Assembly (NCBI RefSeq): GCF_035633935.1
Contig: NZ_DASQDY010000434.1
Location: 1,007 to 65,006 of the forward strand
Source: Archangium sp.
GTDB taxonomy: Bacteria; Myxococcota; Myxococcia; Myxococcales; Myxococcaceae
Direction of reading: 5' to 3'
DNA length: 64,000 nucleotides
Shown: in pieces, positions 1 through 64,000 of the stretch
Position numbering within the stretch: position 1 is the first letter of the stretch
Layout of the letters: each line of letters opens with the position of its first letter
The notes under the pieces: model-generated
What the model saw: only the letters and a program-made list of their open reading frames with translations
Told to the model about the DNA's origin: nothing
Databases searched by the model: none
Translations under genes and position numbers: made by a program

Positions 1-1797
1 CCGGTCCACCCTGGCAGGGTCGATGTTGAGGCCCGTGGTCGGCGGCAGGGCCGCGTGTGTCGTCACGCCGAAGCGGTCACTGTTGTCATTCAGGACCACG
101 CCGCACAAGGGCTCTGGAGGACCCTGGGGCGTCGGGTGCACCCGGTCGAAGGAGATGTAGACCCGATCCGGGAAGACCCTCGCCTCTCCGGTCACCCTCA
201 ATCCCGTTTCATCCTGCAGGATGAGCATGCCCTCCATGGGCCCACTCTTGACGTTGACCGCGTTGCAGTCCTGCGGCGGGACCGAGCCCGCGCAGGTGAC
301 GGTCATCAGTCGGACTTCCATGATGGGATCGAGACCCAGGCGACTGGCCGTGGCGCGGGCTTCGGGAGGGCACTGCTCGAGGATGCGGCCCATGTCGGGA
401 CGTACGGGCGCGCTCGCACAGGCCGCCAGGTGGGCTGAGGCGGCCCAGGTGCACAGCAGCGCGCACAGCCCACGGGTGGGCTGGAAGGAGGTGTCATCGG
501 CACGGCTGGAGGAAAACATGGGGTGGAGTCCTTTCTCGAGGCTGTCCGCGCCGGAGCACGCCACCTCCACGGCGGACGCATATCCGGCGCGAACAACCTT
601 CCACACTACTCCGAGCAGCACCCACCCGAGGGCGAGCACCAGCAGTGCCACTCCCCCATACCACCGCCACCCCGGCGACTTCCGTGCGCCCTCTGGTTGC
701 CCGTGCCCGGCCGGGGAAGGGGCCTCTGCCACTTGCTCCTCGGGAGGTGGCACGGAGCCCTCCTCAGGTCGAGGCGTGGTTTCCTCCGGCTGCCGAGCCG
801 GTTCTCCTCCCGTGCCCAGGGCGGCCCTCGGCCGCTTGATCGCCAGGGCCGCGGCCTCCGAGGGCTCCGCGAAGGCGTACGGCACCGTCCAGGGCTCCGT
901 CTTCCCCTCTGCTTCCAACATCCGCATCAGCTCCTCGTGGACGGCCCGGGCACTCGGAGGGCGCTGCTCCGGCTTCTTCGCCAGCAGCCGCAGCGTCAGG
1001 TCGTTCAGGCCCGGCGGCACTCGCGGGTCGAGCCGCAGGGGCGGCACCGGTGGCAGCGACTCGATGGCGAGCGCGAGCACCTCCTTGGGCAGCCGGGGGC
1101 TGAAGGCGTGGCAATCCGTGAGGGCCTCGTAGAGCAGGGTCCCGATGCCATAGAGGTCCATGGCGGGATGGGCGGGCAGGCGTGCCCCGGACTCCCACTC
1201 GCCGCCGAGCAGGAAGGCCGCGCACTCGGGAGGCATGTTGTGGAACGTGCCCGGCGGCAGCACCTGTGTCAGCGTGTAGCCCCCCGGCAGGTACGCCGAG
1301 CCGAAGTCGGTGAGGAAGGGCTTCTCGTCCCCATCCCTCACCAGGATGTTGTCGGCCTTGATGTCGCGGTGCACCACGCCCCGCTCGTGCAGGTCCGCCA
1401 CCACCCGCGTCACCTCGGCCAGCTTGCCCACGAAGCGGTGCAGCGGGGCCTGCGTCCTCCACCGCCACGGGTTGAAGGTGCTGCCGGGGATGTAGTCGGT
1501 GACGACGAAGAAGAAGCCCGACTTCAGGTCGGGCCAGCGCCCCAGCTCGTGCACCCTGGGCAGGTGCGGGTGGCGGAAGTGCCCCAGCGCCACCGCCTCC
1601 CGGAAGGCCCGTTCATCTGTGCGCGTCTCGTCTTTCTTGCTCGGCGGACGCGCGGCGACCTTCATGGTGTATTCATGGCCTTCATGCTCCACGAGCAGGA
1701 CGGTGGAGAAGCCTCCAGAGCCCAGGTGGCGCACCACCCGGTAGTGCCACACGGTGTCTCCCGGCTGGAGCAGGTCCGGATGCGAGGGGCTCGTCAT
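1..1797 (-). CDS. Ser/Thr protein kinase with TM segment and extracytoplasmic C-terminal domain (3' end runs off the window; absent from ORF track)
   Basis: Manual minus-strand translation from ATG 1797: LGSGGFSTV Gly-loop, VHRDIKADNIL catalytic loop, DFG, Pro-rich linker, hydrophobic GGVALLVLALGWVLLGVVW. Frame stays open to base 1. ATGA overlap with the upstream DUF2381 gene. Confidence 0.9.
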   Translation of the reverse strand, partial: MTSPSHPDLLQPGDTVWHYRVVRHLGSGGFSTVLLVEHEGHEYTMKVAARPPSKKDETRTDERAFREAVALGHFRHPHLPRVHELGRWPDLKSGFFFVVTDYIPGSTFNPWRWRTQAPLHRFVGKLAEVTRVVADLHERGVVHRDIKADNILVRDGDEKPFLTDFGSAYLPGGYTLTQVLPPGTFHNMPPECAAFLLGGEWESGARLPAHPAMDLYGIGTLLYEALTDCHAFSPRLPKEVLALAIESLPPVPPLRLDPRVPPGLNDLTLRLLAKKPEQRPPSARAVHEELMRMLEAEGKTEPWTVPYAFAEPSEAAALAIKRPRAALGTGGEPARQPEETTPRPEEGSVPPPEEQVAEAPSPAGHGQPEGARKSPGWRWYGGVALLVLALGWVLLGVVWKVVRAGYASAVEVACSGADSLEKGLHPMFSSSRADDTSFQPTRGLCALLCTWAASAHLAACASAPVRPDMGRILEQCPPEARATASRLGLDPIMEVRLMTVTCAGSVPPQDCNAVNVKSGPMEGMLILQDETGLRVTGEARVFPDRVYISFDRVHPTPQGPPEPLCGVVLNDNSDRFGVTTHAALPPTTGLNIDPARVDR

Positions 1798-2651
1798 GGG
1801 GACACCTTCAGCCCATCGAGTTGCAGCGTCCGGGGGCCGTCCTCCTCCAGGGTGAGTGAAAAGCAACGGACGCCCTCTGGCAGTGGGGCGATGAAAGCGT
1901 GGAACTGCTTTCGACCTGACACCCCAGAGGAGATGCGTGGGGGCAGGCTCTCGGCTCCCGAGGGTGACTCCTGACGGCACCCCGCCTCCAACCGGGCCCG
2001 GATGAGTTGCCAGGGCGTGGAGTGGGGCCAGTCGGCCTGAATGAGCACCGTCACGAAGAGAAGCCCGTCCATCTGGAGGACGGAAACGGCCGAGGCCCGG
2101 ATGCCACTGACGTACCGGGTGACCTGCTCGCGATCCGGAATGTCGAGGGCCAGCTTGGGAGGGGCGCCTGCTGGCCCGTGGCTCGCGAGCAGTCTCCTGG
2201 CGACGGCGCCCACCTCGTTGGCGTCCGCCGCATCCACCTGCTGGAGCAACACCCGGGACACCCAGGCCTCGGCGTCCACCGCCTCCTCGCGGGTGACGAG
2301 CGCCAGTGTCAGGGTGAGGGACTCGCCGGCCTTGGTGCGTCCCGTCACCGGGAGCAGGAGGCGCTCCCCCTGGGCCAGGTCGCGCAGGGGGGAGACGACC
2401 AGGGAGCCCTCTCCCAGCGGGGCCACCTCGACGCGCCCCTGGAACTCGGGCCCTGGGCGTGCACGCGGCTCCAGGAGGTCCGCGAAGCGCAGCCGGGTCA
2501 CCGTGCCCGCGGCCACGTACAGCACGGGAGGCGCTTCCGGCTGACCCGCGACGAGCAGGGTGCCCCGCCGCGATACCCGCTCGGAGGCCTGTGCGGCTGT
2601 CGTGGAGACGAGGAGGAGCCAGAGCAGGAGGAGACAGGGACGAGGGCGCAT
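1794..2651 (-). CDS. DUF2381-family protein (secreted, myxobacterial kinase partner)
   Basis: ATG 2651 preceded by GGAGG; signal peptide MRPRPCLLLLWLLLVSTTAAQA; LYVAAGTVTRLRF...VDAEAWV pattern; coupled to the kinase, the usual context of this family. Confidence 0.75.
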   Translation of the reverse strand: MRPRPCLLLLWLLLVSTTAAQASERVSRRGTLLVAGQPEAPPVLYVAAGTVTRLRFADLLEPRARPGPEFQGRVEVAPLGEGSLVVSPLRDLAQGERLLLPVTGRTKAGESLTLTLALVTREEAVDAEAWVSRVLLQQVDAADANEVGAVARRLLASHGPAGAPPKLALDIPDREQVTRYVSGIRASAVSVLQMDGLLFVTVLIQADWPHSTPWQLIRARLEAGCRQESPSGAESLPPRISSGVSGRKQFHAFIAPLPEGVRCFSLTLEEDGPRTLQLDGLKVSP

Positions 2652-2839
2652 GAAGCCTCCGGGAGGAGGCGGCACGGTAAGGAGCCCGTCAGCGCCGGGC
2701 AAGGACGACGTGACTCCTGTGGTCACGCCGGAACAGAGGACTCGAAAAATAGAGCCCCCTCATGCTCTGTCTCAATCGTCATACAGCCCTGCCAGAAACT
2801 CCAGCAGCGTCGGCGAAGACATCGTGAGACCGGGTGGCC

Positions 2840-3676
2840 TCACTCCCCACGGGACTTGAGTTGCTCCAGTTCGCTCTGGAGTTCCGCCAGCCGGCGCTCT
2901 GCTTCCTGGCGTCGGCGTACCTCTTCCGCGCGCTGATGCTCCGCCTCCTCGCGTCGGCGTACCTCTTCCGCGCGCTGCCGGGCCTCCTCGTCCACTCGCC
3001 GCTGGACCCCGTCCAGCATCTCCCTCAGCCGCTCGTTCATCTCCTCCGACTCCAGCAGCAGGGCGCGGCCCGCCCAGAAGCGCAGTCTTCCTCCCTCCAA
3101 CTGCAGGTCCAGCCCCAGCACCTCCGAGGTGTACCGGCCCTGCCTCGACTCCATCCGCTCGTACTCCCTCGCCTTGGGCGAGGGCAGCCGGTACGCCTCC
3201 AGCCTCTCCCGCGCCCGGTCGTAGATGAAGTACTCGGGTATCCCCAGCCGGGCGTAGCGCCGCACGTTGTACTCGGCGTCCTTCTTGCGATCGCCGCCCA
3301 CGTGCACCTCCATCACCCAGTCCAGCCCCTTGCCCTCCTGGCTCACCACCCACTTGCCGCGCGGGTGCGTCTCGGCGTCCAGCACCACCAGCAGATCCGG
3401 CGCGAAGCGCCTCTCGCCCGGGTAGTAGATGGGCAGCTCCGCGCCCACGTACACCCGGCGCCGCTGCTGCTTGAAGTAGCCCCGGAGTGCATCCAAGGCC
3501 TGCCGCTTCCCCTCGTAGTGCAGGTCCCCCTCCGGCATCGCCATCTCATCCCACGTCACCTCCGCGGGAAGGGACTCCACCACCTGTTCCCTCTCCTCCA
3601 TGCTCATCGCCTCCCACTCCTGCTGTGTGGGGGCTCGGGGAAAGGTCTCCGCATCACTCCGTCGGTCGTGCGCCAT
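2840..3676 (-). CDS. Uma2 (DUF820) family endonuclease-like protein with C-terminal coiled coil
   Basis: MPEGDLH, FAPDLLVV, VMEVHVGGDRKKD, YARLGIPEYFIYD motifs; charged RAEE repeats at the C-terminus. Confidence 0.88.
   Translation of the reverse strand: MAHDRRSDAETFPRAPTQQEWEAMSMEEREQVVESLPAEVTWDEMAMPEGDLHYEGKRQALDALRGYFKQQRRRVYVGAELPIYYPGERRFAPDLLVVLDAETHPRGKWVVSQEGKGLDWVMEVHVGGDRKKDAEYNVRRYARLGIPEYFIYDRARERLEAYRLPSPKAREYERMESRQGRYTSEVLGLDLQLEGGRLRFWAGRALLLESEEMNERLREMLDGVQRRVDEEARQRAEEVRRREEAEHQRAEEVRRRQEAERRLAELQSELEQLKSRGE
2909..2977. repeat. Tandem repeat, 42-bp period, within the Uma2 coiled coil
   Basis: GCGTCGGCGTACCTCTTCCGCGCGCTG occurs exactly at 2909-2935 and 2951-2977. Confidence 0.9.
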
Positions 3677-4268
3677 ACCCTCGCAGCGTGAGGCGGGTGA
3701 CCTCCCAGGTCAATCTCCCGCCGCCCTTCCCGTCACCCGCCCAACCTCGTTTCCCGAGGTCCTTCCGCCCGCGGCCCGCTGCTGGCGGTAGCGCGACACA
3801 GAGCAAGTCACGGGCCGGACCCGGCGCGCCCTGCCTCCCGAGAGAAGCGGTCCGCGCCACGCCGTCGACCCAGCCCGCAGGCACGGACTCGGCGTCCGGC
3901 AGCGGAGATGCCGCTGCCTGGAACAATGAACCCCCGCCCCGCTGGCGAGAGAGCCACGCACGGCCCTGCCCGTTTTCGCCGCGGGAGCCGCCCGCCTCGT
4001 GCATTCCAGAAAACGGGTTCGGGCTCGGCTCTGGGCCTGGAAGTGGCACAACGCGCTCTGCGGACCAACGACTACCGCGTCCTCGGCTCGACCCAGGAGT
4101 TCCGTGAGTTCAAGCTTCCGATTGACCTCCCGGGCGATAATTCCTTGTCACACTTCTACCTGGAGAAGACGGTCAACAAGAACCCCCGCTGCCCGGGCCT
4201 CCGCCCACCGCATGCAAAACCGGGTTAAAATGCGATCTCGGAATACCTGACCGAAAGGGAACAGAGCC

Positions 4269-5582
4269 ATGGGCAATCGTCGATATGAAGTACCGCGGGT
4301 GGGGAGTTGGCAGTTGGTACTCGCGGGTATGGCCGCCACGTTCGTCGCCTGCGGGGCAGACGCGGGTGGACCGGAGGAGCGCTCGGGCACGGTGCAGCAG
4401 GCTCTCTCGACCTGCTCGTACACGATCACGACGAACACCTACCAGGGCAGCCCTGAGTACTGGGGCACGATCACGTTCCGCAACACCGGCACGAGTGCCA
4501 TGACGAGCCCCCAGATCGCCTTCAGTGTCCCCAGTGGCGTGGTCTGCGATTACGACGAGCCGGGGTGGACGCACACGCAGAGCGGCACGACCTGCACGTA
4601 CTCGAGGACCTCGAGCCTGACGATTGGCGTGAACGCTTCGTACACGTTCTACTACTCCACGAACTCAACCGCATCGTTCACGGCCGCCAACGTCCAGATC
4701 AGCGACCCCAGTTGCGGTGGGAGCGGGAGCGGCGGGTTGACCGCCAACCAGAAGAAGGTGGCGGAAGCCCTCACCAGCATCTGGGAGAACGACACGCCCG
4801 CCATCAACTACGCGTACTCGGAGAACATCTACGACGGCCGCGGGTACACGAACGGGCGCGCGGGCTTCTGCACCGGGACGGGCGACGCAATCATGGTCAT
4901 CGAGTGCTACAATGGCCTGCGGAGCGCCGCCAACGGCAACCTGATGGCCAGGTACATGCCGGGGCTCACCACCATCAACAACCGCTTCCTCTCGACGGGC
5001 GAGTCCCAGGCTTCGACGGCCGAGCTCGACGTGATCGGCAACTGGCGAAGCGATTGGGCCGCGAGCTACAACAACACCACCACCCGGGCGGACTTCAAGA
5101 GCTGCCAGGATCAGATCAACGACCGCCTCTACTACACCCCGGCGATGAACGAGGCCATGAAGTGGGGGCTCACCACGGCGCTCACGAAGGCCGCGCTGTA
5201 CGACGCGTTCATCAACCACGGGGAGGATGGTGCCCGGTCCCTCATCTCGGCCGCCAACTCCGCCCTCGGCAATGCAGGGCAGGTGGCGCCCGTGATTGGC
5301 TACAACGGCATCACCGAGAACGCCTGGCTGCAGAAGTTCCTCGAGAAGCGCCGCAACACGCTCGCCGCCGATTCGACGTGGATCGAAGCAGTCGATCGTG
5401 TCGCCGCCTACGAGAAGCTGCGCAGGCAGGGCAACTGGAGCCTGGCCACGGCCTTCAGGAACGATGTCCGCGCCCGGGACTGCTGGGGCACGGCCTACCC
5501 GAGCAGTGGGTACACGGTGCGCAACATCAACCCTGACGGGACCTGGAGCACACCGAGTTCGTACACCTACTCGTGTAACTAG
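4269..5582 (+). CDS. Chitosanase (GH46) with N-terminal CBM2-like module, probable lipoprotein
   Basis: YSENIYDGRGYTNGRAGFCTGTGDA matches the GH46 signature; Thr/Trp-rich beta module (YWGTITFRNTG...W..TQSG); GSGSGG linker; FVAC lipobox-like motif. Confidence 0.85.
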   Translation: MGNRRYEVPRVGSWQLVLAGMAATFVACGADAGGPEERSGTVQQALSTCSYTITTNTYQGSPEYWGTITFRNTGTSAMTSPQIAFSVPSGVVCDYDEPGWTHTQSGTTCTYSRTSSLTIGVNASYTFYYSTNSTASFTAANVQISDPSCGGSGSGGLTANQKKVAEALTSIWENDTPAINYAYSENIYDGRGYTNGRAGFCTGTGDAIMVIECYNGLRSAANGNLMARYMPGLTTINNRFLSTGESQASTAELDVIGNWRSDWAASYNNTTTRADFKSCQDQINDRLYYTPAMNEAMKWGLTTALTKAALYDAFINHGEDGARSLISAANSALGNAGQVAPVIGYNGITENAWLQKFLEKRRNTLAADSTWIEAVDRVAAYEKLRRQGNWSLATAFRNDVRARDCWGTAYPSSGYTVRNINPDGTWSTPSSYTYSCN

Positions 5583-5699
5583 AGACACGAGTACTGGATG
5601 AGAGGGGCCGACGCCGACTCCATTCCGCGTTTCACCGCGAGTGGTGACGAGCACCTGTCCCGTCTCCGAAGAAAACCCGTGGTCTGGCCACGAGGAAGA

Positions 5700-6143
5700 T
5701 CAGAGGGAGCCGGGCGGTGGGGCGGTGGCCTCCGTTTCGAGCTCCTCCTCCTCGGCGGCGCGGGCGGCCTCGTCGGCGGTGGAGTCCAGCCGGGACTTCT
5801 CCTGGGCCAGCAGCTGGATGGCGCGCTGCGCGTGCTCCTCGCCGACCATGATCTCCCACCAGGGCTCCAGGGAGCCGGTGGTGAGCGCGTCCACGACACC
5901 ATCGCGGCGCGGCCGGACGAAGACGGGGATGTGCTCGGCCTCCAGCACGCGGACGTAGTCCTCCGCGGTGAATGGGTCCTCCGCGGTGGTGGCCCGGACG
6001 AACTTGCGGGTGGCGCTCTCGCTGGACAGCGGGGTGTGAGGCTGGCGCAGGGTCTCCGCGTCCACCAGCTCGACGCCAGGGCAGTCCGCGCACTCCTTCA
6101 CCCCGTCCTGGTACTCGGAACCGCACTGCATGCAGTATTTCAT
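5700..6143 (-). CDS. Zn-ribbon plus DUF2007-like small protein
   Basis: ATG 6143 after GGAGG; CMQC...CADC ribbon; VLEAEHIPVFV...WWEIMVGEEHAQRAIQLL pattern. Confidence 0.7.
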   Translation of the reverse strand: MKYCMQCGSEYQDGVKECADCPGVELVDAETLRQPHTPLSSESATRKFVRATTAEDPFTAEDYVRVLEAEHIPVFVRPRRDGVVDALTTGSLEPWWEIMVGEEHAQRAIQLLAQEKSRLDSTADEAARAAEEEELETEATAPPPGSL

Positions 6144-6202
6144 CGTGCCTCCCTCCAGGAACAACACCCTGGCAACCGGGCACGAGGTTAGCACGCCCCG
6201 GC

Positions 6203-6559
6203 TCAGTGCCTGGCTGCTTCCCCGAGGCTTCCCACGGCGGCTGACAAACGCTCGACATCTATGGGCTTGCGCAGCACCACGTCACAACAGCCGGCTTCCA
6301 CGTTCGTGTAGCCGGACACGAGGATGACCCCCGCCTTGGGCTGGCGGTGCTTCACCTCCTGGGCGAGTTCAGTGCCACACATGCCGGGCAGCGACTCGTC
6401 CGTGACCACCACGTCGGGGTGGCCGTCCTCGAAGGCCCTCAACCCCGCGAGCCCGTCCGGCGCCGTGATGACGTCGAAGTCCATCTCGAGCAGCTCCGCG
6501 AGGAGTTCCCGGCTGTCGCCGTCATCCTCGACCAGCAACACCTTGATTCGCTCTCTCAT
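6203..6559 (-). CDS. Single-domain response regulator (receiver)
   Basis: VLLVEDD, DVVVTDESLPGMCG, VILVSG, VLRKP. Confidence 0.9.
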   Translation of the reverse strand: MRERIKVLLVEDDGDSRELLAELLEMDFDVITAPDGLAGLRAFEDGHPDVVVTDESLPGMCGTELAQEVKHRQPKAGVILVSGYTNVEAGCCDVVLRKPIDVERLSAAVGSLGEAARH

Positions 6560-6710
6560 GCCACTGAGCAACCCTGGAGATGCGCCAGGACATCCATGCG
6601 ACTCCGACGCTCCGTCCCTGGCCAGGGGAGCAGCCGAGGGAGCTTGCCGCGCTGCCGCTCACCGAATGTCTCCGGGCTGTCCATTTTGAGGGTCCAAGGG
6701 AGGTGACGCC

Positions 6711-7055
6711 ATGAAGGTGTTGATGCGAGGAGTCCACCTGGAGTTGACGGATTCGCTGCGGGACTACGCCAACCAGCATCTGGTGGACCCCATCGCCAAG
6801 TACATCGACGACGAGGCGACCGAGGTCGAGATCGCGCTGGTGGACATCAACGGTCCGAAAGGGGGGGTGGACCAGGAGTGCCGGGTGACGGTGCGGATGC
6901 CGGGTTTCGCGGCCACGCACATCACGGCGACGGCGGAGACGATGTTCCAGGCGATCGACTCGGCGCGCGACCGGTTGGAGAATACCATCAAGCGCACCGT
7001 GGAGAAGCGGCGGGAGGCGAGCAGCCAGGGCCTCCCCCAGGACGTACGCTTCTAG
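6711..7055 (+). CDS. HPF/RaiA-family ribosome-associated protein (short form)
   Basis: RGVHLELTDSLRDY, GPKGGVDQECRV, AIDSARDRLE; GGAGG RBS. Confidence 0.85.
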   Translation: MKVLMRGVHLELTDSLRDYANQHLVDPIAKYIDDEATEVEIALVDINGPKGGVDQECRVTVRMPGFAATHITATAETMFQAIDSARDRLENTIKRTVEKRREASSQGLPQDVRF

Positions 7056-7182
7056 CGCACGGGCGGAGCCCGGACCCCTCGGTGGGTGTCCGGGCTCCCA
7101 GGCGGACCTACCCTGATTCTTGCTGGCCCCGAGCGGTGGACGCTATAAGCGGGACCCTTCACCCCCGGGCTAAAGGTCGGCG

Positions 7183-9126
7183 ATGGTCCGCTTCAAGTTC
7201 TTCATCTTCGCACTCCTGGTCCTCGGACTCGGGGTGGCGCATCTCCCCCTGGTGTCGGGACCGCTGATCGCCCGGGCCGTTGAAGATGCCTCCGCGCCGG
7301 CCACGGCGGCCATCGCCGAGGTGGCCCGCTCCTTCGAGGTGCGCCGGCTCGCCGTGCAGGGTCTGGCGCTGAAGCTGGCGGCGAGCCCGGACGTGGCCGC
7401 CGCGGTGCAGCCCCAGGTGGTGCCGCTGCCCAGGGGCAAGGGCATCCGCGTCGTGGAGCCGCCCACGGACGAGCGCTTCACCGGCCTGCGCGCCGCCGCG
7501 AAGGAGCTGGTGCCCGAGCCGCTCGCGGGCTCCCTCGTCCTCGCGCTCGCCACCCAGGAAGGCGCTCTGTATGCGCGCGCCGGGGGCGAGCCCGCCTCGG
7601 ACGACAAGCTCGACGTGCAGGCGCTGCTGAAGGCGGGCAGCGAGGGCTTGTGGGTGGATGCGTTCGACGCGCCCCACGTCTTCTACTCCGTGCCGGTGTT
7701 GTGGAACCCCGAGGGCGGCCGCTCGCAGGTGGCCGCGACCCTGGTGGTGGGCGCTCCGCTGGTGGATGGCAAGGCGCTGGAGTCCGCGGCCCTGTCCTCC
7801 GGCGTCGCCGCGCTCGCGCTGGTGAAGGGCGACAAGGTGCTGGGCACCGCCGGCTCACAGAAGGAACTCGCCGACGAGGGCCTCAAGCTCTTGCGCAAGG
7901 GCCAGACAGGCCATGTGGTGCGCAGCGGCAGCGTGCGCGGGTGGCACCCCCAGGTGCCGCAGGTGAAGCTGCCGCTGTTCACCACCTTCGAGGACATCCA
8001 GGGCGGCGAGGCTCCGCTCGCGGTGGGCTCGCGCCGGGCGCTCGAGGGCGGCTTCGAGGTGGTGGCCGTGGCCAGCGTGCAGCCCTTCATGGTCGCGCTG
8101 GCGGACTACCAGCAGATCGCCCTCTTCGGGCTCACCTGCCTGCTGGGTTTCTCCCTGGTGTGGACGCTGGTGATGGGCTCTGGCCGCGGCGCCGCCCCGT
8201 CCGAGGCCCCTGTCAAGGAGAAGAAGAAGAAGGGCAAGAAGGGCCAGGAGGACGCTGGCGAGCAGGCCCCGGCGCCCGCTCCCCAGACCGCGGCGCCGCT
8301 TCCCGTGGCGCCCGTGCAGGAGCCGCCCGTGCCGGGCCCGGATGACTTCCCCTTCCCAGCGTCTCCCGCCCCCGTCGCCCAGGCCGCGTCGGCCGCGGAT
8401 CCGGGCGGGGATGCGTTCCCGTTCTCCGCGCCGCCGGCTCCGGGCGCGGATCCGTACCCCTCACCTACGGTCCCGGGCAAGGACCCGTTCGCCGCGCAGG
8501 CCGCGGAGGCGGATGCCTTCCCGTTCGCCTCGGCGGACTCGGGCGCGGGCGTAGCCACGGCGTCGCCCCGGCGTGGCGCGTTCGCCTTCGAGGACCAGCC
8601 GACGGCGGCCTACTCGCTGCAGCAGGCGGCGGATCCGTTCGCGGCGGCTACCGCGCGGGCGGGACCGCCGACCCCGGCCTACGGCAGCGAGGGCTCTCCT
8701 CCCGAGACGACCCGCGTGGCGGCCATCCCACAGGAGTTGCTCGCTCGCTCGGCCCGTCCCATGACGGGTGAGTTTCCCCTCCCGGCCCGGCGGCCGGGTC
8801 ACCCCGGCGTGGCTGCTCCCTCCGCCGCGCCCACCCCCGTCATGGGCACGCCGATGCAGGGGATGCCTCCGCCGCCTCCTCCCACGGGCGGTGGCGCCAT
8901 CGCCCTGACCGAGGAGCAGCATTTCCAGGACGTCTTCCGCGAGTTCGTGGCCACGCGCGATCAGTGCGGTGAGCCCAACGACGGCCTGACCTACGACAAG
9001 TTCGTGGCCAAGCTGCGCAAGAACAAGGAGCAGCTCGTCCAGAAGTACGCCTGCAAGACGGTGCGCTTCCAGGTGTACGTGAAGGAGGGCAAGGCCGCTC
9101 TCAAGGCCACGCCCGTCAAGGACTGA
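7183..9126 (+). CDS. MXAN_5187-family membrane protein
   Basis: Two TM segments flanking a periplasmic region, Pro-rich linker, C-terminal VFREFVATRDQCGE...YDKFVAKLRKNKEQL...FQVYVKEGKAALKATP domain. Confidence 0.75.
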   Translation: MVRFKFFIFALLVLGLGVAHLPLVSGPLIARAVEDASAPATAAIAEVARSFEVRRLAVQGLALKLAASPDVAAAVQPQVVPLPRGKGIRVVEPPTDERFTGLRAAAKELVPEPLAGSLVLALATQEGALYARAGGEPASDDKLDVQALLKAGSEGLWVDAFDAPHVFYSVPVLWNPEGGRSQVAATLVVGAPLVDGKALESAALSSGVAALALVKGDKVLGTAGSQKELADEGLKLLRKGQTGHVVRSGSVRGWHPQVPQVKLPLFTTFEDIQGGEAPLAVGSRRALEGGFEVVAVASVQPFMVALADYQQIALFGLTCLLGFSLVWTLVMGSGRGAAPSEAPVKEKKKKGKKGQEDAGEQAPAPAPQTAAPLPVAPVQEPPVPGPDDFPFPASPAPVAQAASAADPGGDAFPFSAPPAPGADPYPSPTVPGKDPFAAQAAEADAFPFASADSGAGVATASPRRGAFAFEDQPTAAYSLQQAADPFAAATARAGPPTPAYGSEGSPPETTRVAAIPQELLARSARPMTGEFPLPARRPGHPGVAAPSAAPTPVMGTPMQGMPPPPPPTGGGAIALTEEQHFQDVFREFVATRDQCGEPNDGLTYDKFVAKLRKNKEQLVQKYACKTVRFQVYVKEGKAALKATPVKD

Positions 9127-9231
9127 CGCACGGCACGCGGGACTGTTCTCCAGAGGGCTCCAGGTCTCCGGCACCTGGGGCCCTCTTGCGTTTCCTGCTA
9201 GCTCTGGCGACTCGCTCTCGAGGAGGAACGC

Positions 9232-10119
9232 ATGAGGCTGGGCTTCGTCGGTCTTGGGAACATGGGCCATCCCATGGCGAGGAACCTGCGCGCGGCGGGA
9301 CACGAGCTCGCGGTCTACAACCGCACGCGCGAGAAGGCCGAGCCGCTGCGCCAGCAGGGGGCCCGGGTCGCGGACTCGCCGGTGGACGCGGCACGTGGGG
9401 CGGAGGTCGTCTTCTCCATGCTCTCGGAGGACTCCGCCGTCGAGGACGTCGTCTTCGGTGGGTCGGGTCTGCTGGCCGGGCTGGAGCAGGGGGCCCTCCA
9501 CGTCTCGTCGAGCACCATCTCGGTGGCGCTCTCGGAGCGTCTGGCCGAGGCGCATGCGAAGGCCGGGCAGAGGTACGTGTCGGCGCCGGTATTCGGCAGG
9601 CCGGAGGCGGCGGAGGCGAAGCAGCTCTGGGTGGTGGCCGCGGGCCCGAAGGCCGACGTGGAGCGGTGCCGGCCGCTGCTGGAGGCCCTCGGCCGCGGGC
9701 TCACGGTGCTCGGCGAGCGGGCGCCCTCGGCCAACGTGGTGAAGCTGTCGGGCAACTTCCTGATCGCCTCGATGATCGAAGCGCTCGGGGAGTCGTTCGC
9801 GCTGGCGCGCAAGTCGGGCATCGAGCCCCAGGTGTTCCTGGAGCTGTTCCAGTCGGTGTTCGCGCGCTCTCCCATCTTCGAGCGCTACGCGGTGCTGATC
9901 GCCAACGGCCAGTACGAGCCGGCGGGCTTCAAGCTGCGGCTGGGGCTCAAGGACTTGCGGCTGGCGCTGGATGCCGCCGGAGCGGCGGAAGTGCCGATGC
10001 CACTGGCCAGCCTCTTGCGAGACAACTACCTCGGAGGCGTGGCCCGGGGGATGGGGGACCTCGACTGGTCGGCGCTCGGGGCGCTGGCGGCGGAGCGGGC
10101 CGGCCTCGACGAGACGTGA
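9232..10119 (+). CDS. NAD(P)-dependent oxidoreductase (beta-hydroxyacid dehydrogenase family)
   Basis: LGFVGLGNMGHPMA Rossmann motif, SAPVFG, VKLSGN. Confidence 0.9.
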   Translation: MRLGFVGLGNMGHPMARNLRAAGHELAVYNRTREKAEPLRQQGARVADSPVDAARGAEVVFSMLSEDSAVEDVVFGGSGLLAGLEQGALHVSSSTISVALSERLAEAHAKAGQRYVSAPVFGRPEAAEAKQLWVVAAGPKADVERCRPLLEALGRGLTVLGERAPSANVVKLSGNFLIASMIEALGESFALARKSGIEPQVFLELFQSVFARSPIFERYAVLIANGQYEPAGFKLRLGLKDLRLALDAAGAAEVPMPLASLLRDNYLGGVARGMGDLDWSALGALAAERAGLDET

Positions 10120-10129
10120 GGCCCCGCGC

Positions 10130-10948
10130 TCAGGCGGACTCGGGCTCGTCTCCCTCCGGGGGAGGTACCGGCGCTCCACCCGGAGCCGGGCGCTTGCGCG
10201 CGAGGGGCATCAGCTCCGGGCCCAGGCCCAGGACGAAGGTGTTGCCGGGCGTGGTGCTCGCGCCACCGAGCGTCTGCAGCATGCGCAGGTGGAGCAGCGC
10301 CGGGCTCTGCTCCACCTGTCTGGCCGCGTTGGCCAGGTGGCGCAGGGTCGCCGACTCACCGCGCGCCTTCTCCAGCATGGCCTGCGCCTCCTTCTTCGCC
10401 TTGAGCGACTCGGCGAAGGCGCGGCGCAGCTCCGCCGGCAGCATCACGTCCTTCACCTCCACCGCCTCCACCGAGAGCCCGAACGCGCGCACCTCGCCGG
10501 CCACCCGCTCGCGCATCCGTTGCCCCAGGTCGAGCCGCCCCGACACCAGCTCCTCCAGGGGATGGCGGCCCACTTCCTCGCGCAGGGCGAGCTGCACGGC
10601 CAGGTAGAGCGCCTCGGTGAAGTTCTGCACGCGGTGCAGGGCCTGCTCGGGGTCCGCCACCGCGAAGCGCACGGCGATGCTCACCTTGAGGCCCACCTGC
10701 TCCTGGCTGAGCACGTCCTGGCCGGGCACGGTGAGGTAGCGCTGGCGCATGTCCACCTGCTGCGTGCCGTGGCCCTGGCGCAGTACCTTGTGGGCTCCGG
10801 GAGTCAGCACGCGCACGAAGCGCCCCTGGCGGTAGAGCAGGGTGGTGAAGCCCTCGGGGACGACCACCTTGCGCACGAGCGCCTTGTAGGCCACCGCGCC
10901 CAGGACGAGCGCCACCACCACCAGCGAGAGGAATCGGAACGTGTCCAC
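10130..10948 (-). CDS. Slipin/SPFH-domain membrane protein
   Basis: GTG 10948 after GAGG; N-terminal TM; VDMRQR...QDVLSQ, VEVKDVMLP, EKARGESATLRHLANAA. Confidence 0.88.
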   Translation of the reverse strand: MDTFRFLSLVVVALVLGAVAYKALVRKVVVPEGFTTLLYRQGRFVRVLTPGAHKVLRQGHGTQQVDMRQRYLTVPGQDVLSQEQVGLKVSIAVRFAVADPEQALHRVQNFTEALYLAVQLALREEVGRHPLEELVSGRLDLGQRMRERVAGEVRAFGLSVEAVEVKDVMLPAELRRAFAESLKAKKEAQAMLEKARGESATLRHLANAARQVEQSPALLHLRMLQTLGGASTTPGNTFVLGLGPELMPLARKRPAPGGAPVPPPEGDEPESA

Positions 10949-11309
10949 CGGTGCACACCTCGTTGGGTGAGAGACGTCGGCTCCGGGAGCCCCGGCGGTC
11001 CGGCGGGGGTTCTCCACCCGCATGGCCGTTCCGCGCGGTGCGCCTCGAAGGCGCTGGCTCCCGGAGCTTTCGTTGGGGAGTCGAACCCCGGCCTTTAACA
11101 GGCTGCCAGGAGGGGAGACCCCGATCCCAGGACACTCCCGGACCGATGTCCGCGAGCGCTGGAGAGGACTCCCCGAACCGGACGGACGCGCCAGGCCCGG
11201 TGGTCTGACACGGCCTCGCGGGAGCCCTCGTCGGCGTGGTGTTGGCTGACCGCTTCCAACGGGCCGCGGCCAGGTGGTCCTCTCCGCGGCGGCGTGATAC
11301 CCCCCTCCC

Positions 11310-12584
11310 GTGAGCGACACCTTCGCCCAGCTTGGCCTGTCTCCCGAGGCCCTCGACGCCCTGCGCCGCGCGCGGTTCTCGCGGCCCACCCCCATCCAGG
11401 CACAGGCCATCCCTCCGGCGCTCGAAGGCCGGGACATCATCGGCTGCGCCGCCACCGGCACGGGCAAGACGGCCGCTTACGTGCTGCCCCTGGTGGAGCG
11501 CTTCGCCGGCCGGAAGGGGACGTTGGGCCTGGTGCTGGCGCCTACCCGCGAGCTGGTGCAGCAGATCGCCGAGCCGGTGGGCTTCTTTGGTGAGTCGCGC
11601 GGCGTCACGCACGCGGTGGTCATCGGCGGCGAGGACATGGCGGCGCAGGCCGAGGCGCTGAAGCGGCGGCCCACGCTGGTGCTGGCCACGCCGGGGCGGC
11701 TGGTGGACCTGCTGGAGTCGCGAGTCGTGTCGTTCCCTCAGCTGGAGGCCCTGGTACTCGACGAGGCGGATCGGATGCTGGACATGGGCTTCCAGCCGCA
11801 GCTCGAGTCCATCCTCGCGGCGCTGCCCCGGCGTCGGCAGACGCTCCTGTTCTCCGCGACGCTGGGCCCGGACGTGAGCCGCTTCGCCCGCGAGGAGCTG
11901 AACCGGCCGGTGCGTGTGGAGGTGACGCGCAGCGGTACGCCCGCCGAGCGCGCCGAGCAGCGCTTGTACGTGGTGAAGCCCGAGGAGAAGTCCGCGCTGC
12001 TGCTCACGCTGCTGGCGCGGGACGAGGCGACGGCGCTCGTCTTCACGCGGACGAAGGAGCGGGCGGACAAGGTGCACAAGGCCCTGCAGCGGGCGGGGTA
12101 TCGGTGCGGAGTGCTGCACGCGGACCGGACGCAGAACCAGCGCAACCAGACGATGAAGGCCTTCCGCGAGGGCACGTACCGGTGCCTGGTGGCCACGGAC
12201 ATCGCGGCGCGCGGGCTGGACGTGGAGGACGTGGGGCACGTCATCAACTACGACCTGCCACACGCGCCGGAGGACTACGTGCATCGCATCGGCCGCACGG
12301 CGCGCGCCTCCGCGAGCGGCGTGGCCTCGACGTTCGCCACGGCGAAGGACCGGCAGATGGTCGAGAGCATCGAGAAGCTCATGCGGGGCGGGATTCCCCG
12401 AGCGACGGTGCCGCGCGAGGACCCCGTCTTCCAGGCGGAGTGGGAGCGCCACCAGGCCTCCCAGCGCGACCCGGGCCCACCCCAGAAGGACCAGGGTGTG
12501 TCCAAGAGGGCTCCAGGACAGGGTCCGGGGAGGCACGCGCGGTCGCACGGAAAGGGCTCGCGCTCGGGCCGGACGGAGGAGTGA
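11310..12584 (+). CDS. DEAD-box RNA helicase (RhlE-like)
   Basis: PTPIQ, ATGTGKT, PTREL, DEAD, SAT, HRIGRTAR. Confidence 0.95.
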   Translation: MSDTFAQLGLSPEALDALRRARFSRPTPIQAQAIPPALEGRDIIGCAATGTGKTAAYVLPLVERFAGRKGTLGLVLAPTRELVQQIAEPVGFFGESRGVTHAVVIGGEDMAAQAEALKRRPTLVLATPGRLVDLLESRVVSFPQLEALVLDEADRMLDMGFQPQLESILAALPRRRQTLLFSATLGPDVSRFAREELNRPVRVEVTRSGTPAERAEQRLYVVKPEEKSALLLTLLARDEATALVFTRTKERADKVHKALQRAGYRCGVLHADRTQNQRNQTMKAFREGTYRCLVATDIAARGLDVEDVGHVINYDLPHAPEDYVHRIGRTARASASGVASTFATAKDRQMVESIEKLMRGGIPRATVPREDPVFQAEWERHQASQRDPGPPQKDQGVSKRAPGQGPGRHARSHGKGSRSGRTEE

Positions 12585-12732
12585 CGCTCGGTCCCACAAG
12601 GAGGAGCGGACCCATCCGGTCCCAGGAGTGTCGGATTTTCAACGATCTGGCCTCGAAGTGCTCGGTTTCGGATATAGATTTTCACCCGATTTCAATTGAA
12701 TCCGGGAAGTTCCGATTCAAGTGGAGGATGCA

Positions 12733-13551
12733 ATGGGTGGATTTCGCGGAGTGACGTTGCTGATGGGCGTGTCCCTCTTGGGCGTGGCGTGTGGTGGGCC
12801 GGAAGCGGTCCCGCCTTCGGCCGCGGAGCTGACCTGGGAGGAGTTCCAGGCCCAGGCCTACAAGGAGCCCGGCACGGACGTGTACATCGTCGAGGGGGAC
12901 ATGGCCTTTGAGGGGACCGAGGGGCTGCGTCACTACTTCGACGCGTATGTCGCGCAGCAACTCGGGCAGCGCCAGGACGGCCTGACCCTCAATGCCTCGG
13001 GTGCGAAGTGGGCCGGCACCCAGCGGATGAACCTCACCTATTGTGTGAGCTCGTCCTCCTTCGGCTCGCGCTACAGCACCGTGGTGAGCGCGATGAACAG
13101 CGCGGCGGCGGCCTGGGAGGTCATCGCGGGCATCAACTTCGTCCACCTGAGCCAGTACGACTCCAACTGCACCTCGGCGCAGACGGGCGTGGTGTTCGAC
13201 GTGCGCCAGGTGAGCTCGGGAGGCCAGTACCTGGCGCGCGCGTTCTTTCCGGACGCCAGCCGCTCCGCGCGCGAGCTCCTCATCGATAGCAGTGTGTTCG
13301 GCACCATCGTGCCGCTCACGCTGACCGGCCTCCTGCGGCACGAACTGGGGCACACACTGGGCTTCGTCCACGAGAGCGATCACCCGGATGCTCCCCCCAC
13401 CGGCTGCTACTCAGGGGGACGTGGGATCGCGTTGACGGCCTACGATCCGTACTCCGTGATGAACAACCCGCAGTGCGGTGGCTCGTCGGGCGACCTCATC
13501 CTGACCACCCTGGACAGGCAGGGCGCCGCGAGCGCGTATCCCAGGATGTGA
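12733..13551 (+). CDS. Secreted Zn metalloprotease lipoprotein (metzincin, matrixin/M57-like)
   Basis: LLGVAC lipobox; IVEGDM; HELGHTLGFVH Zn motif; SVM Met-turn. Confidence 0.85.
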   Translation: MGGFRGVTLLMGVSLLGVACGGPEAVPPSAAELTWEEFQAQAYKEPGTDVYIVEGDMAFEGTEGLRHYFDAYVAQQLGQRQDGLTLNASGAKWAGTQRMNLTYCVSSSSFGSRYSTVVSAMNSAAAAWEVIAGINFVHLSQYDSNCTSAQTGVVFDVRQVSSGGQYLARAFFPDASRSARELLIDSSVFGTIVPLTLTGLLRHELGHTLGFVHESDHPDAPPTGCYSGGRGIALTAYDPYSVMNNPQCGGSSGDLILTTLDRQGAASAYPRM

Positions 13552-13606
13552 TTTCCGTGGGTGCGAGCCTGCTTGGGGGCGTCCTGGGCTCTACCTCTCG
13601 TGGGGT

Positions 13607-13760
13607 ACAGGGTGAATCAGGCACCCTGTCCGGGTCTTCGCCCTTTCTCAGCTTGCCGCCGTGCTTCTGGAAGAGGCAGGCGGCGATGTCCAGCCACAAG
13701 CGGGTCCGCCCTCCTTGCCTTGTTGGAGAAGTAGGGCTCGAGGACGCGGGGGCGATGCTC
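13607..13760 (-). pseudogene. Decayed duplicate of the 3' end of the sensor kinase gene at 17448-17598
   Basis: Shares colinear exact blocks with 17448-17598: ACAGGGTGAA, CAGGCACCCTG, CAGCTTGCCGCCGTGCT, CCGCCCTCCTT, GAAGTAGGGCTCGA. Reads EHRPRVLEPYFSNK versus EHRARIFEPYFTTK; contains indels. Confidence 0.85.
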
Positions 13761-13945
13761 TCGGAGAACTGTCCAGGCCGCCAAGAATGCTTGGTGGGCT
13801 GGGGCGGGGGCTAAGGGGCTAGCCCCTGGACTTTCGGCCGTCGAGACGACGTCGAACGCTTGAACTCGGTGGGCTACTTGAAAGATAACCCCGGAGGTCC
13901 CACCTCCCTGGTCAATAGTCACCCGGCAATGGCGAGATCTTTCGC

Positions 13946-14410
13946 ATGGATACCCTGACTCCCGCAGAACGAAGTGAACGAATGGCGCGGGTTCGTAACA
14001 AGGACACCACGCCGGAGCTCCGCGTTCGGCGCCTCGTCTCCGCGATGGGGTACCGCTACCGCCTGCACTACAAGAAGGTTCCCGGTCATCCGGATCTCGC
14101 CTTCCCGGGTCGCCGTAAGGCCGTCTTCGTGCACGGATGTTTCTGGCATCGCCACCCGGACCCCGCCTGTCCGCTCGCGCGCTTGCCGAAGTCGCGGCTG
14201 GACTTCTGGCTCCCGAAGCTCGAGGGCAACCGGGCCAGGGATCTGCGCAAGGAGCTGGAACTGAAGGAGCGTGGGTGGGACGTGCACGTCGTCTGGGAGT
14301 GCCAACTGCGAGACGAGGAGTCTCTGCGTCAGACCCTTCGCCTCTTCCTGGCGGGCCTTGACGCCACGGGAAAGGAGCACATGCATCCACCCGGATCATC
14401 GAGGATGTGA
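13946..14410 (+). CDS. vsr: Very short patch repair endonuclease
   Basis: MDTLTPAERSERMARVRNKDTTPE, PDL, FVHGCFWH, VWEC. Confidence 0.95.
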   Translation: MDTLTPAERSERMARVRNKDTTPELRVRRLVSAMGYRYRLHYKKVPGHPDLAFPGRRKAVFVHGCFWHRHPDPACPLARLPKSRLDFWLPKLEGNRARDLRKELELKERGWDVHVVWECQLRDEESLRQTLRLFLAGLDATGKEHMHPPGSSRM

Positions 14411-14478
14411 CCGCACCTGCTGCTCAGTGAAGCATAGAGCTTGCTCTATGGCCCAAGCTGCTGCATGGATCGCGCACC

Positions 14479-15657
14479 ATGGACTCCATCGAGCTGTTCA
14501 CCGGTGCTGGTGGGCTGGCCCTCGGTACGCATGTCGCTGGTTTCCATCATCTCGGCCTGTACGAGTGGGATGAGGACGCCTGTGAGACGCTTCGCGAGAA
14601 CGCCCGCGCGGAGGCGCTCCCGGGCATTCGCGAGTGGCGCGTCCATCAAGCCGACGTGCGGATAAATTCCTACGCGATCTTCGGCCAAGGGGTGTTGGAC
14701 TTGGTGGCTGGTGGCGCTCCATGCCAACCGTTCAGCCTTGGTGGCAAGCACCGGGCCCAGGATGATTCCCGCAACATGATTCCGGAGTTCGTGCGGGCGG
14801 TGCGTGAGATGCGGCCGCGTGCCTTCATCCTGGAGAATGTGAAGGGGCTGACCCGTCAGAGCTTCCGCAACTACTTCGAGTACATCCGCCTCCAACTCAC
14901 CTATCCCACCGTCACGAAGAAGCGTGACGAGGAGTGGACCGCGCATCTCCACCGTTTGGAGGAGGTGAAGACGAAGGGACGCCACAAGGGGCTCCAGTAC
15001 AACGTCATCGCCGAACTGCTGAACGCCGCCGACTATGGAGTGCCTCAGGTACGCGAGCGCGTGTTCGTCGTTGGTTTCCGAGCGGACACGGACTTGGAGT
15101 GGCATTTCCCCGAACCCACGCACAGCTTGGACTCCCTCGTATGGGAGCAACACATCACGGGCGATTACTGGAAGCGCCATGGTGTTCGCTCCCCTCCCAG
15201 CAAGCCCGTCCGATTGGGCTTGAAGCTGAGCGAGTTGCAAGAGAGGGATGAGCCCTTCCCGACGAAGCCATGGAGAACCGTGCGCGACGCCATCGCGGAT
15301 CTGCCCGAGCCTCGGGTGGATCGCGAGTCCAGCAAGTTCTCGAACCACAAGCTCAACCCCGGAGCGAAGGCGTATCCGGGGCACACCGGTAGTCCCTTGG
15401 ACATGCCCGCTAAGACGCTGAAGGCCGGAGTGCACGGGGTGCCAGGGGGAGAGAACATGCTGGTCCTGCCTGACGGACGACTGCGCTACTTCACTGTGCG
15501 CGAGGCGGCTCGGCTTCAGACGTTCCCAGATTCCTGGCACTTCGAGGGAGCTTGGTCCGAGGCGATGCGTCAACTCGGTAATGCAGTGCCCGTGGACCTC
15601 GCGGCTGTGGTCGCCCGCAGCGTGGCCGCCAAGTTGAGGACCGGCGATGGCCACTGA
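14479..15657 (+). CDS. DNA (cytosine-5) methyltransferase
   Basis: ELFTGAGG (motif I), GGAPCQPFS (IV), ENV (VI), QVRERV (VIII), RLQTFP (IX), GNAV (X). Confidence 0.95.
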   Translation: MDSIELFTGAGGLALGTHVAGFHHLGLYEWDEDACETLRENARAEALPGIREWRVHQADVRINSYAIFGQGVLDLVAGGAPCQPFSLGGKHRAQDDSRNMIPEFVRAVREMRPRAFILENVKGLTRQSFRNYFEYIRLQLTYPTVTKKRDEEWTAHLHRLEEVKTKGRHKGLQYNVIAELLNAADYGVPQVRERVFVVGFRADTDLEWHFPEPTHSLDSLVWEQHITGDYWKRHGVRSPPSKPVRLGLKLSELQERDEPFPTKPWRTVRDAIADLPEPRVDRESSKFSNHKLNPGAKAYPGHTGSPLDMPAKTLKAGVHGVPGGENMLVLPDGRLRYFTVREAARLQTFPDSWHFEGAWSEAMRQLGNAVPVDLAAVVARSVAAKLRTGDGH

Positions 15658-16297
15658 CGAGTACAATCCCCTCGACTACGCCAATCTCACCAAGAATTGC
15701 GTACAGGAGTTGATGAATCGGGGCCCGTACCCGCTTGAGTTTCCGGAGCCCTTCCCCGGGTCTGGTGTGTACGCGCTCTTCTACACGGGAAACCTCGCTC
15801 TTTATCGGCCTATCCGTTCATTGGATGCGACATGGCCGATCTACGTAGGCAAGGCGGTGCCACCTGGCGCGAGAAAGGGGGCGAAGTCCTCGGCTACCTC
15901 CCGGGCGCTCTTCCAGCGTCTTCGTGAGCACCGTGAATCCATTGGAGCAACTGAAAACCTCTCCCCGGATGATTTCGTGTGCCGCTACCTCGCGGTGACT
16001 CCGTTGTGGATCACCATGGCGGAGCGGTTCCTCATCGAGAACTTCCAGCCCATTTGGAATGTCTGTATCGAGGGATTCGGTCTCCACGACCCGGGGAGTG
16101 GGCGCTACCAGGGGCAGCGAAGCTGGTGGGACATTCTCCATCCGGGGCGGTCCTGGGCCAAGCGGCTGAAAGAGACCCGCACCAGGGCCGAAGCGGATAA
16201 GCGTGTGAAGGAGTTCTTGAAGAATCACAAGCCAGGATCCGCAATGCCGGCACTTGATGCCGATCCGTCTCTCTTCATGGAGGATGATGAAGACTGA
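15647..16297 (+). CDS. Eco29kI-family GIY-YIG type II restriction endonuclease
   Basis: GSGVYALFY...IYVGKA, RLREHRESI, AERFLI...QPIWN...GFGLHDPGSGR, WDILHPGRSWA; overlaps the MTase stop. Confidence 0.88.
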   Translation: MATDEYNPLDYANLTKNCVQELMNRGPYPLEFPEPFPGSGVYALFYTGNLALYRPIRSLDATWPIYVGKAVPPGARKGAKSSATSRALFQRLREHRESIGATENLSPDDFVCRYLAVTPLWITMAERFLIENFQPIWNVCIEGFGLHDPGSGRYQGQRSWWDILHPGRSWAKRLKETRTRAEADKRVKEFLKNHKPGSAMPALDADPSLFMEDDED

Positions 16298-16487
16298 GAT
16301 GTTGCTGAACTGGGCGCGCTCACTTGGTTTGGCATCGGGCTGGATTGGACACTTGAGCATCGGTGCACTTCTATGGCTGCACACCACTCTCGGTCTTGCA
16401 CTCCCTGCCTGTCTCAAGAAGTGGTTTGCCCAGAGGTGACCCCAAGCGTCAATTACTCTGGCTCAGTGGGGTGCTACGGTCCACCAC

Positions 16488-17369
16488 GTGACCCGATCTG
16501 CCGACCCATCTTTCGCTGCGGACTTCAAGCTCAGCATTACGAAGGCTCTTGCTGATCAGCTTGCCGAGAAACTGGTTCCGCTGAAGCCGCACCCGCTGAC
16601 CACCGAAGCCATTTCCTCTCTTGAACGCCGACCTGGTGTTTATTTGCTGTTGTACAAGGGACACCGGGTTTATGTGGGGAAGGCGCAGCAGTCGTTACCC
16701 AAGAGGCTGCGAAACCACTGGAACAAACTGCGCGGTCGCGACAAACTGGCTATTGAGGACATGACTTTCGTCTGTTTATATGTTGACGAGGATCTCGATG
16801 CCGCTGCGCCCGAGAAACTGCTTATCAAGCGATACCGGGAGCAGGGAGGGATTGACGGTGTCCCTTGGAACACGAATGGCTTTGGCAACAAGGATCCTGG
16901 TCGTCGCCGTGACATGAGCGAGGTCGAGGCGAACCACTTCGATGCCCTATACCCGGTGCGACTGACGTTCGACGGACTGCGGCTCACGGTGGGGCCGACA
17001 ACGGTTGGAAAGTTGCTGGTCGAAATCAAGACACAATTGCCTTATAATCTGCGCTTCGAGAAGAAGGACCCTCGTGCGCTTAAAGATTATCAAATTAAGA
17101 TCGAGGTTCCCGATAAACAGTTGAGGGCCGAGCGGGCCATTGGTCTTGTCGTTCGCGCGCTGCCTGAGGGGTGGCAAGCCACTGCGCTGCCGGGATACCT
17201 GATTCTCTACCGAGAGCAGGTGGAGTACCCGAGCGCGTTGCGGTGGTGGCGTCGCGATGGTGATGAGGTTGTAGTTACGGAACACGTCGCGCGATTGGCA
17301 CCCTCGGCGGAGATCCGTGAGTTGGATGAGGACGAATCTGGGTCGCGGGATGGTGAAGATGACGAGTGA
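16488..17369 (+). CDS. Second GIY-YIG nuclease with C-terminal extension
   Basis: PGVYLLLY...VYVGKA, KRLRNH, PEKLLI, WNTNGFGNKDPGRRR. Confidence 0.8.
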   Translation: MTRSADPSFAADFKLSITKALADQLAEKLVPLKPHPLTTEAISSLERRPGVYLLLYKGHRVYVGKAQQSLPKRLRNHWNKLRGRDKLAIEDMTFVCLYVDEDLDAAAPEKLLIKRYREQGGIDGVPWNTNGFGNKDPGRRRDMSEVEANHFDALYPVRLTFDGLRLTVGPTTVGKLLVEIKTQLPYNLRFEKKDPRALKDYQIKIEVPDKQLRAERAIGLVVRALPEGWQATALPGYLILYREQVEYPSALRWWRRDGDEVVVTEHVARLAPSAEIRELDEDESGSRDGEDDE

Positions 17370-17394
17370 CCAAGAGCACGTACGGCGCGCTGCG

Positions 17395-19077
17395 TCAGGT
17401 TCGCGTGGATGCGCGGCAGGTGCTCCCTCGGGGCTCGCGGGGCAGGGACAGGGTGAAGCAGGCACCCTGACCGGGCTCGCCGCCCACGTCCAGCTTGCCG
17501 CCGTGCTCCTGGAGGATGCGCGCGGCAATCGCCAGTCCCAGGCCCGTGCCGCCCTCCTTCGTCGTGAAGTAGGGCTCGAAGATGCGGGCGCGGTGCTCGG
17601 GTGGAATTCCCGGGCCGCTGTCCCGCACTTCCACCACCGCCTCCCGGTCGTTGCCTCGCACGCGCACGTGCAGAGCCCCGCCTCCCTTTGCCATCGCCTC
17701 CTCGGCGTTCTTCACCAGGTTCACCAGTACCTGCGTGAGCTGGTCCCGGTCCGCCTTCGCCATCACCCCCGGCTGCACCTCCGAGTGGATGTGGATGCCC
17801 GGCGGCGGCGAGGCGTAGAGCGACAGCACGTTCCGCGCGAGCTCGCCCAGGTCCACCGGCTCCAGTTGCGGCTTGGGCAGGCGCGCGAACTGGCTGAACT
17901 CGTCCACGATCCGCTTCAGCCGGTCCACCTCTTCCAGGATGACGCCCGCGCTGTCTCGGAAGAGGGCGGGGAAGCGCGCGTCCCGCGCGTCCTGCACCGC
18001 CATCAGCGTCTCCAGCGACATGCGGATGGGCGTCAGCGGGTTCTTGATTTCATGCGCCAGCCGCCGCGCCACCTCCTGCCACGCGGCCACGCGCTCGCTG
18101 GCCACCAGCCGCTCCGTGGTGGAGCGCAGCTCGGTCGTCATGTGGTTGAACGTCTTCACCAGCTCGCCCACCTCGCCCGTGGCCTTCACCTGCACCTGCA
18201 CGTCCAGTGCGCCCTCGCCCACGCGCCTCGCGCCCGAGGTGAGTGCCTCCACCGGCTGGGTGATGCGCCGGGCCATCAGCAGCCCCAGCAGCACCGCGAA
18301 GCTCAGCCCCAGTCCGGCCAGCAGCAGGAAGGAACGCAGCACGCCCACCGTGGCCTCGCGCTCGGCCGCGCGGCTGAAGACGAGCCGCACCGTGGCGGCC
18401 TCTCCCAGCGGCAGCACCCGGGCCACCGTGGGGGGCGTGACGCCGCCGGCCCTCGCCACCACCGCGTCCCCGGACAGCAGCGCCACCTCCGCCCCGGTGA
18501 GCCGTGACAGGTGCGCCGCCAGCCCCTGGTCCAGCAGCACCCCGCCCACCACCCACAGCCGCGAATCCCCGTAATCCACCGGCCTCGCGGTGATGAGCGC
18601 GGGCACCTCGCGCAAGCCCTCGTCCCCTCGCACCGTCACCTTCACCGGCACGGGCTTGGGTGACTTCTCCCGCGTCACCGCGAAGAGTGCCGGGTCCGGA
18701 TCTCCCCGGCGCGCGGGCAGATGCCCGGAGGACAGTGTGGTGCCCTTGCGGTCGAAGAGGGTCAGCACGGTGAGGCCCCGGCTCTTCATCAGCGGCTGGG
18801 CGGTGTCCGCGCGGATGGCACGGGCGGTGTCCGCGCGAGCCTCGCGCGCCAGGTCCTCCATGGCGGGGCTCTCCACCAACTCCTCCACCGCCCGGCGCGC
18901 GTTGGCGGCGGCTCGCTCGAGGGCCTCCTGCGCGGAGGCGGTGGCACCATCCATGCGCGCGTCCAGCCCTCGCGACAGCGTGGCGCGCAGCCGCGTCAGC
19001 GTGAAGGGCACCATTACCGCCAGCGGCACCAGCGCCAGCAGGGCGAAGGCGAGTGCCAGCCGCGTCCTCAGTCTCAT
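17395..19077 (-). CDS. crdS: HAMP sensor histidine kinase, probable CrdS ortholog
   Basis: True start ATG 19077 (MRLRTRLALAF), ATGA overlap with the SBP stop; two TMs, HAMP, RLAHEIKNPLTP H-box, NLVKNA, DSGPG, FTTKEGGTGLGL. Operon with PBP1A, FG-GAP and SBP matches M. xanthus crdS as I recall it. Confidence 0.8.
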   Translation of the reverse strand: MRLRTRLALAFALLALVPLAVMVPFTLTRLRATLSRGLDARMDGATASAQEALERAAANARRAVEELVESPAMEDLAREARADTARAIRADTAQPLMKSRGLTVLTLFDRKGTTLSSGHLPARRGDPDPALFAVTREKSPKPVPVKVTVRGDEGLREVPALITARPVDYGDSRLWVVGGVLLDQGLAAHLSRLTGAEVALLSGDAVVARAGGVTPPTVARVLPLGEAATVRLVFSRAAEREATVGVLRSFLLLAGLGLSFAVLLGLLMARRITQPVEALTSGARRVGEGALDVQVQVKATGEVGELVKTFNHMTTELRSTTERLVASERVAAWQEVARRLAHEIKNPLTPIRMSLETLMAVQDARDARFPALFRDSAGVILEEVDRLKRIVDEFSQFARLPKPQLEPVDLGELARNVLSLYASPPPGIHIHSEVQPGVMAKADRDQLTQVLVNLVKNAEEAMAKGGGALHVRVRGNDREAVVEVRDSGPGIPPEHRARIFEPYFTTKEGGTGLGLAIAARILQEHGGKLDVGGEPGQGACFTLSLPREPRGSTCRASTRT

Positions 19078-20450
19078 CTCCGGGCTCCCGGGACACCCGT
19101 CACCGCCGGCTGGAGCCAGGCGCCGTCCAGCATGGGCAGCCCCTGGGCGTCGAAGACGAGCCCTCCCACCTCCGGCGCCGCGCGCAGCGCCAGTCCCTGC
19201 GCGTAGAGGGGCAGCAGCGGTATGGACGGGGCGAGCGCCAGGGCCCGCTCGCGCGCCTTCGCGTCTCGTGCCGCGGGATCCGCCAGGGCGCCGATGCGCG
19301 GCAGCTCCACCCCGAGCAGATCCTTCCGGCCCGCGGCGTCCAGCACCACGGCCAGGGCCGGGCCGGGCACGGGTGGCAGCAGCAGCGAGTGGAGCATCAG
19401 CTCGTAGTCCCCCTTCGCCCAGCGGGCGCGCAGCCCGGCGCGCGGCAGGGGCTCCAGGGCCACGGCGTAGCCCCGGTCGTGCAGCCGCACCTGGAGGCGC
19501 TCGGCCACCGCGCGCTGGTCCTCGCTGCCCGCGTCGTAGAGGAGCGTTACCTTGCGCCCGGCCTGGGGCGCGGGGGGCGGTGCGGAGCGGGTGACCGGGG
19601 ACTGGAGGAGAATCGCGGGGGGCAGCAGGTGCGGCATGGGCACGGCCGGCCCGTGCACGAAGAGGCGCGTGAGGTCCTCGCGGTCGAGGGCGCTCTCCAC
19701 TGCCTGCCGGAAGTCCGGAGGCACGCGTCGCGGCGACCAGGCCAGGTAGGTGGCGTAGAGCGCCGCGCCGGAGGCCGTGCCCGCGTCGGGAAGCACGCCG
19801 AGCGCCACCTGGGCCTCCTGGGTCGTCCACAGGCGCGAGAGGCCGCGCTCGTCGGTGGGCAGCAGGCGCAGTCTGTCCAGGTACGGCCGGCCTCCGGTCC
19901 ACGCGAGCCGCGCCTCGACGGAGTTGGAGCCAGCGGCGGAGAAGGGGCCGAGCGCGGCGGGGATGGAGCGTGGCGGGGCGAGCGCGGGATGGCACAACGC
20001 GCGCTCCATATCCGGCCACGGGAAGGCGAGCGCCAGCTCCAGGGTGTCGCCGGTGGGGGAGAGCTGCCGGCCCTCGCCACGCAGCGGGAAGAGGAGGGCG
20101 CGGTAGGGTGAGGGGGCCTCGGGGCCGGTGAGCTGCGCCCAGGCCCGGACGAGCGCGTTGGCCTGAGCGGGCGAGGGCAGGCCGAGGCGCACCACCTGCG
20201 CGGAGGGGCGCGACAGCTCGCGGGCGAGCGTGGGCGAGAGGTGCCCGTCCGGGGCCAGGTGGCAGGCGGGCCGCGAGAGGAGCCCGAGCAGGGTGGCCTC
20301 GGTGGGGGAGTCGGCGAGAGACGGCTCTCCGGGCTCGGCGGGGCCGGTGTGGGCGACGCGCAGCTCGCCTCCGTATGGAACGCGGCCGGCGGCGAGCGAT
20401 GGCGTGGCGCCGAGGAGGAGGAGGCGGGCGAGAGCGTGGCGGAGCGTCAT
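19074..20450 (-). CDS. Family 5 solute-binding-like periplasmic protein (no transporter partners nearby)
   Basis: Signal peptide; RVPYGGELRV; GPF; PYLDRL; FRQAVESALDREDL; AERLQVRL; WAKGDYELML. Confidence 0.75.
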   Translation of the reverse strand: MTLRHALARLLLLGATPSLAAGRVPYGGELRVAHTGPAEPGEPSLADSPTEATLLGLLSRPACHLAPDGHLSPTLARELSRPSAQVVRLGLPSPAQANALVRAWAQLTGPEAPSPYRALLFPLRGEGRQLSPTGDTLELALAFPWPDMERALCHPALAPPRSIPAALGPFSAAGSNSVEARLAWTGGRPYLDRLRLLPTDERGLSRLWTTQEAQVALGVLPDAGTASGAALYATYLAWSPRRVPPDFRQAVESALDREDLTRLFVHGPAVPMPHLLPPAILLQSPVTRSAPPPAPQAGRKVTLLYDAGSEDQRAVAERLQVRLHDRGYAVALEPLPRAGLRARWAKGDYELMLHSLLLPPVPGPALAVVLDAAGRKDLLGVELPRIGALADPAARDAKARERALALAPSIPLLPLYAQGLALRAAPEVGGLVFDAQGLPMLDGAWLQPAVTGVPGARR

Positions 20451-21832
20451 GGCACACCCTGGCGCAGGAGGAAGAGCTCGCCGGTGCCGTCCGGCCTGGT
20501 GAGGCCCACCACCACCTCGCGGCGCTTGTCCCCGTCCAGGTTGGCCGTCACCACGTGCAGGGCCCGGCCGGCGGGCAGGGGCCCCTGCCAGAGGGGCTCG
20601 TGGGCGGTGGGAGCGCTCCCGCTCGTCTTGAAGACGCGCAGGACGTCCGGCGAGGGTTGGAGCTCGGGCGAGGTGGTGAGCAGCTCCGGCGTCCCATCCC
20701 CGTCCAGGTCCCCGAGCGCGCTGCCCGCGCCAAGGCCGGAGAGAGGCACGGGCGCCACCGAGGGCCGGGCGAAGAAGGAGGCCGAGCCATCCGGGTGGAC
20801 GAGGAGGAGGCGGGAGTTGGCGGAGCTGAAGGTGGTGAATCGGGCCGGCACGCCCGTGAGGCGCTGCTCCCCGTTGCCGAGCCGCACCTCGGGAGCGAAG
20901 GCCGTCTGGCCCGGCACGAAGCCGCCGCGCGCGTCCGGGCCCAGGGGCACGGCCTCGAGCCGGGAGACGAAGCGCAGCGAGCCGTTCTCCAGCGCCAGCA
21001 CCTCGCCGTGGGCGAAGCGGGTGGAGGCGGCGGCGATGCGCGGTGGCCCGGAGAGGATGGCGAGTGCGCCGAAGGGCTCGCGGGTAGGGGCGGGGCCGGG
21101 GGGCAGCACGTCCAGCGAGCGCTCCGCGACGAGGCTCCCCTCCGCGGTGAAGACGTGCACGGAGCGCTCGGTGAGCGCGACCACCTCGTCCCTGCCGTCC
21201 CCATCGAGGTCCCCGGCGGCGAGCGCGGCGGGCGGGGAGGGCAGTCGCGCCAGCACGGCGCCCAGCAGGCGCGGGGGGCGCGACTCCTCGGGTGTGGCGG
21301 CGGGCGTGCGCGGGGACGGGGGCTCCACGGCGGCGAGCGCGAGCGCCGCGGCATCCGCCTCCACGGCCTGGGCGATGGCGGCGGCGGGCGAGGGGGCTCG
21401 GGTGGCGGTGCGGCCGGACCAGAAGTTCACCCAGGTGCCGAATGCGTCACCGTGGGCGCGCAGCTCCCCGGCCTCCACGCCGAGGGTGAGCCGCACCAGG
21501 GCGCGGGTGCCCTGCTCGCGGGCGAGGGACTCGGCGGCCTCGGGCGAGGGCGCCTCCAGCACCACGGGGGCGAGCCCGGCGGAGGCGAGGCGCGAGGCGA
21601 GCAGCGTCCCGAAGGCGCGCCGCAGCTCGGGGGCGCCGCCGGAGAGGGACAGGGCCACGGGGGGTTCGGGCTTCATCGCCCGCACGTCCGCGGCCACGGC
21701 CTGGGCGAGCCGCTCGAGGGCCGGAGCGGCCGAAGTGGACGGGGCGGCCGGGGCGGACTGGGGCGGAGGGGGTTGGGCGGCCGGAGCGGAGAGCGCGGAC
21801 AGCAGCAGCGCGGCGGCGAGGGCCCGGCTCAC
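20447..21832 (-). CDS. FG-GAP/VCBS repeat secreted protein
   Basis: GDLDGDGRDE, GDLDGDGTPE, ANLDGDKRRE repeats; signal peptide; GTGA overlap with the PBP1A stop. Confidence 0.85.
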   Translation of the reverse strand: MSRALAAALLLSALSAPAAQPPPPQSAPAAPSTSAAPALERLAQAVAADVRAMKPEPPVALSLSGGAPELRRAFGTLLASRLASAGLAPVVLEAPSPEAAESLAREQGTRALVRLTLGVEAGELRAHGDAFGTWVNFWSGRTATRAPSPAAAIAQAVEADAAALALAAVEPPSPRTPAATPEESRPPRLLGAVLARLPSPPAALAAGDLDGDGRDEVVALTERSVHVFTAEGSLVAERSLDVLPPGPAPTREPFGALAILSGPPRIAAASTRFAHGEVLALENGSLRFVSRLEAVPLGPDARGGFVPGQTAFAPEVRLGNGEQRLTGVPARFTTFSSANSRLLLVHPDGSASFFARPSVAPVPLSGLGAGSALGDLDGDGTPELLTTSPELQPSPDVLRVFKTSGSAPTAHEPLWQGPLPAGRALHVVTANLDGDKRREVVVGLTRPDGTGELFLLRQGVP

Positions 21833-24435
21833 AGACCCCCCCGGCTACCTTCCTGGAGGAAGAAGTCGCTCGGGCTGACGTGGCCGGGCGGGGGCGCCTC
21901 GGCGGTGGGCTGGGTGCCCTCGAGGAAGGACTCGAGCCGGCCGGGCACGGAGTTGCCCGCGAGCAGGCCGCTGGCGGGGTCGATGCGCACCTGCACCACG
22001 CCCTGGGGCACCTCGAACTCGCGCGCGGGCAGGCCGGCGTGGGCGGCGCGCATGAAGCCCAGCCAGATGGGGAGGGGGGCTCGCCCACCCGTCTCGGTGC
22101 TACCCAGGGGCGAGTGGTCGTCGAAGCCCACCCACGCGCTGGCGACCCAGTCCGCGGTGTAGCCGGAGAACCAGGTGTCGCGGTTCTCGCTGGCGGTGCC
22201 CGTCTTGCCGGCGGCGGGGCGGTTGAGCTCCGTCACCTCCCTGGCCGTGCCCTCCTCCACCACGCTGCGCATCAGCGACGTGGTGAGGTAGGCCACCGCC
22301 GGGGGCAGCGTCTCCTCGAAGGCCGGCTGGTGCTCCTCGAGCACCTTGCCCCGCGCGTCCGTCACCTTCAGCAGCAGGAGCGGCTCGGCGTAGCGGCCAT
22401 TGGCCTGCAGCGTGGCGTAGGCGTTGGCGGCCTCCAGCAGGGTCACCTCGCCGGTGCCCAGCGCCAGGGTGAGGTTCTCCGGCAGCTCCGAGCGGATGCC
22501 GGCGCGGCGGGCGAAGTCGATGGCGGTGGCGGGGGTGATGGCCTCGATGAGGCGCACGGACACCGTGTTCTTGGATTTGGTGAGCGCCTGGCGCAGCGTC
22601 ATGGGGCCGTCGAAGGCGCGGTCGTAGTTCTGCGGCTTCCACGTCTTGCCGGTGTACGGGTCGCGGATGGCCTCGGGGGCGTCGTTCACCGTGCTGATGG
22701 GGGTGTAGCGCCCGCTGCCGAGCGCGGCGCCGTAGAGGAAGGGCTTGAAGGACGAGCCGGGCTGGCGCTTCGCCTGGGTGGCGCGGTTGAAGGGCGAGCT
22801 CGCGAAGTCGTAGCCGCCCACCAGTGCCACCACGTGGCGGTTGTGCGGGTTGATGACGACGAGGCCGCCCTGCACGAGCGGCACCTGGTCCAGCGTGGCC
22901 TCCAGCAGCGCGGGGGCGGGCGTGACGCGCGTCACGCGCACCAGGACGATATCGCCGGGCTTCATCACGTCCGACATCTTCGAGGGGGCGCTCTTGCCCT
23001 TGAGACGGGCCCAGGTGACGGTGGAGAAGGGGATTTCGGCGGTGCGGCCCACCAGGTCCACGCGGGCTTTCTTGCCCGAGTCATCCACCTGGGTGACGAA
23101 GCCGGCCACGCGCAGGCCCTCCTTGAGGGGCTGGAGCTGCACATGGAGCGCGAGCTTCTCGTCGGCGGAGAGCTTCGCGTCCTCCTCTTCCTCGGCGGGG
23201 GTGGTTACCACCGGCTCCTCGGCCGGCGCGGGTTGCGGCGCGCCAGCCTGGGCGAGCGAGGAGAGGTCGGCCACGTAGGCCCCCTCCTTCTGGCGCCGGC
23301 CCGCCTCTTCGATCTGCTTGGAGATGAGGGGCTTGAGGCGCTCGAAGCGCGCGGGCTCCAGCGTGCCGAGGGCGCCACGGTAGCCCTGGCGCCGGTCCAC
23401 GGCCTCCAACCCCTTGCGCACCGCCTCGTCGGCGACGGCCTGGAGCTTCGGGTCCATGGCGATGTCCACGCGCAGGCCTCCGGTGAGCACGACCTCACTG
23501 CCGTAGCGGGCGACGAGCGTGCGGCGGATCTCCTCGGCGTAGTAGGGGCCCACCTCGGGGGGCGGCCGCGGGGCGAGCACGATGGGCTTGTCCAGCTCCT
23601 TGGCCACCACTTCCTTCGGGACGAAGCCTTGCCCGGCCATCTGCCCCAGCACGTAGCGCTGGCGCTGTTTGGCCTTGACGATGTTCTTCTCCGGGTTGAT
23701 GCGGTTGGGTGACTGCACCGTGCCCGCGAGCACCGCGGCCTCGCCGACGCTCAGGTCCCTGGCGTGCTTGCCGAAGTAGTAGAGCGCGGCCTCCTCGATG
23801 CCGTCGCGGCCCTGCCCGTAGTTGGACTGGTTGATGTAGAGGCTGAGGATCTGATCCTTGGTGAGTGCCTCCTCCACGCGCGGGGTGAGGATCCACTCGC
23901 GAGCCTTGCGCGAGAAGCTGCGCTCGGGCGTGAGCAACATGTTCTTCACCACCTGCTGCGTGATGGTGGAGGCGCCGGACTTGCGGCTGCCGGGGATGAG
24001 GTTCTTCACGGCGGCGCGCACGATGCCGAAGAAGTCGAGGCCCTCGTGCTTGTAGAAGTCGGCGTCCTCGGCGGCGAGGAAGGCGTTGCGCACGTGGGGA
24101 GGCAGATCCTTGATGTCCACCACGGTGCGACGCCCCTGGGGCATGAAGAACTCGGCGCACACGGAGCCGCCGGCACACCGCACCTTGGTGACCTGGGGCA
24201 GGCTGTAGGTACGCAGCGCCTCCACCGAGGGCAGGTCCCGGCTGTAGTAGAGGTAGCAGCCCACGACGGCGAGCACGAGCAGCACGGTGCCCACGGCGGC
24301 CAGGACGAGGAGCCGCTTCGTCCAGTGCCACAGCCGGGCGCCCAGGCCGGGACGGGTCGGAGGTGCCGGGGGGGCCGGAGGAGTGGCGGGAGGATGGGAA
24401 GGAGGCTGGGAGCTCATCTCGCGGGCCGGGTTCAT
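21829..24435 (-). CDS. mrcA: Penicillin-binding protein 1A (bifunctional transglycosylase/transpeptidase)
   Basis: AAEDADFYKHEG, GASTITQQVVKN, RKARE; SSFK (SxxK), SKN (SxN), KTG. Start could also be 24417. Confidence 0.93.
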   Translation of the reverse strand: MNPAREMSSQPPSHPPATPPAPPAPPTRPGLGARLWHWTKRLLVLAAVGTVLLVLAVVGCYLYYSRDLPSVEALRTYSLPQVTKVRCAGGSVCAEFFMPQGRRTVVDIKDLPPHVRNAFLAAEDADFYKHEGLDFFGIVRAAVKNLIPGSRKSGASTITQQVVKNMLLTPERSFSRKAREWILTPRVEEALTKDQILSLYINQSNYGQGRDGIEEAALYYFGKHARDLSVGEAAVLAGTVQSPNRINPEKNIVKAKQRQRYVLGQMAGQGFVPKEVVAKELDKPIVLAPRPPPEVGPYYAEEIRRTLVARYGSEVVLTGGLRVDIAMDPKLQAVADEAVRKGLEAVDRRQGYRGALGTLEPARFERLKPLISKQIEEAGRRQKEGAYVADLSSLAQAGAPQPAPAEEPVVTTPAEEEEDAKLSADEKLALHVQLQPLKEGLRVAGFVTQVDDSGKKARVDLVGRTAEIPFSTVTWARLKGKSAPSKMSDVMKPGDIVLVRVTRVTPAPALLEATLDQVPLVQGGLVVINPHNRHVVALVGGYDFASSPFNRATQAKRQPGSSFKPFLYGAALGSGRYTPISTVNDAPEAIRDPYTGKTWKPQNYDRAFDGPMTLRQALTKSKNTVSVRLIEAITPATAIDFARRAGIRSELPENLTLALGTGEVTLLEAANAYATLQANGRYAEPLLLLKVTDARGKVLEEHQPAFEETLPPAVAYLTTSLMRSVVEEGTAREVTELNRPAAGKTGTASENRDTWFSGYTADWVASAWVGFDDHSPLGSTETGGRAPLPIWLGFMRAAHAGLPAREFEVPQGVVQVRIDPASGLLAGNSVPGRLESFLEGTQPTAEAPPPGHVSPSDFFLQEGSRGGL

Positions 24436-24466
24436 GGGGCGCGGGGACAACAAAAGGTGGACGACG

Positions 24467-25468
24467 TTAAACCGCCGGGCGGGGAACCGGAATGGGCTGG
24501 TGGGCCGCCGGGCGGGAAGCCTCGGAGGCGCGCGCCTCGCGATTCAACCGGGCGCGGTTGAGGCGGACCTTGAGATTCCTCGGGGACAGGCGTGCGGCGG
24601 TGTCGAAGGCCATGAGGGCCTCCTCGTAGCGGCCGAGCCGCTCGTAAGCCAGGCCCAGGTTGTTGTGGACGAAGCCTACGTGGGGCAGCAGCCAGGCGGC
24701 CTGGGCGAGCGCCTCGGCGGCCAGCGCATCCTGACCGGTGTGCAGGTAGGCGAGCCCGAGGTTGTTGAGAGCGTACCCGTGGTACGGGTCGAGGTGCACG
24801 GCCTGTCTGAACCGGATGATGGCCTCGTGGGGCTGACCGGCGGAGAGGTGGGCGCGGCCGAGCACCTGGTAGACCTCGGGGTACTCGGGGTCGAGCTCGA
24901 GCGCGGCCTCGGCGGCCCGGAAGGCGCCCTCGGTGTCGCCGAGCTCCAGGAAGAGGCGGGCCCGCTGGACGAAGGGCTCGGGGCCATCCGGGAAGAGGTG
25001 GGCGAGCTCTCCGTAGGCCTCGGCGGCGAGTTGCTTCTGTCCGGTGAGGCGGGCGAGGAGGATGACGGTGTCGAGGGCCCGCTCGGCGGCGTCGACGTCC
25101 TCGGTGGAGTCGTGGACGGCCCGGCGGGCCTCGGTGAGGGCACCCGAGAGGTCACCCTCCTGGCGCAGCGCGCGGGCGCGGGCAAGGTGGTCCACGGGGT
25201 AGAGGTGTGGCTCGTGGGGGAGCGAGAGCGAGTCCGCGGGCTCGGCGGGAGCGAGGTCCTCGGGCTGGGGGAGGGCCGTGTCCGGCGAGGGGAGCACTTG
25301 CGTGGTGCGGAGGGGGGCCTGCGTCTCGGGCTCACCGGAGGGGAGCACCTGAGGGGTGGGGCGATGGTCGGCGGACGGGAGGAGCCCCTGGGGCCGCCGG
25401 ATCTGGCCGGCATCGCAGGCGGCGAGGGAGAGGGCGGCGAGGCAGGCGGACAGGCTGATGTTCCTCAT
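24467..25468 (-). CDS. TPR-repeat lipoprotein
   Basis: ATG 25468, MRNISLSACLAALSLAAC lipobox; TPR motifs (YQVLGRAHL, ALNNLGLAY, VHNNLGLAYERLG). Confidence 0.85.
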   Translation of the reverse strand: MRNISLSACLAALSLAACDAGQIRRPQGLLPSADHRPTPQVLPSGEPETQAPLRTTQVLPSPDTALPQPEDLAPAEPADSLSLPHEPHLYPVDHLARARALRQEGDLSGALTEARRAVHDSTEDVDAAERALDTVILLARLTGQKQLAAEAYGELAHLFPDGPEPFVQRARLFLELGDTEGAFRAAEAALELDPEYPEVYQVLGRAHLSAGQPHEAIIRFRQAVHLDPYHGYALNNLGLAYLHTGQDALAAEALAQAAWLLPHVGFVHNNLGLAYERLGRYEEALMAFDTAARLSPRNLKVRLNRARLNREARASEASRPAAHQPIPVPRPAV

Positions 25469-25517
25469 GGTGCGGCTCCTTGTCGGGAGGAGCCCACTGC
25501 GATGCCCGTGCCAGACT

Positions 25518-25550
25518 CCCTCTCCCTCTGGGAGAGGGTGGGGGTGAGGG
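25518..25550. repeat. REP-like extragenic palindrome
   Basis: CCCTCTCCC-TCT-GGGAGAGGG perfect 9-bp stem followed by TGGGGGTGAGGG; resembles the common CCCTCACCC...CCCTCTCCC intergenic repeat. Confidence 0.7.
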
Positions 25551-25696
25551 TCGACGAGGACGCCTCCCCGCTCCCCGGGCCAGTCTGGTGCGGCAGGTGG
25601 GCCACACCCGGTGCTACAGGACCCACGAGGGTGTACCCGGGAGGAGGAGGAGAAAAACCGTGGCGGGGGAGGAGGTGACGTGCGACGTTGTGCAGG

Positions 25697-26467
25697 ATGA
25701 AGATCGCTGCCTGGAACGTGAATTCGGTCCGCGCCCGGCTGGACCGGCTGGTGGACTGGCTGAAGAGCGCTCAACCGGACGTGGTGTGCCTGCAGGAGCT
25801 GAAGTGCACGGACGCCGATTTCCCGATGGAGGCCGTGAGGGAGGCGGGCTACCACGCGGCGGTGCACGGGCAGAAGACGTACAACGGGGTGGCCATCCTG
25901 GCGAAGACGGAGCCCACGGACGTGGTGCGAGGCCTGTCGGACGGGGTGGACGACACGCATGCGAGGCTCATCTCGGCGACGGTGAACGGGGTGCGGGTGC
26001 TGAGTGCGTACGCGCCGAACGGGCAGGAGGTGGACTCGGAGCAGTACGAGTACAAGCTGCGGTGGTACGGGCGGCTGCGGCGCTACCTGGACACGCGGCA
26101 CAAGCCGGGCGAGCCGCTGGTGCTGTGCGGGGACTGGAACGTGGCGCCGGAGAACATCGACGTATGGGACGTGGCGCTGTGGGAGGGGCAGACGCTCTTC
26201 ACGGCGAAGGAGCGGGCGGCGCTGAAGGAGCTGTGTGCGTTCGGGCTGACGGACACGTTCCGCAAGCTGCACCCGGCGGAGCAGAAGTTCAGCTGGTGGG
26301 ACTACCGGATGCTGGCGTTCCCGAAGAACAAGGGGCTGCGCATCGACCACATCTTCGCGACGGCGCCGCTGGTGGAGCGGCTGGTGGCGGCGGACGTGGA
26401 CCGCGAGGCGCGCAAGGGGAAGCAGCCCTCGGACCACGCGCCGGTGTGGGCCGAGTTCAAGGATTGA
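25697..26467 (+). CDS. xth: Exodeoxyribonuclease III
   Basis: MKIAAWNVNS, LQELK, YNGVAIL, GDWN, WWDYR, LRIDH, SDHAPV. Confidence 0.95.
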   Translation: MKIAAWNVNSVRARLDRLVDWLKSAQPDVVCLQELKCTDADFPMEAVREAGYHAAVHGQKTYNGVAILAKTEPTDVVRGLSDGVDDTHARLISATVNGVRVLSAYAPNGQEVDSEQYEYKLRWYGRLRRYLDTRHKPGEPLVLCGDWNVAPENIDVWDVALWEGQTLFTAKERAALKELCAFGLTDTFRKLHPAEQKFSWWDYRMLAFPKNKGLRIDHIFATAPLVERLVAADVDREARKGKQPSDHAPVWAEFKD

Positions 26468-26488
26468 GAAAAAGATGTGGCATTTCGG

Positions 26489-27070
26489 TCAGATGCGGTT
26501 GGGAGTGAAAAGACAGTCGATGAGACGAGCTCCACCGAGCGCGAAGTGGCCTGTCCGGGGCCGGAGTTCCGGCACGGGGGTGGAGAGAACATCGTTGGAT
26601 AGGCAGGTGAAACCAAAGGTGGATTCGATGAGTTCAGCGAGCTTCGCCTCATGCGCCTGGAACTCGGGAGGTAGCGGAGGGAAACGGATCCAGGATTCGC
26701 TCAATGCTCCTGCATCCAGCGTATGCGTTGCATAGAGGGCGTAGGCGGGTGCGAGCAGACTCAACATACAAACGACGGCATCGTATCTGTCTCCTCCCAT
26801 TGCCACCCCTGGGAGCGCCACCTGGCAGATATAGCATGGATCGTGCTGGAGGAGTGTTCGATCCCAGAGCATGCAGCCAGGGAATTCGTCATGGAGTCGC
26901 CGGACGAACCGCTCCCAGTCGTTCATATGCTGCATCCTATCCTGGAGCAGCTTTTCCAGACGTTGGGCCTCTTCTGAGTCCTTGTATCGAGGCTCATCGA
27001 TGAGGACGCCGGAAGGATAGTAGCGGTGCACCAAGCGAACGAGCGCGTCAGCCGTCAGTTCCTGCTTCAT
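26489..27070 (-). CDS. Hypothetical cytoplasmic protein, partner of the adjacent lipoprotein (immunity-like position)
   Basis: 193-aa ORF 6 bp downstream of the lipoprotein gene; lower GC than the flanks; no recognisable domain. Confidence 0.7.
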   Translation of the reverse strand: MKQELTADALVRLVHRYYPSGVLIDEPRYKDSEEAQRLEKLLQDRMQHMNDWERFVRRLHDEFPGCMLWDRTLLQHDPCYICQVALPGVAMGGDRYDAVVCMLSLLAPAYALYATHTLDAGALSESWIRFPPLPPEFQAHEAKLAELIESTFGFTCLSNDVLSTPVPELRPRTGHFALGGARLIDCLFTPNRI

Positions 27071-27076
27071 GGATTG

Positions 27077-27571
27077 TCATGGGAACGTCGTGGGGATGAT
27101 TTCAATGCGCCAGGGGCGAAATTTGGAAACCGTCGATCCGGGAAGATAATCTTTCTGCTGACTGTCGTTCATGAGAGTCTGCATCTTCTGGCGAAACTGG
27201 TCACAGAGAACAGCCGTGACCAGCCGCTTTGTGAGGACTTGGCCTGCTGCTTCGTCTGCGGCGTTGGCCGCCACGTTCTGGGCCCGCTCGTCCGAAATTG
27301 GGCCCCGCCAGTTGACTTCCGGTACGCCCACTTCGATGTCGCAGTACGAAGCCTCAGGAAATCGCGGCGAGATCCTGCCCAGCAGAACGAGTACCTGCGC
27401 CACTTTCCAACCTCCTCCTTTTGAGCCGGATTGAGGCACGACATTGTGAAATTGGAACGTGGATGGTGGAACCTTTCCGATGACGCGAGGACCGGTGCAG
27501 GCGAATTGGAACGCACTGGCCGTTACCAGCAGCAGAAGCATGGCATGCGCACCCGACGTGTGACGTCGCAT
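27077..27571 (-). CDS. Hypothetical lipoprotein
   Basis: ATG 27571 (or 27541); hydrophobic MLLLLVTASAFQFAC with FAC lipobox-like end; lower GC. Confidence 0.65.
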   Translation of the reverse strand: MRRHTSGAHAMLLLLVTASAFQFACTGPRVIGKVPPSTFQFHNVVPQSGSKGGGWKVAQVLVLLGRISPRFPEASYCDIEVGVPEVNWRGPISDERAQNVAANAADEAAGQVLTKRLVTAVLCDQFRQKMQTLMNDSQQKDYLPGSTVSKFRPWRIEIIPTTFP

Positions 27572-27869
27572 AAGGCCTCTCTTTTGGTCCCTTCGTGCCC
27601 GGAGAGTGGGGTCGTACATACACGAGGCATGCCTGTGCCGGTCGTGTCGGCTTGAGGCTTCTGTCCTATATCCGGCTGAGCTGGGGGGGGACGGCCTCTC
27701 CATGAAGAAGCACGCGGCCTCCCGCTGGGGCTGGGCCACCGCCGCCAGAAAGACCTCGCGCTCCAACTCGAGCCGCCGCTTTCTCGGCAGCCGGTGACTT
27801 CTCTCCAGCCCGAGCAGGGGAGACGCTTGGGTCACTGCAGGCACCGCGCTTCGGGCTAGAGTGGCCTCC

Positions 27870-28799
27870 ATGGACGATCTCCTGCGGTTCCTCCTCACCG
27901 AGTCACCCGCTCCGGCGTCCCTCGGTTCCGTCGAGGACTGGTGGACACTGCACCTGCGGCTGGCCTCGCGCTTCTCCCTCCCGGTGGACGTGGCGTTCGC
28001 CGGGGGCTTCGCGGCCGATCGGCTGGGCTATGCCTTCGTCTCGGGCTATCACTCGGCCCTGCGCTCCTTGTTCCCCCAACTGCCGCCCCAGCACCGCTAC
28101 GCGCTGTGCGTCACCGAGGCCGAGGGCGGACACCCCGCCGCCATGCACACCCGGCTCACCGGCTCGGGCACGGGCCCGCTGCACCTGGAGGGCACCAAGG
28201 CCTTCGTCACCCTGGGCACCGCGGCGGACGAGCTGCTGGTGGTGGCCAGCGAGGGACAGGACGCGCAGGGGCGCAACCGGCTCCGGCTGGTGCGGCTCGA
28301 CTCGCGTCGCCCGGGGGTGACGCTCACCGAGCTGCCCCAGACGCCCTTCGTCCCCGAGGTGCCCCACGCCGAGCTGCGGCTGCACGAAGTGGCGGTGGCG
28401 CCCGAGGAGGTGCTGCCCGGCGATGGCTATGAGCGCTACGTCAAACCGTTCCGCACGGTGGAGGACTGCCACGTGTTCGCGGCTTTGCTCGGATGGCTCC
28501 TCCAGGTGGCCCGGCGCTCGGGCTGGCCGGACGAGGTGCGCGAGGAGCTCCTGGCGCTCGCGGTGACGATGCGGGGACTGGCGCAGGCGGACCCGGCCTC
28601 CCCGGCGGTACATCTGGCGCTGGCGGGGGCAATCGACCTGTGCCGGAGACGGGTGGACGGGCTGGGGACGCTCTGGGAGCAGGTGGACGCGCCCACGCGC
28701 GAGCGCTGGGAGCGGGACCGGGTGCTGCTCAACATCGCGGGCAAGGTGCGCTCGAAGCGCCGCGAGGTCGCCCGCCAGAGGTTGACTGCCCTGGCGTGA
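27870..28799 (+). CDS. Acyl-CoA dehydrogenase-like protein
   Basis: ALCVTEAEGG, LEGTKAFVT, FVPEVPHAELRL pattern; shorter than canonical ACADs. Confidence 0.75.
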   Translation: MDDLLRFLLTESPAPASLGSVEDWWTLHLRLASRFSLPVDVAFAGGFAADRLGYAFVSGYHSALRSLFPQLPPQHRYALCVTEAEGGHPAAMHTRLTGSGTGPLHLEGTKAFVTLGTAADELLVVASEGQDAQGRNRLRLVRLDSRRPGVTLTELPQTPFVPEVPHAELRLHEVAVAPEEVLPGDGYERYVKPFRTVEDCHVFAALLGWLLQVARRSGWPDEVREELLALAVTMRGLAQADPASPAVHLALAGAIDLCRRRVDGLGTLWEQVDAPTRERWERDRVLLNIAGKVRSKRREVARQRLTALA

Positions 28800-28853
28800 C
28801 ATCCAGCAGCGCGGGCCCTCTAATCCGTGAAGTATCCCCTCTGGGGGGAGGAC

Positions 28854-30500
28854 ATGATGGAGTTCGATTGCGACTGGCTCATCATCGGCTCGGGCTTCGG
28901 GGGCAGCGTGAGCGCCCTGCGCCTGACGGAGAAGGGCTACCGCGTGGTGATGCTGGAGAAGGGCCGGCGCCTGCGGGCGCAGGACTTCCCCAAGACGAAC
29001 TGGAACCTGAAGCGGTGGCTGTGGATGCCACAGCTCGGGTGGCGCGGCCTGTTCAAGATGACCTTCTTCCGCCACGTCACCGTGCTGTCCGGCGTGGGCG
29101 TGGGCGGGGGCTCGCTGGTGTACGCCAACACGCTGCCCATTCCGAAGGATGACTTCTTCCAGGCGCGCTCCTGGGGAGCCCTGGCGGACTGGAAGACGGA
29201 ACTGGCGCCGCACTACGCCACCGCGCGCAAGATGCTCGGGGCCACGGTGAACCCGCTGCGCACGCTGCCGGATGAGATCATCCAGCAGGTGGGCAAGGAG
29301 ATGGGCCGCGAGGACTTCCAGCCCACCACGGTGGCCGTCTACTTCGGCAAGCCAGGGGAGACGGTGCCGGACCCGTACTTCGGCGGCGAGGGCCCCGAGC
29401 GCACCGGCTGCAACGCCTGCGGCGGCTGCATGACGGGCTGCCGCTTCAACTCCAAGAACACCCTGGACAAGAACTACCTCCACTTCGCCGAGAAGCGCGG
29501 CCTCACCCTCCACGCGGACACCGAGGCCACGTGGGTGCGCCCGTTGCCCGGCGGCGGCTACGAGGTGAAGGCGCTCGAGGGAACCTCGCGCTTCTCCCGC
29601 CGCGAGCGGCGCTTCACCGCGCGTCACGTCATCTTCTCCGGCGGGGTGCTGGGCACGGTGGATCTGCTGCTCAAGCTGAAGGCCCACCCGGACGGCCTGC
29701 CCCGGCTGTCGGACCGGCTCGGCGATGGCGTACGCACCAACTCCGAGGCGCTCATCGGCGTGGTGGCCGGCAAGCGCTTCCACGACAAGGATCTGTCCAG
29801 GGGCATCGCCATCGGCTCCATCCTCCACACGGACGAGCACTCGCACCTGGAGCCGGTGCGCTACTCCGGGGGCTCGGACTTCTTCCGGACCCTGATGGCG
29901 CCCCACGTCGGTGGCGCCACCGCCCTGTCGCGGCTGGCGAACCTGGCTGGCCTCTTCCTGCGCCACCCGTTCAAGTTGATCCGCTCCTGGTTCACCCGCG
30001 ACTTCGCCCGGCGGTCGATGATCCTCCTCTACATGCGCACGCTGGACGGGCACCTGCGCATGCGGCGCGGGCGCGGGCTCTTCACCGCGGGGCGCGAGGG
30101 GCTCACCACCGGTCTGCAGGAGGGCCCCGCTCCCACCGCCCACATCCCCGAGGCCACCGAGCTGGCCCACCGGGTGGCGGAGAAGCTGGACGGCATTCCC
30201 ATGACCCTGGCCTCCGAATCGGTGATGGGCATCCCTACCACCGCCCATATCCTCGGTGGCTGCTGCATGGGGGACTCGCCCCAGACGGGCACCATCGACT
30301 CCCAGCACCGCCTCTTCGGCTACGAGGGCCTGTACGTCATCGACGGCTCCGCCATCTCCGCCAACCCGGGGGTGAATCCCTCGCTCACCATCACCGCGCT
30401 CGCTGAGCGCGCCATGACCTTCATCCCCGCCCGGCAGCAGATGGACTCCGGGGCCCAGGTGAAGGAGGTCGTCGCGCGTCCCGCCGTGCTCGGGGCGTGA
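28854..30500 (+). CDS. GMC oxidoreductase, cholesterol oxidase-like
   Basis: IIGSGFGGSV FAD motif, GVGGGSLVYAN, CNACGGCMTGC, TAHILGGC, NPSLTITALAERA. Confidence 0.88.
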   Translation: MMEFDCDWLIIGSGFGGSVSALRLTEKGYRVVMLEKGRRLRAQDFPKTNWNLKRWLWMPQLGWRGLFKMTFFRHVTVLSGVGVGGGSLVYANTLPIPKDDFFQARSWGALADWKTELAPHYATARKMLGATVNPLRTLPDEIIQQVGKEMGREDFQPTTVAVYFGKPGETVPDPYFGGEGPERTGCNACGGCMTGCRFNSKNTLDKNYLHFAEKRGLTLHADTEATWVRPLPGGGYEVKALEGTSRFSRRERRFTARHVIFSGGVLGTVDLLLKLKAHPDGLPRLSDRLGDGVRTNSEALIGVVAGKRFHDKDLSRGIAIGSILHTDEHSHLEPVRYSGGSDFFRTLMAPHVGGATALSRLANLAGLFLRHPFKLIRSWFTRDFARRSMILLYMRTLDGHLRMRRGRGLFTAGREGLTTGLQEGPAPTAHIPEATELAHRVAEKLDGIPMTLASESVMGIPTTAHILGGCCMGDSPQTGTIDSQHRLFGYEGLYVIDGSAISANPGVNPSLTITALAERAMTFIPARQQMDSGAQVKEVVARPAVLGA

Positions 30501-30600
30501 GCTTCACGGCGGTTTCTTCGCTCAAGACGAGCTTCTTCCTCGATGACACCGCGCTGAGCATCACTCGGTAGTCGATCATTCAGGGCTCGAAGTTCCCGGC

Positions 30601-30641
30601 GGCGCGGGGGAGGCAACACGGCCCCCGCGCCGTTTTCATTT
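30601..30641 (+). terminator. Putative intrinsic terminator after the oxidase operon
   Basis: GGCGCGGGGG (30601-30610) pairs with CCCCCGCGCC (30622-30631), followed by GTTTTCATTT. Confidence 0.55.
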
Positions 30642-30758
30642 CCGGGCGACAGACTCGCGCGAGGCGCCTTGACGTCTCCAGCCAACCTGGACACCCTCGT
30701 GACGGTTTTGGCGGAGAGGCTCGGGCCCGATCGCACTTCTCCGCGTGAAGGAGATGTC

Positions 30759-31237
30759 ATGTCGCGGATTGTATTGACGCTGTGGCTGGCCGCTGGAGTG
30801 TGGACGGGCTGTGGGACGACCCAGAAGGAGCCGAGGCTTGTCCTCCGACAGGGGACGGCACAGGCGTGTGCGCGCCATCCGTGGCTTTGCGCGGGCTACG
30901 ACTCTCAGGACGCATGGCGTCGTGCTCTCGAGGCTGCGAGAGCAGCCGATGCGCTACTGGCCTACCAGTGTCTTCTCTAAAGCGGATCCCGAAGAGACGA
31001 TCAAGCGACTCGACGAGCATATTCATAAAGTCGAGAGTGTTTGTCCCTCCGGCAATCCAGACCCGAAAGATCCGAAACATCAAAAATGTGAATCACTGGA
31101 AGAAAGAGATTCGTGCCTTCGTGAAGAATTTGAAGCAAATGCTCAAGCGCATGCCCAACAACAAAGCCAAGCGTCAACCTGTCGAAGGAGCAATCAGGCG
31201 TGGGGATAATGCTCTGGAGCGCTGGGGCGGTTCATGA
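30759..31237 (+). pseudogene. Frameshifted lipoprotein with toxin-like C-terminus
   Basis: GAAGGAGA RBS, MSRIVLTLWLAAGVWTGC signal and Cys; protein-like sequence moves through three frames (AYQ / VFSKADPEETIKRLDEHIHKVE / VNHWKKEIRAFVKNL); final stop overlaps the next ATG. Confidence 0.6.
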
Positions 31238-31554
31238 TTGACGAGGAGAAAGCACAGGTTCTTACTCATGTTTTGGAACGTGCCATGGTCAAGGTCGTTC
31301 CGGACGACAAGGTCCGCGATGAGATGGCCTTTCACATCTCGGATGTGTTGAGGGATTTTCTCCAGATAAGTCCTGTGGTTGAGAAGGCCTTCGAAGAAGG
31401 CGAGTTGTCGCGAGGTGATGTGGATGCGATCTTGTCGCTGCTGCTGTCTCATTGGCCATATCACTTGAAAGGACTCGCGAGGTTGCGGAAGAAATTGAAT
31501 GCCGAGCCTCGGAGAAAGAAACAGCCCGCACGTCGAGTTCCTGGTCGAAGGTGA
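31234..31554 (+). CDS. Small helical protein, putative immunity protein
   Basis: 106 aa, ATGA-coupled to the upstream toxin-like frame; EMAFHISD...LLSHWPYHL; lower GC. Confidence 0.6.
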   Translation: MIDEEKAQVLTHVLERAMVKVVPDDKVRDEMAFHISDVLRDFLQISPVVEKAFEEGELSRGDVDAILSLLLSHWPYHLKGLARLRKKLNAEPRRKKQPARRVPGRR

Positions 31555-31825
31555 CCTCGAGTGAGTCACGTTCCGGTACGCGGGCCCGCGCGAAGGTCTC
31601 ACTGCGCGTGCGTGCACACGGTGTTCCAGGAGATGACGGGAGCACAAACTGCGATTCCCGAGCGTCTGGACGATACGGACGACGCGGCCAACCAACTCAT
31701 GCGCCCGAGGCTGGTGTCCACAGGCAATGGGTCACTGGTACTCTTCGAGGATGACCGGAGCGGCTGGCGTCGAATCCGCATGAGTCGCTGGCGGTAATGC
31801 TGGATGCATTTGGCCGATAGGGCTC

Positions 31826-32214
31826 CTAATCGAGGAAGCGACGCTGCCAGCGGCGCATATTCTCGTCGCTGAAGCCATGGAACCGGAAGCGCTCCTCATA
31901 CCACCAGGGTTCGAGCACACGCGCCAGCTCGCGGTACGCGGGGAGTGTCTGGCCCTGCTCCAGATCTCCTGCCTCGGGCCAGGGGCCGAGTGTCACCACG
32001 GCGCGCCCGGCTTCCAGTTCCTGCACGGTGGTGCTGGGCGAGCGCAGCCGGGAGCGCAGGTTCGCCACGCCGCCCAGCTCGCCCAACACGGGCTGCCCCA
32101 GGAAGTTCATCCACGCCGCATGTAGAAGGTGAGGCCCACGCTCTCGCGGATGCGCAGGATGCGCCCGGTGTCGAAAACACCGGAGCGACGGATCCGAGGG
32201 TAGTGCTCGCTCAT
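31826..32214 (-). pseudogene. DUF3396-type immunity gene with large internal deletion
   Basis: N-terminus MSEHYPRIRR...IRESVGLTFYMRR (ATG 32214, GAGGAG RBS) joined out of frame to the C-terminus MNFLGQPVLGELGG...LPAYRELARVLEPW...MRRWQRRFLD. Confidence 0.75.
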
Positions 32215-32225
32215 CGCTGGACTCC

Positions 32226-32444
32226 TCACTGGATTCCGTAAATGGGATGAATGATCACGGGTTGCTCTTCTCCTCCCAGCCCCGCATAGAGCTGTCTTTG
32301 ATCTCTCGGGTGATGAGGGTGGCCTCAGCGGTAGGAATTCCAGGATCCAAACTTTTCAGCCGGGCAGGGAAATTTGAGGTCGTAGATGCGCTGGACCTTG
32401 TTCGGGTCGCCCGCGGCGTGAATCACCACGTCCGGCACGAGAGC
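32226..32444 (-). pseudogene. C-terminal relic of a PD-(D/E)xK-type polymorphic toxin
   Basis: Manual translation LVPDVVIHAAGDPNKVQRIYDLKFPC...YR*GHPH...IHPIYGIQ*; no start codon; in-frame TGA at 32325-32327; lies directly upstream of the DUF3396 relic. Confidence 0.7.
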
Positions 32445-34325
32445 TCACTGCACCCGTACCATCGTCCAGGGTTCATAGAGCACCAGCCCCTGCGGCTCCC
32501 GGAGCCCGATTTGGTACCAGAGCTTTCCCTCCGAGATGTTCGACGGCTCTCGCCAGTGGGGGCCTGTTCCGAAGTAGGGCCCATCGAACTCGTGGTGGCT
32601 GGACGTCTCGTCCGAACGGAAGCGGCAGACCACCTCCCAGCCCTCGGGCACCTTGCCATCCACAATGGTCCGGATGCCCACCTGTCCAGACTCGCGCTCC
32701 ACGGCTCCTCGCGGGCGCGGGAGTGTGTCGATGACCTCACGGCGGCGCTCCACCTGTTCGTCCAGGTACGCGAAGAAGTCGTCGAACACCTGGGACAGGT
32801 CGATGCCCGCAGTCTGGAATGCGTCCTGCCACGCCAGGGCACCCTCCAGTCCCTCGGGTGCGTCCTTCCTCCCGAGTGCCGCGAGGACTCTCGCCGGGGC
32901 TCCGTCTCCATGCCGCCGCACCAGCACTTCGATGAAAGCCCTCCCCAGTGGGTACACCTGGTTCTCGTCACGCTCGGCCGCGAGTTTCTCCACATCGAGC
33001 AACTCCTCGGTCTTCACCTCGCGCCGCGCACGGGCCGCCGCGGCGATCAACTGGTACTCCTCCTCCGAGCCGGGTGCGTAGAAGAAGCGGTACTCCACGT
33101 AGCTGGCCAATCCCTCGCTGAGCAGCTTCATGCTCGTCAGGCGGGGGGCCGCATCCGCCCCGGCGATGCGCTGGGCGAGTACGTGTGTCGTCTCGTGTCC
33201 GAGCACCGCGAGCGCTTCATCGGGCCTGGAAAGCCCGGCGAGGTTCATCCGGAGTGTGTTCCAGTAGGCCGTGCCCGCCGTGTGTCTCGCGCTCCCGCCG
33301 AGGTTCGCGCGGATGGGGTCTCCCGCCTCCACCCCGAGGAAGGCGCGGACCTTCTCGAAGACTCCATCCGCTCCATCCAGGAGCGGCTCGGCGCGCTTTC
33401 GCAGGCTGGCGGGGTAGGTGAACTGGTAGTGCCCCGTCGCCGCCTGCGCGGTGGCCGCGGTGGGGAATTCCACCTTGGGGCCCTCGCCGCCGCTGTCCTC
33501 CACGGCTCCGTCGCTCCCGGCCCACCGGGCGAAAACCCCGATGAACAGGCCGACGGTCGCGAGCGTGGCCAGGGTTCCCATCCACGAGCCCCGCAGCCGC
33601 CGCTGGACGGAGGCGGTCAGCCGCTCGCCCCACCCGAGGAACTGCGCCAGGGCCAGGCCGAGCAGCACGCAGGCCACGGAAAGCTGGAGGCTCAGGGCCT
33701 CCACGGGCCAGCGCCAGTGGGTTCCCTCGAATTCCGGCGCCGTGAGGTGGAACGGATTGAGGGCGGACAGCCACGGCACCTGGTCCTCGAGGATCGACTG
33801 GCCCAGCATCAGCACCGCCAGCGCCGTCCAGCAGAGCCGCCTCAGGGGCGCCAGCGCCAGCGCCAGGGCGAGCACCGTGAGCGCCTGCGCCACCCGCAGC
33901 ACGGAGGCCACCGCCATCACATCCAGGTGCAGGCCCGGATCGAGCGAGGTTCGGGAGAGGGCATGATGGCCGATCACCCACAGCGTCACCCCGAGCGGGT
34001 ACACGAGCACGGTGGCGAGCGCGACGAGCAGCTTCACCCAGAAGAGCGTCCACCGAGAGGTGGGCAGGGCGTCCAGGAACTCCAGCGTGCGGTCATCCTG
34101 CTCGCGCACGAGCAGGCCGCTGCCCAGCGCGAACGCGAGGATGAAGGTCAGCAGGGACAGGTCGCCGTCCGGTTTGAACCGTGACTCGAAGGTCTCCGCG
34201 TAGGGCGAGAACCCCAGGGGCTCGAGCCACAAGGCCGAGGGTACCTCGACCACGATGAAGAAGAGCGCGAGCCAGAGGAACGGCCGCTGGTCACGCACTT
34301 CCTTGGCCACGAGTGGGCGGATCAT
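32445..34325 (-). CDS. ABC-2-type permease fused to a gluzincin peptidase domain
   Basis: MIRPLVAKEVRDQR, multi-TM N-terminus, EQDDRTLEFLDALP; HETTH (33183-33197) followed by LSEGLASYVE. Confidence 0.8.
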   Translation of the reverse strand: MIRPLVAKEVRDQRPFLWLALFFIVVEVPSALWLEPLGFSPYAETFESRFKPDGDLSLLTFILAFALGSGLLVREQDDRTLEFLDALPTSRWTLFWVKLLVALATVLVYPLGVTLWVIGHHALSRTSLDPGLHLDVMAVASVLRVAQALTVLALALALAPLRRLCWTALAVLMLGQSILEDQVPWLSALNPFHLTAPEFEGTHWRWPVEALSLQLSVACVLLGLALAQFLGWGERLTASVQRRLRGSWMGTLATLATVGLFIGVFARWAGSDGAVEDSGGEGPKVEFPTAATAQAATGHYQFTYPASLRKRAEPLLDGADGVFEKVRAFLGVEAGDPIRANLGGSARHTAGTAYWNTLRMNLAGLSRPDEALAVLGHETTHVLAQRIAGADAAPRLTSMKLLSEGLASYVEYRFFYAPGSEEEYQLIAAAARARREVKTEELLDVEKLAAERDENQVYPLGRAFIEVLVRRHGDGAPARVLAALGRKDAPEGLEGALAWQDAFQTAGIDLSQVFDDFFAYLDEQVERRREVIDTLPRPRGAVERESGQVGIRTIVDGKVPEGWEVVCRFRSDETSSHHEFDGPYFGTGPHWREPSNISEGKLWYQIGLREPQGLVLYEPWTMVRVQ

Positions 34326-36175
34326 CGGATCTCCCTCCGTTCCGCGAGCAGGCGGATGGGACACCCCAGCGTCTCGGACTCCACCTGCACCACGAACAGC
34401 CACCGGTCCCCTCGTGCGAGCCCCCGCGGAAGCCTCGCCCCACCCGGGGAGGGCACCGTGTCCTGCCGGGAGAGCTCGTGCGGAGCCACCTCGTGCTCGA
34501 AGGGCTTCAGCTCGTGGTGGAGGAGCGCGTACCTGGCGGGATGCTCCCTTCCTTCCTCCGTCTGGAGGGTGTGCTCCAGGCGGAAGGTCTCCGCCGACTC
34601 CGCCACGAGTGTGAGCGCGGGGCGCATCCCGGCCAGGCGCTCCAGTTCCTTCGGATGGGTCTCGCGGTCCCCACGGAGGGCCTCGCGCCAGAGCCGCGCC
34701 AGCTCGTCCTCGGAGGACCCGCCCCGCTCGCGCAGCAGCGAGGCCAGCCGCGGCTCATTCCAGAGTCCCCAGAGGCCCGTGCCGGGAGGTCCGGCCAGGA
34801 TGCGCCGCATCACCGCGCGGAAGGACTGCTCCCCGAGTTGCTCGTGCAGCACCTGGACTCCCCGGGCGGCCAGTGCTCCCGACAGGCAGGGACCGAGGCG
34901 CTCGCGCGTGGTCAACCAGCCCCGGGAATCGAAGTCCTCCCGCGAGGCCACCGCGGCCCTCATCGACAGCCGCTCCTCCTCGTCCCGGTGCGCCCACCAC
35001 GTGGTGAAGCCATCGAGGAGCCACTGCCGCTCCTCCCGCAGCACCACGCCCTCGCTGGCCTCGATGAGCACCTCGCGGAAGAGGAAGGCCTCGAAGGCGC
35101 GCGGGTCGAAGTCCGGGGCCGCGAGGTTCGCCCGCACGACGACTCCATCCGCCTTCTCGAGCTTCGCGCGCTGGAACACGTCGGCGTCGAGCTCGCGGAT
35201 GGGCAACACCGCCACGGCCGGAAGCCGCTCGAGCCCGAGGTAGTCGCTCAGCGCGAGCAGGTCCTCCGCGAGCCGCTCCGCCATCCGCCGGGCCTGCTCC
35301 CTCGGAAACCCCACTCCGGAGGCCACCTGGACGGCCGACTCCTTCACGCCGGCCTTCTCCGCTTCGTGCAGCGCGAAGGGCTGGCGCTTCTTCGCCTCGT
35401 CCATCATGGAGATGACCGTGAAGAGCCCGACCATGACACACGCGATGAATACCTTCTCCCGGTGGCTCATCCGCTGGGAGAACAGCTCGGCGAGGGTCCC
35501 GTCCCGATAGAGGACCAGCCCGAAGCAGAGCGCCCCCACCGCCGCCGTGAGGGCCCAGCACGGAAACAGGTCGTCCCAGGGGATGCGGTGGCGCTCGAAG
35601 GCGAAGTCGGCGCCGAGCAGCGCGAATGGCCCGGTCTTGGAGAGATCGAGCTCGGTGAGGTGGTCCGCCGCGAAGGCGGCGATGACCAGGAAGATGTAGA
35701 GGGGGTTGCGATAGCGGCCGAGCAGCCCGGCGAGTGCGAAGAAGCTCCAGCCCAGCAGCACCGGGGTGCCCGCACGCAGGGCGAGGAGGAGGACGAAGCG
35801 GGCGGAGACCTCCTCGTGCTCCCGGGCCCGGCTCCAGAGGACGAGCAGGCTCAACGCCAGGGGGAGCAGCAGCACGGCCACCCCGAGCACGAGCTTGGTG
35901 ACGAGGATGCGCGTGCGCGAGAGGGGAAGTGCCGCGAGGAAGAGCTGGGTCCGCTGGCCATACTCGCGCACCACCAGACGGTGGGCCGCGAAGAGGGCTC
36001 CCACGCTGCAGAGAAGCAGCGTGGGCACCCGGAGCAGCTCGAACGGGCTGCCTTTCTCGGCGTGGTGCTCCTCTGTCACCAGCATGAGGAGCAGCAGGAT
36101 TCCGAAGAGGAGGTTGAGGAGCAGCCACGAGCCCCGGTGCTCGCGCCACTCCTTGAGGAGGAGGGCCCGGCTCAT
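34322..36175 (-). CDS. ABC-2-type permease with degenerate peptidase-like extracellular domain
   Basis: MSRALLLKEWREH, REYGQRTQLFLAALP, multi-TM; FREVLI...WLLDGFTTWW where HExxH...EG would be expected. Confidence 0.75.
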   Translation of the reverse strand: MSRALLLKEWREHRGSWLLLNLLFGILLLLMLVTEEHHAEKGSPFELLRVPTLLLCSVGALFAAHRLVVREYGQRTQLFLAALPLSRTRILVTKLVLGVAVLLLPLALSLLVLWSRAREHEEVSARFVLLLALRAGTPVLLGWSFFALAGLLGRYRNPLYIFLVIAAFAADHLTELDLSKTGPFALLGADFAFERHRIPWDDLFPCWALTAAVGALCFGLVLYRDGTLAELFSQRMSHREKVFIACVMVGLFTVISMMDEAKKRQPFALHEAEKAGVKESAVQVASGVGFPREQARRMAERLAEDLLALSDYLGLERLPAVAVLPIRELDADVFQRAKLEKADGVVVRANLAAPDFDPRAFEAFLFREVLIEASEGVVLREERQWLLDGFTTWWAHRDEEERLSMRAAVASREDFDSRGWLTTRERLGPCLSGALAARGVQVLHEQLGEQSFRAVMRRILAGPPGTGLWGLWNEPRLASLLRERGGSSEDELARLWREALRGDRETHPKELERLAGMRPALTLVAESAETFRLEHTLQTEEGREHPARYALLHHELKPFEHEVAPHELSRQDTVPSPGGARLPRGLARGDRWLFVVQVESETLGCPIRLLAERREIR

Positions 36176-37119
36176 GTCTCGTCCGACCGCCGCGCGTAGG
36201 CGAGGAAGATGTTCTCCAGGGACAGCGCCTCCACCGCCTCCGGGGCGAAGGGATGGGTGGTCCAGTCCGCCGGTGCGCCGAAGAGCACCAGGGCCAGGCG
36301 CCCATCGGGCAGGCGCTCGCGCCTCACGAGGGAGAAGCCGTGCGGCAGGGGTTCTGGTGGACTCTCCCGCACCACCCGCCGGACCGACTGGCGGAGCGTG
36401 TCGAGGCTCCCCTGGAAGCGCAGCCGGCCGTCGTGGAGGATGCCGATGCGGTGCGCCACCTCCTCCACCTCGCCGACGAGGTGGGACGAGAAGAGCGCGG
36501 TCTGTCCCTCGCGCCGGACCTGCTCGCGGAGGATGTCGAGGAACTCGCGCCGCGCCACCGGATCCAACCCGGCGGTGGGCTCGTCGAGGATGAGCAGCGG
36601 CGGGCGGTGGGCCAGCGCGAGCGCCAGTCCCAGCTTCATCCGCGTGCCGCCGGAGAGCTGCGCGGACTTGCGGTCCTTCGGTACGTCCAGCACCCGGAGG
36701 AGCCGCTGGAACCGCGCGTCGTCCCAGTGCGGGTAGAAGCCGGAGACGAACCGCCCCAGCTCGAGCGCCGTCATCCAGGGGTAGAAGACCTGCTCCTGCG
36801 ACACGTAGCCGAGCTGCTGCTTCTGGGCCGCGCGCACCCGGCGGACCCGCTGGCCCATCAGCTCGATGTCACCCTGGTCCGGACGGAGGATGCCCATCAG
36901 CATCCGGAGCGTGGTCGTCTTCCCCGCGCCGTTGCGGCCGAGGAAGCCGTAGACCTCGCCGCGCCGCAGTTCCAGGTCCACCCCGTCCACCGCCTTCACC
37001 TCGTGGAAGGCGCGGGTGAGCCCCTGGGTGCGGAGGATGACCTCCGGCTCGGGGGTGGGCTCCGGCGGTGGCGGCACGTCCGGTGGTGGGGTGGGCAGCG
37101 GCTCGGAGACTTCGGACAT
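36172..37119 (-). CDS. ABC transporter ATP-binding protein (exporter type)
   Basis: GRNGAGKTT, LSGG, LILDEP, SSH. Confidence 0.95.
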   Translation of the reverse strand: MSEVSEPLPTPPPDVPPPPEPTPEPEVILRTQGLTRAFHEVKAVDGVDLELRRGEVYGFLGRNGAGKTTTLRMLMGILRPDQGDIELMGQRVRRVRAAQKQQLGYVSQEQVFYPWMTALELGRFVSGFYPHWDDARFQRLLRVLDVPKDRKSAQLSGGTRMKLGLALALAHRPPLLILDEPTAGLDPVARREFLDILREQVRREGQTALFSSHLVGEVEEVAHRIGILHDGRLRFQGSLDTLRQSVRRVVRESPPEPLPHGFSLVRRERLPDGRLALVLFGAPADWTTHPFAPEAVEALSLENIFLAYARRSDET

Positions 37120-37150
37120 GGGCGGGAGTCTATGCGCTTTTTCGAGTGGT

Positions 37151-37570
37151 TCACGGCGGGGTGTTGAGCTCCCGGAGCACCTCTCCGGCGTGCCTCGCCT
37201 CGCCCGGCACCAGGGCCAGGTCGTCCAGGCTGATGAGGCCCACCGGCTTCTTGTACGCGTCGAGCACCACCAGACGCCGCACCGCCTTCTCCTCCATCAG
37301 GTGCTCGGCCTCGGAGATGGGGGCCTCCGCGTCGCAGGTGATGACGGTGTGGGTCATCGCCTCTCGCACCGGCGTCTTGTTCGGGTCCTTGCCCGCCGCC
37401 GTCGCACGCACGGTGATGTCCCGGTCCGTCAGCATCCCCACGAGCTGCTCTCCGTCCATGACGGGCAGCGCCCCGATTCCGTACGAGCGCATCCGCTCGG
37501 CCGCCGCGCGCAGGGGCGCATCCGCCTCGATGGTCTCCAGGCCCTGCGTCATCAGCTCGCCGATCCGCAT
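37151..37570 (-). CDS. CBS-domain protein
   Basis: MRIGELMT, GALPV...GMLTDRDI, VRRLVV...GLISLDDL. Confidence 0.9.
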   Translation of the reverse strand: MRIGELMTQGLETIEADAPLRAAAERMRSYGIGALPVMDGEQLVGMLTDRDITVRATAAGKDPNKTPVREAMTHTVITCDAEAPISEAEHLMEEKAVRRLVVLDAYKKPVGLISLDDLALVPGEARHAGEVLRELNTPP

Positions 37571-37654
37571 CCGCCGCCTCCTCGGGGCGCTCCGTGCCCT
37601 CGTGTGTTCCTGGATTCCCACGTGCAATCCCTCCGCCGTGTGTGCCGCCCCGGC

Positions 37655-38623
37655 TCAGGCCGGTGCATGCAGCCCGGGATCGGGCTCCACGCCCAGCCAG
37701 GTGAAGTCCGGCATGTGCTCGTGCAGGTACTCGCGCATGCTCGCGATCAGCCCCGCCTCCACCTGGCGCGCCCGCTCGCGGCTGACCCGGAAGTGCTTCC
37801 CGATGGTCTGCAGCGTCTCGGGTTCCTCGGCCAGCAGCCGGTGCTCCAGGATGTAGCGCTCGCGCTCGTCGTGCAGCGCGTGGGCGAAGTCGTGGACCTT
37901 CTCCTGGAACCAGCGCGTGAGCTCCCGCCGTCCGAGCTCCTCATCCACGGCCGGTCCGCCCGAGGGCAGTGCGCGGCTCGGGGCGGGGCGGCCCTTCTCG
38001 TCATCGGGGGCGGCCGCGTCGAGCCGCACATCGTCCTGGCGCAGCCGCTGATCCATCTCGACGACGTCTTCCTCGGGGACGCCCAGACGCGCGGCCAGCA
38101 GCCCGGGGGTCGCCTCCTGGCCCGAGGCGAGCAGGCGGCCCTCTTCCTCCCTCATCCGGAAGAACAGCTTGCGCTGCACGTCCGTGGTCCCCAGCTTCAC
38201 CAGCCGCCAGTTCTCGATGATGAAGCGCAGCAGGTAGGCGCGGATCCACCAGGCCGCGTAGGTGTACAGCCGTACGCCGCGCTCCGGCTCGAAGCGCTCC
38301 ACGGCGATGACCAGGCCCAGGTTGCCCTCCTGGATGAGGTCCATCAGGAGGAGGGGAGAGCGGTGGTGCTCGCGTGCCAGCTTCACCACCAGCCGCAGGT
38401 TCGAGGCCACCAGCCGGGCGCGGGCCTTCAGGTCGCCGTGTTCCCGGAAGCGCCGGGCGAGCGCTGCCTCCTCCTCCCGGGACAGGAGGGGGTGCCGCCT
38501 CACTTCCTCCATCCACGTGTCGAGCAGCGCGCGATCGCCGGGCGTCAGCTCCCCGCGATGGGAGCGGCGATGCCTCGGAGGCCGCGCCAGTCGGGCGGGG
38601 CGGAAGTGGGGGACCGGAAGCAT
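37655..38623 (-). CDS. RpoH/sigma-32-family RNA polymerase sigma factor (paralog)
   Basis: SNLRLVV, DLIQEGNLGL, YAAWWIRA, QRKLFF RpoH box, SRERARQVE. Start uncertain (38623 or 38512). Confidence 0.88.
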   Translation of the reverse strand: MLPVPHFRPARLARPPRHRRSHRGELTPGDRALLDTWMEEVRRHPLLSREEEAALARRFREHGDLKARARLVASNLRLVVKLAREHHRSPLLLMDLIQEGNLGLVIAVERFEPERGVRLYTYAAWWIRAYLLRFIIENWRLVKLGTTDVQRKLFFRMREEEGRLLASGQEATPGLLAARLGVPEEDVVEMDQRLRQDDVRLDAAAPDDEKGRPAPSRALPSGGPAVDEELGRRELTRWFQEKVHDFAHALHDERERYILEHRLLAEEPETLQTIGKHFRVSRERARQVEAGLIASMREYLHEHMPDFTWLGVEPDPGLHAPA

Positions 38624-38827
38624 TCGGATACCTCTCGACGGCTCATGCTCGATCTGCGGCCGCCGCCGCCGTGATGCAGCAAGCGTGCGAGGTGGTGTCC
38701 GTCCGGCGAGGCGCCCGGCCGCCCGCGGGTCCTGCATGCGTGCGTGCGGCGGGGCATGGAAGGTGCGGAAGCCTCCTCCTACTGAGAGGTGCCCCTTTCG
38801 CCATGGAGTCCATACTAAAGAGAGCTC

Positions 38828-39523
38828 ATGAGTGGTCGCCTGGTCTTTCCGGATATCCCCCATGAGCGCCCGGCGTACTCGCCGTGGCTGGACCCGCTGT
38901 GCAAGGTGGCGAACGGTGTCGTCTATGGGCTGACCCGCGCTCTGGGGGGCTGGACACGATTCGACTGGCACCCCTCTCTTGCCACCCGCCTGCATGACGA
39001 GCGATGCCACGCCCGCCCCGTGCTGCTGATCGCCTGGCACCGCTTCAACTTTGTGCTCGCGGCGGCGCTCCTGCAGGTGCCCTCGGAACTGAGGCCCAGC
39101 CTGCTGATGCATGACGGGCTTGCCTCCCGCGCCTTGACCCATGAGTCGAGCGTCTGGGGGGGCTTCGAGGTCTTCGCCTATCGCCGTCGCGCCGCCACTC
39201 CCCCCCGCGTCCAGATCCTCGAGTACTTGCGGTCGAGCCATCGCAACCTCTTGATGCTGCCCGACGCGGGAGGACCCTACGGCAAAGTGAAGCCGGGAGT
39301 CGTGGAGATCGCGCGAGCCACAGAGGCCCTGGTGCTCCCCCTTTCGGTGCGGGTGGACCGTGCCTGGCGGCTGGGCTCCACACTGAGCCACGTCTTGCCC
39401 AGGCCTGGTGCCCAGGCTCGGATCCTCGTGGGAGAGCTGCTGGAGGGCACGGCGCTGCGTGTCGAGGACTGCCAGGAGGCGCTCGATCGTCTCGAGAGCC
39501 CAGCTCCTGAGAGGGCCCCTTGA
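38828..39523 (+). CDS. DUF374/lysophospholipid acyltransferase-like protein
   Basis: LLIAWH, LMLPDAGGPYGKVKPGVVEIARAT, LPRPG pattern, divergent from the usual DGPRGP. Confidence 0.6.
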   Translation: MSGRLVFPDIPHERPAYSPWLDPLCKVANGVVYGLTRALGGWTRFDWHPSLATRLHDERCHARPVLLIAWHRFNFVLAAALLQVPSELRPSLLMHDGLASRALTHESSVWGGFEVFAYRRRAATPPRVQILEYLRSSHRNLLMLPDAGGPYGKVKPGVVEIARATEALVLPLSVRVDRAWRLGSTLSHVLPRPGAQARILVGELLEGTALRVEDCQEALDRLESPAPERAP

Positions 39524-39546
39524 GCGAGCCGGAGTTGCGAACCTGG

Positions 39547-41022
<1,476 letters not shown>

Positions 41023-41111
41023 GGCGAAGCACCTTGGGGCGGGGGCCCGTGTGGCCACCCGGGTGCATCCTACACGCTCCGGGACGAGCGCGAATGCCGC
41101 ACCGCGGGCAC

Positions 41112-43451
41112 TCAAGCCATGGGCAGGGTGAAGAGAAACGTCGTTCCCTTGCCCACGGTGCTCTCGACCTGGATGTTGCCCCCGTGCGCCTCGATGAGGC
41201 CCTTGGTGATGGCGAGGCCCAGCCCCGCGCCCGCCTTGCTGGCATGACTCGCCTGCCAGAAGCGATCGAAGATGTAGGGGAGGCTTTCGGGCTCGATGCC
41301 CCGTCCGGTGTCCGAGACGCGGAAGCGGACGTGGTCCCCGGCCGCCTCCGCCCGCAGGCGGATGTGGCCCCCGGGCGGCGTGAACTTGATGGCGTTGTCC
41401 ACGAGGTTCTGGAAGACCCGCAGCACCCGCGCCGGGTCGGCGAGCACGGGTGGCAGGCCGGGCTCGTGTTCCACCTCGAGGTGGAGGGACCTGGCCGCGG
41501 CGAGCGGTGCGTTCGCGTCCCTCACTCGCGAGAGGAGGTGGGGAACCTCCAGCTCCTCGAGGTCCAGCGACAGGCGCCCCTCCTCCAGCCGGTTCACGGA
41601 CAGCAGCTCCTCGAGGAGCCGGCTCATGTCGGCCACCGTCTGACGGATCTTCCGCAGGTGCTCACGGGCCCGCTGGCCGGCCTCCCCCGCGGGCAGCAGG
41701 TACAGCTCGGTGGTGCCGCAGAGGATGTTGATGGTGCAGAGGGGGGTGACCAGATCATGGGAGACGATGCCGAGCGTCTCGTCTCGCAGGGCAATGGCCC
41801 GCCGCGCGGTGCGGTACAGGCGCGTGTTCTCAAGGGCCAGGGCCGTCCGGCGCGCGAGCTCCCGGGCCAGGGCGGCGTCCTCGGCCCCGTAGTGCCGGCC
41901 CGGCGAGAGGCGCAGCAGGACGAGCACTCCCTGTGTCCGCTCGTGCGCCCGCAGCGGGACGGCCAGGAGGCGCGCACCGTTCAGGAGCACCGCCTCGCCC
42001 GTGTGGCGCGCCTGCTCCACGGCGTCTCCCACCGGGCCGGCCAGGGACGGAGGCCGCTCGAGCACTTCGCGCAGGGACACCTCCAACTCCCGCCCGGCCG
42101 CCGCCACCGCCAGCACGCGCTCCTCCGGGGTGCCGTCTCCGACGAGGGCGCACCCGTCCGCGAGCGTCGGCACCAGGAGCCGGGTGACGGCCTGGAGGGT
42201 GTCCGCATCCTCCAGGGAGCGTACCAGGGCCGTGCTCACCTCCGTGAGGAAGCGCAGCCGCTCCTCGGCCCGCCGCTGCTCGGTGCTGTCTCGGAAGTAG
42301 ATGGAGATTCCCTCCGGGGAGGGGTACGCCACCAGACGCAGCCACCGGTCCGGCATGGTGATGGAGGGGACCTCGGCCTCGCACGGCACCTGGGTGTCCA
42401 CCGCCCGGTGGAGCAGCGCCTGGATCTCGGAGCCCTCGGTCCCGGGGATGGCGTCCGTCATGCTCCGGCCGAGCAACTCCTCCCGCTTCCGGTTGAACCA
42501 GGCCTCCGCATGCCGGTTCACATAGGTGAAGCGCCACTGCCGGTCGACGGCGACGAAGCCATCGGTGATGCGCTCGAGCACCGCGTGGAGGTGGGCCCGG
42601 GCCGTCTCCGCCTCGCCCCGCGCGGCCTCCTCCCGGGCCAGCCGCCGGTGGGCCTTCTCGGCCTTCCTTCGTGCGGTGATGTCCTCGTGGGCCACTACCA
42701 CTTGCAGAGGGCCCGGCCCCGCGAAACGGGTGACGCGCATCAGGAACCAACGCCGCTCGGTGGCGCCGTGGTTGGGGTACTCCAGCTCGAAGTGTTCCTG
42801 GCGTCCGGCGAGGACGTCGCGAATGCCTCGGGCGACGGCGCGGGCGTATTCCTCACCCGCGTGGGCGGCCGCGTCGGTCATGGCCAGGTAGTTGGCTCCC
42901 ACGCCGCAAGCGCCGGCGGCGAAACGCTGCCACGCCGCGTTGACGGAGACGATGCGGCCGGAGCCGTCGAGCACGGCGACGTGGGCCGATAGCGAGTCCA
43001 GCACGGAGCTCAGGAAATGCTCCGACCCGCGCACTACCTGCCCGGCGCGCCGCCACTCCTGGAGGGGCCGGAAGAAGACGGAGAGCCCCTGCGCCGAGGG
43101 GTAGGCGCGCACCTCGAACCAGGTGTCGAATGGAGGGGAGTACTCCGCGAAGCAGACAGTGACCTGCTCGGCGAGGGCCCGGTGGAGCTGGTGATGGAAT
43201 TCGCAGCCGGCCGTTTCGGGGAACTCCTCCCAGAGGTTACGGCCGAGCAGCTCCGTGCGCGCGCGCCGCATCAGCCGCTCGGCCTGCTCGTTGACGTAGG
43301 TGATGTGCCAGTCCCGGTCGAGCACGAAGACGGCATCCGTGAGGTCCCCCAGCACGAAGGGGGCCGCCTCTTGTTGTTGCTGGCGCGGGTAGGGCGGGGC
43401 GTCCGACGGGCCCGGTGCCATCCACCGCGGCATGAATGAATCCATGGGCAT
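41112..43451 (-). CDS. Multi-PAS/GAF sensor histidine kinase (soluble)
   Basis: Three PAS-like repeats, GAF, VSHDLVTPL, NLVDNAIKF, DTGRG, GAGLGL. Start uncertain. Confidence 0.9.
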   Translation of the reverse strand: MPMDSFMPRWMAPGPSDAPPYPRQQQQEAAPFVLGDLTDAVFVLDRDWHITYVNEQAERLMRRARTELLGRNLWEEFPETAGCEFHHQLHRALAEQVTVCFAEYSPPFDTWFEVRAYPSAQGLSVFFRPLQEWRRAGQVVRGSEHFLSSVLDSLSAHVAVLDGSGRIVSVNAAWQRFAAGACGVGANYLAMTDAAAHAGEEYARAVARGIRDVLAGRQEHFELEYPNHGATERRWFLMRVTRFAGPGPLQVVVAHEDITARRKAEKAHRRLAREEAARGEAETARAHLHAVLERITDGFVAVDRQWRFTYVNRHAEAWFNRKREELLGRSMTDAIPGTEGSEIQALLHRAVDTQVPCEAEVPSITMPDRWLRLVAYPSPEGISIYFRDSTEQRRAEERLRFLTEVSTALVRSLEDADTLQAVTRLLVPTLADGCALVGDGTPEERVLAVAAAGRELEVSLREVLERPPSLAGPVGDAVEQARHTGEAVLLNGARLLAVPLRAHERTQGVLVLLRLSPGRHYGAEDAALARELARRTALALENTRLYRTARRAIALRDETLGIVSHDLVTPLCTINILCGTTELYLLPAGEAGQRAREHLRKIRQTVADMSRLLEELLSVNRLEEGRLSLDLEELEVPHLLSRVRDANAPLAAARSLHLEVEHEPGLPPVLADPARVLRVFQNLVDNAIKFTPPGGHIRLRAEAAGDHVRFRVSDTGRGIEPESLPYIFDRFWQASHASKAGAGLGLAITKGLIEAHGGNIQVESTVGKGTTFLFTLPMA

Positions 43452-43675
43452 CCCCCCCGAGAAAAGGCGAAGTGAATCTACACGCCTGTCCTGGAAGCCC
43501 TATCGTACCCGGGTCTGGGCCCGGCTGTTCCGCTGTCCGGAATCCACCGATCGTGTGTGACTGGAGGCGGAGGCGGTTCCATCCGCTCCCGGGTAGGGTG
43601 GCAGGCGGCGGCGCCTCGCTGTGTGAAGTGGCCGGTTGCGTGGTCGATGCCAGATGCCAACGTGTATGAGTACCA

Positions 43676-45784
43676 ATGGCCATCAGCCTGCCAGACTTTC
43701 TCGATGCGAACCGCGATGCGCTCGTGGAGTGCTGGATTCGGCGCGCGGAGGAGGCCGTCGCTCCTCGCGAAGTGTCGAGAGAGGACTTGATCGACAGCCT
43801 GCCCCTGTTGCTGAAGGAAATCGTGGAAGTCCTTCGGCACGAGGCGGAGCTACCCGGAGGCTCCCGGCTTCCGTGCGACAGCAAGGTGGCTGGGGAGCAC
43901 GGCAAGCAGCGGTTGCGCTTGGGGTTCGACATGGTGGTCGTCATCCAGGAGTACGCGATCTTGCGCGACTGCCTGCTCGAGGCCCTGGAGGAAGCTGGCT
44001 TCGAGCTGACGGCACGGCTCGTGCGCCTGCTCTCCCAATGCATCGACATGGGCACGACCGAGGCCGTCTCTCAGTACCTCAAGGAGGGACAACGGCTGGA
44101 GCAGCGGGAGCGGGGAGCGCGGGTCGACGCGCAGGCCAGGCAGGCCTTCGCGGAGAGCGAGCTCGCGGACGTGCGGCGGGCGGAGGCCGCCCTGCGGGTG
44201 AGCGAGGAGCGCTTCCGGCTGATGGTGGAGAGCGTGCAGGACTACGGCGTCTTCATGGTATCGCTTGAGGGGGTGGTCGAGGGGTGGAACACCGGTGCCG
44301 AGCGGCTCAAGGGCTACCGGGCCGAGGAGATCATCGGCTCGCCCATTTCCCTCTTCTTCCCTCGCCAGGAGGTGGAGGCGGGAACACCGGAGCGGCTCGT
44401 GCGAGAGGCCGTGCTGGAGGGAAAGTCCAATTACGAGGGGTGGCTCGTTCGCAAGAGTGGGGAGACCTTCTGGGGCACCGTCGCGCTCGGCGCGGTGAGA
44501 GATGAGGAAGGGCACCTGAGGGGGATCTCCAACGTCGCGAGGGACCTCACCGAGCGCAAGCGGATAGAGCAGGCGCAGGCCTTCCTTTCCCAGGTGGGGG
44601 AAGTGCTCGCCGGCTCACTCGACTATCAGACGACCCTCCAGGAAGTCGCCCGCCTGGCAACACAAGGACTGGGCGATGGGTGCATGGTGCACGTGGTGGA
44701 GGGAGACACGCTCCGGCCGAGGTCCGTGGCCTATGCCGATGCGGACAAGGAGCGGCTGGCACGGACGGCCGCGCGCGGCGTACCGTCCGTCCCCCGGGTT
44801 CCGCATGGGGTGGCCCACGTGGTGAGCACCGGGCAGGCCGAGCTTTGCCCGGATGTCTCCGAGAGCGCCTGGGCTGGGGAAGCCCTTGGCGTGGAGCCCG
44901 CGCAAGTCCTCCAGGAGCTCGGGGTGCACTCGTGCATGTGCGTGCCCTTGAAGGTCCGGGGAAAGACCTTTGGGGCCATGACGTTCATCTCGACCGCTTC
45001 GAACAGGCGCTATGGCCTCGCCGACCTGAGCCTGGCCGAGGAGCTTGCCCGCCGCGCCGCCCTCGCGCTGGACAACGCACGGCTCTACGGCGAGGTGCTC
45101 GAGCGGGCGGAGTTCGAGCAGCACCTGGCTGGCATCGTCAGCCATGACCTGAGTACTCCCATCCAGGCCATCAGCATGAGTGCCGAGTTGCTTCTCCGGG
45201 AGAAGGATCTGAACGAGCAGCAGTTCAAGAAGCTCCACCGCATCCGCGCCTCGGTCGAGCGCACCAAGCGGATGACCCACGATCTGCTCGACTTCACCAA
45301 GGCGCGGCTGGGTGGTGGGCTCCAGGTCCACCCCCAGCCGTTGGACCTCCATGTCTTCACCCGGCAGGTGGTGGACGAGCTGGCGACAGCCCACCCGGAG
45401 CGGCAGGTGGAGATGGCGCACTCAGGTGACGCGAGGGGAGATTGGGACCCGGACCGCATGGCTCAAGTGATCACCAACCTCGTGAACAACGCGCTCAGGT
45501 ACAGCCCCTCCAACTCGCCCGTCCGCGTCGAGACCCGGGGCGAGGACGAGGCCGTACTTCTCCGGGTCCACAACGGCGGGGCACCCATTCCTCCGCGGTC
45601 TCTTTCGCGCATTTTCGAGCCGCTGGAGCGCGGTGCGCAGCCTGGCAACGAAGGCCACGGCATCGGCCTGGGACTCTTCATCGTGGGCCATATCGTGCGC
45701 GCCCACGGAGGCTCGGTGGAGGTGCACTCCACGCAGGAGGAGGGCACGACCTTCACCGTGCGGCTCCCGCGGCCCGCGTCATGA
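43676..45784 (+). CDS. RsbRD-N/PAS/GAF sensor histidine kinase (soluble)
   Basis: N-terminal LPDFLDANRDALVECW...HGKQRLRLGFD; PAS; GAF; VSHDLSTPI; NLVNNALRY; GIGLGL. Confidence 0.88.
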   Translation: MAISLPDFLDANRDALVECWIRRAEEAVAPREVSREDLIDSLPLLLKEIVEVLRHEAELPGGSRLPCDSKVAGEHGKQRLRLGFDMVVVIQEYAILRDCLLEALEEAGFELTARLVRLLSQCIDMGTTEAVSQYLKEGQRLEQRERGARVDAQARQAFAESELADVRRAEAALRVSEERFRLMVESVQDYGVFMVSLEGVVEGWNTGAERLKGYRAEEIIGSPISLFFPRQEVEAGTPERLVREAVLEGKSNYEGWLVRKSGETFWGTVALGAVRDEEGHLRGISNVARDLTERKRIEQAQAFLSQVGEVLAGSLDYQTTLQEVARLATQGLGDGCMVHVVEGDTLRPRSVAYADADKERLARTAARGVPSVPRVPHGVAHVVSTGQAELCPDVSESAWAGEALGVEPAQVLQELGVHSCMCVPLKVRGKTFGAMTFISTASNRRYGLADLSLAEELARRAALALDNARLYGEVLERAEFEQHLAGIVSHDLSTPIQAISMSAELLLREKDLNEQQFKKLHRIRASVERTKRMTHDLLDFTKARLGGGLQVHPQPLDLHVFTRQVVDELATAHPERQVEMAHSGDARGDWDPDRMAQVITNLVNNALRYSPSNSPVRVETRGEDEAVLLRVHNGGAPIPPRSLSRIFEPLERGAQPGNEGHGIGLGLFIVGHIVRAHGGSVEVHSTQEEGTTFTVRLPRPAS

Positions 45785-46321
45785 CCGCCACGGCCACCGG
45801 CACCACGTCCCTCGGCCCGTCCATTTGATAGAAGAGGAGCCCGTCAGGTGCCGCGACGAGGGCGTTCGTGAGGAAGAAACAGCCAGCCAGGAAGAGGCGG
45901 GTGAAGCCCAGGTGGGCGCCGAGCGCGTCCGCGACATCGTGCGGGACCTCGGCACCTTCTCCCACCCCGAGGCGCGCCCCGTGGGCCCCCTCGACGTGAT
46001 GGAGGTGCTCGAGGGAGGGGCACGGGGCTCGGCCTGTCCATCAGCCACGGCCTGGTGACGGCGCTCGGCATCATCTTCATGACCGGTGGCGCCTTCGCGC
46101 GGAGCGCCCGCGACTTCCTGGCGCGGGTGCCCAACCCCTGGCTCCTCAAGCCCTTCAAAGTGCGGGAACTCGAGGAGCTGCTCACCGCGCTCCTCCACCA
46201 GCCACGCCGCACCGGCCCGGAAATTCTTTGTCCTATCAAGGACTTCGCGGACCTTGGGGCCCTGATTGCAACCTTCCGATTGGGACAAAAGGCTTTGACT
46301 CCGCGTTCCAGGGCGGGCTAG
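45781..46321 (+). pseudogene. Hybrid histidine kinase relic with several internal deletions
   Basis: ATGA-coupled short start, then GAERVRDIVRDLGTFS, GRGTGLGLSISHGLVTALG (G2 box) and IIFMTGGAF...LLKPF (receiver end), abutting one another. Confidence 0.75.
46255..46270 (+). promoter_or_regulatory. Putative sigma-54 promoter of the crdB/Che3 operon
   Basis: TGGGGCCCTGATTGCA gives GG-N10-GC about 100 bp upstream of crdB; a sigma-54 activator (CrdA) lies nearby. Confidence 0.5.
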
Positions 46322-46371
46322 ACGCTGGCGGGTTGACCCATCCGCTGGACGACATCTTTTTCGGAGGAGAA

Positions 46372-47130
46372 ATGCGTCGGATCTCGATGATTGCGGGGCT
46401 CGCCCTCGCCGTGATGGTGTTGGCCGGCTGCCCGCCGACCTACCCCAACTGCAAGGGCGACGAGACCTGCCAGGAGAAGGGCGAGGTGTGCGTCAATGGC
46501 ACCTGTCAGGAGTGCGCCACCGACGCCAACTGCAAGGAGGGCTTCACCTGCCAGGGCAACAAGTGCGTGCCCAGGGGGCCCGAGTGCTCGCGCGATGAGC
46601 AGTGCACGGGCGGGAAGATCTGCGAGGCCGGCAAGTGCGCCGAGCCGCAGTGCACCTCCAAGGCCCAGTGCCAGGGGGCCCAGGAGTGCCAGAAGGGCCG
46701 CTGCGCGCTGCCGCCGGGCGCCTGCAACTCCAGCACCGATTGCGCCGAGGGCCAGGAGTGCCAGCAGAACAAGTGCGTGGCCGCCGCCGCCCAGAAGGCC
46801 GAGTGCAACTGGGAGCCGCTGCGCTTCGGCTTCAACGAGGCTACCCTCTCGCCCGAGGCCCAGAACCGGCTGGGCGAGCTGGTCCAGTGCCTCAAGGAAG
46901 GGGGCACCGGCCGCATCGAGCTCGCCGGGCATGCGGACGAGCGTGGCACCGAGGAGTACAACCTCCAGCTCTCCCAGCGGCGCGCCGCCTCGGTGAAGAA
47001 GTACCTGGTGGACCTGGGCGTGCCGGCCAACCAGCTCAAGACGGTGGGGTACGGCGAGAACAAGCCGACCGAGCAGGGTGCCACCGAGGACGCCTGGGCG
47101 GCCAACCGTCGCGTCGAGTTCGTGCGCTAG
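46372..47130 (+). CDS. crdB: OmpA/Pal-like peptidoglycan-binding lipoprotein with Cys-rich repeats, probable CrdB
   Basis: GGAGG RBS, VLAGC lipobox, five 4-Cys repeats, GHADERGTEEYNLQLSQRRA, GYGE, NRRVEF. Confidence 0.8.
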   Translation: MRRISMIAGLALAVMVLAGCPPTYPNCKGDETCQEKGEVCVNGTCQECATDANCKEGFTCQGNKCVPRGPECSRDEQCTGGKICEAGKCAEPQCTSKAQCQGAQECQKGRCALPPGACNSSTDCAEGQECQQNKCVAAAAQKAECNWEPLRFGFNEATLSPEAQNRLGELVQCLKEGGTGRIELAGHADERGTEEYNLQLSQRRAASVKKYLVDLGVPANQLKTVGYGENKPTEQGATEDAWAANRRVEFVR

Positions 47131-47157
47131 CCGTCCTTGATGTAGGCTGCGCGCGCA

Positions 47158-47592
47158 ATGCCCTCGACCGAGACCGAGACGCGGCAGTCCTACCTCGTAT
47201 TCGCCTGCGGCAGCAGCTGGTACGCCGTCCCCGCGGAGTGTGCGGCGGAAGTCGTCAGCTTCCCGGAGCTGACGCGGGTGCCCGGTGCCCCCGGGCACCT
47301 GCTGGGAGTCTTCGCCCATCGCGGGGAGGTCATCCCCGTGGTGGACATGAGCCTGCTGGTATCCGGCGAGAGCGAGCCCACCCGCCGCGCCGTGCTGGTG
47401 CGGCTGACGCGTGGCACCCTGGCCCTCACGGCCAGCCGTGTGGCCGGCGTCTCCCAGGTGGACGGCCGCCTGGAGCCGCTGGGCGCCAACGGGGTGCACC
47501 TCCACCTGCGAGGGCCCGCCCGCAGCGCCCAGCGCGACGTGGCGGTCATCGATCCCGAGGGCTTGTTCGATCACCTCAGCCAGGGAGGCTGA
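47158..47592 (+). CDS. cheW: CheW coupling protein
   Basis: YLVF, VPGAPGHLLGVFAHRGEVIPVVD. Confidence 0.9.
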   Translation: MPSTETETRQSYLVFACGSSWYAVPAECAAEVVSFPELTRVPGAPGHLLGVFAHRGEVIPVVDMSLLVSGESEPTRRAVLVRLTRGTLALTASRVAGVSQVDGRLEPLGANGVHLHLRGPARSAQRDVAVIDPEGLFDHLSQGG

Positions 47593-47595
47593 GCC

Positions 47596-47976
47596 ATGGC
47601 CACGGGCAGCCGCAGCATCACGGGCCTGCTCTTGTGCCGGGCGGGCGACCATCGGGTGGCGTTCGCCGCGCATGAGGTGGTCACCATCGAGTCCCCCAGC
47701 ACTTTCGGGGGCCTGGCCGGTTCGGCGTGCCGGGCCTTTGGCGGGGCCGCCGGGGCCGAGCGCATCCTCGTGGCCGCCTCGGGTGAGGCGGTGGGCGTGG
47801 ACGCGCTGGAGATAGACCCCGAGCCGCTCACCCTGTTGCCGGCTCCGGCGCTGCTGGGCCGGGTGGCGGGGGGGAGCCTGCGTGGCTTCGTCCAGGTGCG
47901 TGGCGGGCTGTGGCCCTTGATGTCGCTGGTGGACTTCGGGCGTTTCCTGGCGCCCTCCGCCCGGGAGGCCGCTTGA
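47596..47976 (+). CDS. Degenerate CheW-like protein (probable CrdC)
   Basis: Short CheW-like pattern (LRGFVQVRGGLWPLMSL); position within the Che3-like operon. Confidence 0.65.
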   Translation: MATGSRSITGLLLCRAGDHRVAFAAHEVVTIESPSTFGGLAGSACRAFGGAAGAERILVAASGEAVGVDALEIDPEPLTLLPAPALLGRVAGGSLRGFVQVRGGLWPLMSLVDFGRFLAPSAREAA

Positions 47977-47978
47977 GC

Positions 47979-49793
47979 GTGCCAGAGGGACTGAAGGTGA
48001 GTGCACCAGAGGGATTGAAGGGCCTGGCGGTCTGGACCACGCGTCCGTCCTGGCTGGGGAGCACGTCGGGGTTGGTGCTGGCACTGCTGTACGGCAAACT
48101 CACCCACTCGATGCCCGCGGGCAGTGGCTGGCTCTTCCTCGGGTTGCTGCTGGCGGTGCTGGTGATGAACACCGCCCTGTCCAGTGCCCAGGAGCGGCAC
48201 TCGTTGCGCGTGCTGCGGGCGGTGGAGGAGGGGCGGCTGCCGGCCCATCCGGACAACCTGCGCCGGGCGCTGCGGGAGGTGCGCCGCGTCCCCGGGCGGT
48301 GCTTCTGGTTCACCCTCCAGGGGTGGCTGGGGGGCGCGCTGATGCTGGCGGTGACGTTCTCGCCCCTGGCGGATGCCCGCTGGACCATGGGGGTGCGCAT
48401 CGGGCTGGTGGGCCTGTCGCTCGGCCCGCTGTCCGCCATGCTCGTCTACCTCATGGTGGTGCGCCGTGGCCGCCGGGCCGCCGAGCGCATCGCCGCGCAC
48501 GGCCTGTCTCCCCAGGAGGTCATCGCCGCCCTTCCCGCAGAGCGGCTGCGGTTGCGGCGGCGGCTGGTGATGTTCACCGCGGTGGCAGTGCTCAGCCCGT
48601 CCGTCTTCATCCTCGACGTGTCGGTGAGCCGCACCTTGAGCACCTTCGATCGGATCCTCGAGACGAAGGAGCCCCAGGTGCAGCGGGAGGTGGTGCACCG
48701 GGCGCGCCGGGCCACCGGTTGGCCCCTGGGGGTGCTCGCCGGGCTGGTGGTGGTGCTGGTGGTGGGCACGGCCTACGTGGCCGGCACGGCGCTGGCCGAG
48801 CCCCTGCGTGCCCTCTCCGAGGACGCCACGCGTATCGCCCAGGGCGAGGTCCGCACCCCGCGCTTCATCCCCGCCGAGGACGAGGTGTGGGCCGTGTCCG
48901 GCGCCTTCACCCGCATGCAGGCGCAGCTCGCCCAGGCGCTCGTGCAACTGCAGCGCGCGGGACTTCAAATCTCCTCCACCACCGAGCAGCTGGTGGCCAC
49001 CTCGGCGGACCAGGAGGCCGGGGCGGGCGAGCAGGCCATCTCGCTCAACGAGACGCGGGCCACCACCGAGGAGCTGGCACGCTCGGCCCAGCAGATCGCC
49101 GTCAACGCCGAGTCGGTGTCGGCCATGGCGGAGACCACCTTCGGGGCGGCACAGAGCGGGCAGCGCAGCGCGGCGGCCTTCCTCGCCGCCATGCACCGCA
49201 TGAAGGGCGACAACCAGGCCATCGCCGACGCGGTGGTGCGGCTCAACAAGCGGGTGCAGCAGATCGGCAAGGTGGTGGAGTTCATCAACGAGATCGCCGA
49301 CAAGTCGGACCTGCTGGCGCTCAACGCCGAGCTGGAGGGCACCAAGGCGGGCGAGCCAGGCCGGGGCTTCTCGCTGGTGGCCGCGGAGATGCGGCGGCTG
49401 GCGGAGAACGTGCTGTCCTCCACCCTGGCCATCGAGCGGCTCATCGATGAAATCCGCGACGCCACCCAGGCGGCGGTGATGGCCACGGAGGCGGGCCTGA
49501 AGACGACGGAGCGCGGCGCCTCGCTGGCGGCGCAGGTGGATCAGAGCCTGGGTCTCATCCTCGAGCTGGCGCGGCAGACGTCCCACGCGGTGCGCTCCAT
49601 CTCCCTGGCCACGCAGCAGCAGCAGACGGGCACGGATCAGCTCGCCGCGGCCATGGGTGACATCCTGCGCGTCACCGAGGAGAACGTCGAAGCCACCCAG
49701 CAGATGGTGGCCGCCAACACGGACCTGTCCGCGCTGGCGCGCGACCTGAAGGCCACGGTGCAGCGCTTCCGCGTGGGGGAGAGGGAGGGGTGA
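47979..49793 (+). CDS. Methyl-accepting chemotaxis protein (multi-TM)
   Basis: Several TMs, HAMP, IADKSDLLALNAELEGTKAGEPGRGFSLVAAEMRRLAE. Start uncertain (47973, 47979 or 47997). Confidence 0.9.
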   Translation: MPEGLKVSAPEGLKGLAVWTTRPSWLGSTSGLVLALLYGKLTHSMPAGSGWLFLGLLLAVLVMNTALSSAQERHSLRVLRAVEEGRLPAHPDNLRRALREVRRVPGRCFWFTLQGWLGGALMLAVTFSPLADARWTMGVRIGLVGLSLGPLSAMLVYLMVVRRGRRAAERIAAHGLSPQEVIAALPAERLRLRRRLVMFTAVAVLSPSVFILDVSVSRTLSTFDRILETKEPQVQREVVHRARRATGWPLGVLAGLVVVLVVGTAYVAGTALAEPLRALSEDATRIAQGEVRTPRFIPAEDEVWAVSGAFTRMQAQLAQALVQLQRAGLQISSTTEQLVATSADQEAGAGEQAISLNETRATTEELARSAQQIAVNAESVSAMAETTFGAAQSGQRSAAAFLAAMHRMKGDNQAIADAVVRLNKRVQQIGKVVEFINEIADKSDLLALNAELEGTKAGEPGRGFSLVAAEMRRLAENVLSSTLAIERLIDEIRDATQAAVMATEAGLKTTERGASLAAQVDQSLGLILELARQTSHAVRSISLATQQQQTGTDQLAAAMGDILRVTEENVEATQQMVAANTDLSALARDLKATVQRFRVGEREG

Positions 49794-51613
49794 TGCGGGG
49801 CCTGCGCTTCCTCCGTCTCCGGCGTCCCTTCAGCCGCCCCCTGGTGATGGCGATCATCGTCGCCAACCTCACCACCTTCATCCTCGGCGCGCGCCACGTG
49901 CAGCTCACCATCGGTGAGCGGCTGGACGGCAGCTTCCCCTTGTTCCTCGAGCTGATGGGGGCGTTCTCCTGCATCGCCATCGTGGTGCAGGCGGTCTTCT
50001 GCCTGCGCCGGTTGCGCGTGCTGCTCGGCGTGGAGGTCATGGCAGGGGAGAGCGGGCCAGAGCAGCTCGGGCAGGCGTTGCTGGAGGTCCACCGCCTCGC
50101 GGACTTCTCCTTCTTCTCCACGCTCGCGCTGTGGCTGCTCACCTCCGTCTTCGTCAACCTGGGGCTGTGGGCGAGCGGTGCGTCCACGAGCTTTCTCGAT
50201 GCGCTGCGCATCGGCTGGCCGGGACTGCTCTTCGGCCCGCTCTCCGCGCTGCTGACGTACTGCATCGTCACGCTGCGGGCCCGGCGCGTGGTGCTGGACA
50301 TGGCCCCCCTGGGGCTGACACCCGAGCTGGCCATCTCCGTGGCGCCCCGGCGCTCGCAGATCCGCCTGCGGCTGAGCGTCTTCACCGCCATCGTCGTGGT
50401 GATGCCGGCGGTGCTCATCTGGGACGTGTCCTCGGCGCTGGCCCACCGGGCCTTCGACCAGGTGCTGGCGGAGACGGACCCGGCGCGGCAGGCGGAGCTG
50501 GTCGAGATGCTGCGCACCGAGGCGGTGATGTCCGGTGGCGCGTTGTGCCTGCTGGTCTTCGGGGTGGCCCTGGCCGCCGCCTACCTGGGCGGCACGCTCC
50601 TGGGCCGTCCCATGCGCCAGCTCGGTGAGGACGCCCACCGCATCGCCGAGGGCGATCTCAGCCGCCCGCGCATCATCCCCGCCGAGGACGAGGTGTGGTC
50701 CGTCTCCGCCGCCTTCTCCACCATGCGGGCCCACCTGGCGGACGTGCTGGCGCAACTGCAGCGCGCCGGCTACCGCATCGGCACCACCACCGAGGAGATC
50801 CTCTCCACTTCCTCGCGCTACGAGGCCGGTGCCGCCGAGCAGGCCAGCTCGCTGGACGAGACGAGCGCCACCACCGAGCAGCTGGCGCGCTCGGCGCGGC
50901 AGATCGCCGAGAACGCCGGCTCGGTGGCGGAGATCGCCCACAAGACGCTCGCGGCGGCCAAGGCCGGCCAGGCCAGCTCCGAGGCCTTCCTGGAGACGAT
51001 GAACCGCATGCGCCACGACAACCAGGCCATCGCCGCGGCGGTGGCCCGGTTGAACAAGCGGGTGCAGCAGATCGGCAAGATCGTCGAGTTCATCAACGGG
51101 GTGGCCGACAAGTCGGACCTGCTGGCGCTCAACGCCGAGCTGGAGGGCACCAAGGCGGGCGAGGTGGGGCAGGGCTTCTCGCTGGTGGCGGCGGAGATGC
51201 GCCGGCTGGCGGAGAACGTCATCGAGTCCACCAAGGAGATAGAGGGCCTCATCGAGGAGGTGCGGGACGCCTCGGGGGCGGCGGTGATGGCCACCGAGGG
51301 CGGGGTGCGCGCCACCGAGACGGGCACCTCGCTGGCGCAGCAGGTCTCCGAGTCGCTGCGGCAGATCGTCGAGCTGGCCGGGCGCACGTCGGACGCGGTG
51401 AGGGCCATCTCGCTGGCCACCCAGCAGCAGCAGGGCGGAACGGATCTGCTGGCCGAGGCCATGGCGGACATCCTGCGCATCACCCAGCAGAGCCACAACG
51501 CCACCAAGCAGGTCATCAGCGCCAACGGCGATCTGTCCACGCTGGCGCGTGACTTGAGAGGGGTGGTGGAGCGCTTCCAGATCGACCCGCCGAGGTCAGG
51601 GGGGAACGGGTGA
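49790..51613 (+). CDS. Methyl-accepting chemotaxis protein (multi-TM), second
   Basis: VADKSDLLALNAELEGTKAGEVGQGFSLVAAEMRRLAE; GTGA overlap with the first MCP. Confidence 0.92.
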   Translation: MMRGLRFLRLRRPFSRPLVMAIIVANLTTFILGARHVQLTIGERLDGSFPLFLELMGAFSCIAIVVQAVFCLRRLRVLLGVEVMAGESGPEQLGQALLEVHRLADFSFFSTLALWLLTSVFVNLGLWASGASTSFLDALRIGWPGLLFGPLSALLTYCIVTLRARRVVLDMAPLGLTPELAISVAPRRSQIRLRLSVFTAIVVVMPAVLIWDVSSALAHRAFDQVLAETDPARQAELVEMLRTEAVMSGGALCLLVFGVALAAAYLGGTLLGRPMRQLGEDAHRIAEGDLSRPRIIPAEDEVWSVSAAFSTMRAHLADVLAQLQRAGYRIGTTTEEILSTSSRYEAGAAEQASSLDETSATTEQLARSARQIAENAGSVAEIAHKTLAAAKAGQASSEAFLETMNRMRHDNQAIAAAVARLNKRVQQIGKIVEFINGVADKSDLLALNAELEGTKAGEVGQGFSLVAAEMRRLAENVIESTKEIEGLIEEVRDASGAAVMATEGGVRATETGTSLAQQVSESLRQIVELAGRTSDAVRAISLATQQQQGGTDLLAEAMADILRITQQSHNATKQVISANGDLSTLARDLRGVVERFQIDPPRSGGNG

Positions 51614-54060
51614 GCGCGCGGGAGAAGCTGCTCAAGCAGTTCCGCGAGCTGGTGGGGGTGCGCCTGGAGCGCATCAACCGCCGCATCGTGGAGCTGGAGG
51701 CGGGCGCGAGCCTGGAGGCCGGCCGCACCGTGCTGCGCGAGCTGCACGGGCTCAAGGGCGAGGCCCGGATGATGGGCTTCGACGACATCAACTCCGTCGT
51801 CCACGAGATGGAGGAGCTGGTGCGCTCCACCGAGCGCGCCGAGCATGCGCTGTCCGCTGGCTCCATCGATGCGCTGCTCCAGGCCGGGGACGCGGTGTTG
51901 GTGCTGGCCGGGGCGTCACCCGAGCCGCAGCAGAGGCCTCCCGAGGTGGGCAAGCTGGTGCGCTGGCTGCAGGAGTGCACCCGCACCGAGGTGTCCGAGC
52001 TGGCGGGGTCCGGTCCGGCGTCTTCGGGTGTGGCGTCGCGGGTGGAGGCGTCCGCCCCGAGCTCGACGCGGGCCCCTGCCTCCCGGGGAGAGCCCGCCAC
52101 CCCGTCCGCGCGCGGGGAGCCCCAGGCACGGGAGCGGGACGACCGGGAGGACATCACTCCCGCGTGGGGCTCGGCTCCGCTGGGCGTGGGCGTCATGGTA
52201 CCCTCGCTGGTGTCCCGGCAGGCACCGCCCCGGACCTCCATGGTGGGCCGGACGGTGGCGGTGGAGCCTCCGCGCGCGCAGGCCTCCGCGACGGTCACGG
52301 CCACCATCAACAGGATGCCGCCGGCCACACCCGAGCCTCCGCCCCGGACGGCCTCCGTGCGCACCGGGGAGCGCACCGACGGCTCGGTGCGCATCGGCGT
52401 GACGAGCCTGGACCTGCTGACGAGCGCGGTGACGAACCTCACCCAGGTGTCGCGCCGCCGCGAGCTGGCCACGGCCCGGCGGTTGGAGCTGGCCCGGGAG
52501 CTGAGCCTGCTGGCGCGGGTCGCGGAGGACCTGGGGCCGGCGGCCGCCGCGCTGTCGGAACGGCTTGGCAAGGCGAAGGAGCTGGCCGCCGCCCTCCACC
52601 GTGAGGCGAAGCTGCTGGCGAACGAGGAACTGCGCGACCTGGGCTACGTGGCCGAGGAGGTGCAGCGCCTGCGCATGCTGCCGCTTTCCGTCCTCTTCGA
52701 GCCCTACCCGCGCATGGTGCGCGACCTGGGGCGCGAGCTGGGCAAGGAAGTGGAGCTGGTGGTGGACGGCGAGGACACCCGCGCCGACCGGGCGGTGGTG
52801 GAGGCGCTGAGAGACCCCTTGCTGCACCTGGTGCGCAACGCGCTGGACCACGGGCTGGAGTCGCGGGTGGACCGGGTAGCCTCGGGCAAGCACCCGCGCG
52901 GGCGGTTGACGCTGGGGGCCGCGCGCGATGGCAACCGGCTGGTGCTGCGGGTGGAGGACGACGGCGTGGGGCTGGAGCCCACGCTGTTGCGCCGGGCGGC
53001 GGTGCGCAAGGGCTTCCTGGACGAGGCCTCGGCGTCGGCGCTGACGGACCAGGCGGCGCGCGAGCTCATCTTCCTCTCCGGCTTCACCTCGCGCGAGGTG
53101 GCCACGGACATCTCCGGGCGGGGCGTGGGGCTGGACGCGGTGCGCAGCTCGCTGCGGGCGCTGGGCGGAGACGTGCTGGTGGCGTCCACGCCGGGCCGGG
53201 GCACGCGCTTCGAGCTGCGGGTGCCCGTGTCCCTCACGGTGGCTCCGCTGCTCTTCGTGAAGGTGGCCGAGGAGACGCTCTGCCTGAGCGCCGTCCACGT
53301 CTCGCGGGCCGTGAAGGTGGAGGCCTCGCAGATCAAGGAAGTGGCCGGGCGCGCGGTGCTGCAGGTGGATGAGCAGCCCATGCCCTTCGCCTCGCTGGGG
53401 GCCATGCTCGGGCTGGGGCCGGAGCAGGTGGCGGGCGAGGGGGCTCTGGTCTTGGTGGTGCGCAGCCAGGGCGCCACGGCCGCGCTGGCGGTGGACCGGG
53501 TGCTGGAGGAGAGCGTCCAGGCCATCCTGCCGCTGAAGGGGCTGCTGGCGCGCTTTCCGCACCTCACCGGCGCCACCACCCTGGCGGACGGCCGGCTCGC
53601 CATGGTGCTGTCGGCGGCCCACCTCATTGCCAGCGCCCAGGGAGCCATGGGCCCGCGGGTGCCGCACGTGCCCGCCCGCCCGCTTCCCGCTCCCCGCCGC
53701 CGCATCCTCGTGGTGGACGACTCCCCCCTCACCCGCGAGCTCATCGGCTCGCTGCTGGAGGCCGTGGGGTACGACGTCCTCATGGCCTCCGACGGCATGG
53801 AGGCCCTGGACATGCTCAACGGCACCAAGGTGGATCTGGTCTGCACCGACCTGGAGATGCCCCGGGTGGATGGACTGGAGCTCACCCGCCGGCTCAAGGC
53901 CCATATGACCTATAAGGTTCTCCCGGTGGTCATCCTCACCACCCGTGGAGGGGAGGAGGACCGGCAGCGCGGGTTGGCGGCCGGGGCGGATGGATACATC
54001 ACCAAGGGTGACCTGGTGCGTCAGGATCTGGTGGACGTGGTGGGCCGGCTCCTGGGCTGA
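51610..54060 (+). CDS. cheA: CheA-receiver hybrid kinase (Che3-like)
   Basis: HPt RELHGLKG, HLVRNALDHG, SGRGVGLD, CheW-like P5, C-terminal receiver VVDDS...TDLEMP. Confidence 0.95.
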   Translation: MSAREKLLKQFRELVGVRLERINRRIVELEAGASLEAGRTVLRELHGLKGEARMMGFDDINSVVHEMEELVRSTERAEHALSAGSIDALLQAGDAVLVLAGASPEPQQRPPEVGKLVRWLQECTRTEVSELAGSGPASSGVASRVEASAPSSTRAPASRGEPATPSARGEPQARERDDREDITPAWGSAPLGVGVMVPSLVSRQAPPRTSMVGRTVAVEPPRAQASATVTATINRMPPATPEPPPRTASVRTGERTDGSVRIGVTSLDLLTSAVTNLTQVSRRRELATARRLELARELSLLARVAEDLGPAAAALSERLGKAKELAAALHREAKLLANEELRDLGYVAEEVQRLRMLPLSVLFEPYPRMVRDLGRELGKEVELVVDGEDTRADRAVVEALRDPLLHLVRNALDHGLESRVDRVASGKHPRGRLTLGAARDGNRLVLRVEDDGVGLEPTLLRRAAVRKGFLDEASASALTDQAARELIFLSGFTSREVATDISGRGVGLDAVRSSLRALGGDVLVASTPGRGTRFELRVPVSLTVAPLLFVKVAEETLCLSAVHVSRAVKVEASQIKEVAGRAVLQVDEQPMPFASLGAMLGLGPEQVAGEGALVLVVRSQGATAALAVDRVLEESVQAILPLKGLLARFPHLTGATTLADGRLAMVLSAAHLIASAQGAMGPRVPHVPARPLPAPRRRILVVDDSPLTRELIGSLLEAVGYDVLMASDGMEALDMLNGTKVDLVCTDLEMPRVDGLELTRRLKAHMTYKVLPVVILTTRGGEEDRQRGLAAGADGYITKGDLVRQDLVDVVGRLLG

Positions 54061-54129
54061 CGGGCGCCCGCGGGACAGTCGGCCACATTGGGTATACTCG
54101 GGGCGTCGCGCAGGGGGTATGGAAGCCAC

Positions 54130-55194
54130 ATGGGCAAGAAAGTGTCGGTGCTGGTCGTTGACGACTCGGACATCTGCCGACAGCTGATCCGTGAAGCACT
54201 GAGCCGGGATCCGGATCTGGAAGTCGTCGGGACTTGCGCCAACGGCAAGGAGGCCCTCGAGGCCGCCCGGGAGCTGCGTCCACAGGTCATCACCATGGAC
54301 GTGGAGATGCCGGTGATGGATGGGCTCACGGCCGTGGAGCACATCATGGCCGAGGTGCCCACACCCATCCTGATGCTGACGGCGGATCCTCGCCAGCAGG
54401 CGCCGGAGCTGACGTGCCGGGCGTTGGAGCTGGGCGCGCTGGCGCTGCAGATCAAACCGGCCATCGACGCGGGGCCGGAGGCGTGGAACCTGTCGCGCGA
54501 GGTGAAGCTGCTGTCCTCGGTGCGGGTCATCCGGCACATCCACAACAGCAAGCGCCGGCCGCCGCTGCCGGGCACGGGCGGAACGACGCCCGCGCCGGCG
54601 GTGGGGATGCCCTATGGGGTGCTGGCGGTGGCCAGCTCCACGGGAGGCCCGCAGGTGCTCTTCCGGATGCTGTCCGAGCTGCCGGCGGACTTCCCCACGC
54701 CCATCGTCGTCGCGCAGCACATCAACGCCGCCTTCTCCGAGTCGCTGGCGGGCTGGTTGGCCAACTCCTCGAAGCTGAAGGTGCGGCTGGCGCAGGATGG
54801 CGAGCAGCTGCTGCCGGGCAACGTGCTGATCGCCCCGCCGGGGCAGCACATGGTGATTCCCTTCCGCGGGCGGGTGGCGCTGCGGCCGGGCGTGGAGCGC
54901 GATGGGCACATGCCATCGGGGACGGTGCTGCTGGAGAGCGCGGCCAAGGCCTATGGGCGGCGCACGCTGGGGCTCATCCTCACGGGCATGGGCGAGGACG
55001 GGGCGGACGGCATGCTCGCCATCAGGCATGCCGGTGGCCTGACGCTGGCGCAGAACGAGGAGTCCTGCGTGGTGTTCGGCATGCCGGGCGCGGCGGTGGC
55101 GCGCAAGGCGGTGGATCACCTCGTCCACAGCGACGACATCGCGGGGGCACTGGTGCGGCTCGCCCGCGGTGAGACCCTCGCCTCGGGGCGCTGA
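54130..55194 (+). CDS. cheB: Chemotaxis methylesterase
   Basis: Receiver plus ASSTGG, QHI and GMGEDG catalytic motifs. Confidence 0.95.
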
Positions 55195-55200
55195 GACCCG

Positions 55201-56532
55201 GTGGCTCCCACGCTCCCGTCCGTCTCCGGTCCCTTCCACGCGTTCGTGGCGCGGCGGACGGGCATGGCCCTGAGTGACCTGCAGTGCCGGCGGCTCGACG
55301 AGAAGCTGGCGGCGCGGCCGGGCGGGCTGAGCGTGCAGTACCTGCTGCACCTGCAGTCTCCCGCGGGCACCGCGGACCTGGCCGAGCTCATCGACGCCAT
55401 CGCCGTGCAGAAGACGGAGCTCTTCCGGGACGAGCCGCAGCTGAGGGCGCTGCGCACGCACGTGCTGGAGCCGATGGTGGCGCGGATGCGCCGGCCGCTG
55501 CGGCTGTGGAGCGCCGGCTGCGCCACGGGTGAGGAGGTGGCCACGCTGCTGGTGCTGCTCGCCGAGGTGGGGGCGGATCCGGCCAGCACGGTGCTGGGCA
55601 CGGACATCTCGGAGACGGCCCTCGTGCGAGCGCGGGAGCTGTGCTTCACCGCGGAGCAGTTCCAGCGGGTGCCGTCCGGGGTGCGCGAGCGCTGGTTCAT
55701 GCCCGCCGCCGTGGGCCGCTACACGCTGGTGGGGCACCTGAGGGACCGGGCCAGCTTCCTGTGCCACAACCTGATGGACGTGCCGTACCCGACGGCGGCG
55801 GAGGGGCAGGGCTTCGACATCATCGTCTGCCGCAATGTCCTCATCTACTTCACCCCCGAGTCCTTCGACCGGGTGGTGGCGGCGCTGGCGGGGCGGCTCG
55901 CGCCCGAGGGCGTGTTGGTGCTCTCCGCCGCCGAGCCGCTGCTGCGCACGCCGCCGGGCCTGCGCACCATGCGCTTCGAACAGGCCTTCTTCTACGTCCG
56001 CGCGCCGGAGTCCGCTCCTTCCACCGACGCGGTGCCGCTCGGGGCCGTGAGGACGCCGAGCTCCAGTGGGCTGCCGGCGGTGGGGGCGCGGCAGCACCTG
56101 CTGAAGACGCCGAGCTCCAGTGGATTGCCGGCGGTGGGCACACGGCAGCCCCTGGACACGGGGAGCGCGGCTCCCGCCGAGGTTCAGCCCGGGGAGGCCG
56201 GCGCGCACCCGGAGGCGGACGCCCTCTTCGCCCGGGTGCTGGAGTGGGCCACCTCGGGAGGCGAGGCGAGTCCCCAGGCGACGGAGTCGCTGCGGCGCTG
56301 CCTCACGTTGGACCCGGACCTGGCCGCGGCGCGCTATCTGCTGGGGATGTTGCTGGAGCAGCGGGGCGCGCTGGCCGAGGCCGCCGGGGAATACCGGCGG
56401 GCCCTGCGCTCGCTGGAGGTGGGGAGGGCCCGCGCCACCCCCTTCTACCTCAACAACGCCCGGCTCCAGGTGGCCTGCGCGCGCGCCATCGAGCGGGTGG
56501 AGCGGGCCGCGGGTCCGGCTCCGGCGCGTTGA
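55201..56532 (+). CDS. cheR: Chemotaxis methyltransferase with C-terminal TPR
   Basis: TELFRD, WSAGCATGEE, CRNVLIYF; TPR ARYLLGMLL. Confidence 0.93.
   Translation: MAPTLPSVSGPFHAFVARRTGMALSDLQCRRLDEKLAARPGGLSVQYLLHLQSPAGTADLAELIDAIAVQKTELFRDEPQLRALRTHVLEPMVARMRRPLRLWSAGCATGEEVATLLVLLAEVGADPASTVLGTDISETALVRARELCFTAEQFQRVPSGVRERWFMPAAVGRYTLVGHLRDRASFLCHNLMDVPYPTAAEGQGFDIIVCRNVLIYFTPESFDRVVAALAGRLAPEGVLVLSAAEPLLRTPPGLRTMRFEQAFFYVRAPESAPSTDAVPLGAVRTPSSSGLPAVGARQHLLKTPSSSGLPAVGTRQPLDTGSAAPAEVQPGEAGAHPEADALFARVLEWATSGGEASPQATESLRRCLTLDPDLAAARYLLGMLLEQRGALAEAAGEYRRALRSLEVGRARATPFYLNNARLQVACARAIERVERAAGPAPAR
56053..56149. repeat. Imperfect tandem repeat, 54-bp period, in the CheR linker
   Basis: ACGCCGAGCTCCAGTGG starts at 56053 and 56107, encoding TPSSSGLPAVG twice. 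Confidence 0.85.
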
Positions 56533-56609
56533 AGGGCGGGCAGGCGGGCCCCGGGGCCGTGAAGAAGCCCGAGCGGGCCGGGGGGTTTGACCCTAAGATG
56601 CGCCCCCCT

Positions 56610-57473
56610 ATGCGAAGGCTCGCTCTGATCGCCCTCCCGCTCGCGCTCTCCGGCTGTTTCTACCCCGCGGACCGCGGGCGTGCGCTGGAGACCCGCCTCG
56701 AGAAGCTCGATGCCACCCAGGCGCAGCTCCAGACGGAGCTGAAGCAGACACGTGAGAAGCTCGACGCCACGCTGCCGCGAATCGACGAGAAGATCGCCGA
56801 GGTCACCAAGGCCCTGGAGGGCCTGGACAAGGCCTCGCGGCGCACGGGCGCGGACATCAGCGTCCAGCTCCAGAAGACGGTGGAGGACCTGTCCCAGCTG
56901 CGCGGCCAGGTGGAGACATATCTCTACAAGATGGGCGAGCTGGAGTCGGCGCTCGCGAAGACGAACGAGGAGACGGACAAGCGGCTGCTGGCGCTCAAGG
57001 GCGACGAGGCCCTCAAGGAGGCCGAGGCCCGGAAGAAGGCCGAGGAGTTGAAGCGGCCCACGGACAAGAAGGAGTTCCTCGCGCTGGCCCAGGAGAAGGC
57101 GAAGGGGGGCGACATGGCCCTGGCCCGGCAGCTCTACTCGGAGTTCCTCAAGAAGTGGCCGAAGGACGCGCTGGCCGCCGAGGCCCACTTCGGCCTGGGC
57201 GAGACGTACTTCGCCGAGGACAAGTGCCGCGAGGCCCTCTTCGAATACGGCAAGCTGCTGCAGGAGCACCCCAAGGCGGACTCCACGCCGGACGCGTACC
57301 TGCGCTCGTCGGAGTGCTTCAAGAAGCTGAAGATGCAGGAGGAGTCGCGGCTGGCGCTCGAGGAGCTCGTGAAGGGCTACCCGAAGTCGGAGGCGGCGAA
57401 GACGGCCAAGGCGCGGCTCGCGGAGTTGGACAAGGCGAAGAAGGCCGAGCCGAAGAAGGGTGGCAGGAAATGA
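56610..57473 (+). CDS. CpoB/YbgF-like coiled-coil plus TPR lipoprotein
   Basis: MRRLALIALPLALSGC lipobox, long coiled coil, TPR (AHFGLGETYF, AYLRSSECF). Alternative start 56598. Confidence 0.8.
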   Translation: MRRLALIALPLALSGCFYPADRGRALETRLEKLDATQAQLQTELKQTREKLDATLPRIDEKIAEVTKALEGLDKASRRTGADISVQLQKTVEDLSQLRGQVETYLYKMGELESALAKTNEETDKRLLALKGDEALKEAEARKKAEELKRPTDKKEFLALAQEKAKGGDMALARQLYSEFLKKWPKDALAAEAHFGLGETYFAEDKCREALFEYGKLLQEHPKADSTPDAYLRSSECFKKLKMQEESRLALEELVKGYPKSEAAKTAKARLAELDKAKKAEPKKGGRK

Positions 57474-58585
57474 GATTGCGTCTGGCGTTGCTGGCCGTGC
57501 TCGCGCTGCTGCTGACGCCCCTGGTGGCGGGTGCGGCGCCCAGGCAGGTGGTGCTCCTCTTCACCGGAGACAACGGGGGCGAGATCGCCCCTTGTGGTTG
57601 ACGCCACAACCCGTCTGGCGGTCTGGCCAGACGAAAGACGGCCTTCTCGCGGGAGCGCGCGAGTGGAGGGCCGGTGCTGGTGCTGGACGCGGGCAATGCG
57701 CTCTTCAAGTCTCCTACGCCGGGGGGTGATCCGAAGGAGAAGGAGCGTGCCGGGTTGCTGCTCGAGCAGATGGACGCGTTGGGCACCACGGCCATGGCCG
57801 TGGGCGCGCGCGACCTGACGCTCGGGACGGACTGCCTCGCACGGGCCACGAAGGGACGGACGATGAAGCTCCTGTCCGCCAATCTCGTGGACGCGGCGGG
57901 CAAGCCGCTCTTCCCAGCATCCACCGTGGCGACGGGGGGAGGCGTGAAGTTCGGCCTGGTGGGCCTCTCCCCCGAGGGCCCGGTCACCCCGCAGAAGGGC
58001 GTGGTGGGCAGCCCCCCGGTACCGGCGGCCCTCGCCGAGTCCCGCCGCCTGCGCGAAAAGGAGAAGGTGGACGTGGTGGTGGTGCTCGCCGCGGTGCCCT
58101 ATCAGGACGCCGTCAAGCTCTCCCAGGAAGTGGGCAATGCCGTGGACTTCATCCTGCACTCGCACGAGGGCCGGGGTCAGGGCGTGGCGCAGCGCAACGA
58201 CTTCGCCTCGCTCGTCCCCACGGGAGAGCGCGGGAGGCAGGTCGGCCGTCTGGAGCTCTCCGTGGAGGGCAAGGGGCCCTTCGTGGATCTCTCGGAGGAG
58301 GAGCGGGCCCGACAGCAGCTGAAAATCCTCGATACCCACCTCCAGCAGGCGAGGCAGAGCCTGGCGGCCGCCAAGGATGAGAAGGTCCGGAAGACGTGGG
58401 AGGAGACCATCGCCAGCTTCGAGGCCCGCCGGAAGGCGCTGGAACTGCAGGTGGAGCCGGGCAAGCAGGGGCTCGGGCGTACCCACCGCCTCTCGTACAT
58501 CCAACTGGGGAGCAACGTCGCGGATGACTCCGCGGTGAAGCAACTCGTGGAGCGAATCGAACCCCCGGGTTCCGCATCCCATTAG
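57470..58585 (+). CDS. Probable secreted selenoprotein, UshA/5'-nucleotidase-like fold (Sec at codon 44)
   Basis: ATG 57470, signal peptide, [17 protein letters not shown](57599-57601)[11 protein letters not shown] continuing in frame into the ORF at 57674-58585; SECIS-like hairpin downstream. Confidence 0.82.
57612..57633 (+). promoter_or_regulatory. Putative bacterial SECIS element
   Basis: CGTCTGGC-GGTCTG-GCCAGACG: perfect 8-bp stem; 6-nt loop starting with GG, 18 nt after the UGA. Confidence 0.7.
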
Positions 58586-58710
58586 TCCTGGACGGGGCCC
58601 GGTCGCGGGCCTTGTGCCAGGGCCGGTCCGCCGTTATAAGCGCCGGCCTACCTCTAGAACGCCAGACCTCCCACCCTGGAGTGGGGGCAAGGCGCAGGAG
58701 TCGTCGAATC

Positions 58711-59013
58711 ATGAAGGCTGATCTGCATCCGGTCTACCCGCCCGCTCGCATCACCTGCGCGTGCGGCAACGTGGTCGAGACCAAGTCCACGCGTGGCTCG
58801 TTCACGGTGGAAATCTGCTCGAACTGCCACCCCTTCTTCACGGGCAAGTACAAGCTCATCGACACCGCGGGTCGCGTGGAGAAGTTCCGCAGGAAGTACG
58901 GGACGGGCAAGCCCGCCGAGGGTGCCGCGGCCGAGGGGGCCACTCCCGCCGCTGCTCCCGCCGAGGGCGCCGCTCCCGCCGCGAAGAAGACCGCCAAGAA
59001 GGCCAAGGCCTAG
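58711..59013 (+). CDS. rpmE: 50S ribosomal protein L31 (Zn-binding type) with Ala-rich tail
   Basis: [31 protein letters not shown]. Confidence 0.96.
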
Positions 59014-59043
59014 TCTCTTCCGCGCGGCTTCGTAGCACCCGCC

Positions 59044-59089
59044 GAGCACGGCGCTGGAGGCCTCGACGAGAGGCACTCCCGCCGTGCTC
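59044..59089 (+). terminator. Long imperfect hairpin after rpmE
   Basis: GAGCACGGCG pairs with CGCCGTGCTC, with inner GGAG/CTCC and GCCTC/GAGGC stems; weak U-tract. Confidence 0.45.
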
Positions 59090-59210
59090 GCGGCGTTTCT
59101 GGCGCTCGCGTTCCGCGTCAAGTTTCCGGGTGCTACAGCCTGGAAATTGGACGTAGCGGCATGTTGCCCACACAGTCCCGCCCGTCACGACGACCCTTGA
59201 CGGAGGCGAG

Positions 59211-60101
59211 ATGTCCGCGGAAGCCGCAGCTCCTGTCCTGAAGCTTGTTCAGCAGCCCTCGCTGCGCGAGAGCCTGTTCGCCAAGAGCGATGCGTACCGG
59301 CTCTACCAGGGCGACAGCCTGGCGCTGCTCGAGCAGTTCGAGCCGGGAACCTTCGACATGGTGTTCGCCGACCCGCCCTACTTCCTGTCCAACGGGGGCT
59401 TCACCTGCAAGAGCGGCAAGCGCGCCGCGGTGAACAAGGGCGGCTGGGACGTGTCGCGCGGGGTGGAGGAGGACCACGCGTTCACCACGGCCTGGCTCAA
59501 GGCCTGCCAGCGGGTGCTCAAGCCCACGGGGACCATCTGGGTGAGCGGCACGCAGCACGTCATCTTCTCGGTCGGCTTCGCGATGCAGAAGCTGGGCTAC
59601 AAGCTGCTGAACACCGTCACCTGGTACAAGCCCAACGCCAGCCCCAACCTGGCGTGCCGGTACTTCACCCACTCCTCCGAGCTGCTCATCTGGGCCTCGC
59701 CGAAGCCGGCCGCGAAGCTGCAGCACACGTTCAACTACGCGAAGATGAAGGCGGAGAACGGCGGCAAGCAGATGCGCGACGTGTGGGCGCTGCCGCGCAC
59801 GGGCGACGAGGAGCTGGCCGCCGACGAGTCCGGCCGCGTGTGGACGATGACGGCGCCGCGCCGTGAGGAGAAGGCGCACGGCAGCCACCCCACGCAGAAG
59901 CCGGTGTCGCTGCTGGAGCGCGTCATCGAGGCGAGCACCCCCGAGGACGCGCTGGTGTTGGACCCGTTCAACGGCAGTGGCACCACGGGCGTGGCGGCGC
60001 TGAAGCTGGGCCGGCGCTACGTGGGCATCGACCTGGACGAGCAGTACCTGAAGCTGTCGCAGAAGCGCCTGGCCGAGGCCGGGCGCACGGCGGGCCGGTA
60101 G
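59211..60101 (+). CDS. Orphan N4/N6 DNA methyltransferase (beta class)
   Basis: FADPPY before HPTQKP and DPFNGSGTTG; host-like codon usage; no cognate nuclease adjacent. Confidence 0.92.
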   Translation: MSAEAAAPVLKLVQQPSLRESLFAKSDAYRLYQGDSLALLEQFEPGTFDMVFADPPYFLSNGGFTCKSGKRAAVNKGGWDVSRGVEEDHAFTTAWLKACQRVLKPTGTIWVSGTQHVIFSVGFAMQKLGYKLLNTVTWYKPNASPNLACRYFTHSSELLIWASPKPAAKLQHTFNYAKMKAENGGKQMRDVWALPRTGDEELAADESGRVWTMTAPRREEKAHGSHPTQKPVSLLERVIEASTPEDALVLDPFNGSGTTGVAALKLGRRYVGIDLDEQYLKLSQKRLAEAGRTAGR

Positions 60102-60171
60102 TCGTCCACCGTCAGGGGCTGGCCGCCTTCAGATCGACGTTCCGTTGACGTGAAAGCAGCACCTACCTAAG

Positions 60172-60895
60172 GTGGCCTCCCCTACAGACTTGAGCGACAC
60201 CATGGTCACTGCAACGGAACTGTGCGAACTGGCTCAGGAGAATCTGATTCGTGCATCGAATGCACTGAACGGCCAAATCACTGAGAAGCTTGCCAAGGCC
60301 ATGCTGGCCGACATTCCCAGCTTTGCGAAGCTGAAACTTGGTGCCGCCGTCAAGGTGTTCGCCGTTGTGCTCTTCGTGGACATGCGCGGTTCGACCAAAC
60401 GGGCCATGCGCATCGGCCCGGAAAAAACATTCCTCACGATGCACGCGCTGCTTCCTGTGCTTGCGAAGCTGATCGAAGCGAACGGCGGGTTCATCGTCGG
60501 GTATCGAGGTGATGGGCTCTTCGGCGTATTCGGAATCAGTAGCCAGGGGAAGAATCCTCCCAAGTTGGATATGCGCAGTCTCCTTCAGCAGGCGGCGACT
60601 TGCGGAATGCAGATGGTTGAGGCTGTTGAGCGAGTCGTCTCTCCCGCGTTGGAGGAATATGGCGTTCCTGGGGCTAAATATCGGCTTTGAAGTGACCGCG
60701 TACGGCGATGCGATCAACCATGCAGCTAAACTTTGTGCGCGTGCATCAAACGAAGTCTATTTGTCAGACGACGCTGATGAGAAGTACCCGACCGGGCATG
60801 GTGGCAAGGTCTGGACGACCCCCGTTCTTGATAAAGACGAGCTTGATACTGCCGGCGTCAAATTCCATTACCCCTCGCATATGCTGGAAGACTGA
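60172..60895 (+). pseudogene. Class III nucleotide cyclase (Pycsar PycC-like), frameshifted and probably internally deleted
   Basis: VLFVDMRGST and GYRGDGLFGVF in one frame (stop 60690); YGDAINHAAKL in the +1 frame; switch at the G4 run 60670-60673. Confidence 0.75.
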
Positions 60896-60900
60896 CTCCT

Positions 60901-61446
60901 GTGTCTCCTCCGAATCCGCCTCCACCCCCCATCGCGCCAGCAAGCACCGAGGAACTGCGCGAGTTCGCTTGGCGAGTCCGTGCATATACCAATGAGTACA
61001 TCCGATTTGCTGATGCAAAAGCGGGTGCGGTATTTACCATTGGCTCGGCTGTCGTCGGAGCGCTCTGGGTGTCAAAGGCCCACCTCGCATTCGTTGATTC
61101 GAGCCCAAGTGCGTGGAGCGGTCGGGCATGGCTGATGCTCCTGTCATTTATTCTCCTCGTTGTTGGCTTGCTTACGTCCGGACTTGCTGTGTTGCCACGC
61201 CTCTGGTCGACACAGGGTAGTCCGGGGTTGATCTTCTGGGAGCGAGTTTCAGGGCACTCATCGGGCGCCAGTTACTGGACTGCGCTCACGGCAAGTACAC
61301 CTGAGGATCTTTCACGTCATGTGGCCGAGCATGTCTACGACCTCGCCAAGGTGGCGCGAGCCAAGTATCGATTGGCAAATGTTGCAACCAATGTGACGCT
61401 GTGCGGAGCCATCCTTGGTGGCGCATTGCTGGTGCTAGGAAAATAG
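60901..61446 (+). CDS. Pycsar transmembrane effector (PycTM/DUF5706-like)
   Basis: YIRFADAKAG, two TMs ending AVLPRL, GLIFW, DLAKVARAKY, C-terminal TM; 5 bp after the cyclase. Confidence 0.82.
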   Translation: MSPPNPPPPPIAPASTEELREFAWRVRAYTNEYIRFADAKAGAVFTIGSAVVGALWVSKAHLAFVDSSPSAWSGRAWLMLLSFILLVVGLLTSGLAVLPRLWSTQGSPGLIFWERVSGHSSGASYWTALTASTPEDLSRHVAEHVYDLAKVARAKYRLANVATNVTLCGAILGGALLVLGK

Positions 61447-62103
61447 ACGGCCAGTTTAAGCGGCGCGCCAGAGCGTGTTGAGCTGTCCTCCCGGACGCGA
61501 CGGGAGCGCGAGCTGGTTCTCCAGCACGTAGCAGGCCAGCTCGCAGTTGCCTTGGCACCTTACCCCGGCTCAAATTTCTAGGTCACCTTGCTGCAGCGAT
61601 GCAGCCGCCGAGTTGCTCCGTCTCAGCAGGGCGGCTGGCTATTACAGCGAATCGCTGGTGGGAGAACGCGTGCAGCGCAGCGACAACAGCCGCTGGATGG
61701 GAGGCCCAACGCTTGCGCCACCCCGGGGCAGCCCGAGGCCCCCGTTCGCAGCGCAGCGGCAGCGCGCGGCTCCCTGTCGTCGGCGCGGCCAACTCCCACT
61801 GGTTGTGCTCCTCGGGGCGCGCGAGCAGCGCAACCGCGCCGTTCCGGGGCCCGAGCACCCCGGAAGTTTGCTGCACGGCGCCAGGCACGTCGGCGCTCCG
61901 CACGCTTCCTGGACAAGGGCTGCTACCGGAGGAAGTGCGGTGCCTGCTTCTCGCATCGGTTCCGCCTGTCGAACTGGTGCTGCAGGACCTTGCTGCAGGC
62001 GGGGAGGGCGGTGGCGCTACACGGGGCATCCCCTTCGCTGCACTGAGCGCGGCCCTTCTTCCACCTGTCTTCCGTGAACGTCATATCCGAGCACTTGCTC
62101 GTG

Positions 62104-62844
62104 TCACTCGCCGGAGGGCTCGGGTTCCGGACGTCCGATGAGGTCCGCCCGGTCCAGCAGTTCGCGTACGCGTGCGGTGAACGCCACGTGCTCGGGGTTG
62201 CTCGCTGTCATGGGCTCGGGGGAGAGGACGAGAAGCCAGCCCAGCGCGCCCACCGGCTCAATGCTCACGGGGGCGGGCAGCGGTGGCAGCGTGCCCAGGC
62301 GGCGCGACAGGTACGTCAACCAGCCCACCCGCATCTCCCACTTCCTCTTCTGGACGAGGCGGACCATCTCGGTCGAACTCGCTATGGCGTAGTCGGGGTC
62401 CCACGCGCTGACCATGCTGGTGAGCACCTCGGCCAGCACCGGCGCACGTAGGAGCCGCTCTCGTATCGCGCCCTGCCTGGTCGGGTTCAGCAGGCACGAA
62501 TTGGGTCCTCCCCACGGCGAGTATTTGCCACAAGAAAGGTGGATGTTGGTGGCCTCCTTCCTGGCATTCCACACCATCTGGCTGAAGCCCATGTCCTCAA
62601 GGACCTCTTTGCCAACACCGCGGTGCCTGCCCTTCAGGAAGAATTCCTCCAAGTCCTTCATCTCCGGGCGGACAGGCCAGCCTGGCAGCTCGCGGGGGAA
62701 GCCACGGCCAGCCCGGTACCATTGGGTGAACGACGGGTCACACCGCGCCAACGTGTGGAAGAAGAGCTCCGCGCGCCGGGCACACTCCAGCGCTGTTTCC
62801 TTTCTCGGACCCCAGTACGCCCCTGCGTAGTAGTCCTCCTGCAT
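62104..62844 (-). CDS. Imm52-like immunity protein
   Basis: ATG 62844 after AAGGAG; YAGAYWGPRKE...ECARRA, MVSAWDPDY, VGWLTYLSRR, VEPVG-like ...LVLSPEP. Confidence 0.78.
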   Translation of the reverse strand: MQEDYYAGAYWGPRKETALECARRAELFFHTLARCDPSFTQWYRAGRGFPRELPGWPVRPEMKDLEEFFLKGRHRGVGKEVLEDMGFSQMVWNARKEATNIHLSCGKYSPWGGPNSCLLNPTRQGAIRERLLRAPVLAEVLTSMVSAWDPDYAIASSTEMVRLVQKRKWEMRVGWLTYLSRRLGTLPPLPAPVSIEPVGALGWLLVLSPEPMTASNPEHVAFTARVRELLDRADLIGRPEPEPSGE

Positions 62845-64000
62845 GCGTGCTCCTTTCCCTCTCGCGCTGGTGGCGTATGGCGGACGGTGATGTTGTCCCA
62901 TCCTTCTTTCTCGAAGATTTTACGGAGGAACTCCGCGACATTGGCATCGGCGACATGCCAGATCACCGGCAGCCCTACCTGCTGGGCCATCTTCGACTGG
63001 TCCGCGGCTTGTCTCAGCATCTCGTTGAACTTTCCGGAATTCACATACCAATACTTGGGAGTGCCATCCGCGTTGAAGAAGGAGCAATAGCCGGGGCCCT
63101 TGGCCTCCAGCAGTTCCCTGACCTTGAAGCCGTCGAACTCCACCTTCCCGATCATGTACACCCACCACGCGGGCCGTCCCGTCACCTGCTCCTGATAGTC
63201 CAGGGAGTCCTTGGAGTCGGTGGTGGGCTTCTTGTACGTCCACCTGCCGGGCCCCTGCGCCGAAGCTGTCTTGGAGGACTTCCCCGCCTTGCCTCTCGCG
63301 CCGCCGGTGCTTCCCTGGCCTCTACCCGCCATGTGGAGGATGGAGAGGGCGCCCAGGTCCATGCCCATCGTGGTGGTCGTCGTGCCTCCCGCCACGACTG
63401 CTCTGCCCAGTACCATCTCGCCCCTGGCCGTGAGCGACAGCACCGGCAGTTCCGCACCCAGTCCGCCCATTCGCCCCACCGTGGCCTTCGCGCCCCCGAG
63501 CATCATGATGACGTGCGTGGACAGGCGCGCCGCCTCGCGTATCTGGTCCTCCCGGGACATGGCGCCGTAGCGCGCGAAGTATTCGGGCGAGGAGGCAATG
63601 AGGTGGGCCACCGTGGTGGGCAGTTGCGCGAGGTCCTCCACGGTGCGGATGGGGTGGAGGATGGACTGAGCCAGCGCAATGGCCATCTCCCCCAGGGCGT
63701 CCTGGGCCCCGTCGAGTGCGGCGTTGAGCGGGTCTCGTCCCAGGCCCAACTCGGCCAGGGGCGGGCCGTCCGCGCGCCGCAGGGCCTCGGTGACCGGGTA
63801 GAAGACGCCACCATGCGAGAAGTAGAAGTCGCCCACCGCGAGGCGGCCCACCTTCCACTCGCCCTCTACGAGCTCGAGAGGGCCCATGCGCTGGATGGGT
63901 GTGCCGGTGAGCGCGGCCACCAGGTACCCATCCGGACGCACCAGCACCAGGAGCCCGAAGCGCTCGGCACGCCATTTCAAATCGGCGTACTCCACGCGCT
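62658..64000 (-). CDS. Polymorphic toxin with C-terminal Tox-REase-5-like nuclease (5' end off the window)
   Basis: DYQEQVTG, VEFDGF, LLEAKGPGY, QAADQ, VIWHVA; frame open to the window edge; directly upstream of the immunity gene. Confidence 0.82.
   Translation of the reverse strand, partial: RVEYADLKWRAERFGLLVLVRPDGYLVAALTGTPIQRMGPLELVEGEWKVGRLAVGDFYFSHGGVFYPVTEALRRADGPPLAELGLGRDPLNAALDGAQDALGEMAIALAQSILHPIRTVEDLAQLPTTVAHLIASSPEYFARYGAMSREDQIREAARLSTHVIMMLGGAKATVGRMGGLGAELPVLSLTARGEMVLGRAVVAGGTTTTTMGMDLGALSILHMAGRGQGSTGGARGKAGKSSKTASAQGPGRWTYKKPTTDSKDSLDYQEQVTGRPAWWVYMIGKVEFDGFKVRELLEAKGPGYCSFFNADGTPKYWYVNSGKFNEMLRQAADQSKMAQQVGLPVIWHVADANVAEFLRKIFEKEGWDNITVRHTPPAREGKEHACRRTTTQGRTGVRERKQRWSVPGARSSSSTRWRGVTRRSPNGTGLAVASPASCQAGLSARR

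Follow-up and report, generated by a model that had tools for sequence, protein, structure and literature searches.

Does the gene for a receptor-type Ser/Thr kinase of Archangium sp. encode one protein or two? The gene lies at the edge of the window, the 64,000-nucleotide stretch of DNA that was analysed. The ORF list gives a minus-strand frame (positions 1..1797, start ATG 1797-1795) that runs past the window edge; extension into the whole genome places its stop 82 nt past position 1 of the window (contig C434 923-925) and yields a protein of 626 aa. The cytoplasmic kinase domain (931..1743, minus strand; Pfam PF00069, E 5.3e-24, matching residues 80-350 in a 660-aa open frame) satisfies the Hanks-type criterion of an HRDxKxxN catalytic loop plus DFG, since HRDIKADN and DFG motifs are read in the translation. 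It is followed by a single strong transmembrane helix, TM1 (WRWYGGVALLVLALGWVLLGVVW; 601..669, minus strand), with a maximum of 2.37 in a 19-residue Kyte-Doolittle window, and by a beta-rich periplasmic domain (1..417, minus strand; mature part beginning ASAPVRPD and extending 27 codons past the window), for which an AlphaFold2 model built on a 42-sequence alignment reaches a pLDDT of 92.5. Upstream lies the gene of a secreted DUF2381 protein (1794..2726, minus strand; Pfam PF09544, E 2.5e-16), whose stop overlaps the kinase start in an ATGA; a DUF2381 gene is found upstream of nearly all homologous kinases. A crude scan returned a sole sigma-70-like site, at 2775-2746 upstream of the DUF2381 gene, and none within the kinase gene, a null result that is uninformative about an internal promoter as the scan is ill-suited to myxobacterial promoters. 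The kinase belongs to a large paralogous family: each Archangium genome has at least eight copies, and in a search of 363 genomes of the order 102 gave matches. Standard annotation reports all family copies as single kinase genes.

Inside this gene, 21 codons past TM1, the minus strand can be read as the start of a second one. A Shine-Dalgarno (SD) sequence, AGAAAGGA (529..536), is separated by a 9-nt spacer, CTCCACCCC (528-520), from an in-frame ATG (517..519, Met427 of the kinase). The kinase frame continues as MFSSSRADDTSFQPTRGLCALLCTWAASAHLAAC, the Cys codon TGT occupying 420-418. The first-pass annotation had picked out this SD, the 9-nt spacing, the in-frame ATG at 519 and an LAAC motif with its Cys at 420-418, and all are exact when read directly. 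In the kinase frame the SD is (G)AG AAA GGA, encoding E-K-G with rare codons; genome-wide, AAA accounts for 4% of Lys codons and GGA for 9% of Gly codons. A pattern search of the assembly found no 16S rRNA 3' end, so the canonical anti-SD ACCUCCUUUCU was assumed; with it, the SD duplex amounts to -10.1 kcal/mol, and the criterion of an SD at a workable distance from the internal start is satisfied. In a single gene such a site could nevertheless be due to chance, because a gene contains about one SD-like site before an in-frame NTG: when the linker is left aside, 2.2% of the in-frame ATG, GTG and TTG codons of 62 family ORFs are preceded by an SD whose duplex reaches -10 kcal/mol or better.

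It is the conservation of both position and nucleotides across relatives that takes the site far beyond chance. The in-frame pattern nnA GGA N9 NTG, located 19-50 codons before the conserved Cys, is observed in 63 of 79 unique fused relatives from Archangium, Cystobacter, Vitiosangium and other genera of the same family; its background in the same ORFs is 1 in 41,774 other codons. As the homologs share kinship, these counts overstate the number of independent events. The SD glycine codon is the rare GGA in every subfamily-A member, a fixation also visible without selecting sequences on GGA, whereas five near-invariant Gly columns of the domain, taken as a control for synonymous saturation, use all four Gly codons across 64 sequences, with GGA in only 1-8 sequences each. 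The codon preceding GGA is AAA, CAA, GAA, CCA, CGA or AGA, so that the encoded residue can be K, Q, E, P or R, yet the codon invariably ends in A. The homologous start codon always stands 9 nt after GGA and is GTG in 48 of the 63 sequences, ATG in 10 and TTG in five; CTG, which makes up 51% of Leu codons in the kinase family genes, is absent from this position. Judged from the aligned genes, the SD, its spacing and the start are conserved as nucleotides rather than as residues. In one relative (L070) AAAGGA is retained in another codon phase, and distant subfamilies have another SD with an in-frame start, for example GAGGAGG-N11-GTG, GAAGGAG-N8-GTG, and GGGAGA or AGGAGA before ATG. Lack of conservation of the SD, start and Cys in homologs had been named beforehand as the outcome that would speak against a nested gene; the comparison did not produce it, as SD, spacing and start recur in the relatives counted above and the Cys is invariant.

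What would a start at this site produce? We propose, from sequence comparison without experimental support, that one gene probably yields the full kinase and, via internal initiation, a separate lipoprotein that is probably located in the outer membrane. This was one of two options raised by the first-pass annotation, and it gains strong comparative support from the conservation of an SD and start with rare codons, from the invariant, aligned Cys and from a naturally split homolog, L005. For the long product, ribosomes would start at ATG 1797, coupled to the DUF2381 gene through the ATGA overlap, and make a 626-aa receptor-type Ser/Thr kinase in the order cytoplasmic kinase domain, TM1, periplasmic beta-rich domain. 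Other ribosomes would bind AGAAAGGA (536-529) and start at ATG 519, giving a 200-aa precursor. The N-terminus of the precursor would be a signal peptide with a 16-residue n-region ending in Arg (FSSSRADDTSFQPTR, 472..516, minus strand; net charge 0) and a 17-residue h-region that ends in the lipobox (GLCALLCTWAASAH-LAA, 421..471, minus strand; mean Kyte-Doolittle 1.47), followed by the Cys (418..420, minus strand), which is Cys460 of the kinase and +1 of the predicted mature lipoprotein. The precursor would be exported by Sec, lipidated on this Cys by Lgt and cut by signal peptidase II, resulting in a 167-aa lipoprotein identical to the periplasmic domain of the kinase. Inner-membrane lipoproteins of M. 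xanthus have Lys at +2 (PMC3222651). The +2 residue of the predicted lipoprotein is Ala, and without a Lys there it would move from the inner to the outer membrane. The free copy may then pair with the kinase-borne copy and with the secreted DUF2381 protein, linking envelope state to kinase activity, a step that is inferred. Likewise inferred are the use of the internal start, the export and lipidation of its product and the sorting of this product to the outer membrane; the internal start and the lipidation remain so because there is no protein-level, ribosome-profiling or expression evidence. A search of the literature found nothing on a nested in-frame lipoprotein, nor on a short product of this kinase family.

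Is the short product a lipoprotein? The internal start might be used for a copy that is signal-anchored, or periplasmic after processing by signal peptidase I, with the conserved Cys serving another role; we hold this to be distinctly unlikely, although several features speak for it. Lipoprotein signals have a positive n-region, an h-region of 7-22 residues and a Cys about 15-35 residues from the N-terminus. The n-region is atypical in the present family, being long (16 residues here, family median 22) and uncharged (net charge about 0), and the Cys stands at position 34 of the short product here and at about 40 in most relatives. At -4, the His of this gene and the Gln of many relatives violate the strict PROSITE-type lipobox pattern. 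In subfamilies B and C the SD and start are retained but the lipoboxes are poor (Q/E/K-A-G-C and L-N-A-C), with Q/E/K or N at positions that normally exclude them, so lipidation may not be general. Against these points, L-A-A-C at 429-418 fits the lipobox [LVI][ASTVI][GAS]-C expected where the hydrophobic core ends, and the canonical form, L/F-x-G/A-C, holds in the present gene and throughout subfamily A. Directly before the core stands an Arg, and in 60 of 66 members the final charged residue ahead of the h-region is likewise an Arg; the h-region has a median of 16.5 residues. The Cys is invariant both in alignment A1 (15 fused and standalone members) and in alignment A2 (42 members), and Cys460 is not needed for a disulfide, because the other conserved Cys residues of the mature domain are even in number. 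A twin-arginine signal was considered as a family feature and discarded: S-R-R-C-A-L-L occurs in some relatives, but conservation does not extend to the RR, and the present gene has T-R-G.

A further argument for a lipoprotein is provided by genes without a kinase. The 200-aa short product matches no Pfam or NCBIfam family, and a PDB sequence search with a profile of the periplasmic domain gave no match. The same beta-rich domain is also found as standalone lipoproteins in Archangiaceae and Myxococcaceae, for example at C485:10838-11434 of the genome studied here and in L030, and the homology to these real lipoproteins is directly observed. Their lipobox Cys aligns in register with Cys460 of the kinase, the h-region of the kinase aligns with their signal peptides, and the mature chain opens with the same C-x-x-P-x-R-P-D. 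They differ in lacking a kinase, each being a short gene of its own whose canonical signal peptide has about 20 residues, for example MPMKKTHPLPLCAAILLLGSGC; these signals are textbook ones, and the alignment of the invariant Cys with their lipobox Cys weighs against another role for it. Two further sequences were set aside as evidence of standalone genes: P0001 (207 aa) is called from the exactly homologous Met, but its contig starts 17 nt upstream and it is uninformative, and P0012 (226 aa) comes from a metagenome bin in which the kinase frame ahead of it is broken by a stop and a frameshift; because of a possible assembly error, it was used solely for reading its SD.

A more sceptical position is that the full-length kinase is the sole product. 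The conserved AAAGGA...NTG would then be an SD-like pause that aids membrane insertion after TM1, or the trace of a peptide constraint on E-K-G...V/M/L. SD-like sequences within membrane-protein genes have been proposed as pause sites, Met, Val and Leu readily interchange in proteins, and the full frame is open and conserved in nearly all relatives. The in-frame fusion is indeed an established feature of the family: among the high-scoring matches listed (E < 1e-40), only one kinase-fused ORF has an internal stop, which implies that the long form is under selection too. We nevertheless find it highly unlikely that the long form is all there is. A pause requires no start codon, yet an NTG stands exactly 9 nt away in 63 of 63 sequences, and at this position Leu is always TTG and Val always GTG. 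A peptide constraint is ruled out, because the residue before the Gly varies while the third base stays A. Furthermore, SD and start occur together with the signal-peptide-like segment and are missing where that segment is missing: P0013, the sole family member in which the lipobox and its hydrophobic segment are absent, shows neither an SD nor a start at the junction. In homolog L005, finally, a natural stop falls between the SD and the start, where CAG has become TAG (AAA GGA ACG TAG TCC GTG), and the downstream frame of 217 codons is intact.

The first-pass annotation had also raised the option that signal peptidase II cuts the kinase internally, the full-length protein being a precursor that Lgt and the peptidase process at the internal lipobox, setting free a lipoprotein and leaving a kinase-TM stub. 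The lipobox and its hydrophobic segment do sit mid-chain, but the topology makes this option most improbable. Since the kinase domain is cytoplasmic and one TM lies ahead of the second hydrophobic segment, the N-terminus of this segment is inferred to be periplasmic in the kinase protein; the segment enters from the periplasmic side, so that the lipobox faces the cytoplasm or is never N-in/C-out, the orientation in the membrane that Lgt and LspA require. A hairpin of TM1 and the second segment (H2) followed by LspA cleavage was rejected on the same grounds, and internal cleavage would leave the conserved SD, spacing and start codon unexplained. That the features are a neutral relic, left undecayed after stop loss fused a kinase gene to a downstream lipoprotein gene with its ribosome-binding site, start and signal peptide, is hardly credible: a fusion origin is very likely, because the domain exists as standalone lipoprotein genes, but the features persist in several genera and at mature-domain identities of 21-50% (33-50% for most relatives) with synonymous sites elsewhere saturated, a divergence that excludes a very recent expansion of the family, and the rare codons are maintained against the genome codon bias, so that the conservation data contradict a relic.

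How does a kinase gene with a nested lipoprotein compare with known systems? The closest precedent for internal initiation is arcB of E. coli, where a verified in-frame internal start releases the C-terminal domain as ArcB-C (Meydan et al., retapamulin Ribo-seq; bioRxiv 10.1101/520783). Both genes encode membrane sensor kinases and have, at a domain boundary in the 3' part, an SD-like sequence that is conserved together with a GUG/AUG in frame, and the conservation of SD and start across species served as support there too; localisation-changing internal starts are also known in E. coli, in which the signal sequence is removed, not uncovered (bioRxiv 10.1101/520783). The arcB-type criterion, namely an SD and start preserved in homologs with excess synonymous-site conservation, is satisfied by the present gene. 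The differences are that ArcB is a histidine kinase and not a Hanks-type Ser/Thr kinase, that ArcB-C is a cytoplasmic phosphotransfer domain without an export signal whereas here a lipoprotein signal peptide would be exposed, and that ArcB-C is experimentally verified and the Archangium case is not. The nesting itself recalls the Rz/Rz1 spanins of phage lambda, in which the gene of an inner-membrane-anchored protein contains an entire lipoprotein gene, provided with an SD, start, signal peptide and lipobox of its own, and the inner-membrane Rz and outer-membrane Rz1 products interact across the periplasm. The parallel is one of function alone. Rz1 uses the +1 frame, has no residues in common with Rz and acts in phage lysis; the Archangium start shares the kinase frame, so the different-frame criterion of the embedded spanin type is not satisfied, and its product would be the C-terminal third of the host protein in a signalling context.

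In-frame internal starts give bacteria extra isoforms and, to our knowledge, the known cases either release a cytoplasmic domain, as for ArcB-C, or strip a signal sequence. In the present gene, initiation at the internal site would unmask a lipoprotein export signal, and a single frame would supply two compartments with one and the same domain, carried by a kinase in the inner membrane and by a lipid anchor probably in the outer membrane. If true, this adds a class of lipoproteins that is invisible to genome annotation and lipoprotein predictors, and offers a concrete handle on envelope sensing by the many orphan receptor Ser/Thr kinases of myxobacteria. It would also make the function of DUF2381-kinase clusters directly testable. 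In M. xanthus, clusters of Ser/Thr kinases and DUF2381 proteins have been linked to yellow/tan phase variation (PMC3986340; bioRxiv 10.64898/2026.08.28.747804). As at the present locus, the DUF2381 gene adjoins paralogous membrane kinases with many copies per genome, although shared subfamily membership is not established; in contrast to our proposal, each kinase is treated there as one product, without mention of a nested start or lipoprotein (PMC3986340; bioRxiv 10.64898/2026.08.28.747804).

A wider reading of the locus, which we regard as possible but unlikely as it stands, is that of a self-partnering trans-envelope sensor on a scaffold resembling type IV secretion systems (T4SS). One frame would give rise to two copies of a VirB10-like domain, one on the inner-membrane kinase and one lipid-anchored in the outer membrane, and these would co-assemble across the periplasm with a secreted VirB9-like DUF2381 protein, so that contact with the outer membrane or its loss switches the kinase. 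The kinase shares with VirB10 a single TM as its inner-membrane anchor and the C-terminal position of the domain; unlike in VirB10 and VirB9, the cytoplasmic part is a kinase, and no other T4SS genes were seen beside the kinase locus. The T4SS-related scores are all below family thresholds: Pfam TrbI (PF03743) matches 2 of 42 members weakly (E 0.078), and DotH_IcmK gives weak matches in 4 of 23 DUF2381 members. The best Foldseek matches of the periplasmic domain are T4SS core-complex chains, 9ngw, 7muq, 7spc, 7okn and 3jqo, and are weak (E 1e-3, TM up to 0.45). The assignment of individual T4SS chains to VirB10/TrbI or VirB9 is assumed. For the model of the DUF2381 protein, the best fold matches are chains of 7spb, 7oko and 7mue (E 3e-8 to 4e-6, TMt up to 0.56).

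On the minus strand, the long open reading frame encodes a Ser/Thr kinase of the Hanks type (E 5.3e-24 to Pfam Pkinase; HRDIKADN and DFG are seen in the translation) that begins at a likely start ATG (1797-1795), leaves the window and stops 82 nt past position 1 in the whole genome (contig C434, of which the window is 1007-65006), giving 626 aa. Its only strong transmembrane segment, TM1, lies at 669-601 (Kyte-Doolittle 2.37). Direct reading of this strand finds an internal Shine-Dalgarno sequence (SD), AGAAAGGA, at 536-529, an ATG in frame with the kinase nine bases later (519-517) and, in the frame that follows, MFSSSRADDTSFQPTRGLCALLCTWAASAHLAAC, with the lipobox Cys codon at 420-418; the first-pass annotation had placed all three correctly. 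The hydrophobic segment preceding the Cys is weaker than TM1 (Kyte-Doolittle maximum 1.54). The kinase start shares an ATGA overlap with the stop codon of the DUF2381 gene upstream (1794-2726, minus strand); the two genes are translationally coupled, and the kinase's own SD, GAAGGT, relies on this coupling. The internal SD, which matches the assumed 16S tail over 8 nt, is stronger than GAAGGT, and the short form, a 200-aa precursor, may therefore be more abundant than the long one, an inference from SD strengths without expression data. A canonical anti-SD, not the organism's own, was assumed for all duplex energies because a pattern search of the 748-contig assembly (G000, the window's own genome) found no 16S rRNA 3' end. 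A strong predicted RNA hairpin of ~60 nt (539-599, minus strand) ends just 5' of the internal SD, which the predicted fold places in a loop closed by a tiny stem of 3 bp (z-score -2.07 for the 161-nt stretch); the hairpin region codes for RAGYASAVEVACSGA, a peptide common to the closest paralogs only.

Is the nested site more than chance would supply? In 62 homologous ORFs, linker excluded, SD duplexes of -10 kcal/mol or below stand upstream of 2.2% of in-frame ATG, GTG and TTG codons, about one per gene. On the gene studied alone the site is not beyond chance, and the decision therefore had to rest on relatives. The short product has no match in Pfam or NCBIfam, and the family is narrow: when 1.84 billion representative proteins were searched exhaustively with HMMER, only 17 clusters emerged. 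Within the order, matches occur in 102 of 363 searched genomes and in 15 of 87 genera, and no genome of the window's own genus has fewer than 8 scored matches; the named records come from Archangium species, Cystobacter fuscus and Vitiosangium. The C-terminal 200 residues have several paralogs in the own genome, some of them near-identical kinase fusions and two of them kinase fusions at 38% identity; the genome also carries small standalone genes that have textbook lipoprotein signals, such as MPMKKTHPLPLCAAILLLGSGC then TSVPLRPD. Across 15 aligned fused and standalone members the lipobox Cys never varies and stays in register, and it is equally invariant when 42 sequences of the mature domain are aligned. 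At C485:10838-11600 (minus strand) of the same genome, two standalone lipoprotein paralogs lie in tandem, the second with an AAAGGA SD 6 nt before its own ATG, the SD core also found at nested starts.

An alignment of homologs over the SD-encoded codons, the start and the lipobox, which the first-pass annotation had named as a check on its proposal, supports it. The in-frame pattern nnA GGA, nine bases, NTG is present in 63 of 79 unique fused members of the family, 19-50 codons upstream of the conserved Cys; among the 41,774 other codons of these ORFs it occurs a single time. The gene studied reads GAG AAA GGA CTC CAC CCC ATG; in the two paralogs at 38% identity the corresponding stretches are GAG AAA GGA ACG CAG TCC GTG and GAG CAA GGA GCA CCG CCC GTG. 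Among the 63 members, the SD glycine codon is GGA without exception. The codon before it (AAA 49, CAA 9, GAA 2, also CCA, CGA and AGA) encodes five chemically different amino acids and always has A as its third base; the start is GTG in 48, ATG in 10, TTG in 5 and never CTG. The SD codons AAA, GGA and CAA are disfavoured, with genome-wide shares of 4% of Lys, 9% of Gly and 7% of Gln codons and shares within family ORFs of 12%, 17% and 21%; TTG and CTG make up 12% and 51% of Leu codons in those ORFs. Column by column, third positions of the SD codons are more conserved than first positions, and the bases between SD and start are variable. Common ancestry was controlled for with five near-invariant Gly columns of the domain: all four Gly codons appear in them, and each has GGA in only 1-8 of the same 64 sequences. 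Synonymous sites are therefore saturated, yet the SD glycine codon stays unchanged. One homologous locus, L070, keeps AAAGGA shifted to another codon phase, with a spacer of 7 nt. Because the homologs are relatives of one another, sequence counts are not independent events, and the codon controls are only a partial remedy.

The arrangement extends beyond the main subfamily. Distant kinase fusions from other genera, in a different peptide context, again have an SD and an in-frame start (GAGGAGG-N11-GTG; GGGAGA or AGGAGA before ATG; GAAGGAG-N8-GTG). Non-kinase fusions (loci L027, L028, L081 and L082, and C421:13948-15273, plus strand, in the own genome), in which an N-terminal module of a signal anchor and a domain of ~130 aa is joined in frame to the lipoprotein-type domain, keep AGAAAGGA-N9-GTG, and the nested-start design is therefore not tied to kinases; in the C421 type a further site, GGAGG-N11-ATG, stands immediately 5' of a short canonical signal, MKVLTLCIGLSASAC. 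The single member with the domain straight after TM1 and no second hydrophobic segment or lipobox (protein P0013) has neither SD nor start at the junction, and P0017, a degenerate kinase remnant, lacks both the SD and a canonical lipobox. In locus L005 (G138:C34, Archangium genus), CAG has become TAG between SD and start (AAA GGA ACG TAG TCC GTG; ~1,500-1,530 of the reverse-complemented locus). The kinase frame ends there, after TM1, and the downstream lipoprotein frame of 217 codons is intact with all conserved features. This is a change that an independently translated cistron would tolerate, in one case only; the TAG may be a functional split, a recent mutation or a sequencing error. In this family the inferred nested in-frame initiation is fixed and multi-copy.

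The long form is also under selection: among the high-scoring matches listed, only one kinase-fused ORF fails to keep kinase and domain joined in a single open frame, even though the linker shows many in-frame length changes. In this form the kinase lies in the cytoplasm, TM1 runs in-to-out and the second hydrophobic segment arrives from the periplasmic side. The first-pass annotation had allowed that signal peptidase II might cut the full-length kinase internally at the lipobox. This is unlikely, because a segment entering from the periplasm cannot present the lipobox to Lgt/LspA in the required N-in/C-out orientation, and cleavage would leave the conserved SD and start unexplained. Its other suggestion, that the gene yields the full kinase and, translated on its own, a lipoprotein, has strong comparative support in the conservation of SD, start and Cys. 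We consider internal initiation at the nested start highly probable on these alignments; the complete mechanism, for which there is no expression, ribosome-profiling or proteomic evidence, we favour with more modest confidence.

Lipidation of the short product is less sure than internal initiation. In 60 of 66 members, counted from the internal start, the final charged residue ahead of the hydrophobic core is Arg. Core length has a median of 16.5 residues, with a mean Kyte-Doolittle of 1.56, and all of the main subfamily shares a lipobox of the form L/F-x-G/A-C, which in the gene studied is LAAC. The n-region is long and about neutral (16 residues here, family median 22), the Cys falls near position 40 in most relatives, and the gene studied fails the strict PROSITE-type lipobox pattern at -4. 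Given these weak points, we keep internal initiation and lipidation as separate claims. Subfamilies B (L052-L062) and C (L029, L057, L059, L061), from other genera, keep the internal SD and start and have a poor, non-canonical lipobox (Q/E/K-A-G-C or L-N-A-C); in these subfamilies the short products may be exported but not lipidated. Many relatives (L002, L003, L007, L009, L023, L024 and others) carry S-R-R-C-A-L-L just upstream of the core, which looks like a twin-arginine motif preceded by a long n-region. A twin-arginine signal was rejected as a family feature: RR is not conserved, and the gene studied has T-R-G. In M. xanthus, Lys at +2 is a mark of inner-membrane lipoproteins and Ala at +7 of matrix lipoproteins (PMC3222651). 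With Ala at +2 and Arg at +7, the predicted mature short product would by these rules be sorted to the outer membrane.

The classic nested lipoprotein gene, phage Rz/Rz1, is out of frame, whereas the proposed one in the kinase gene is in frame. The closest verified mechanism is that of E. coli arcB, whose C-terminal phosphotransfer domain is released through an in-frame internal start; this start is conserved across species and was demonstrated with start-site profiling, a western blot and synonymous mutation (bioRxiv 10.1101/520783). Where internal starts alter localisation in that study, a signal sequence is lost (bioRxiv 10.1101/520783); here, in reverse, an internal lipoprotein signal would be uncovered. 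Kinase-DUF2381 clusters of M. xanthus have been tied to phase variation, with no second product noted (PMC3986340; bioRxiv 10.64898/2026.08.28.747804), and we found no description in the literature of an in-frame nested lipoprotein within a kinase gene.

Nearly all homologous kinases are preceded by a DUF2381 gene. The AlphaFold2 model of the mature domain is confident (pLDDT 92.5) and mostly beta, and its best PDB fold matches are weak ones to type IV secretion outer-membrane core-complex chains (E 1e-3, TM <=0.45); Pfam TrbI is matched below threshold by 2 of 42 domain members (E 0.078). Core-complex chains are also the best matches of the DUF2381 model (pLDDT 70.7; E 3e-8 to 4e-6; one domain TMt 0.56), and 4 of 23 DUF2381 members match Pfam DotH_IcmK, again below threshold. 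These concordant sub-threshold matches hint at a VirB9-like/VirB10-like pair. They motivate, without establishing it, a trans-envelope assembly in which copies of one domain, some tethered to the inner membrane and others anchored in the outer, would meet.

What the first reader, a model, noticed from the sequence alone, without database searches (positions are those of the whole stretch)
13607..17598. Restriction island bracketed by a duplicated crdS 3' end
Seen: about 150 bp encoding the kinase's F/G2 boxes and terminal strands occurs intact at 17448-17598 and as a decayed same-orientation copy at 13607-13760, with the lower-GC RM genes between them. This is the footprint expected when an element integrates into a gene's 3' end and supplies a replacement terminus. 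Here the target is a developmental signalling kinase rather than a tRNA, and no integrase remains. The odd tail PRGSTCRASTRT may come from the element.
Basis: partly seen in the sequence, partly recalled or inferred. Interest (0 to 1): 0.75.

Follow-up and report, generated by a model that had tools for sequence, protein, structure and literature searches.

The report
Old insertion scar beside crdS kinase
A decayed second copy of the last ~185 bases of a developmental sensor-kinase gene marks where a restriction-modification cassette was inserted long ago, at a spot where related Archangium species keep collecting anti-phage genes. This is a known kind of scar at a previously undescribed hotspot.

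Summary
Window 13595-13781 (- strand) is a frameshifted, stop-containing relic of the kinase 3' end at 17434-17618: 75-77% identity, E 1.7e-25 against the 10.8-Mb genome, and a far better match than any paralogue. The two direct repeats bracket a lower-GC Vsr / C5-methylase / Eco29kI-type nuclease / second GIY-YIG cassette that has no integrase or transposase.

Synteny (PBP1a, FG-GAP, SBP_bac_5, then a HAMP-HisKA-HATPase kinase) fits crdS. The genus is Archangium.

Across 16 Archangium genomes, the gap between the crdS stop and a convergent DEAD-box helicase gene ranges from about 0 to more than 18 kb. Its cargo is mostly defence genes, and I found no tyrosine or serine integrase among the predicted ORFs scanned.

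Extra crdS 3' fragments recur:
- orthologous relics beside the same cassette in G013 and G005;
- at least one further event (G016, G008);
- translocated fragments in G017 and in this genome (contig C243).

[quoted passage not shown] That class is already described for RM systems.

The island is larger than the bracket (12634-17432, including an M10 peptidase paralogue). The odd tail arose by stop-codon loss into post-stop DNA.

The parts
17395..19077 (-). crdS-like NtrB-type sensor kinase (HAMP-HisKA-HATPase_c), 560 aa
   Evidence: Pfam. Start MRLRTRL at 19077. Orthologues at 89-94% aa identity in 16 Archangium genomes. Upstream synteny PBP1a / FG-GAP / SBP_bac_5 matches the crdS cluster described in PMC3147164.
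17434..17618 (-). Proximal (live) direct repeat: last ~185 nt of conserved kinase coding sequence (G2 box to ...CFTLSLPRE)
   Evidence: Homology with all orthologues ends at window 17433, within a few nt of the ancestral stop.
17395..17432 (-). Tail codons (PRGSTCRASTRT + stop) read through after loss of the ancestral stop
   Evidence: 15 orthologues end ...PRE[R/H/Q]* or PREPR*. The window has CCC CGA where others have CGC TGA. The following DNA is homologous to the cassette's left end in G013 and to post-stop DNA of a G017 fragment that keeps an intact TGA.
13595..13781 (-). Distal decayed direct repeat (crdS 3' pseudogene relic)
   Evidence: 75% identity over 191 columns, six indels, TGC->TGA. 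Best genome-wide match is the adjacent kinase. Orthologous relics in G013 and G005 share derived changes, and form a clade inside the Archangium crdS group.
13946..14410 (+). Vsr very-short-patch repair endonuclease
   Evidence: Pfam PF03852, E 2e-28.
14479..15657 (+). C5 cytosine DNA methyltransferase (Type II M)
   Evidence: Pfam PF00145, E 3e-57. PADLOC MTase_II, E 2e-130.
15647..16297 (+). Eco29kI-family GIY-YIG restriction endonuclease (Type II R)
   Evidence: Pfam PF09517, E 9e-59. PADLOC REase_II, E 2e-51.
16488..17369 (+). Second, divergent GIY-YIG / Eco29kI-like protein
   Evidence: Pfam PF09517 E 2e-7 and PF01541 E 1.5e-6. Shared only with G013.
12721..13551 (+). Secreted M10 (matrixin-like) peptidase paralogue. 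It lies inside the variable region but outside the repeat bracket.
   Evidence: Pfam PF00413. GC3 is 0.87. Present at this site only in G000. At most 63% aa identity to family members elsewhere.
12634..17432 (.). Whole variable (hotspot) region relative to the empty sites of G003 and G015
   Evidence: Flank homology maps window 17433 and 12633 to adjacent bases in L031 and L029.
11310..12584 (+). Conserved right-flank gene: DEAD-box helicase, convergent with the kinase
   Evidence: Pfam DEAD + Helicase_C. Conserved at 85-90% nt in all relatives, at a variable distance from the kinase.

Best explanation
Window 13595-13781 is a dead, drifting relic of the crdS 3' end. Together with the live 3' end (17434-17618) it forms ~185-bp direct repeats around a 3.65-kb Type II RM cassette: vsr, a C5 methylase, an Eco29kI-type nuclease and a second GIY-YIG gene, transcribed convergently with crdS.

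The repeats are the scar of an old, integrase-independent insertion placed at the crdS stop codon with a long target duplication.

Most likely route (inferred): a circular DNA carrying the cassette plus a 5'-truncated crdS 3' segment recombined by a single homologous crossover with the chromosomal crdS end (Campbell-type). That leaves one complete gene kept by selection and one truncated copy that decays.

The crdS | DEAD-helicase gap is a genus-wide hotspot that has repeatedly gained, lost and reshuffled mostly defence cargo. In this genome it later gained an M10 peptidase paralogue distal to the relic, and crdS lost its stop (TGA->CGA), adding 11 residues.

Shown: the repeat, its crdS origin, the cassette content, the absence of mobility genes, the hotspot, and the recurrence and age of the event. 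Inferred: the recombination route.
For: Repeat and crdS origin:
-.
- All extra fragments nest within the Archangium crdS clade. The G000, G013 and G005 relics form one clade, with modest support of 81/82 on a 236-column alignment.
- In the alignments, the G000 and G005 relics share the TGC->TGA stop (that stretch is deleted in G013). The G000 and G013 relics share derived substitutions.

No mobility genes or RNA targets in 12634-17432.

Hotspot:
- The kinase-to-helicase distance ranges from ~30 nt (G003, G015) to more than 18 kb (G006).
- Cargo is modular and mostly defence: Eco29kI-type RM, other Dcm/Vsr/MTaX1 sets, McrBC, a Type IV Mrr-helicase, DrmA/DrmB plus a NERD helicase, and an HNH_2 nuclease.
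- Only ordinary IS elements (IS21, ISAzo13) were found, and no integrase.

Recurrence of crdS 3' duplications with a fixed 3' limit and variable 5' limits:
- At the hotspot: G016 (102 nt, 88%, arrangement kinase-X-copy-A) and G008 (195 nt, 78%, kinase-X-Y-copy-A). Elsewhere in the genome: G017 (354 nt and ~90 nt). All of these stop at the kinase stop.
- G000 contig C243 carries 219 nt, collinear with module Y as in G008. Here the 3' end is cut off by a dispersed repeat.

Campbell-type prediction met in G016: the distal copy is contiguous with native downstream module A and groups with G001's native end (97/86). The proximal end next to the cargo carries a cluster of different synonymous variants.

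Age: 4-fold-site divergence for G000-G013 is 0.31 in the kinase, against 0.34 (dcm), 0.45 (vsr) and 0.50 (nuclease).

Against: - The repeats are only 75-77% identical, so the original junctions and any short core site are no longer readable.
- The 'empty' sites may be secondary deletions. The HNH_2 module A is widespread and may be the ancestral occupant.
- The patchy distribution of the cassette (G000, G013, G006, part of G005) on the local tree needs either many losses or transfers.
- The Campbell route is inferred from architecture. No circular intermediate or recent, identical-repeat example was seen.
- The G016 argument rests on a handful of sites in about 100 nt.
- A trans-acting recombinase encoded elsewhere cannot be excluded.
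- My ORF selection for the relatives used length and GC3 heuristics. It could have missed small or low-GC recombinase remnants, notably in G010, whose 11-kb region gave almost no Pfam hits.
Confidence: 0.7

Rival explanations
1. One reading: a discrete site-specific integrative element (attP containing a crdS 3' segment) integrated through its own tyrosine or serine recombinase. It supplied the replacement terminus and later lost the integrase.
For: - The left junction of independent events lies within a few nt of the crdS stop.
- crdS fragments travel with cargo to other loci.
- G016's proximal terminus looks foreign and its distal one native.
- Elements of this kind are known, for example e14 in icd (from memory).
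Against: - I found no integrase among the predicted ORFs scanned across the 14 occupied hotspot regions, or beside the translocated fragments.
- The cargo of the separate events is unrelated (RM versus X/Y), and there are no shared element ends or inverted repeats.
- Repeat lengths vary from 102 to 354 nt.
- A fixed 3' limit is also expected simply because inter-strain homology ends at the stop codon.
Confidence: 0.15
2. A local tandem duplication of the crdS 3' end arose on its own (slippage or unequal crossing-over). The RM cassette later inserted between the two copies by an unrelated route, such as double crossover in the flanks after uptake of a relative's DNA.
For: - Hotspots without mobility genes are thought to exchange cargo by flanking homologous recombination (PMC10250203).
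- The present data cannot order duplication and insertion.
Against: - It needs two events where one suffices.
- Cargo-plus-distal-fragment arrangements recur in at least two independent cases and move as units (Y plus fragment in G008 and C243).
- No genome shows a cargo-free tandem duplication.
Confidence: 0.08
3. An IS91/ISCR-type rolling-circle (one-ended) transposition captured and moved crdS 3' DNA together with adjacent cargo.
For: - In G017 a 354-nt crdS fragment lies directly downstream of an IS91-family Y2 transposase.
- That fragment ends at ...GAAC, the IS91 target/termination tetranucleotide as I recall it.
Against: - There is no IS91 remnant in the window or in G013, G005, G016 or G008 at the hotspot.
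- The window junction has GAGC, not GAAC.
- It explains translocated fragments better than the bracketed cassette.
Confidence: 0.05
4. The 13.6-kb segment is a chance or paralogue-derived similarity (a conserved HATPase_c G2 box), unrelated to the cassette.
For: Histidine-kinase G2 regions are conserved. Dozens of paralogues give 70-76% hits to the same query.
Against: - The adjacent kinase is the best hit by about 50 bits or more.
- The alignment runs to the exact end of the gene.
- Orthologous relics sit at the same place in G013 and G005.
- The fragments nest within the Archangium crdS clade, apart from the other-genus orthologues used as outgroups. This is a short alignment with a partly unresolved backbone.
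Confidence: 0.02

Closest known systems
RM gene insertion with long target duplication (Furuta, Abe & Kobayashi 2010, PMC2853133; first described in H. pylori in its ref. 37)
   Same: - R and M genes flanked by long direct repeats (46-423 bp in that paper).
- Only one repeat copy at the empty site.
- No transposase or integrase.
- The insert is lower in GC.
- Repeats can overlap a gene's 3' end.
   Different: - Here the repeats are old (75% versus more than 90% identity).
- The comparison is between species rather than strains.
- The same target has been used repeatedly, also for non-RM cargo.
- Copies of the target fragment have moved to other loci.
Core defence hotspots bounded by conserved genes (for example cDHS1/2 of P. 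aeruginosa, PMC10250203; E. coli hotspots, PMC10121019)
   Same: - A fixed pair of core flanks.
- Size varies from empty to tens of kb.
- The cargo is defence-rich.
- The site is not attributable to one mobile-element type.
   Different: - That paper suggests flank-mediated exchange, which would leave no scars.
- This site keeps scars (crdS 3' duplications) that point to one-sided or target-duplicating insertion.
- The host is a myxobacterium and the left flank is a developmental kinase.
Integrative elements that target the 3' end of a protein gene and carry a replacement end (e14 and phage 21 in icd of E. coli; recalled from memory, not checked here)
   Same: - A direct repeat of a gene's 3' end brackets foreign DNA.
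- The gene stays intact.
- The displaced copy is a pseudogene.
   Different: - Those elements encode their own integrase and have defined att cores.
- None was found here, and the cargo is heterogeneous.
Campbell-type integration of non-replicating circular DNA by a single homologous crossover (a standard genetic tool in Myxococcus; from general knowledge)
   Same: It predicts exactly this architecture: an intact gene, then cargo, then a 5'-truncated copy followed by native downstream DNA.
   Different: It is known as a laboratory procedure. Its natural use for capturing defence cassettes is an inference here.

Membership tests
[quoted passage not shown] | Both an R and an M gene lie inside the inserted segment | tested here: met
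   C5 MTase 14479-15657 and Eco29kI-family REase 15647-16297.
[quoted passage not shown] | Insert shorter than 20 kb | tested here: met
   3.65 kb between the repeats. The whole variable region is 4.8 kb.
[quoted passage not shown] | Direct repeats longer than 30 bp that align with a single-copy target in a genome lacking the insert | tested here: met
   The repeats are about 185 bp. G003, G015, G001 and G002 have one copy. Caveats: the comparison is between species, and the empty sites may be secondary.
[quoted passage not shown] | No other mobile-element genes in the insert, and the repeat is not a dispersed repeat | tested here: met
   Only vsr, M, R, GIY-YIG and M10 ORFs are present. There are no tRNA or Rfam hits. 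Genome-wide hits other than crdS-derived fragments are at paralogue level.
Integrase-borne integrative element with replacement 3' end (e14/icd type) | A tyrosine or serine recombinase encoded at one end of the element | tested here: not met
   None in window 12634-17432. None among the predicted ORFs scanned in the hotspots of the relatives, or beside the translocated fragments.
Integrase-borne integrative element with replacement 3' end (e14/icd type) | A defined identical att core at both junctions, and conserved element ends across occurrences | tested here: inconclusive
   The repeats are too decayed (75%) to read a core. The cargo and ends of separate events are unrelated.
Integrase-borne integrative element with replacement 3' end (e14/icd type) | An excised circular form | not testable with these tools
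Core defence hotspot | Conserved flanking core genes with variable, defence-enriched content across genomes | tested here: met
   crdS and the DEAD-box helicase flank 0 to more than 18 kb of variable DNA in 16 genomes. Cargo includes RM, McrBC, a Type IV REase, DrmA/B and an HNH nuclease.
CrdS (Mxan_5184) orthologue | HAMP-DHp-CA kinase at the end of a PBP1a / FG-GAP / SBP_bac5 gene cluster (PMC3147164, Fig. 1B) | tested here: met
   Pfam on window 17395-24543; paper text. The transmembrane segments were not tested.
CrdS (Mxan_5184) orthologue | Reciprocal-best sequence match to M. xanthus CrdS, and phosphotransfer to CrdA | not tested
   No M. xanthus sequence was retrieved. The nearest named relative seen is Corallococcus at 78% aa. 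The biochemistry is not testable here.

The most novel reading that the evidence does not exclude
The crdS 3' end acts as a reusable homology 'address label'. Defence and other cassettes excised with a crdS 3' fragment (by repeat x repeat recombination or fragment circularisation) can re-enter the crdS terminus of any related strain by a single crossover, with no integrase. This would build and turn over a defence hotspot. The scattered crdS fragments (G000 C243, G017 L036 and L118) would be such units that landed elsewhere. If so, it is an integrase-free, homology-addressed cassette-exchange system in naturally transformable myxobacteria.
Probability: 0.25. Interest if true: 0.6.

Novelty: new member of a known kind. 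Interest (0 to 1): 0.4.

Why it matters
How mobility-gene-free defence hotspots acquire their cargo is an open question. Most models invoke scar-free exchange through both flanks.

This site keeps datable scars: truncated copies of the flanking gene's end. They argue for one-sided, target-duplicating (Campbell-like) capture, used repeatedly at the same nucleotide position across a genus.

It also marks a practical place to look for new defence genes in Archangium/Cystobacter genomes. Insertions there can alter the C-terminus of a developmental kinase: here an 11-residue extension, in G009 a longer one.

For annotation:
- 13595-13781 should be flagged as a crdS pseudogene fragment.
- The 260-aa (13617-14399, -) and 747-aa (10356-12599, -) ORFs are artefacts.

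Tried and rejected
- **Paralogue origin of the relic:** rejected by genome-wide BLAST and a tree.
- **tRNA, tmRNA or ncRNA target at the junction:** none found.
- **Terminal inverted repeats or a transposon-like structure around the cassette:** none beyond chance-level short matches.
- **Promoter/terminator scan:** uninformative.
- **Integrase search:** Pfam on the selected ORFs of the hotspot in 11 relatives and around the three translocated fragments gave only IS21, ISAzo13, a DDE IS and one IS91-type transposase.
- **Marker error:** I first used a 747-aa ORF (10356-12599, -) as the conserved right-flank marker. It proved to be an antisense artefact over the DEAD-box helicase and Band7 genes. 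The DNA-level synteny conclusions are unaffected.
- **First local tree:** built from loci in mixed orientation and discarded. One search is the valid one.
- **Other genera:** orthologue loci (Corallococcus and MAGs) show no helicase or RM downstream within the DNA held, so the hotspot as defined is only documented within Archangium.
- **A further short crdS-end remnant at the X/RM junction of G013:** possible, but too weak to call.
Full report
**1. The observation**

The window carries a 560-aa HAMP-HisKA-HATPase_c kinase on the minus strand (17395-19077). A local alignment of its coding strand with the region near 13.6 kb gives 143 identical positions in 191 columns. It spans kinase 17434-17618 against 13595-13781, in the same orientation.

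- The BLAST core is 77% over 159 nt (13604-13760 versus 17445-17598).
- The copy has six small indels and a TGC->TGA change, so it cannot encode the G2 box and terminal strands any more.
- Conceptually it still reads EHRPRVLEPYFSNK...HGGKL...PGQGA*FTL, against EHRARIFEPYFTTK...HGGKL...PGQGACFTL in the kinase.
- In the whole 10.8-Mb assembly the copy's best hit is the neighbouring kinase (113 bits, E 1.7e-25). The second hit (59.9 bits) is itself a crdS-derived fragment on contig C243. Genuine paralogues score 45 bits or less.
- GC is 0.55-0.64 between the copies and 0.70-0.78 outside.

**2. What lies between and around**

All on the plus strand, between the repeats:
- Vsr (13946-14410);
- a C5 methyltransferase (14479-15657);
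- an Eco29kI-family GIY-YIG nuclease (15647-16297);
- a second divergent GIY-YIG protein (16488-17369).

There is no integrase, transposase, tRNA or Rfam RNA, and there are no terminal inverted repeats.

Distal to the relic lies a secreted M10 peptidase gene (12721-13551). Next comes the 3' end of a DEAD-box helicase gene (11310-12584, plus strand) that is convergent with the kinase. The long minus-strand ORF at 10356-12599 is an antisense artefact.

Upstream of the kinase are SBP_bac_5, FG-GAP and PBP1a genes. This is the cluster that Willett & Kirby describe upstream of crdS (PMC3147164). They also note an insertion separating crdS from crdA in M. xanthus and Stigmatella. The crdS label is therefore supported by architecture and synteny, but it was not tested by direct comparison with Mxan_5184. 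A named relative places the genus as Archangium.

**3. Relatives**

Sixteen same-genus genomes hold the orthologue at 89-94% aa identity. I fetched 10-20 kb downstream of each.

- Homology to the window stops within a few nucleotides of the kinase stop in every genome. It resumes at the helicase flank (window about 12633) after a gap that ranges from ~30 nt (G003, G015) and 190 nt (G002) to more than 18 kb (G006).
- The region absent from the empty sites is therefore window 12634-17432. This is larger than the repeat bracket and includes the M10 gene.
- That M10 gene is host-like in codon use and occurs at this site only in this genome. It is a diverged paralogue of a family scattered elsewhere.

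The variable DNA is modular:
- **Module A:** an HNH_2 nuclease, in eight genomes on both sides of the local tree (two of them only as remnants), so possibly the ancestral occupant.
- **Module B:** a large secreted protein.
- **Module X:** a Cys-rich secreted protein plus a lipoprotein.
- **Module Y:** two unknown genes.
- **The Eco29kI-type RM cassette:** G000 and G013 (both with giy2), G006 (without giy2), and only the vsr end in G005.
- **Other defence sets:** Dcm/Vsr/MTaX1 sets, McrBC, a Type IV Mrr-helicase, DrmA/DrmB with a NERD helicase, and DUF2381 plus Ser/Thr kinase pairs.
- **Ordinary IS elements:** IS21 and ISAzo13.

I found no tyrosine or serine recombinase in any of them, within the limits of my ORF selection.

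**4. Recurrence of the duplication**

A search with the kinase 3' end finds extra, above-paralogue fragments in several genomes.

- **(a) G013 and G005.** Both carry relics at the vsr end of the cassette, as in the window. The G000 and G005 relics share the TGC->TGA stop. The G000 and G013 relics share derived substitutions. The three form one clade, with modest support. G006 keeps only the start of the relic.
- **(b) G016.** The arrangement is kinase-X-copy(102 nt, 88%)-A.
- **(c) G008.** The arrangement is kinase-X-Y-copy(195 nt, 78%)-A.
- **(d) G017.** It has a 354-nt fragment (96% to its own kinase) next to an IS91-family transposase in another defence island. It also has a ~90-nt fragment at a third locus.
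- **(e) The window's own genome.** Contig C243 carries a 219-nt fragment (86%) collinear with module Y, exactly as in G008.

All fragments nest inside the Archangium crdS clade, apart from the other-genus orthologues used as outgroups. Except for C243, which is cut off by a dispersed repeat, their 3' limit is the end of the kinase. Their 5' limits differ.

**5. Age**

Four-fold-site divergence between G000 and G013 is 0.31 in the kinase, 0.34 in dcm, 0.45 in vsr and 0.50 in the nuclease. For G000-G006 it is 0.22 in the kinase, 0.43 in dcm and 0.45 in vsr. The cassette is thus at least as old as these species splits and is not a recent arrival. This fits the heavy decay of the relic.

**6. The tail**

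- Twelve of the 15 orthologues end ...LSLPRE[R/H/Q]*. G017 ends PREPR*, and G009 has a long extension.
- The window reads GAG CCC CGA GGG where the others read GAG CGC TGA G...
- The next ~27 nt resemble the DNA following an intact TGA in the G017 fragment L118 (18 of 29 positions, p about 3e-4). Further on they match the left end of the cassette in G013, where module X separates it from the kinase.

So the tail is translated post-stop, cassette-linked DNA, exposed by loss of the stop codon.

**7. Mechanism**

The architecture is an intact gene, then cargo, then a 5'-truncated copy, then native downstream DNA. That is what a single homologous crossover with a circular molecule carrying a crdS 3' segment produces. 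[quoted passage not shown]

The fixed 3' limit needs no site-specific enzyme, because homology between strains simply ends at the stop codon, where the variable DNA begins.

In the youngest at-locus case (G016):
- the distal copy continues into native module A and groups with G001's native end (97/86);
- the proximal end next to X has a cluster of different synonymous variants.

This is as predicted if the incoming DNA supplied the live terminus, but it rests on few sites. For the window itself, which copy is 'original' can no longer be told.

Rivals:
- An integrase-borne element remains possible with a trans-acting or lost recombinase. It lacks any positive evidence.
- IS91 capture explains the G017 fragment, not the window.
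- An independent tandem duplication is less parsimonious.

**8. Comparison and verdict**

This is a new example of a known kind of scar, sitting in a hotspot of the kind described for Pseudomonas and E. coli (PMC10250203, PMC10121019). The modestly new points are:
- the same gene end was used repeatedly across a genus;
- the scars persist where such hotspots are suggested to exchange cargo without scars;
- the target fragment is dispersed with cargo to other loci.

Noticed in passing
L036 9521-11098 (G017, Archangium gephyra PVMSAZ, about 7.43 Mb): A 354-nt crdS 3' fragment (96% to that genome's own kinase) lies directly downstream of an IS91-family Y2 transposase. It ends at ...CGCGAAC; GAAC/GTTC is the IS91 target/termination tetranucleotide as I recall it. 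The setting is an island with MTaX1-Dcm, IS21, GmrSD and a DDE IS. This looks like one-ended rolling-circle capture of a former distal repeat.
   Followed up: partly
L118 9637-9749 (G017, about 8.70 Mb): A third crdS fragment (~90 nt, 92%) keeps the ancestral stop (GAGCGCTGAGGG) plus ~27 nt resembling the window's tail DNA. It sits between an XRE-type gene and unknown ORFs.
   Followed up: partly
Own genome contig C243:1401-3127 (L119): A 219-nt frameshifted crdS fragment (86%) is joined to two unknown genes (module Y), with the same junction as in G008's crdS hotspot. A short dispersed repeat cuts the fragment off. A weak HNH_4-like ORF lies next to it.
   Followed up: partly
window 12721-13551: The secreted M10 (matrixin-like) peptidase is a diverged, host-codon-usage paralogue (at most 63% aa identity to family members elsewhere). 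It occurs at this site only in this genome.
   Followed up: partly
window 10356-12599 (-) and 13617-14399 (-): These long ORFs (747 aa and 260 aa) are antisense artefacts. They lie over the DEAD-box helicase/Band7 genes and over vsr plus the relic, respectively. High-GC DNA yields such ORFs readily.
   Followed up: yes
window 13946-17369: One C5 methylase sits with two different GIY-YIG nucleases. The second (16488-17369) is shared only with G013 (79% aa) and is absent from the G006 version of the cassette. The Eco29kI-type nuclease of G006 is only about 60% identical (60-62%) while the methylase is 93%. This suggests replacement of the nuclease partner.
   Followed up: partly
L034 686-3429, L032 2796-5426, and window 1-2651: DUF2381 plus Ser/Thr protein kinase gene pairs recur as cargo in the crdS hotspot of G012 and G005.
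   Followed up: no
Own genome, e.g. C243 5481-5594 (reverse strand coordinates 13027-13140): A dispersed repeat of about 114 nt matches more than 30 contigs of this assembly at 88-97%. It is MITE-like and may explain some contig breaks.
   Followed up: no
L022 567-700 (G009): In G009 the crdS stop is also lost at the junction. This gives a tail of about 28 residues (RSCHLTGKELDAAGG...). Hotspot turnover has therefore altered the kinase C-terminus more than once.
   Followed up: no

Follow-up and report, generated by a model that had tools for sequence, protein, structure and literature searches.

A three-gene ABC-2 operon of Archangium sp. pairs a gluzincin-like half-permease with a paralogue whose peptidase-like domain lacks the zinc site

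Three genes on the minus strand of the window (the whole stretch of 64,000 nucleotides of Archangium sp. DNA that was analysed) encode an ABC ATPase, A, and two paralogous half-permeases, B and C, each with a predicted periplasmic domain of thermolysin/M1-like fold. As judged from sequence, the domain of C looks catalytic and that of B looks dead. We propose with moderate confidence that A, B and C form one A2-B-C machine that moves and cuts peptides. The three open reading frames fill positions 32445-37119 exactly, in the order ABC ATPase A, permease B, permease C:

36172..37119, minus strand: gene A, ABC ATPase, 315 aa (PF00005, E 2e-31)
34322..36175, minus strand: gene B, 617-aa half-permease with a peptidase-like domain that looks dead; its start overlaps the A stop (ATGA); 165 homologues; AF2 mean pLDDT 89.9
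32445..34325, minus strand: gene C, 626-aa half-permease whose gluzincin site is intact; start codon ATG at 34325, overlapping the B stop (ATGA); AF2 mean pLDDT 85.2

The A/B junction, GACATGAGCC, and the B/C junction, CCGATGATCC, are both ATGA overlaps. The start of C was placed at the ATG at 34325 and the upstream GTG was not used, since the resulting product of 626 aa agrees with the lengths of its homologues (623-629 aa). Upstream of A, a gap of 31 nt separates the operon from a CBS gene. The host genome contains one copy each of A, B and C. A first-pass annotation had described an ATPase and two ABC-2-like permeases joined by ATGA overlaps; both junctions, together with the PF00005 and ABC-2 matches given below, bear this out.

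The ATPase scores 109.7 bits against PF00005 (Pfam cut-off 25) and has intact Walker A (G61RNGAGKT), signature (L155SGG), Walker B (LLILD179E180) and H-loop (S212H) motifs, as well as a Pro-rich N-terminal tail of ca. 28 aa. It is nearest to ABC-2 ATPases of the DrrA/PmtA/NatA type but scores under their equivalog cut-offs (NCBIfam). Each permease starts with a membrane domain:

35393..36175, minus strand: B membrane domain, aa 1-261, 7 helices (ABC2_membrane_2, E 9.5e-4, under the cut-off; homologous to the C membrane domain)
33513..34325, minus strand: C membrane domain, aa 1-271, 7 helices (PF12679, 28.9 bits; also PF12730)

C was recognized as an ABC-2 type permease, with a PF12679 score above the cut-off of 27.2 bits and matches in 46 of 46 family members, while B alone reached 18.9 bits with the ABC-2 Pfam model, which is under the cut-off. 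Conserved cytoplasmic motifs of B are R66..E71..TQLFLExLPxSR87 and G153-R-Y-R156. The seven hydrophobic helices of each permease are predicted to comprise the ABC-2 core and one extra helix that places the C-terminal domain outside. Since the K/R-rich loops are the N-terminus, TM2-3 and TM6-7, the C-terminal parts of B and C (ca. 350 aa each) are predicted to be periplasmic, i.e., both proteins have a predicted N-in, C-out topology. The model thus agrees with the large outer domain earlier assigned to each permease.

The following elements were delineated in the outer part of C:

33459..33512, minus strand: linker, aa 272-289, DGAVEDSGGEGPKVEFPT; unconserved, the only segment with pLDDT <50 (AF2)
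32715..33458, minus strand: predicted periplasmic thermolysin/M1-like catalytic domain, aa 290-537 (Foldseek, profile alignment)
33183..33197, minus strand: H377-E378-T-T-H381, presumed two zinc ligands and catalytic base; invariant in 54/54 and 63/63, present in 137/141 homologues
33114..33116, minus strand: E404 (with G405), presumed third zinc ligand, 22 residues past H381; invariant
32952..32954, minus strand: Y458, candidate transition-state Tyr, 81 residues past H377; invariant, with G433 at this place in B
32448..32714, minus strand: C-terminal beta-sandwich, aa 538-626 (AF2 strands 538-624)

Foldseek searches with full-length models retrieved for C 40 matches at E<=1e-3, including IRAP (E 4e-5), ERAP1, PepN, PfA-M1 and M60 ZmpC, with a probability of 1.00 for the top ones. 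The best E-values are modest (4e-5 for C and 2e-3 for B), and the use of multidomain full-length models keeps the TM-scores low. In a marginal alignment (E 0.07), the C-family profile HETtHV..EGLAsYve falls on HELAHQW..NEGFASYVEY of aminopeptidase N. The HExxH..EG pattern is no chance occurrence, since it is found in 54 of 54 and in 137 of 141 homologues, the remaining four all being fragments that start after the motif. The third-ligand spacing of 22 is kept in 139 of 151 C-type proteins, and H377, E378, H381, E404, G405 and Y458 are invariant across 63 C orthologues and occur in 137 of 141 additional representatives. The role of Y458 is presumably that of its counterpart in M1 enzymes (PepN H297/Y381). 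Pfam and NCBIfam scans of whole B, whole C or their excised periplasmic parts yielded no peptidase family, with only noise at the HExxH of C (M48, E 0.03-0.05; SprT-like). A phmmer comparison of B and C with PDB sequences gave nothing meaningful, and PF26999, which a precomputed listing reports for one B homologue, was not recovered in the Pfam scan.

The corresponding elements of B are:

34628..35392, minus strand: periplasmic thermolysin/M1-like domain without a zinc site (predicted), aa 262-516 (hhalign to the C domain; Foldseek)
35063..35077, minus strand: R367-E-V-L-I371, aligned on the HExxH of C (profile-profile alignment)
35009..35035, minus strand: helix E381...W385..D388-G389, of which D388-G389 (35009-35014) aligns on E404-G405 of C
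34325..34627, minus strand: C-terminal beta-sandwich, aa 517-617, Fn3-like (AF2 strands 517-615; Fn3 domains match, TM about 0.5-0.6 on the target)

The best Foldseek matches of B are IRAP, ERAP1, ERAP2 and F3 (probability 1.00, E 2e-3, PDB), with PepN also among the top ones, so that both outer domains, as had been suspected, have a peptidase fold with M1 aminopeptidases as the closest structures. Profile-profile alignment superposes HETTH of C on REVLI of B and E-G on D-G, just where the first-pass annotation had set them against each other; the aligned replacements in B are H to R, H to I, E to D and Y to G (G433 opposite Y458). The R367-I371 site is variable across B homologues, with His in 0 of 118 aligned sequences and no HExxH, and E381 is the sole periplasmic residue of B that is invariant in 63 loci. 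Mean pairwise identity among 63 orthologues is 27% for the B domain vs. 33% for the C domain, and the B domain is present in all loci. It has the marks of a pseudoenzyme: the fold of its paralogue, replaced ligands and catalytic residues, and retention under selection.

A BLASTP alignment between B and C is limited to ca. 60 membrane residues, and profiles were therefore needed to see that the two proteins are paralogous. hhalign gives a colinear alignment of 529 columns (99.7%, E 9e-27). In a tree of 63 B/C pairs, B and C are reciprocally monophyletic (SH-aLRT 100), and both clades consist of the same 63 loci. B and C are, on this evidence, old paralogues, and the tree traces the difference between the apparently live and dead domains to a single duplication. 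The family comprises ca. 430 clusters at 50% identity. The gene order is A-B-C in 62 of 62 loci where the genes are intact and the flanks long enough, and such loci span at least six phyla (Myxococcota, Planctomycetota, Verrucomicrobiota, Acidobacteriota, Proteobacteria and Spirochaetota). Myxobacteria with the operon include Archangium gephyra, Cystobacter fuscus and Melittangium boletus. In all 62 intact loci HExxH is confined to one subunit, in keeping with the asymmetry earlier proposed from the Archangium sp. sequence. In the four broken loci, fragments of B as well as of C survive. One candidate A-C locus lacking B (L072) was rejected: a C-terminal piece of B was found there, so that this MAG contig is broken or rearranged and gives no example of a homodimeric variant.

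These observations bear on whether B and C work together. Many ABC-2 half-permeases are homodimeric; co-occurrence, gene order, translational coupling and the presence of just one ATPase gene suggest a B-C heterodimer with a shared chamber. B and C could instead be unpaired and form separate A2B2 and A2C2 transporters with separate functions, in which case the asymmetry would lie between machines and not within one. We consider this very improbable. In the intact loci of six phyla B and C always occur together, their order is invariable and only one ATPase gene is available to them; at the Archangium sp. locus they are in addition coupled by ATGA. The tree, with the same loci in both clades, is explained by one duplication, and one-chain fusions described below follow the same logic of two membrane halves and one peptidase.

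In the A2-B-C machine that we favor, two copies of A would power a heterodimer of the paralogous ABC-2 (type V exporter-like, NosY/COG1277-like) half-permeases B and C. Through its seventh helix, each would display a thermolysin/M1-like domain plus a beta-sandwich at the periplasmic surface of the inner membrane. Zinc binding and hydrolysis would be confined to the C domain. In the B domain, the two His ligands, the Glu ligand and the Tyr may have been lost a single time, ahead of the spread of the family; since then the domain would have been kept as a non-catalytic partner. The ATP cycle would shift a peptide or peptide-bearing amphiphile out of the cytoplasm or membrane, and the substrate would reach, at the dimer axis, a chamber walled by both periplasmic domains, where B would cap or hold it and C would cut it, probably as an endo- or oligopeptidase, since the GxMEN anchor of aminopeptidases is missing. 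That B and C assemble as a heterodimer, that the substrate is a peptide and that its transport is coupled to cleavage is inferred.

ABC-2 and NosY-type machines are not always transporters; NosDFY acts on a periplasmic partner. One alternative is an ATP-powered periplasmic protease without transport, in which the ABC-2 heterodimer would be a mechanotransmitter, as in FtsEX-EnvC, LolCDE, MacB and NosDFY. Binding and hydrolysis of ATP would make a clamp of one live and one dead domain open and close, so that periplasmic or membrane-anchored proteins are seized and cut, and nothing would cross the membrane. The B periplasmic domain is joined to its membrane domain by an ordered connection in the AF2 model and C by the 18-residue linker with pLDDT <50, which fits a fixed jaw and a mobile jaw. 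Selection keeps the dead domain, which can be compared to the dead LytM domain of EnvC on FtsEX, and no precursor or substrate gene is conserved near the operon. The membrane-domain profile of the family touches NosY, but with an E-value of 1 only; the Foldseek matches also include KpsM and a mycobacterial ABC-2 efflux pump. Moreover, FtsEX, MacB and LolCDE have another, type VII membrane fold, and ABC-2 folds are mostly those of true exporters. A protease without transport is therefore, in our opinion, rather unlikely, though it deserves to be kept in view. Clearly unlikely, in our judgement, is a more far-reaching idea: that the family constitutes an unrecognised class of ATP-driven envelope proteases, with an ABC-2 motor and with the live and dead domains forming one composite gated chamber, in which E381 of B would act in trans on substrate anchoring or on the C active site. 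If true, the ATP-free periplasm, which otherwise lacks ATP-dependent proteases, would have a membrane-tethered counterpart of them.

The surroundings of the operon were analyzed by clustering 1806 flanking ORFs from 73 loci. No family occurs in more than 10 loci, and none occupies a fixed position. In other Archangium genomes, homology stops exactly at the C stop codon and the sequence beyond differs between strains. The synteny of the operon in Archangiaceae is vertical-looking. Since the region downstream of C is strain-specific in this way and no neighbour is conserved, the toxin relics to which the first-pass annotation had tied the transporter are incidental to it. The roles offered there (detoxification, signal processing or toxin defence) are speculation. 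Still, a specific physiological version of the A2-B-C machine can be envisaged, a resistance or immunity pump that would pull membrane-active peptide antibiotics or bacteriocins from the outer leaflet (cf. LanFEG, BcrAB) and destroy them there. A resembles lantibiotic-protection, PSM-export and daunorubicin-type ATPases (under their cut-offs), the hosts are soil and water bacteria rich in peptide warfare, and in the Archangium sp. strain the operon adjoins a variable island with putative toxin/immunity-like relics. That island, however, begins only past the C stop codon, and no two-component sensor, bacteriocin or immunity gene is conserved beside the operon in the 73 loci. PADLOC contains no model for B or C and reported only generic ATPase similarity. 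A single copy and vertical-looking synteny read more like housekeeping than accessory defense, and we consider a resistance pump improbable enough to be given little weight.

The A2-B-C family amounts to a natural experiment: a half-transporter was duplicated together with its peptidase, one site appears to have been killed once, and the pair has been kept throughout the history of the family. Its maintenance across at least six phyla argues that having exactly one catalytic center per transporter matters for function and that the dead domain, too, makes a contribution. A-B-C could show how cytoplasmic ATP energy is spent on periplasmic proteolysis or processing. The peptidase-like domains of the family are covered by no Pfam or NCBIfam model; with members annotated just as "ABC transporter permease" or "hypothetical protein", they represent an un-modelled domain family. 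A full-text literature search found no study of the split-pair architecture with one live and one dead domain.

Both periplasmic domains have their best structural matches among M1 aminopeptidases (PepN, ERAP1, IRAP, LTA4H and tricorn factor F3). C shares with them the HExxH helix, the glutamate helix EG[LF]ASYVE and a Tyr ca. 81 residues downstream. The M1 label of the first-pass annotation is nevertheless too strong. The third ligand of C lies at +22 and not at +18, GxMEN occurs in 1 of 162 C-type proteins (with AG[TLQ]A[YFNH]W on the corresponding strand), and neither B nor C has the M1 N-terminal domain or the ARM-repeat cap domain. Whole B, whole C or the excised domains give no match to PF01433 (Peptidase_M1) even at E<=10. 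Together, these differences make an endo- or oligopeptidase more likely than an aminopeptidase. Members of Peptidase_MA_2 (PF13485) are standalone secreted or lipoprotein gluzincins without a transporter fusion. C itself has no Pfam match to PF13485, and the only link is indirect: the C-family HMM finds a standalone, lipoprotein-like PF13485 member of 294 aa in the host genome (G000 C234:1881-2894) with E 5e-7 over the HExxH..EG.ASY core.

Permease-M1 fusions were already known, as the first-pass annotation stated. The founder of TC 3.A.1.145 (3.A.1.145.1) is Myxococcus xanthus Q1D520, a protein of 1200 aa with 13 TMS (Getsin et al. 2013, PMC3924187), and NCBI labels such proteins "ABC transporter permease/M1 family aminopeptidase". 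Peptidase-fused ABC-2 transporters, catalogued in 2013 as TC 3.A.1.145, abound among Gram-negative bacteria of soil and water; we found no paper in which a fusion of this type was tested functionally. The fusions and A-B-C have in common ABC-2 membrane domains, a predicted extra helix, a C-terminal, presumably periplasmic HExxH gluzincin domain and an ATPase gene directly upstream. GxMEN is found in 0 of 120 fusions and is likewise rare in C-type proteins. Of the two halves of the fusion, the first is the best match of the B membrane domain and the second that of the C membrane domain. However, a fusion is one chain of ca. 1190 aa with 12+1 TM helices, a single peptidase and a Pfam Peptidase_M1 match, while A-B-C has two half-permeases of ca. 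620 aa, each with a peptidase-fold domain, one of them apparently dead, and no PF01433 match. The host genome also encodes one fusion of the TC 3.A.1.145 type, which neither the B nor the C HMM finds at E<=1e-3, and hhalign to fusions covers only about 100-160 membrane columns (E 1.7e-5 and 1.3e-4). The fusion family is huge (>7500 matches) against the 50%-identity clusters counted above for B/C. Membership in TC 3.A.1.145 was rejected on account of the two chains, the missed fusion and the partial hhalign match; by these sequence criteria, the B/C family is distinct. Since the fusions consist of two membrane halves and one peptidase, one active site per transporter appears to recur in them and in A-B-C alike. 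B and C, being separate subunits, should be easier to dissect than the 1200-aa fusions.

Two other machines retain a paralogue that lacks metal ligands. In the mitochondrial processing peptidase alpha/beta (M16), a catalytic subunit works with a degenerate paralogue, and EnvC, whose partner FtsEX is an ABC machine, keeps a dead LytM domain. As in B/C, a catalytic subunit is accompanied by a partner without metal ligands that is kept for substrate handling or regulation; the folds and clans are different, the ABC machine is of another type (FtsEX, type VII) and the domains are not fused to permeases. PCATs are homodimeric type IV exporters whose C39 cysteine peptidase lies on the cytoplasmic side and cuts leader peptides ahead of transport, and HlyB has a degenerate C39-like domain. 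Peptidase domains fused to an ABC exporter thus exist there, too, in live and dead versions. In PCATs cleavage is coupled to export, as it would be in A-B-C; unlike PCATs, A-B-C is predicted to carry a zinc peptidase fold on the far side of an ABC-2 heterodimer and would combine the live and the dead version in one complex.

The operon is composed of three ORFs on the minus strand, an ATPase followed by two half-permeases, which confirms the gene layout described at 32445-37119 in the first-pass annotation. An ATGA overlap is present at both the A/B and the B/C junctions.

36172-37119, minus strand: gene A, ABC ATPase, 315 aa
34322-36175, minus strand: gene B, half-permease with a dead peptidase-like domain, 617 aa
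32445-34325, minus strand: gene C, half-permease with an intact site, 626 aa

The start codon of C is the ATG at 34325. A longer, GTG-initiated ORF was considered and rejected, because homologs are 623-629 aa long and cover the 626-aa form in full. The closest homologs come from Archangium (80-92% identity), which marks the host as an Archangium-like myxobacterium, and the G+C content of the window is ca. 70%. Every catalytic motif is present in A, a canonical ABC ATPase (PF00005, E 2e-31); it most resembles ATPases of the ABC-2 type (PmtA, DrrA, lantibiotic-protection and NodI), with scores under all equivalog cut-offs.

Both B and C match ABC-2 membrane families, C above the Pfam cut-off and B below it. 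By BLASTP, only ca. 60 membrane residues of the two proteins are related; profile-profile comparison of the two families was clear-cut, with a probability of 99.7% (E 9e-27) and a colinear alignment across 529 columns that includes the C-terminal parts, which also align on their own (E 6e-6). AlphaFold2 models built on family alignments are confident (mean pLDDT: B, 89.9; C, 85.2) and have the same layout, in which seven membrane helices are followed by a mixed beta-sheet, a helical bundle and, at the end, a beta-sandwich; the sheet and bundle as modelled correspond to a thermolysin-like layout. Since, by hydropathy and K/R distribution, both proteins have their N-terminus and their TM2-3 and TM6-7 loops on the inside, their C-terminal parts of ca. 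350 residues are predicted to be periplasmic.

A Foldseek search of the PDB with C retrieved 40 matches at E<=1e-3, nearly all of them M1 aminopeptidases (IRAP, 4e-5; ERAP1, PepN, PfA-M1), with M60 ZmpB/ZmpC also among the matches. Whether the B domain has a peptidase fold had been set beforehand as a test, and the top ten matches of B are M1 enzymes (IRAP, ERAP1, ERAP2 and tricorn factor F3 among them; best E 1.8e-3, prob 1.00). The final 100 residues of B resemble Fn3 domains, and its membrane part resembles KpsM and a mycobacterial ABC-2 efflux pump. No peptidase model matched either domain in Pfam and NCBIfam scans. The C-family profile places HETtHV...EGLAsYve on HELAHQW...NEGFASYVEY of aminopeptidase N with marginal significance (E 0.07). 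The C-type domain differs from M1 in its third-ligand spacing (+22), the absence of GxMEN and the lack of an HMM match; by spacing, motif and HMM, we class the outer domains of B and C as M1-like gluzincins and not as members of M1.

In C, residues H377, E378, H381, E404, G405 and Y458 are invariant among 63 orthologs from genome contigs. All 54 database homologs carry HExxH, and of another 141 representatives at 50% identity, 137 carry HExxH..EG, the other four being fragments that start past the motif. Y458 lies 81 residues past the first His; in the M1 enzyme PepN, the first His and the transition-state Tyr are H297 and Y381, and we take the spacing in C to be close to that of the M1 transition-state Tyr. 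The B residues aligned on this site are R367, E368, I371, D388 and G433, and the columns vary across 118 homologs, none of which has a His there; three B homologs carry an HExxH off the equivalent site, at ca. 481-498. The B domain is found in each locus, with a mean pairwise identity of 27% vs 33% for the C domain. E381 is its one invariant residue, W385, D388/G389, W420 and G428 are nearly invariant, and all of these cluster on or around the helix equivalent to the third-ligand helix of C. Judged from this conservation, the B domain is not decaying. Profile alignment, Foldseek and the motif pattern together support the proposed pair of permeases with peptidase-like outer domains, one site being intact.

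A pattern and tblastn scan, with one genome per species, retrieved 73 loci from Myxococcota, Planctomycetota, Verrucomicrobiota, Acidobacteriota, Gamma- and Betaproteobacteria and one spirochaete, whose ORFs were sorted by the B and C HMMs and, for A, by phmmer. A-B-C lie on one strand in 62 loci; seven others end at a contig edge directly upstream of C, and the last four, MAG contigs with a frameshift or rearrangement, retain parts of B as well as of C. HExxH is found in the C-type gene of every locus and is missing at that site from the B-type gene, so the predicted active/inactive asymmetry is conserved. B and C acting as independent homodimers is unlikely, because the two co-occur strictly. 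In one locus of an uncultured Burkholderiales MAG (L072, 2579-4855), the ATPase ORF is directly followed by the C-type gene, and the B-type gene is reduced to its last ca. 75 residues, which overlap the ATPase ORF at its end; either the organism carries a deletion or the locus is an assembly artefact.

In a maximum-likelihood tree, 63 B and 63 C sequences form two clades (SH-aLRT 100). It follows that there was one duplication and one loss of the zinc site, both older than the sampled diversity. A single copy each of B and C is encoded in the window's genome. With the periplasmic part of C as query, a search of 1.84 billion representatives retrieved 428 clusters, nearly all 600-650 aa long with the domain placed alike; the C-type domain is therefore confined essentially to this architecture.

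The operon is flanked by the following genes:

37151-37627, minus strand: CBS-pair protein gene, 158 aa, 31 nt upstream of A
ca. 37655-38620: sigma-70-family gene, beyond the CBS gene
38828-39523, plus strand: ORF of 231 aa, flanked by the sigma-factor gene and an NtrC-type regulator gene, with no Pfam match at E<=1e-3
28827-30500: GMC oxidoreductase gene, downstream of the operon past a low-G+C stretch

The CBS gene may be co-transcribed with the operon; its synteny is seen in Archangium relatives and is not kept outside the family. A reported terminator-like hairpin (37117-37134) lies on the strand opposite to the operon. The stretch between the C stop codon and the oxidoreductase gene (30500-32444) has a G+C content of 62%. 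Alignment with eight Archangiaceae loci showed that homology ends exactly at the C stop codon and that the stretch beyond it is strain-specific, which makes it look like an insertion hotspot. In one of the loci (L006), only ca. 390 bp of it are left (window 31162-31555, a 106-aa ORF), directly abutting the oxidoreductase gene, and three others (L001, L002, L005) have several kb of other DNA in its place. The "toxin relics" to which the operon had been linked therefore belong to a variable island and hold no clue to its function; the link is unsupported. No recurring neighbour family was found around the 73 loci (the best was present at 10, counting either side and either strand), and no PADLOC model exists for either B or C. 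A resistance or immunity system is possible, but this genomic context lends it no support.

On the best-supported reading, A, B and C make up one A2BC machine whose sole catalytic centre is periplasmic and lies in C, the domain of B being its non-catalytic partner. Coupled to the ATP cycle of A, a peptide-type substrate would be delivered to the centre in C, which would cleave it in endo- or oligopeptidase mode, since the M1 amino-terminus anchor is missing. The main rival reading has no transport at all, with the ABC part serving as the motor of a gated periplasmic protease. The C linker (aa 272-289; 33459-33512), an acidic, Gly-rich, unconserved segment of 18 residues, is the sole badly modelled stretch, disordered in the model; its counterpart in B (aa 262-280) is ordered, well modelled and conserved, F267 and L269 being shared by at least 90% of homologs. 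The rigid connection of B and flexible tether of C, as modelled, would fit a gated protease, for which dead-peptidase partners on other ABC machines offer a precedent by analogy.

Besides C, the C-family HMM matched a single protein in the window's genome (E 5e-7; core HELTH...REGMASY). This standalone protein of ca. 294 aa (contig C234, 1881-2894, plus strand) is lipoprotein-like, with an LLTGCAS lipobox-like motif, and belongs to Peptidase_MA_2 (PF13485); it is possibly related to the fused domain as a free-living counterpart.

One-chain fusions of an ABC-2 permease with an M1 peptidase were catalogued as TC 3.A.1.145 by Getsin et al. (2013; PMC3924187) for M. xanthus Q1D520 (1200 aa, 13 TMS). 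The genome of the window has its own, with the ATPase gene upstream (L080:3954-4862):

L080:368-3937 (contig C163), minus strand: fusion protein, 1190 aa, ABC-2 x2 fused to Peptidase_M1 (PF12730 and PF01433), HEVAH present, GxMEN absent

The fusion family is large (more than 7500 significant matches among 8000 candidates). The B and C HMMs did not detect the genome's own fusion at E<=1e-3, and in profile-profile comparison the likeness is restricted to parts of the membrane domains, C matching the second membrane half (E 1.7e-5, 79%) and B the first (E 1.3e-4, 54%). Membership of the B/C family in TC 3.A.1.145 is therefore rejected; on sequence grounds, the A-B-C family may be either a distant split relative of the one-chain fusions or a parallel invention. 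We found nothing in the published literature on its live/dead architecture. Peptidase-fused ABC transporters are known but unstudied, and the conserved pair of a live and a dead half-transporter is a new version of them, moderately interesting because this design gives a tractable handle on what such transporters do. Common to the A-B-C family and the TC 3.A.1.145 fusions are two membrane halves and, as predicted, one working peptidase outside.

What the first reader, a model, noticed from the sequence alone, without database searches (positions are those of the whole stretch)
57470..58585. Hidden secreted selenoprotein: Cys-Gly-UGA with a SECIS-like hairpin
Seen: a signal peptide and the first metallophosphoesterase strand (LFTGDNGG), then TGT GGT TGA, with the frame continuing ([11 protein letters not shown]...LDAGNALF) to 58585. 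A perfect 8-bp stem with a G-initiated loop sits 18 nt after the UGA, matching the bacterial SECIS model. UshA-like CxU selenoproteins are annotated in Deltaproteobacteria (from memory). Canonical metal ligands are eroded (DAGN for DAGD, GARD for GNHE), so a periplasmic redox role rather than nucleotidase activity is plausible. The ORF track and standard callers split this gene.
Basis: partly seen in the sequence, partly recalled or inferred. Interest (0 to 1): 0.85.

Follow-up and report, generated by a model that had tools for sequence, protein, structure and literature searches.

The report
UshA-like selenoprotein gene, split by callers
This is a genuine gene for a secreted selenocysteine-containing protein of the already described UshA-like Cys-x-Sec family; gene callers cut it in two at its UGA codon, so it is a real annotation gap in myxobacteria but not a new kind of protein.

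Summary
Window 57470-58585 (+) is one 371-codon frame broken only by TGA at codon 44 (57599-57601), within Pro-Cys-Gly-UGA. A perfect 8-bp hairpin follows; its GGUCUG loop starts 18 nt after the UGA.

The UGA is almost certainly decoded as selenocysteine:
- The genome has tRNA-Sec, selA, selB and selD.
- The same in-frame TGA occurs in 48 of 73 readable related loci from myxobacterial genomes. The other 25 have TGC (Cys).
- Cys is invariant at this position across the wider family.
- The hairpin is conserved at synonymous sites in the Sec forms only, and it covaries across phyla.

The protein has a 5'-nucleotidase-like metallophosphoesterase fold, but most metal ligands are gone. Its best match is NCBIfam NF041198, "UshA-like (seleno)protein, PCGU", at 171 bits against a cut-off of 275. 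True NF041198 members carry an extra C-terminal tetrahaem cytochrome c domain that this protein lacks.

The UshA-like CxU selenoprotein family has been in the literature since 2008 or earlier. This is therefore a new, short, haem-less member, which public records for Archangium list as a 303-aa "5'-nucleotidase". Its function is unknown; a periplasmic Cys/Sec redox role is the best inference.

The parts
56598..57473 (+). Upstream gene for a CpoB/YbgF-like TPR lipoprotein (291 aa; lipobox LSGC). Its TGA stop (57471-57473) overlaps the selenoprotein ATG in an ATGA overlap.
   Evidence: Pfam TPR_6, TolA_bind_tri and YfiO hits. Found directly upstream in 47 of the 48 Sec loci; the 48th (L052) has too little upstream sequence to tell.
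57470..58585 (+). Complete selenoprotein gene: 371 codons with UGA (Sec) at codon 44. It is a short, haem-less relative of the UshA-like PCGU family.
57470..57535 (+). Probable Sec-type signal peptide (residues 1-22, cleavage after A-G-A). Inferred, not tested.
   Evidence: Sequence features. The AF2 model gives an N-terminal helix at residues 2-19 followed by a low-confidence linker.
57593..57601 (+). Cys42-Gly43-Sec44 codons (TGT GGT TGA), the invariant CGC/CGU motif of the family.
   Evidence: C42, G43 and C44 are invariant in alignments A1 and A3. TGA is present in 48 related loci.
57612..57633 (+). SECIS hairpin. The 8-bp stem is 57612-57619 paired with 57626-57633; the apical loop GGUCUG is 57620-57625. 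It lies over codons 48-55 (P-S-G-G-L-A-R-R).
   Evidence: Fold. Near-invariant nucleotides including rare codons, plus compensatory changes. Synonymous-site constraint in Sec forms only. Covariation across phyla.
57674..58585 (+). The 303-aa ORF that standard callers report as a truncated '5'-nucleotidase'. It is only the 3' part of the real gene.
   Evidence: P0003 and the 303-aa Archangium entries.

Best explanation
Window 57470-58585 is one gene. Its UGA at codon 44 is recoded to selenocysteine by SelB and tRNA-Sec, directed by a SECIS hairpin whose GGUCUG loop starts 18 nt downstream. The product is a Sec-exported (periplasmic) 371-aa protein built on the N-terminal metallophosphoesterase fold of 5'-nucleotidase/UshA. 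Most of the dinuclear-metal ligands and the catalytic His have been replaced. The invariant feature is now a Cys42-Gly-Sec44 pair in the loop that follows the first beta-strand.

The protein is a short, haem-less relative of the known UshA-like 'PCGU' (CxU) selenoprotein family. The most likely mode of action is inferred, not shown: a Cys/Sec (selenylsulfide) redox centre acting in the periplasm. In the long family members this centre would be wired to a fused tetrahaem cytochrome c. Here it would depend on a separate partner. In Myxococcota the gene is translationally coupled to a CpoB/YbgF-like TPR lipoprotein gene.
For: Shown:
1. The frame is intact on both sides of a single TGA.
2. The genome has tRNA-Sec at 73 bits with anticodon tca, selA at 481 bits, selB at 323 bits and selD at 378 bits, itself with an in-frame TGA.
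3. Of 74 related genomic loci, 48 have TGA at this codon and 25 have TGC. Peptide conservation is strong on both sides ([16 protein letters not shown] / [12 protein letters not shown]), including the 24 codons between the TGA and the annotated GTG start.
4. Cys is invariant here in full-length homologues.
5. The hairpin has 8 of 8 pairs in 38 of 48 Sec loci. Rare codons (TCT, GGT, AGA, CGA) are retained. L083 keeps 8 bp through two compensatory pairs. Cys paralogues form only 3-6 pairs in register.
6. Codon entropy at conserved residues is 0.30 in codons 41-56 against 0.87 elsewhere in Sec forms. In Cys forms it is 0.99 against 0.65.
7. Across 77 PCGU genes from many phyla, the same-register helix has a covariation score of 0.200 against 0.142 in shuffles (0 of 500 reach it), and it beats all slid registers.
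8. The AF2 model (pLDDT 81.8, pTM 0.80) matches the E. coli UshA N-domain at E = 1.5e-16.
9. Ligand mapping to solved 5'-nucleotidases: N76 replaces Asp, A113 replaces Asn, R114 replaces the catalytic His, A208 replaces His.
10. NCBIfam NF041198 'UshA_like_PCGU' is the best family hit, E = 4.6e-50. True members carry four CxxCH motifs at the C-terminus.
Against: - No direct evidence of selenium incorporation or of expression.
- No Rfam family matches the hairpin.
- The single-sequence fold is only mildly better than shuffles.
- The score against NF041198 (171 bits) is below its 275-bit cut-off, and the cytochrome domain is absent, so the function may differ from that of the curated family.
- The redox mechanism is inference. 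Cys/Sec could instead ligate a metal at the remnant site, where D34 and H232 are retained.
- The loop at residues 45-48 next to the Sec has pLDDT below 50, so the geometry of the site is unknown.
Confidence: 0.93

Rival explanations
1. Nonsense mutation or pseudogene: the TGA is a recent inactivating change in a Cys-containing UshA-like gene.
For: Standard callers treat it as a stop. Cys paralogues with TGC exist in the same genome.
Against: The TGA is present at the same codon in 48 loci spanning Archangium, Cystobacter, Hyalangium, Vitiosangium, Corallococcus, Myxococcus, Pyxidicoccus and Citreicoccus. These have full-length frames of 360-383 codons and no other stops. The position is syntenic.
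Confidence: 0.01
2. Two products: translation ends at the UGA, giving a 43-aa secreted peptide. A separate cytoplasmic 303-aa protein then starts at GTG 57674, as annotated in public records.
For: An ORF with a GTG start exists. This is how public records for Archangium genomes list the gene.
Against: Codons 45-68 lie upstream of that GTG. They are strongly conserved as protein (GGLARRK is invariant) and align to the 5'-nucleotidase core. The 303-aa product would lack the first beta-strand, the invariant CGC/U motif and the signal peptide. Cys homologues are single 367-376-aa proteins.
Confidence: 0.03
3. The UGA is read through, but by a near-cognate or suppressor tRNA (Trp or Cys) rather than tRNA-Sec. 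The hairpin would only stimulate read-through.
For: Nothing here measures which residue is inserted.
Against: The selABCD set is complete and the genome's own selD uses UGA. The hairpin loop carries GGUC, as does the selD hairpin of the same genome and, from memory, the E. coli fdhF SECIS. Cys/Sec pairing in homologues is the classic selenoprotein signature used in PMC2398784.
Confidence: 0.03

Closest known systems
NCBIfam NF041198 'UshA_like_PCGU', UshA-like (seleno)protein. This is the COG0737 UshA-like CxU selenoprotein family of Zhang & Gladyshev (PMC2398784; listed in PMC9312934 and PMC13188914).
   Same: Same metallophosphoesterase-like N-domain. Same D..GE...P-C-G-U/C...GGLAR(R/K) motif, with Sec or Cys at the same column. 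Same helical hairpin insert. SECIS in the same register over the GGL codons in many members.
   Different: It scores 171 bits against the 275-bit cut-off. It is 371 aa rather than about 515-530 aa. It ends right after 'EPPGS' and lacks the C-terminal tetrahaem (4 x CxxCH, Cytochrome_C554-like) domain that the members above the cut-off carry. In Myxococcota it is coupled to a CpoB-like gene.
E. coli UshA and other 5'-nucleotidases (PDB 1USH, 1HP1, 2Z1A, CD73); calcineurin-like metallophosphoesterases
   Same: Fold of the N-terminal domain (Foldseek E = 1e-16, TM about 0.53-0.54 on the query). Secreted location. The first-motif Asp (D34) and one His (H232) are retained.
   Different: Four of the mapped metal ligands and the catalytic His are replaced: G36, N76, A113, R114 and A208. 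There is no Pfam Metallophos hit and no C-terminal nucleotide-binding domain. It gains the CGU motif.
SoxB thiosulfohydrolase (TIGR04486; PDB 2WDC)
   Same: Distant sequence and fold similarity within the same superfamily. Periplasmic, and acts in redox/sulfur chemistry.
   Different: SoxB keeps a dimanganese site and is about 560 aa. The score here is 36 bits against a cut-off of 550.
NCBIfam NF049981, UshA-like (seleno)protein family 2 (CxxU)
   Same: Also a UshA-like selenoprotein.
   Different: It scores 47.7 bits against a cut-off of 140. That family has a CxxU motif rather than CxU.
Bacterial SECIS as in E. coli fdhF (from memory: apical hairpin with a GGUC loop, G and U contacting SelB; the bSECISearch rule has the loop 16-37 nt after the UGA with a G among the first two loop bases)
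   Same: Hairpin immediately 3' of the UGA. The loop starts 18 nt downstream, begins GG and contains GGUC.
   Different: No bulged U in the stem. No curated Rfam model matches it. Binding to SelB was not tested.

Membership tests
Bacterial selenoprotein gene (SelB/SECIS-decoded UGA) | In-frame UGA with a conserved coding frame on both sides in orthologues | tested here: met
   48 loci have TGA at the same codon, full-length frames and no other stops.
Bacterial selenoprotein gene (SelB/SECIS-decoded UGA) | Cys-containing homologues aligned at the UGA | tested here: met
   TGC in 25 paralogous or orthologous loci. Cys is invariant in alignments A1 and A3.
Bacterial selenoprotein gene (SelB/SECIS-decoded UGA) | Stem-loop just 3' of the UGA, conserved as RNA | tested here: met
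   8-bp hairpin with a GGUCUG loop. Synonymous-site constraint in Sec forms only. Compensatory changes and covariation.
Bacterial selenoprotein gene (SelB/SECIS-decoded UGA) | selA, selB, selC and selD present in the genome | tested here: met
   all are above the curated cut-offs.
Bacterial selenoprotein gene (SelB/SECIS-decoded UGA) | Selenium actually incorporated at the residue | not testable with these tools
   Needs 75Se labelling or mass spectrometry.
NCBIfam NF041198 UshA_like_PCGU (equivalog) | Whole-protein score at or above the curated cut-off of 275 bits | tested here: not met
   170.7 bits, matching model positions 8-374 of 519.
NCBIfam NF041198 UshA_like_PCGU (equivalog) | P-C-G-U/C motif after the first strand of the UshA-like domain | tested here: met
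   APCGU at residues 40-44, aligned with the CGC of members above the cut-off.
NCBIfam NF041198 UshA_like_PCGU (equivalog) | C-terminal tetrahaem cytochrome c module, seen in all four members above the cut-off that were examined | tested here: not met
   No CxxCH motif in the window protein; 4 in each of P0255, P0224, P0258 and P0236.
5'-nucleotidase/UshA (calcineurin-like metallophosphoesterase) | Metallophosphoesterase fold of the N-domain | tested here: met
   Foldseek hits to 1USH, 1HP1 and 2Z1A, E about 1e-16.
5'-nucleotidase/UshA (calcineurin-like metallophosphoesterase) | Dinuclear metal ligands and the catalytic His (DxH, GD, GNH[ED], H, GHxH/Q) | tested here: not met
   D-N-G, G-N, G-A-R-D and A208 stand at the ligand positions. 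Only D34 and H232 are kept.
5'-nucleotidase/UshA (calcineurin-like metallophosphoesterase) | C-terminal substrate-binding domain (5_nucleotid_C) and Pfam Metallophos hits | tested here: not met
   No Pfam family matches at E <= 0.1. After a helical hairpin the protein has only one further strand and a short helix.
NCBIfam NF049981 UshA-like (seleno)protein family 2 | Score at or above 140 bits, and a CxxU motif | tested here: not met
   47.7 bits. The motif here is CxU.

The most novel reading that the evidence does not exclude
The haem-less short form is a distinct, unannotated subfamily found in aerobic Myxococcota. There it is always translationally coupled to a CpoB/YbgF-like TPR lipoprotein gene, and in some relatives it follows pal. 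It would be an envelope (Tol-Pal-associated) selenol/thiol redox enzyme in which a metallophosphoesterase scaffold has traded its dimetal site for a Cys-x-Sec centre. This would give the first functional handle on a widespread selenoprotein family of unknown function.
Probability: 0.25. Interest if true: 0.55.

Novelty: new member of a known kind. Interest (0 to 1): 0.3.

Why it matters
- Annotation gap: in every Archangium, Vitiosangium and Melittangium entry that carries a source name, this gene is listed as a truncated 303-aa '5'-nucleotidase'. That product lacks its signal peptide, first strand and active-site motif. The curated NCBIfam model that would rescue it scores below its cut-off for this short form.
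- Selenoproteome: correcting the call adds a conserved, syntenic selenoprotein to aerobic, predatory myxobacteria, a group barely mentioned in the selenoprotein literature searched.
- Family function: the UshA-like CxU family is widespread. Hits came from MAGs labelled Fibrobacteraceae, Neomarinimicrobiota, Calditrichaceae, Eisenbacteria, Gemmatimonadetes, Desulfobulbia and Acidobacteriota, among others. It has no known function.
- Leads for experiment: the short versus tetrahaem-fused forms, and the loss of the metal ligands, point to redox chemistry rather than phosphoester hydrolysis. Culturable Myxococcus and Corallococcus species carry the gene, so it could be studied in cultivated strains.

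Tried and rejected
- Rfam scan of 57500-57750 at E <= 10: only two chance-level hits on the opposite strand and no SECIS model.
- Pfam on the read-through protein: nothing meaningful.
- Family-wide link to CpoB/YbgF: rejected. A CpoB-like ORF lies upstream on the same strand in only 8 of 63 assessable PCGU loci from other lineages, and 5 of the 8 are myxobacterial. The link does hold for all assessable myxobacterial Sec loci and for four of the seven distant Cys members whose contexts were looked up: P0224, P0128, P0147 and perhaps P0178.
- Link to selenium metabolism (selD - TusA/DsrE directly upstream): seen at one locus only, L103, so not taken as general.
- The search for related loci with the broad alignment A3 failed because no stretch was conserved enough. 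A degenerate DNA pattern search replaced it.
- Promoter and terminator scan of 56400-58760 found nothing.
- Earlier-findings look-ups returned only unrelated neighbouring notes, or nothing.

Full report
**Observation**

- An ATG at 57470 opens a frame encoding [43 protein letters not shown].
- TGA follows at 57599-57601 (codon 44).
- The same frame continues without another stop ([35 protein letters not shown]...) to TAG at 58583-58585, giving 371 residues.

Under table 11 the gene splits into an ORF ending at 57601 and a 303-aa ORF starting at GTG 57674. RNA folding places a perfect 8-bp stem at 57612-57619 paired with 57626-57633, closing the loop GGUCUG at 57620-57625. The loop starts 18 nt after the UGA. 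On its own this fold is only mildly unusual (z = -2.15), so the argument rests on comparison with other genomes.

**Sec machinery**

The window's genome is 10.8 Mb in 748 contigs. Its nearest relatives by this gene are Archangium species. All of the following score above the curated cut-offs:
- tRNA-Sec, 73 bits, anticodon tca
- selA, 481 bits
- selB, 323 bits
- selD, 378 bits

selD itself contains an in-frame TGA in the motif HCAGU-AAKI. A downstream hairpin there has GGUC at its apex.

**Comparative evidence for Sec**

*Protein search.* Two kinds of homologue appeared.
- Proteins of about 303 aa covering 82% of the query. These are Archangium, Vitiosangium and Melittangium entries, named '5'-nucleotidase' in public records.
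- Full-length proteins of 367-376 aa at 53-66% identity.

All 16 full-length homologues aligned have Cys at column 44, in a [P/H/D]-C-G-C motif.

*DNA of 74 related genomic loci.*
- 48 carry TGA at exactly this codon, within ...[13 protein letters not shown][RS][11 protein letters not shown]...
- 25 carry TGC.
- One could not be read.

Read through, the complete Sec-form genes are mostly 360-383 codons with no other stop.

*Synteny.* The Sec loci share the order cheR, CpoB-like gene, this gene, rpmE, DNA methyltransferase; not every gene is detected in every locus. The Cys paralogues lie elsewhere, with one exception: L073 has Cys in the syntenic place.

*Tree.* The window's gene sits inside an Archangium Sec clade (support 100/98). 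The Cys clades nest among Sec lineages, which requires about three Sec/Cys switches.

**The hairpin is selected as RNA**

- In 38 of the 48 Sec loci the sequence CGTCTGGC-GGTCTG-GCCAGACG is identical. This holds even where the proteins are only about 55-60% identical. It keeps codons that are rare in these GC-rich genomes (TCT, GGT, AGA, CGA).
- L083 keeps 8 pairs through two compensatory changes (CGGCGGGC/GCTCGCCG).
- Four divergent loci refold into 7 bp plus a bulge.
- Cys paralogues encode the same peptide (GGLARR) with ordinary codons, and only 3-6 of 8 positions can pair.
- At residues conserved in at least 90% of sequences, codon entropy in codons 41-56 is 0.30 against 0.87 elsewhere in Sec forms. 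In Cys forms it is 0.99 against 0.65.
- A degenerate DNA pattern for P-C-G-UGA-x5-G-G-L-[AS]-[KR] was searched across the prokaryote species-genome collection.
- On these 77 loci the same-register helix shows covariation. There are 47 double-sided changes against 28.6 in shuffles, and the score is 0.200 against 0.142, with 0 of 500 shuffles reaching either value. It is also the best of seven registers.
- GGTCT[GT] is the commonest loop, in 45 of 77.
- Some long-form members appear to use a second hairpin further downstream (CUGGCC-CGGAG-GGCCAG). This was not followed up.

**What the protein is**

Pfam finds nothing. NCBIfam's best hit is NF041198 'UshA_like_PCGU, UshA-like (seleno)protein'. 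The E-value is 4.6e-50 at 170.7 bits, matching model positions 8-374 of 519, which is below the 275-bit cut-off.

An AF2 model (pLDDT 81.8, pTM 0.80) matches the N-terminal metallophosphoesterase domain of E. coli UshA and other 5'-nucleotidases (E about 1e-16), and also SoxB.

Profile alignment to solved 5'-nucleotidases maps the ligand positions:

| Residue here | Replaces in 5'-nucleotidases |
|---|---|
| N76 | Asp of the GD motif |
| A113 | Asn of the GNHE motif |
| R114 | His of the GNHE motif |
| A208 | a ligand His |
| G36 | the His of DxH (by position in the motif) |

The assignment of these residues as the bridging Asp, the ligand Asn and the catalytic His follows E. coli UshA numbering recalled from memory. 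Only D34 and H232 remain. Phosphoesterase chemistry is therefore unlikely.

Across a 23-45%-identity family alignment the invariant residues include C42, G43, C44, G50, G51 and G75. The CGC/CGU motif is therefore the conserved core.

**Relation to the curated family**

A profile search of 1.84 billion representatives found 151 clusters at E <= 1e-30. Many of them start at profile positions 59-72, which probably marks truncated calls of Sec forms.

Members that pass the NF041198 cut-off are 511-530 aa (P0255 at 569 bits; P0224, P0258 and P0236 at about 300 bits). They have the same N-domain and the same helical hairpin, plus a C-terminal module with four CxxCH motifs (Cytochrome_C554-like). The window protein ends just after 'EPPGS', where that module would begin.

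The fused tetrahaem domain is the strongest indication that the family does electron-transfer chemistry. The window's protein would need a separate partner for that.

**Genomic context**

The upstream gene (56598-57473) encodes a CpoB/YbgF-like lipoprotein with TolA_bind_tri and TPR_6 hits. Its stop overlaps the ATG at 57470.

This pairing holds in all assessable myxobacterial Sec loci. It recurs in some distant Cys members, in two of them directly after an OmpA/Pal-like gene. It is not family-wide: only 8 of 63 assessable loci from other lineages show it. One strong NF041198 member lies directly after selD and a TusA/DsrE gene. That is a single case.

**Literature**

'COG0737, UshA-like, CxU' is listed among the previously described selenoprotein families in the 2008 GOS study, with 76 Sec and 92 Cys sequences (PMC2398784). 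It also appears in the 2022 and 2026 reviews, the latter citing NF041198 and NF049981 (PMC9312934, PMC13188914). None of these assigns a function to the family. The 2022 and 2026 reviews do not mention myxobacteria, and a search for 'selenoprotein' plus 'Myxococcus' found nothing relevant.

**Verdict**

- It is a new, short, haem-less member of an already known family and is consistently under-annotated in myxobacteria. It is not a new kind of system.
- The mechanism is inferred, not shown: a periplasmic Cys/Sec redox centre on a metallophosphoesterase scaffold that has lost most of its metal ligands.
- Selenium incorporation, expression and function remain untested.

Noticed in passing
own genome G000:C680 (L092, TGA at locus position 1531): The genome's selD is itself a selenoprotein gene, with an in-frame TGA in ...AHCAG-U-AAKI... 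About 25 nt downstream is a hairpin, UGGCGCAG-GUC-CUGCGCCA, with GGUC at its apex. This is the same loop motif as in the finding.
   Followed up: partly
own genome G000:C433:12090-13130 (L095) and G000:C41:14809-15888 (L098): Two Cys-containing paralogues of the finding's gene lie in the same genome, in unrelated contexts. One follows an SH3_3 protein; the other lies between an M43-like peptidase gene and an FAD oxidoreductase gene. Further, more distant UshA-like genes are also present.
   Followed up: partly
window 57592-57609: A small 7-bp hairpin (UUGUGGU / GCCACAA) holds the UGA in its 4-nt loop. In the Sec forms the codons upstream of the UGA (33-43, including TGT GGT) also show very low synonymous variation, unlike the Cys forms. 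The RNA constraint may therefore extend 5' of the UGA.
   Followed up: partly
L103 4241-7554 (metagenome contig carrying P0255, the best NF041198 member): The gene order is selD-like (AIRS/AIRS_C), then a TusA/DsrE fusion, then the UshA-like PCGC tetrahaem protein. A C_GCAxxG_C_C family gene is nearby. This is a possible link to selenium or sulfur trafficking, seen at one locus only.
   Followed up: no
L112, L118, L130, L131, L135, L156 (Fibrobacteraceae, Krumholzibacteriia and unclassified MAGs), about 24-45 nt after the UGA: These long-form PCGU genes seem to use a different SECIS hairpin. It is CUGGCC-CGGAG-GGCCAG over the L-A-R-R-A-S codons, instead of the GGUCUG-loop hairpin.
   Followed up: no
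L073 (Myxococcaceae MAG), codon at locus position 3067: This locus has TGC (Cys) in the syntenic CpoB-like / rpmE position, and it is sister to a Sec form (L074). This looks like an in-place Sec/Cys switch rather than a paralogue.
   Followed up: partly
window 55201-56532 and 59211-60101: The flanking genes are a CheR-type methyltransferase with a C-terminal TPR region (upstream) and an N6/N4 DNA methyltransferase (downstream of rpmE). Both are syntenic with the selenoprotein gene across most myxobacterial loci.
   Followed up: partly
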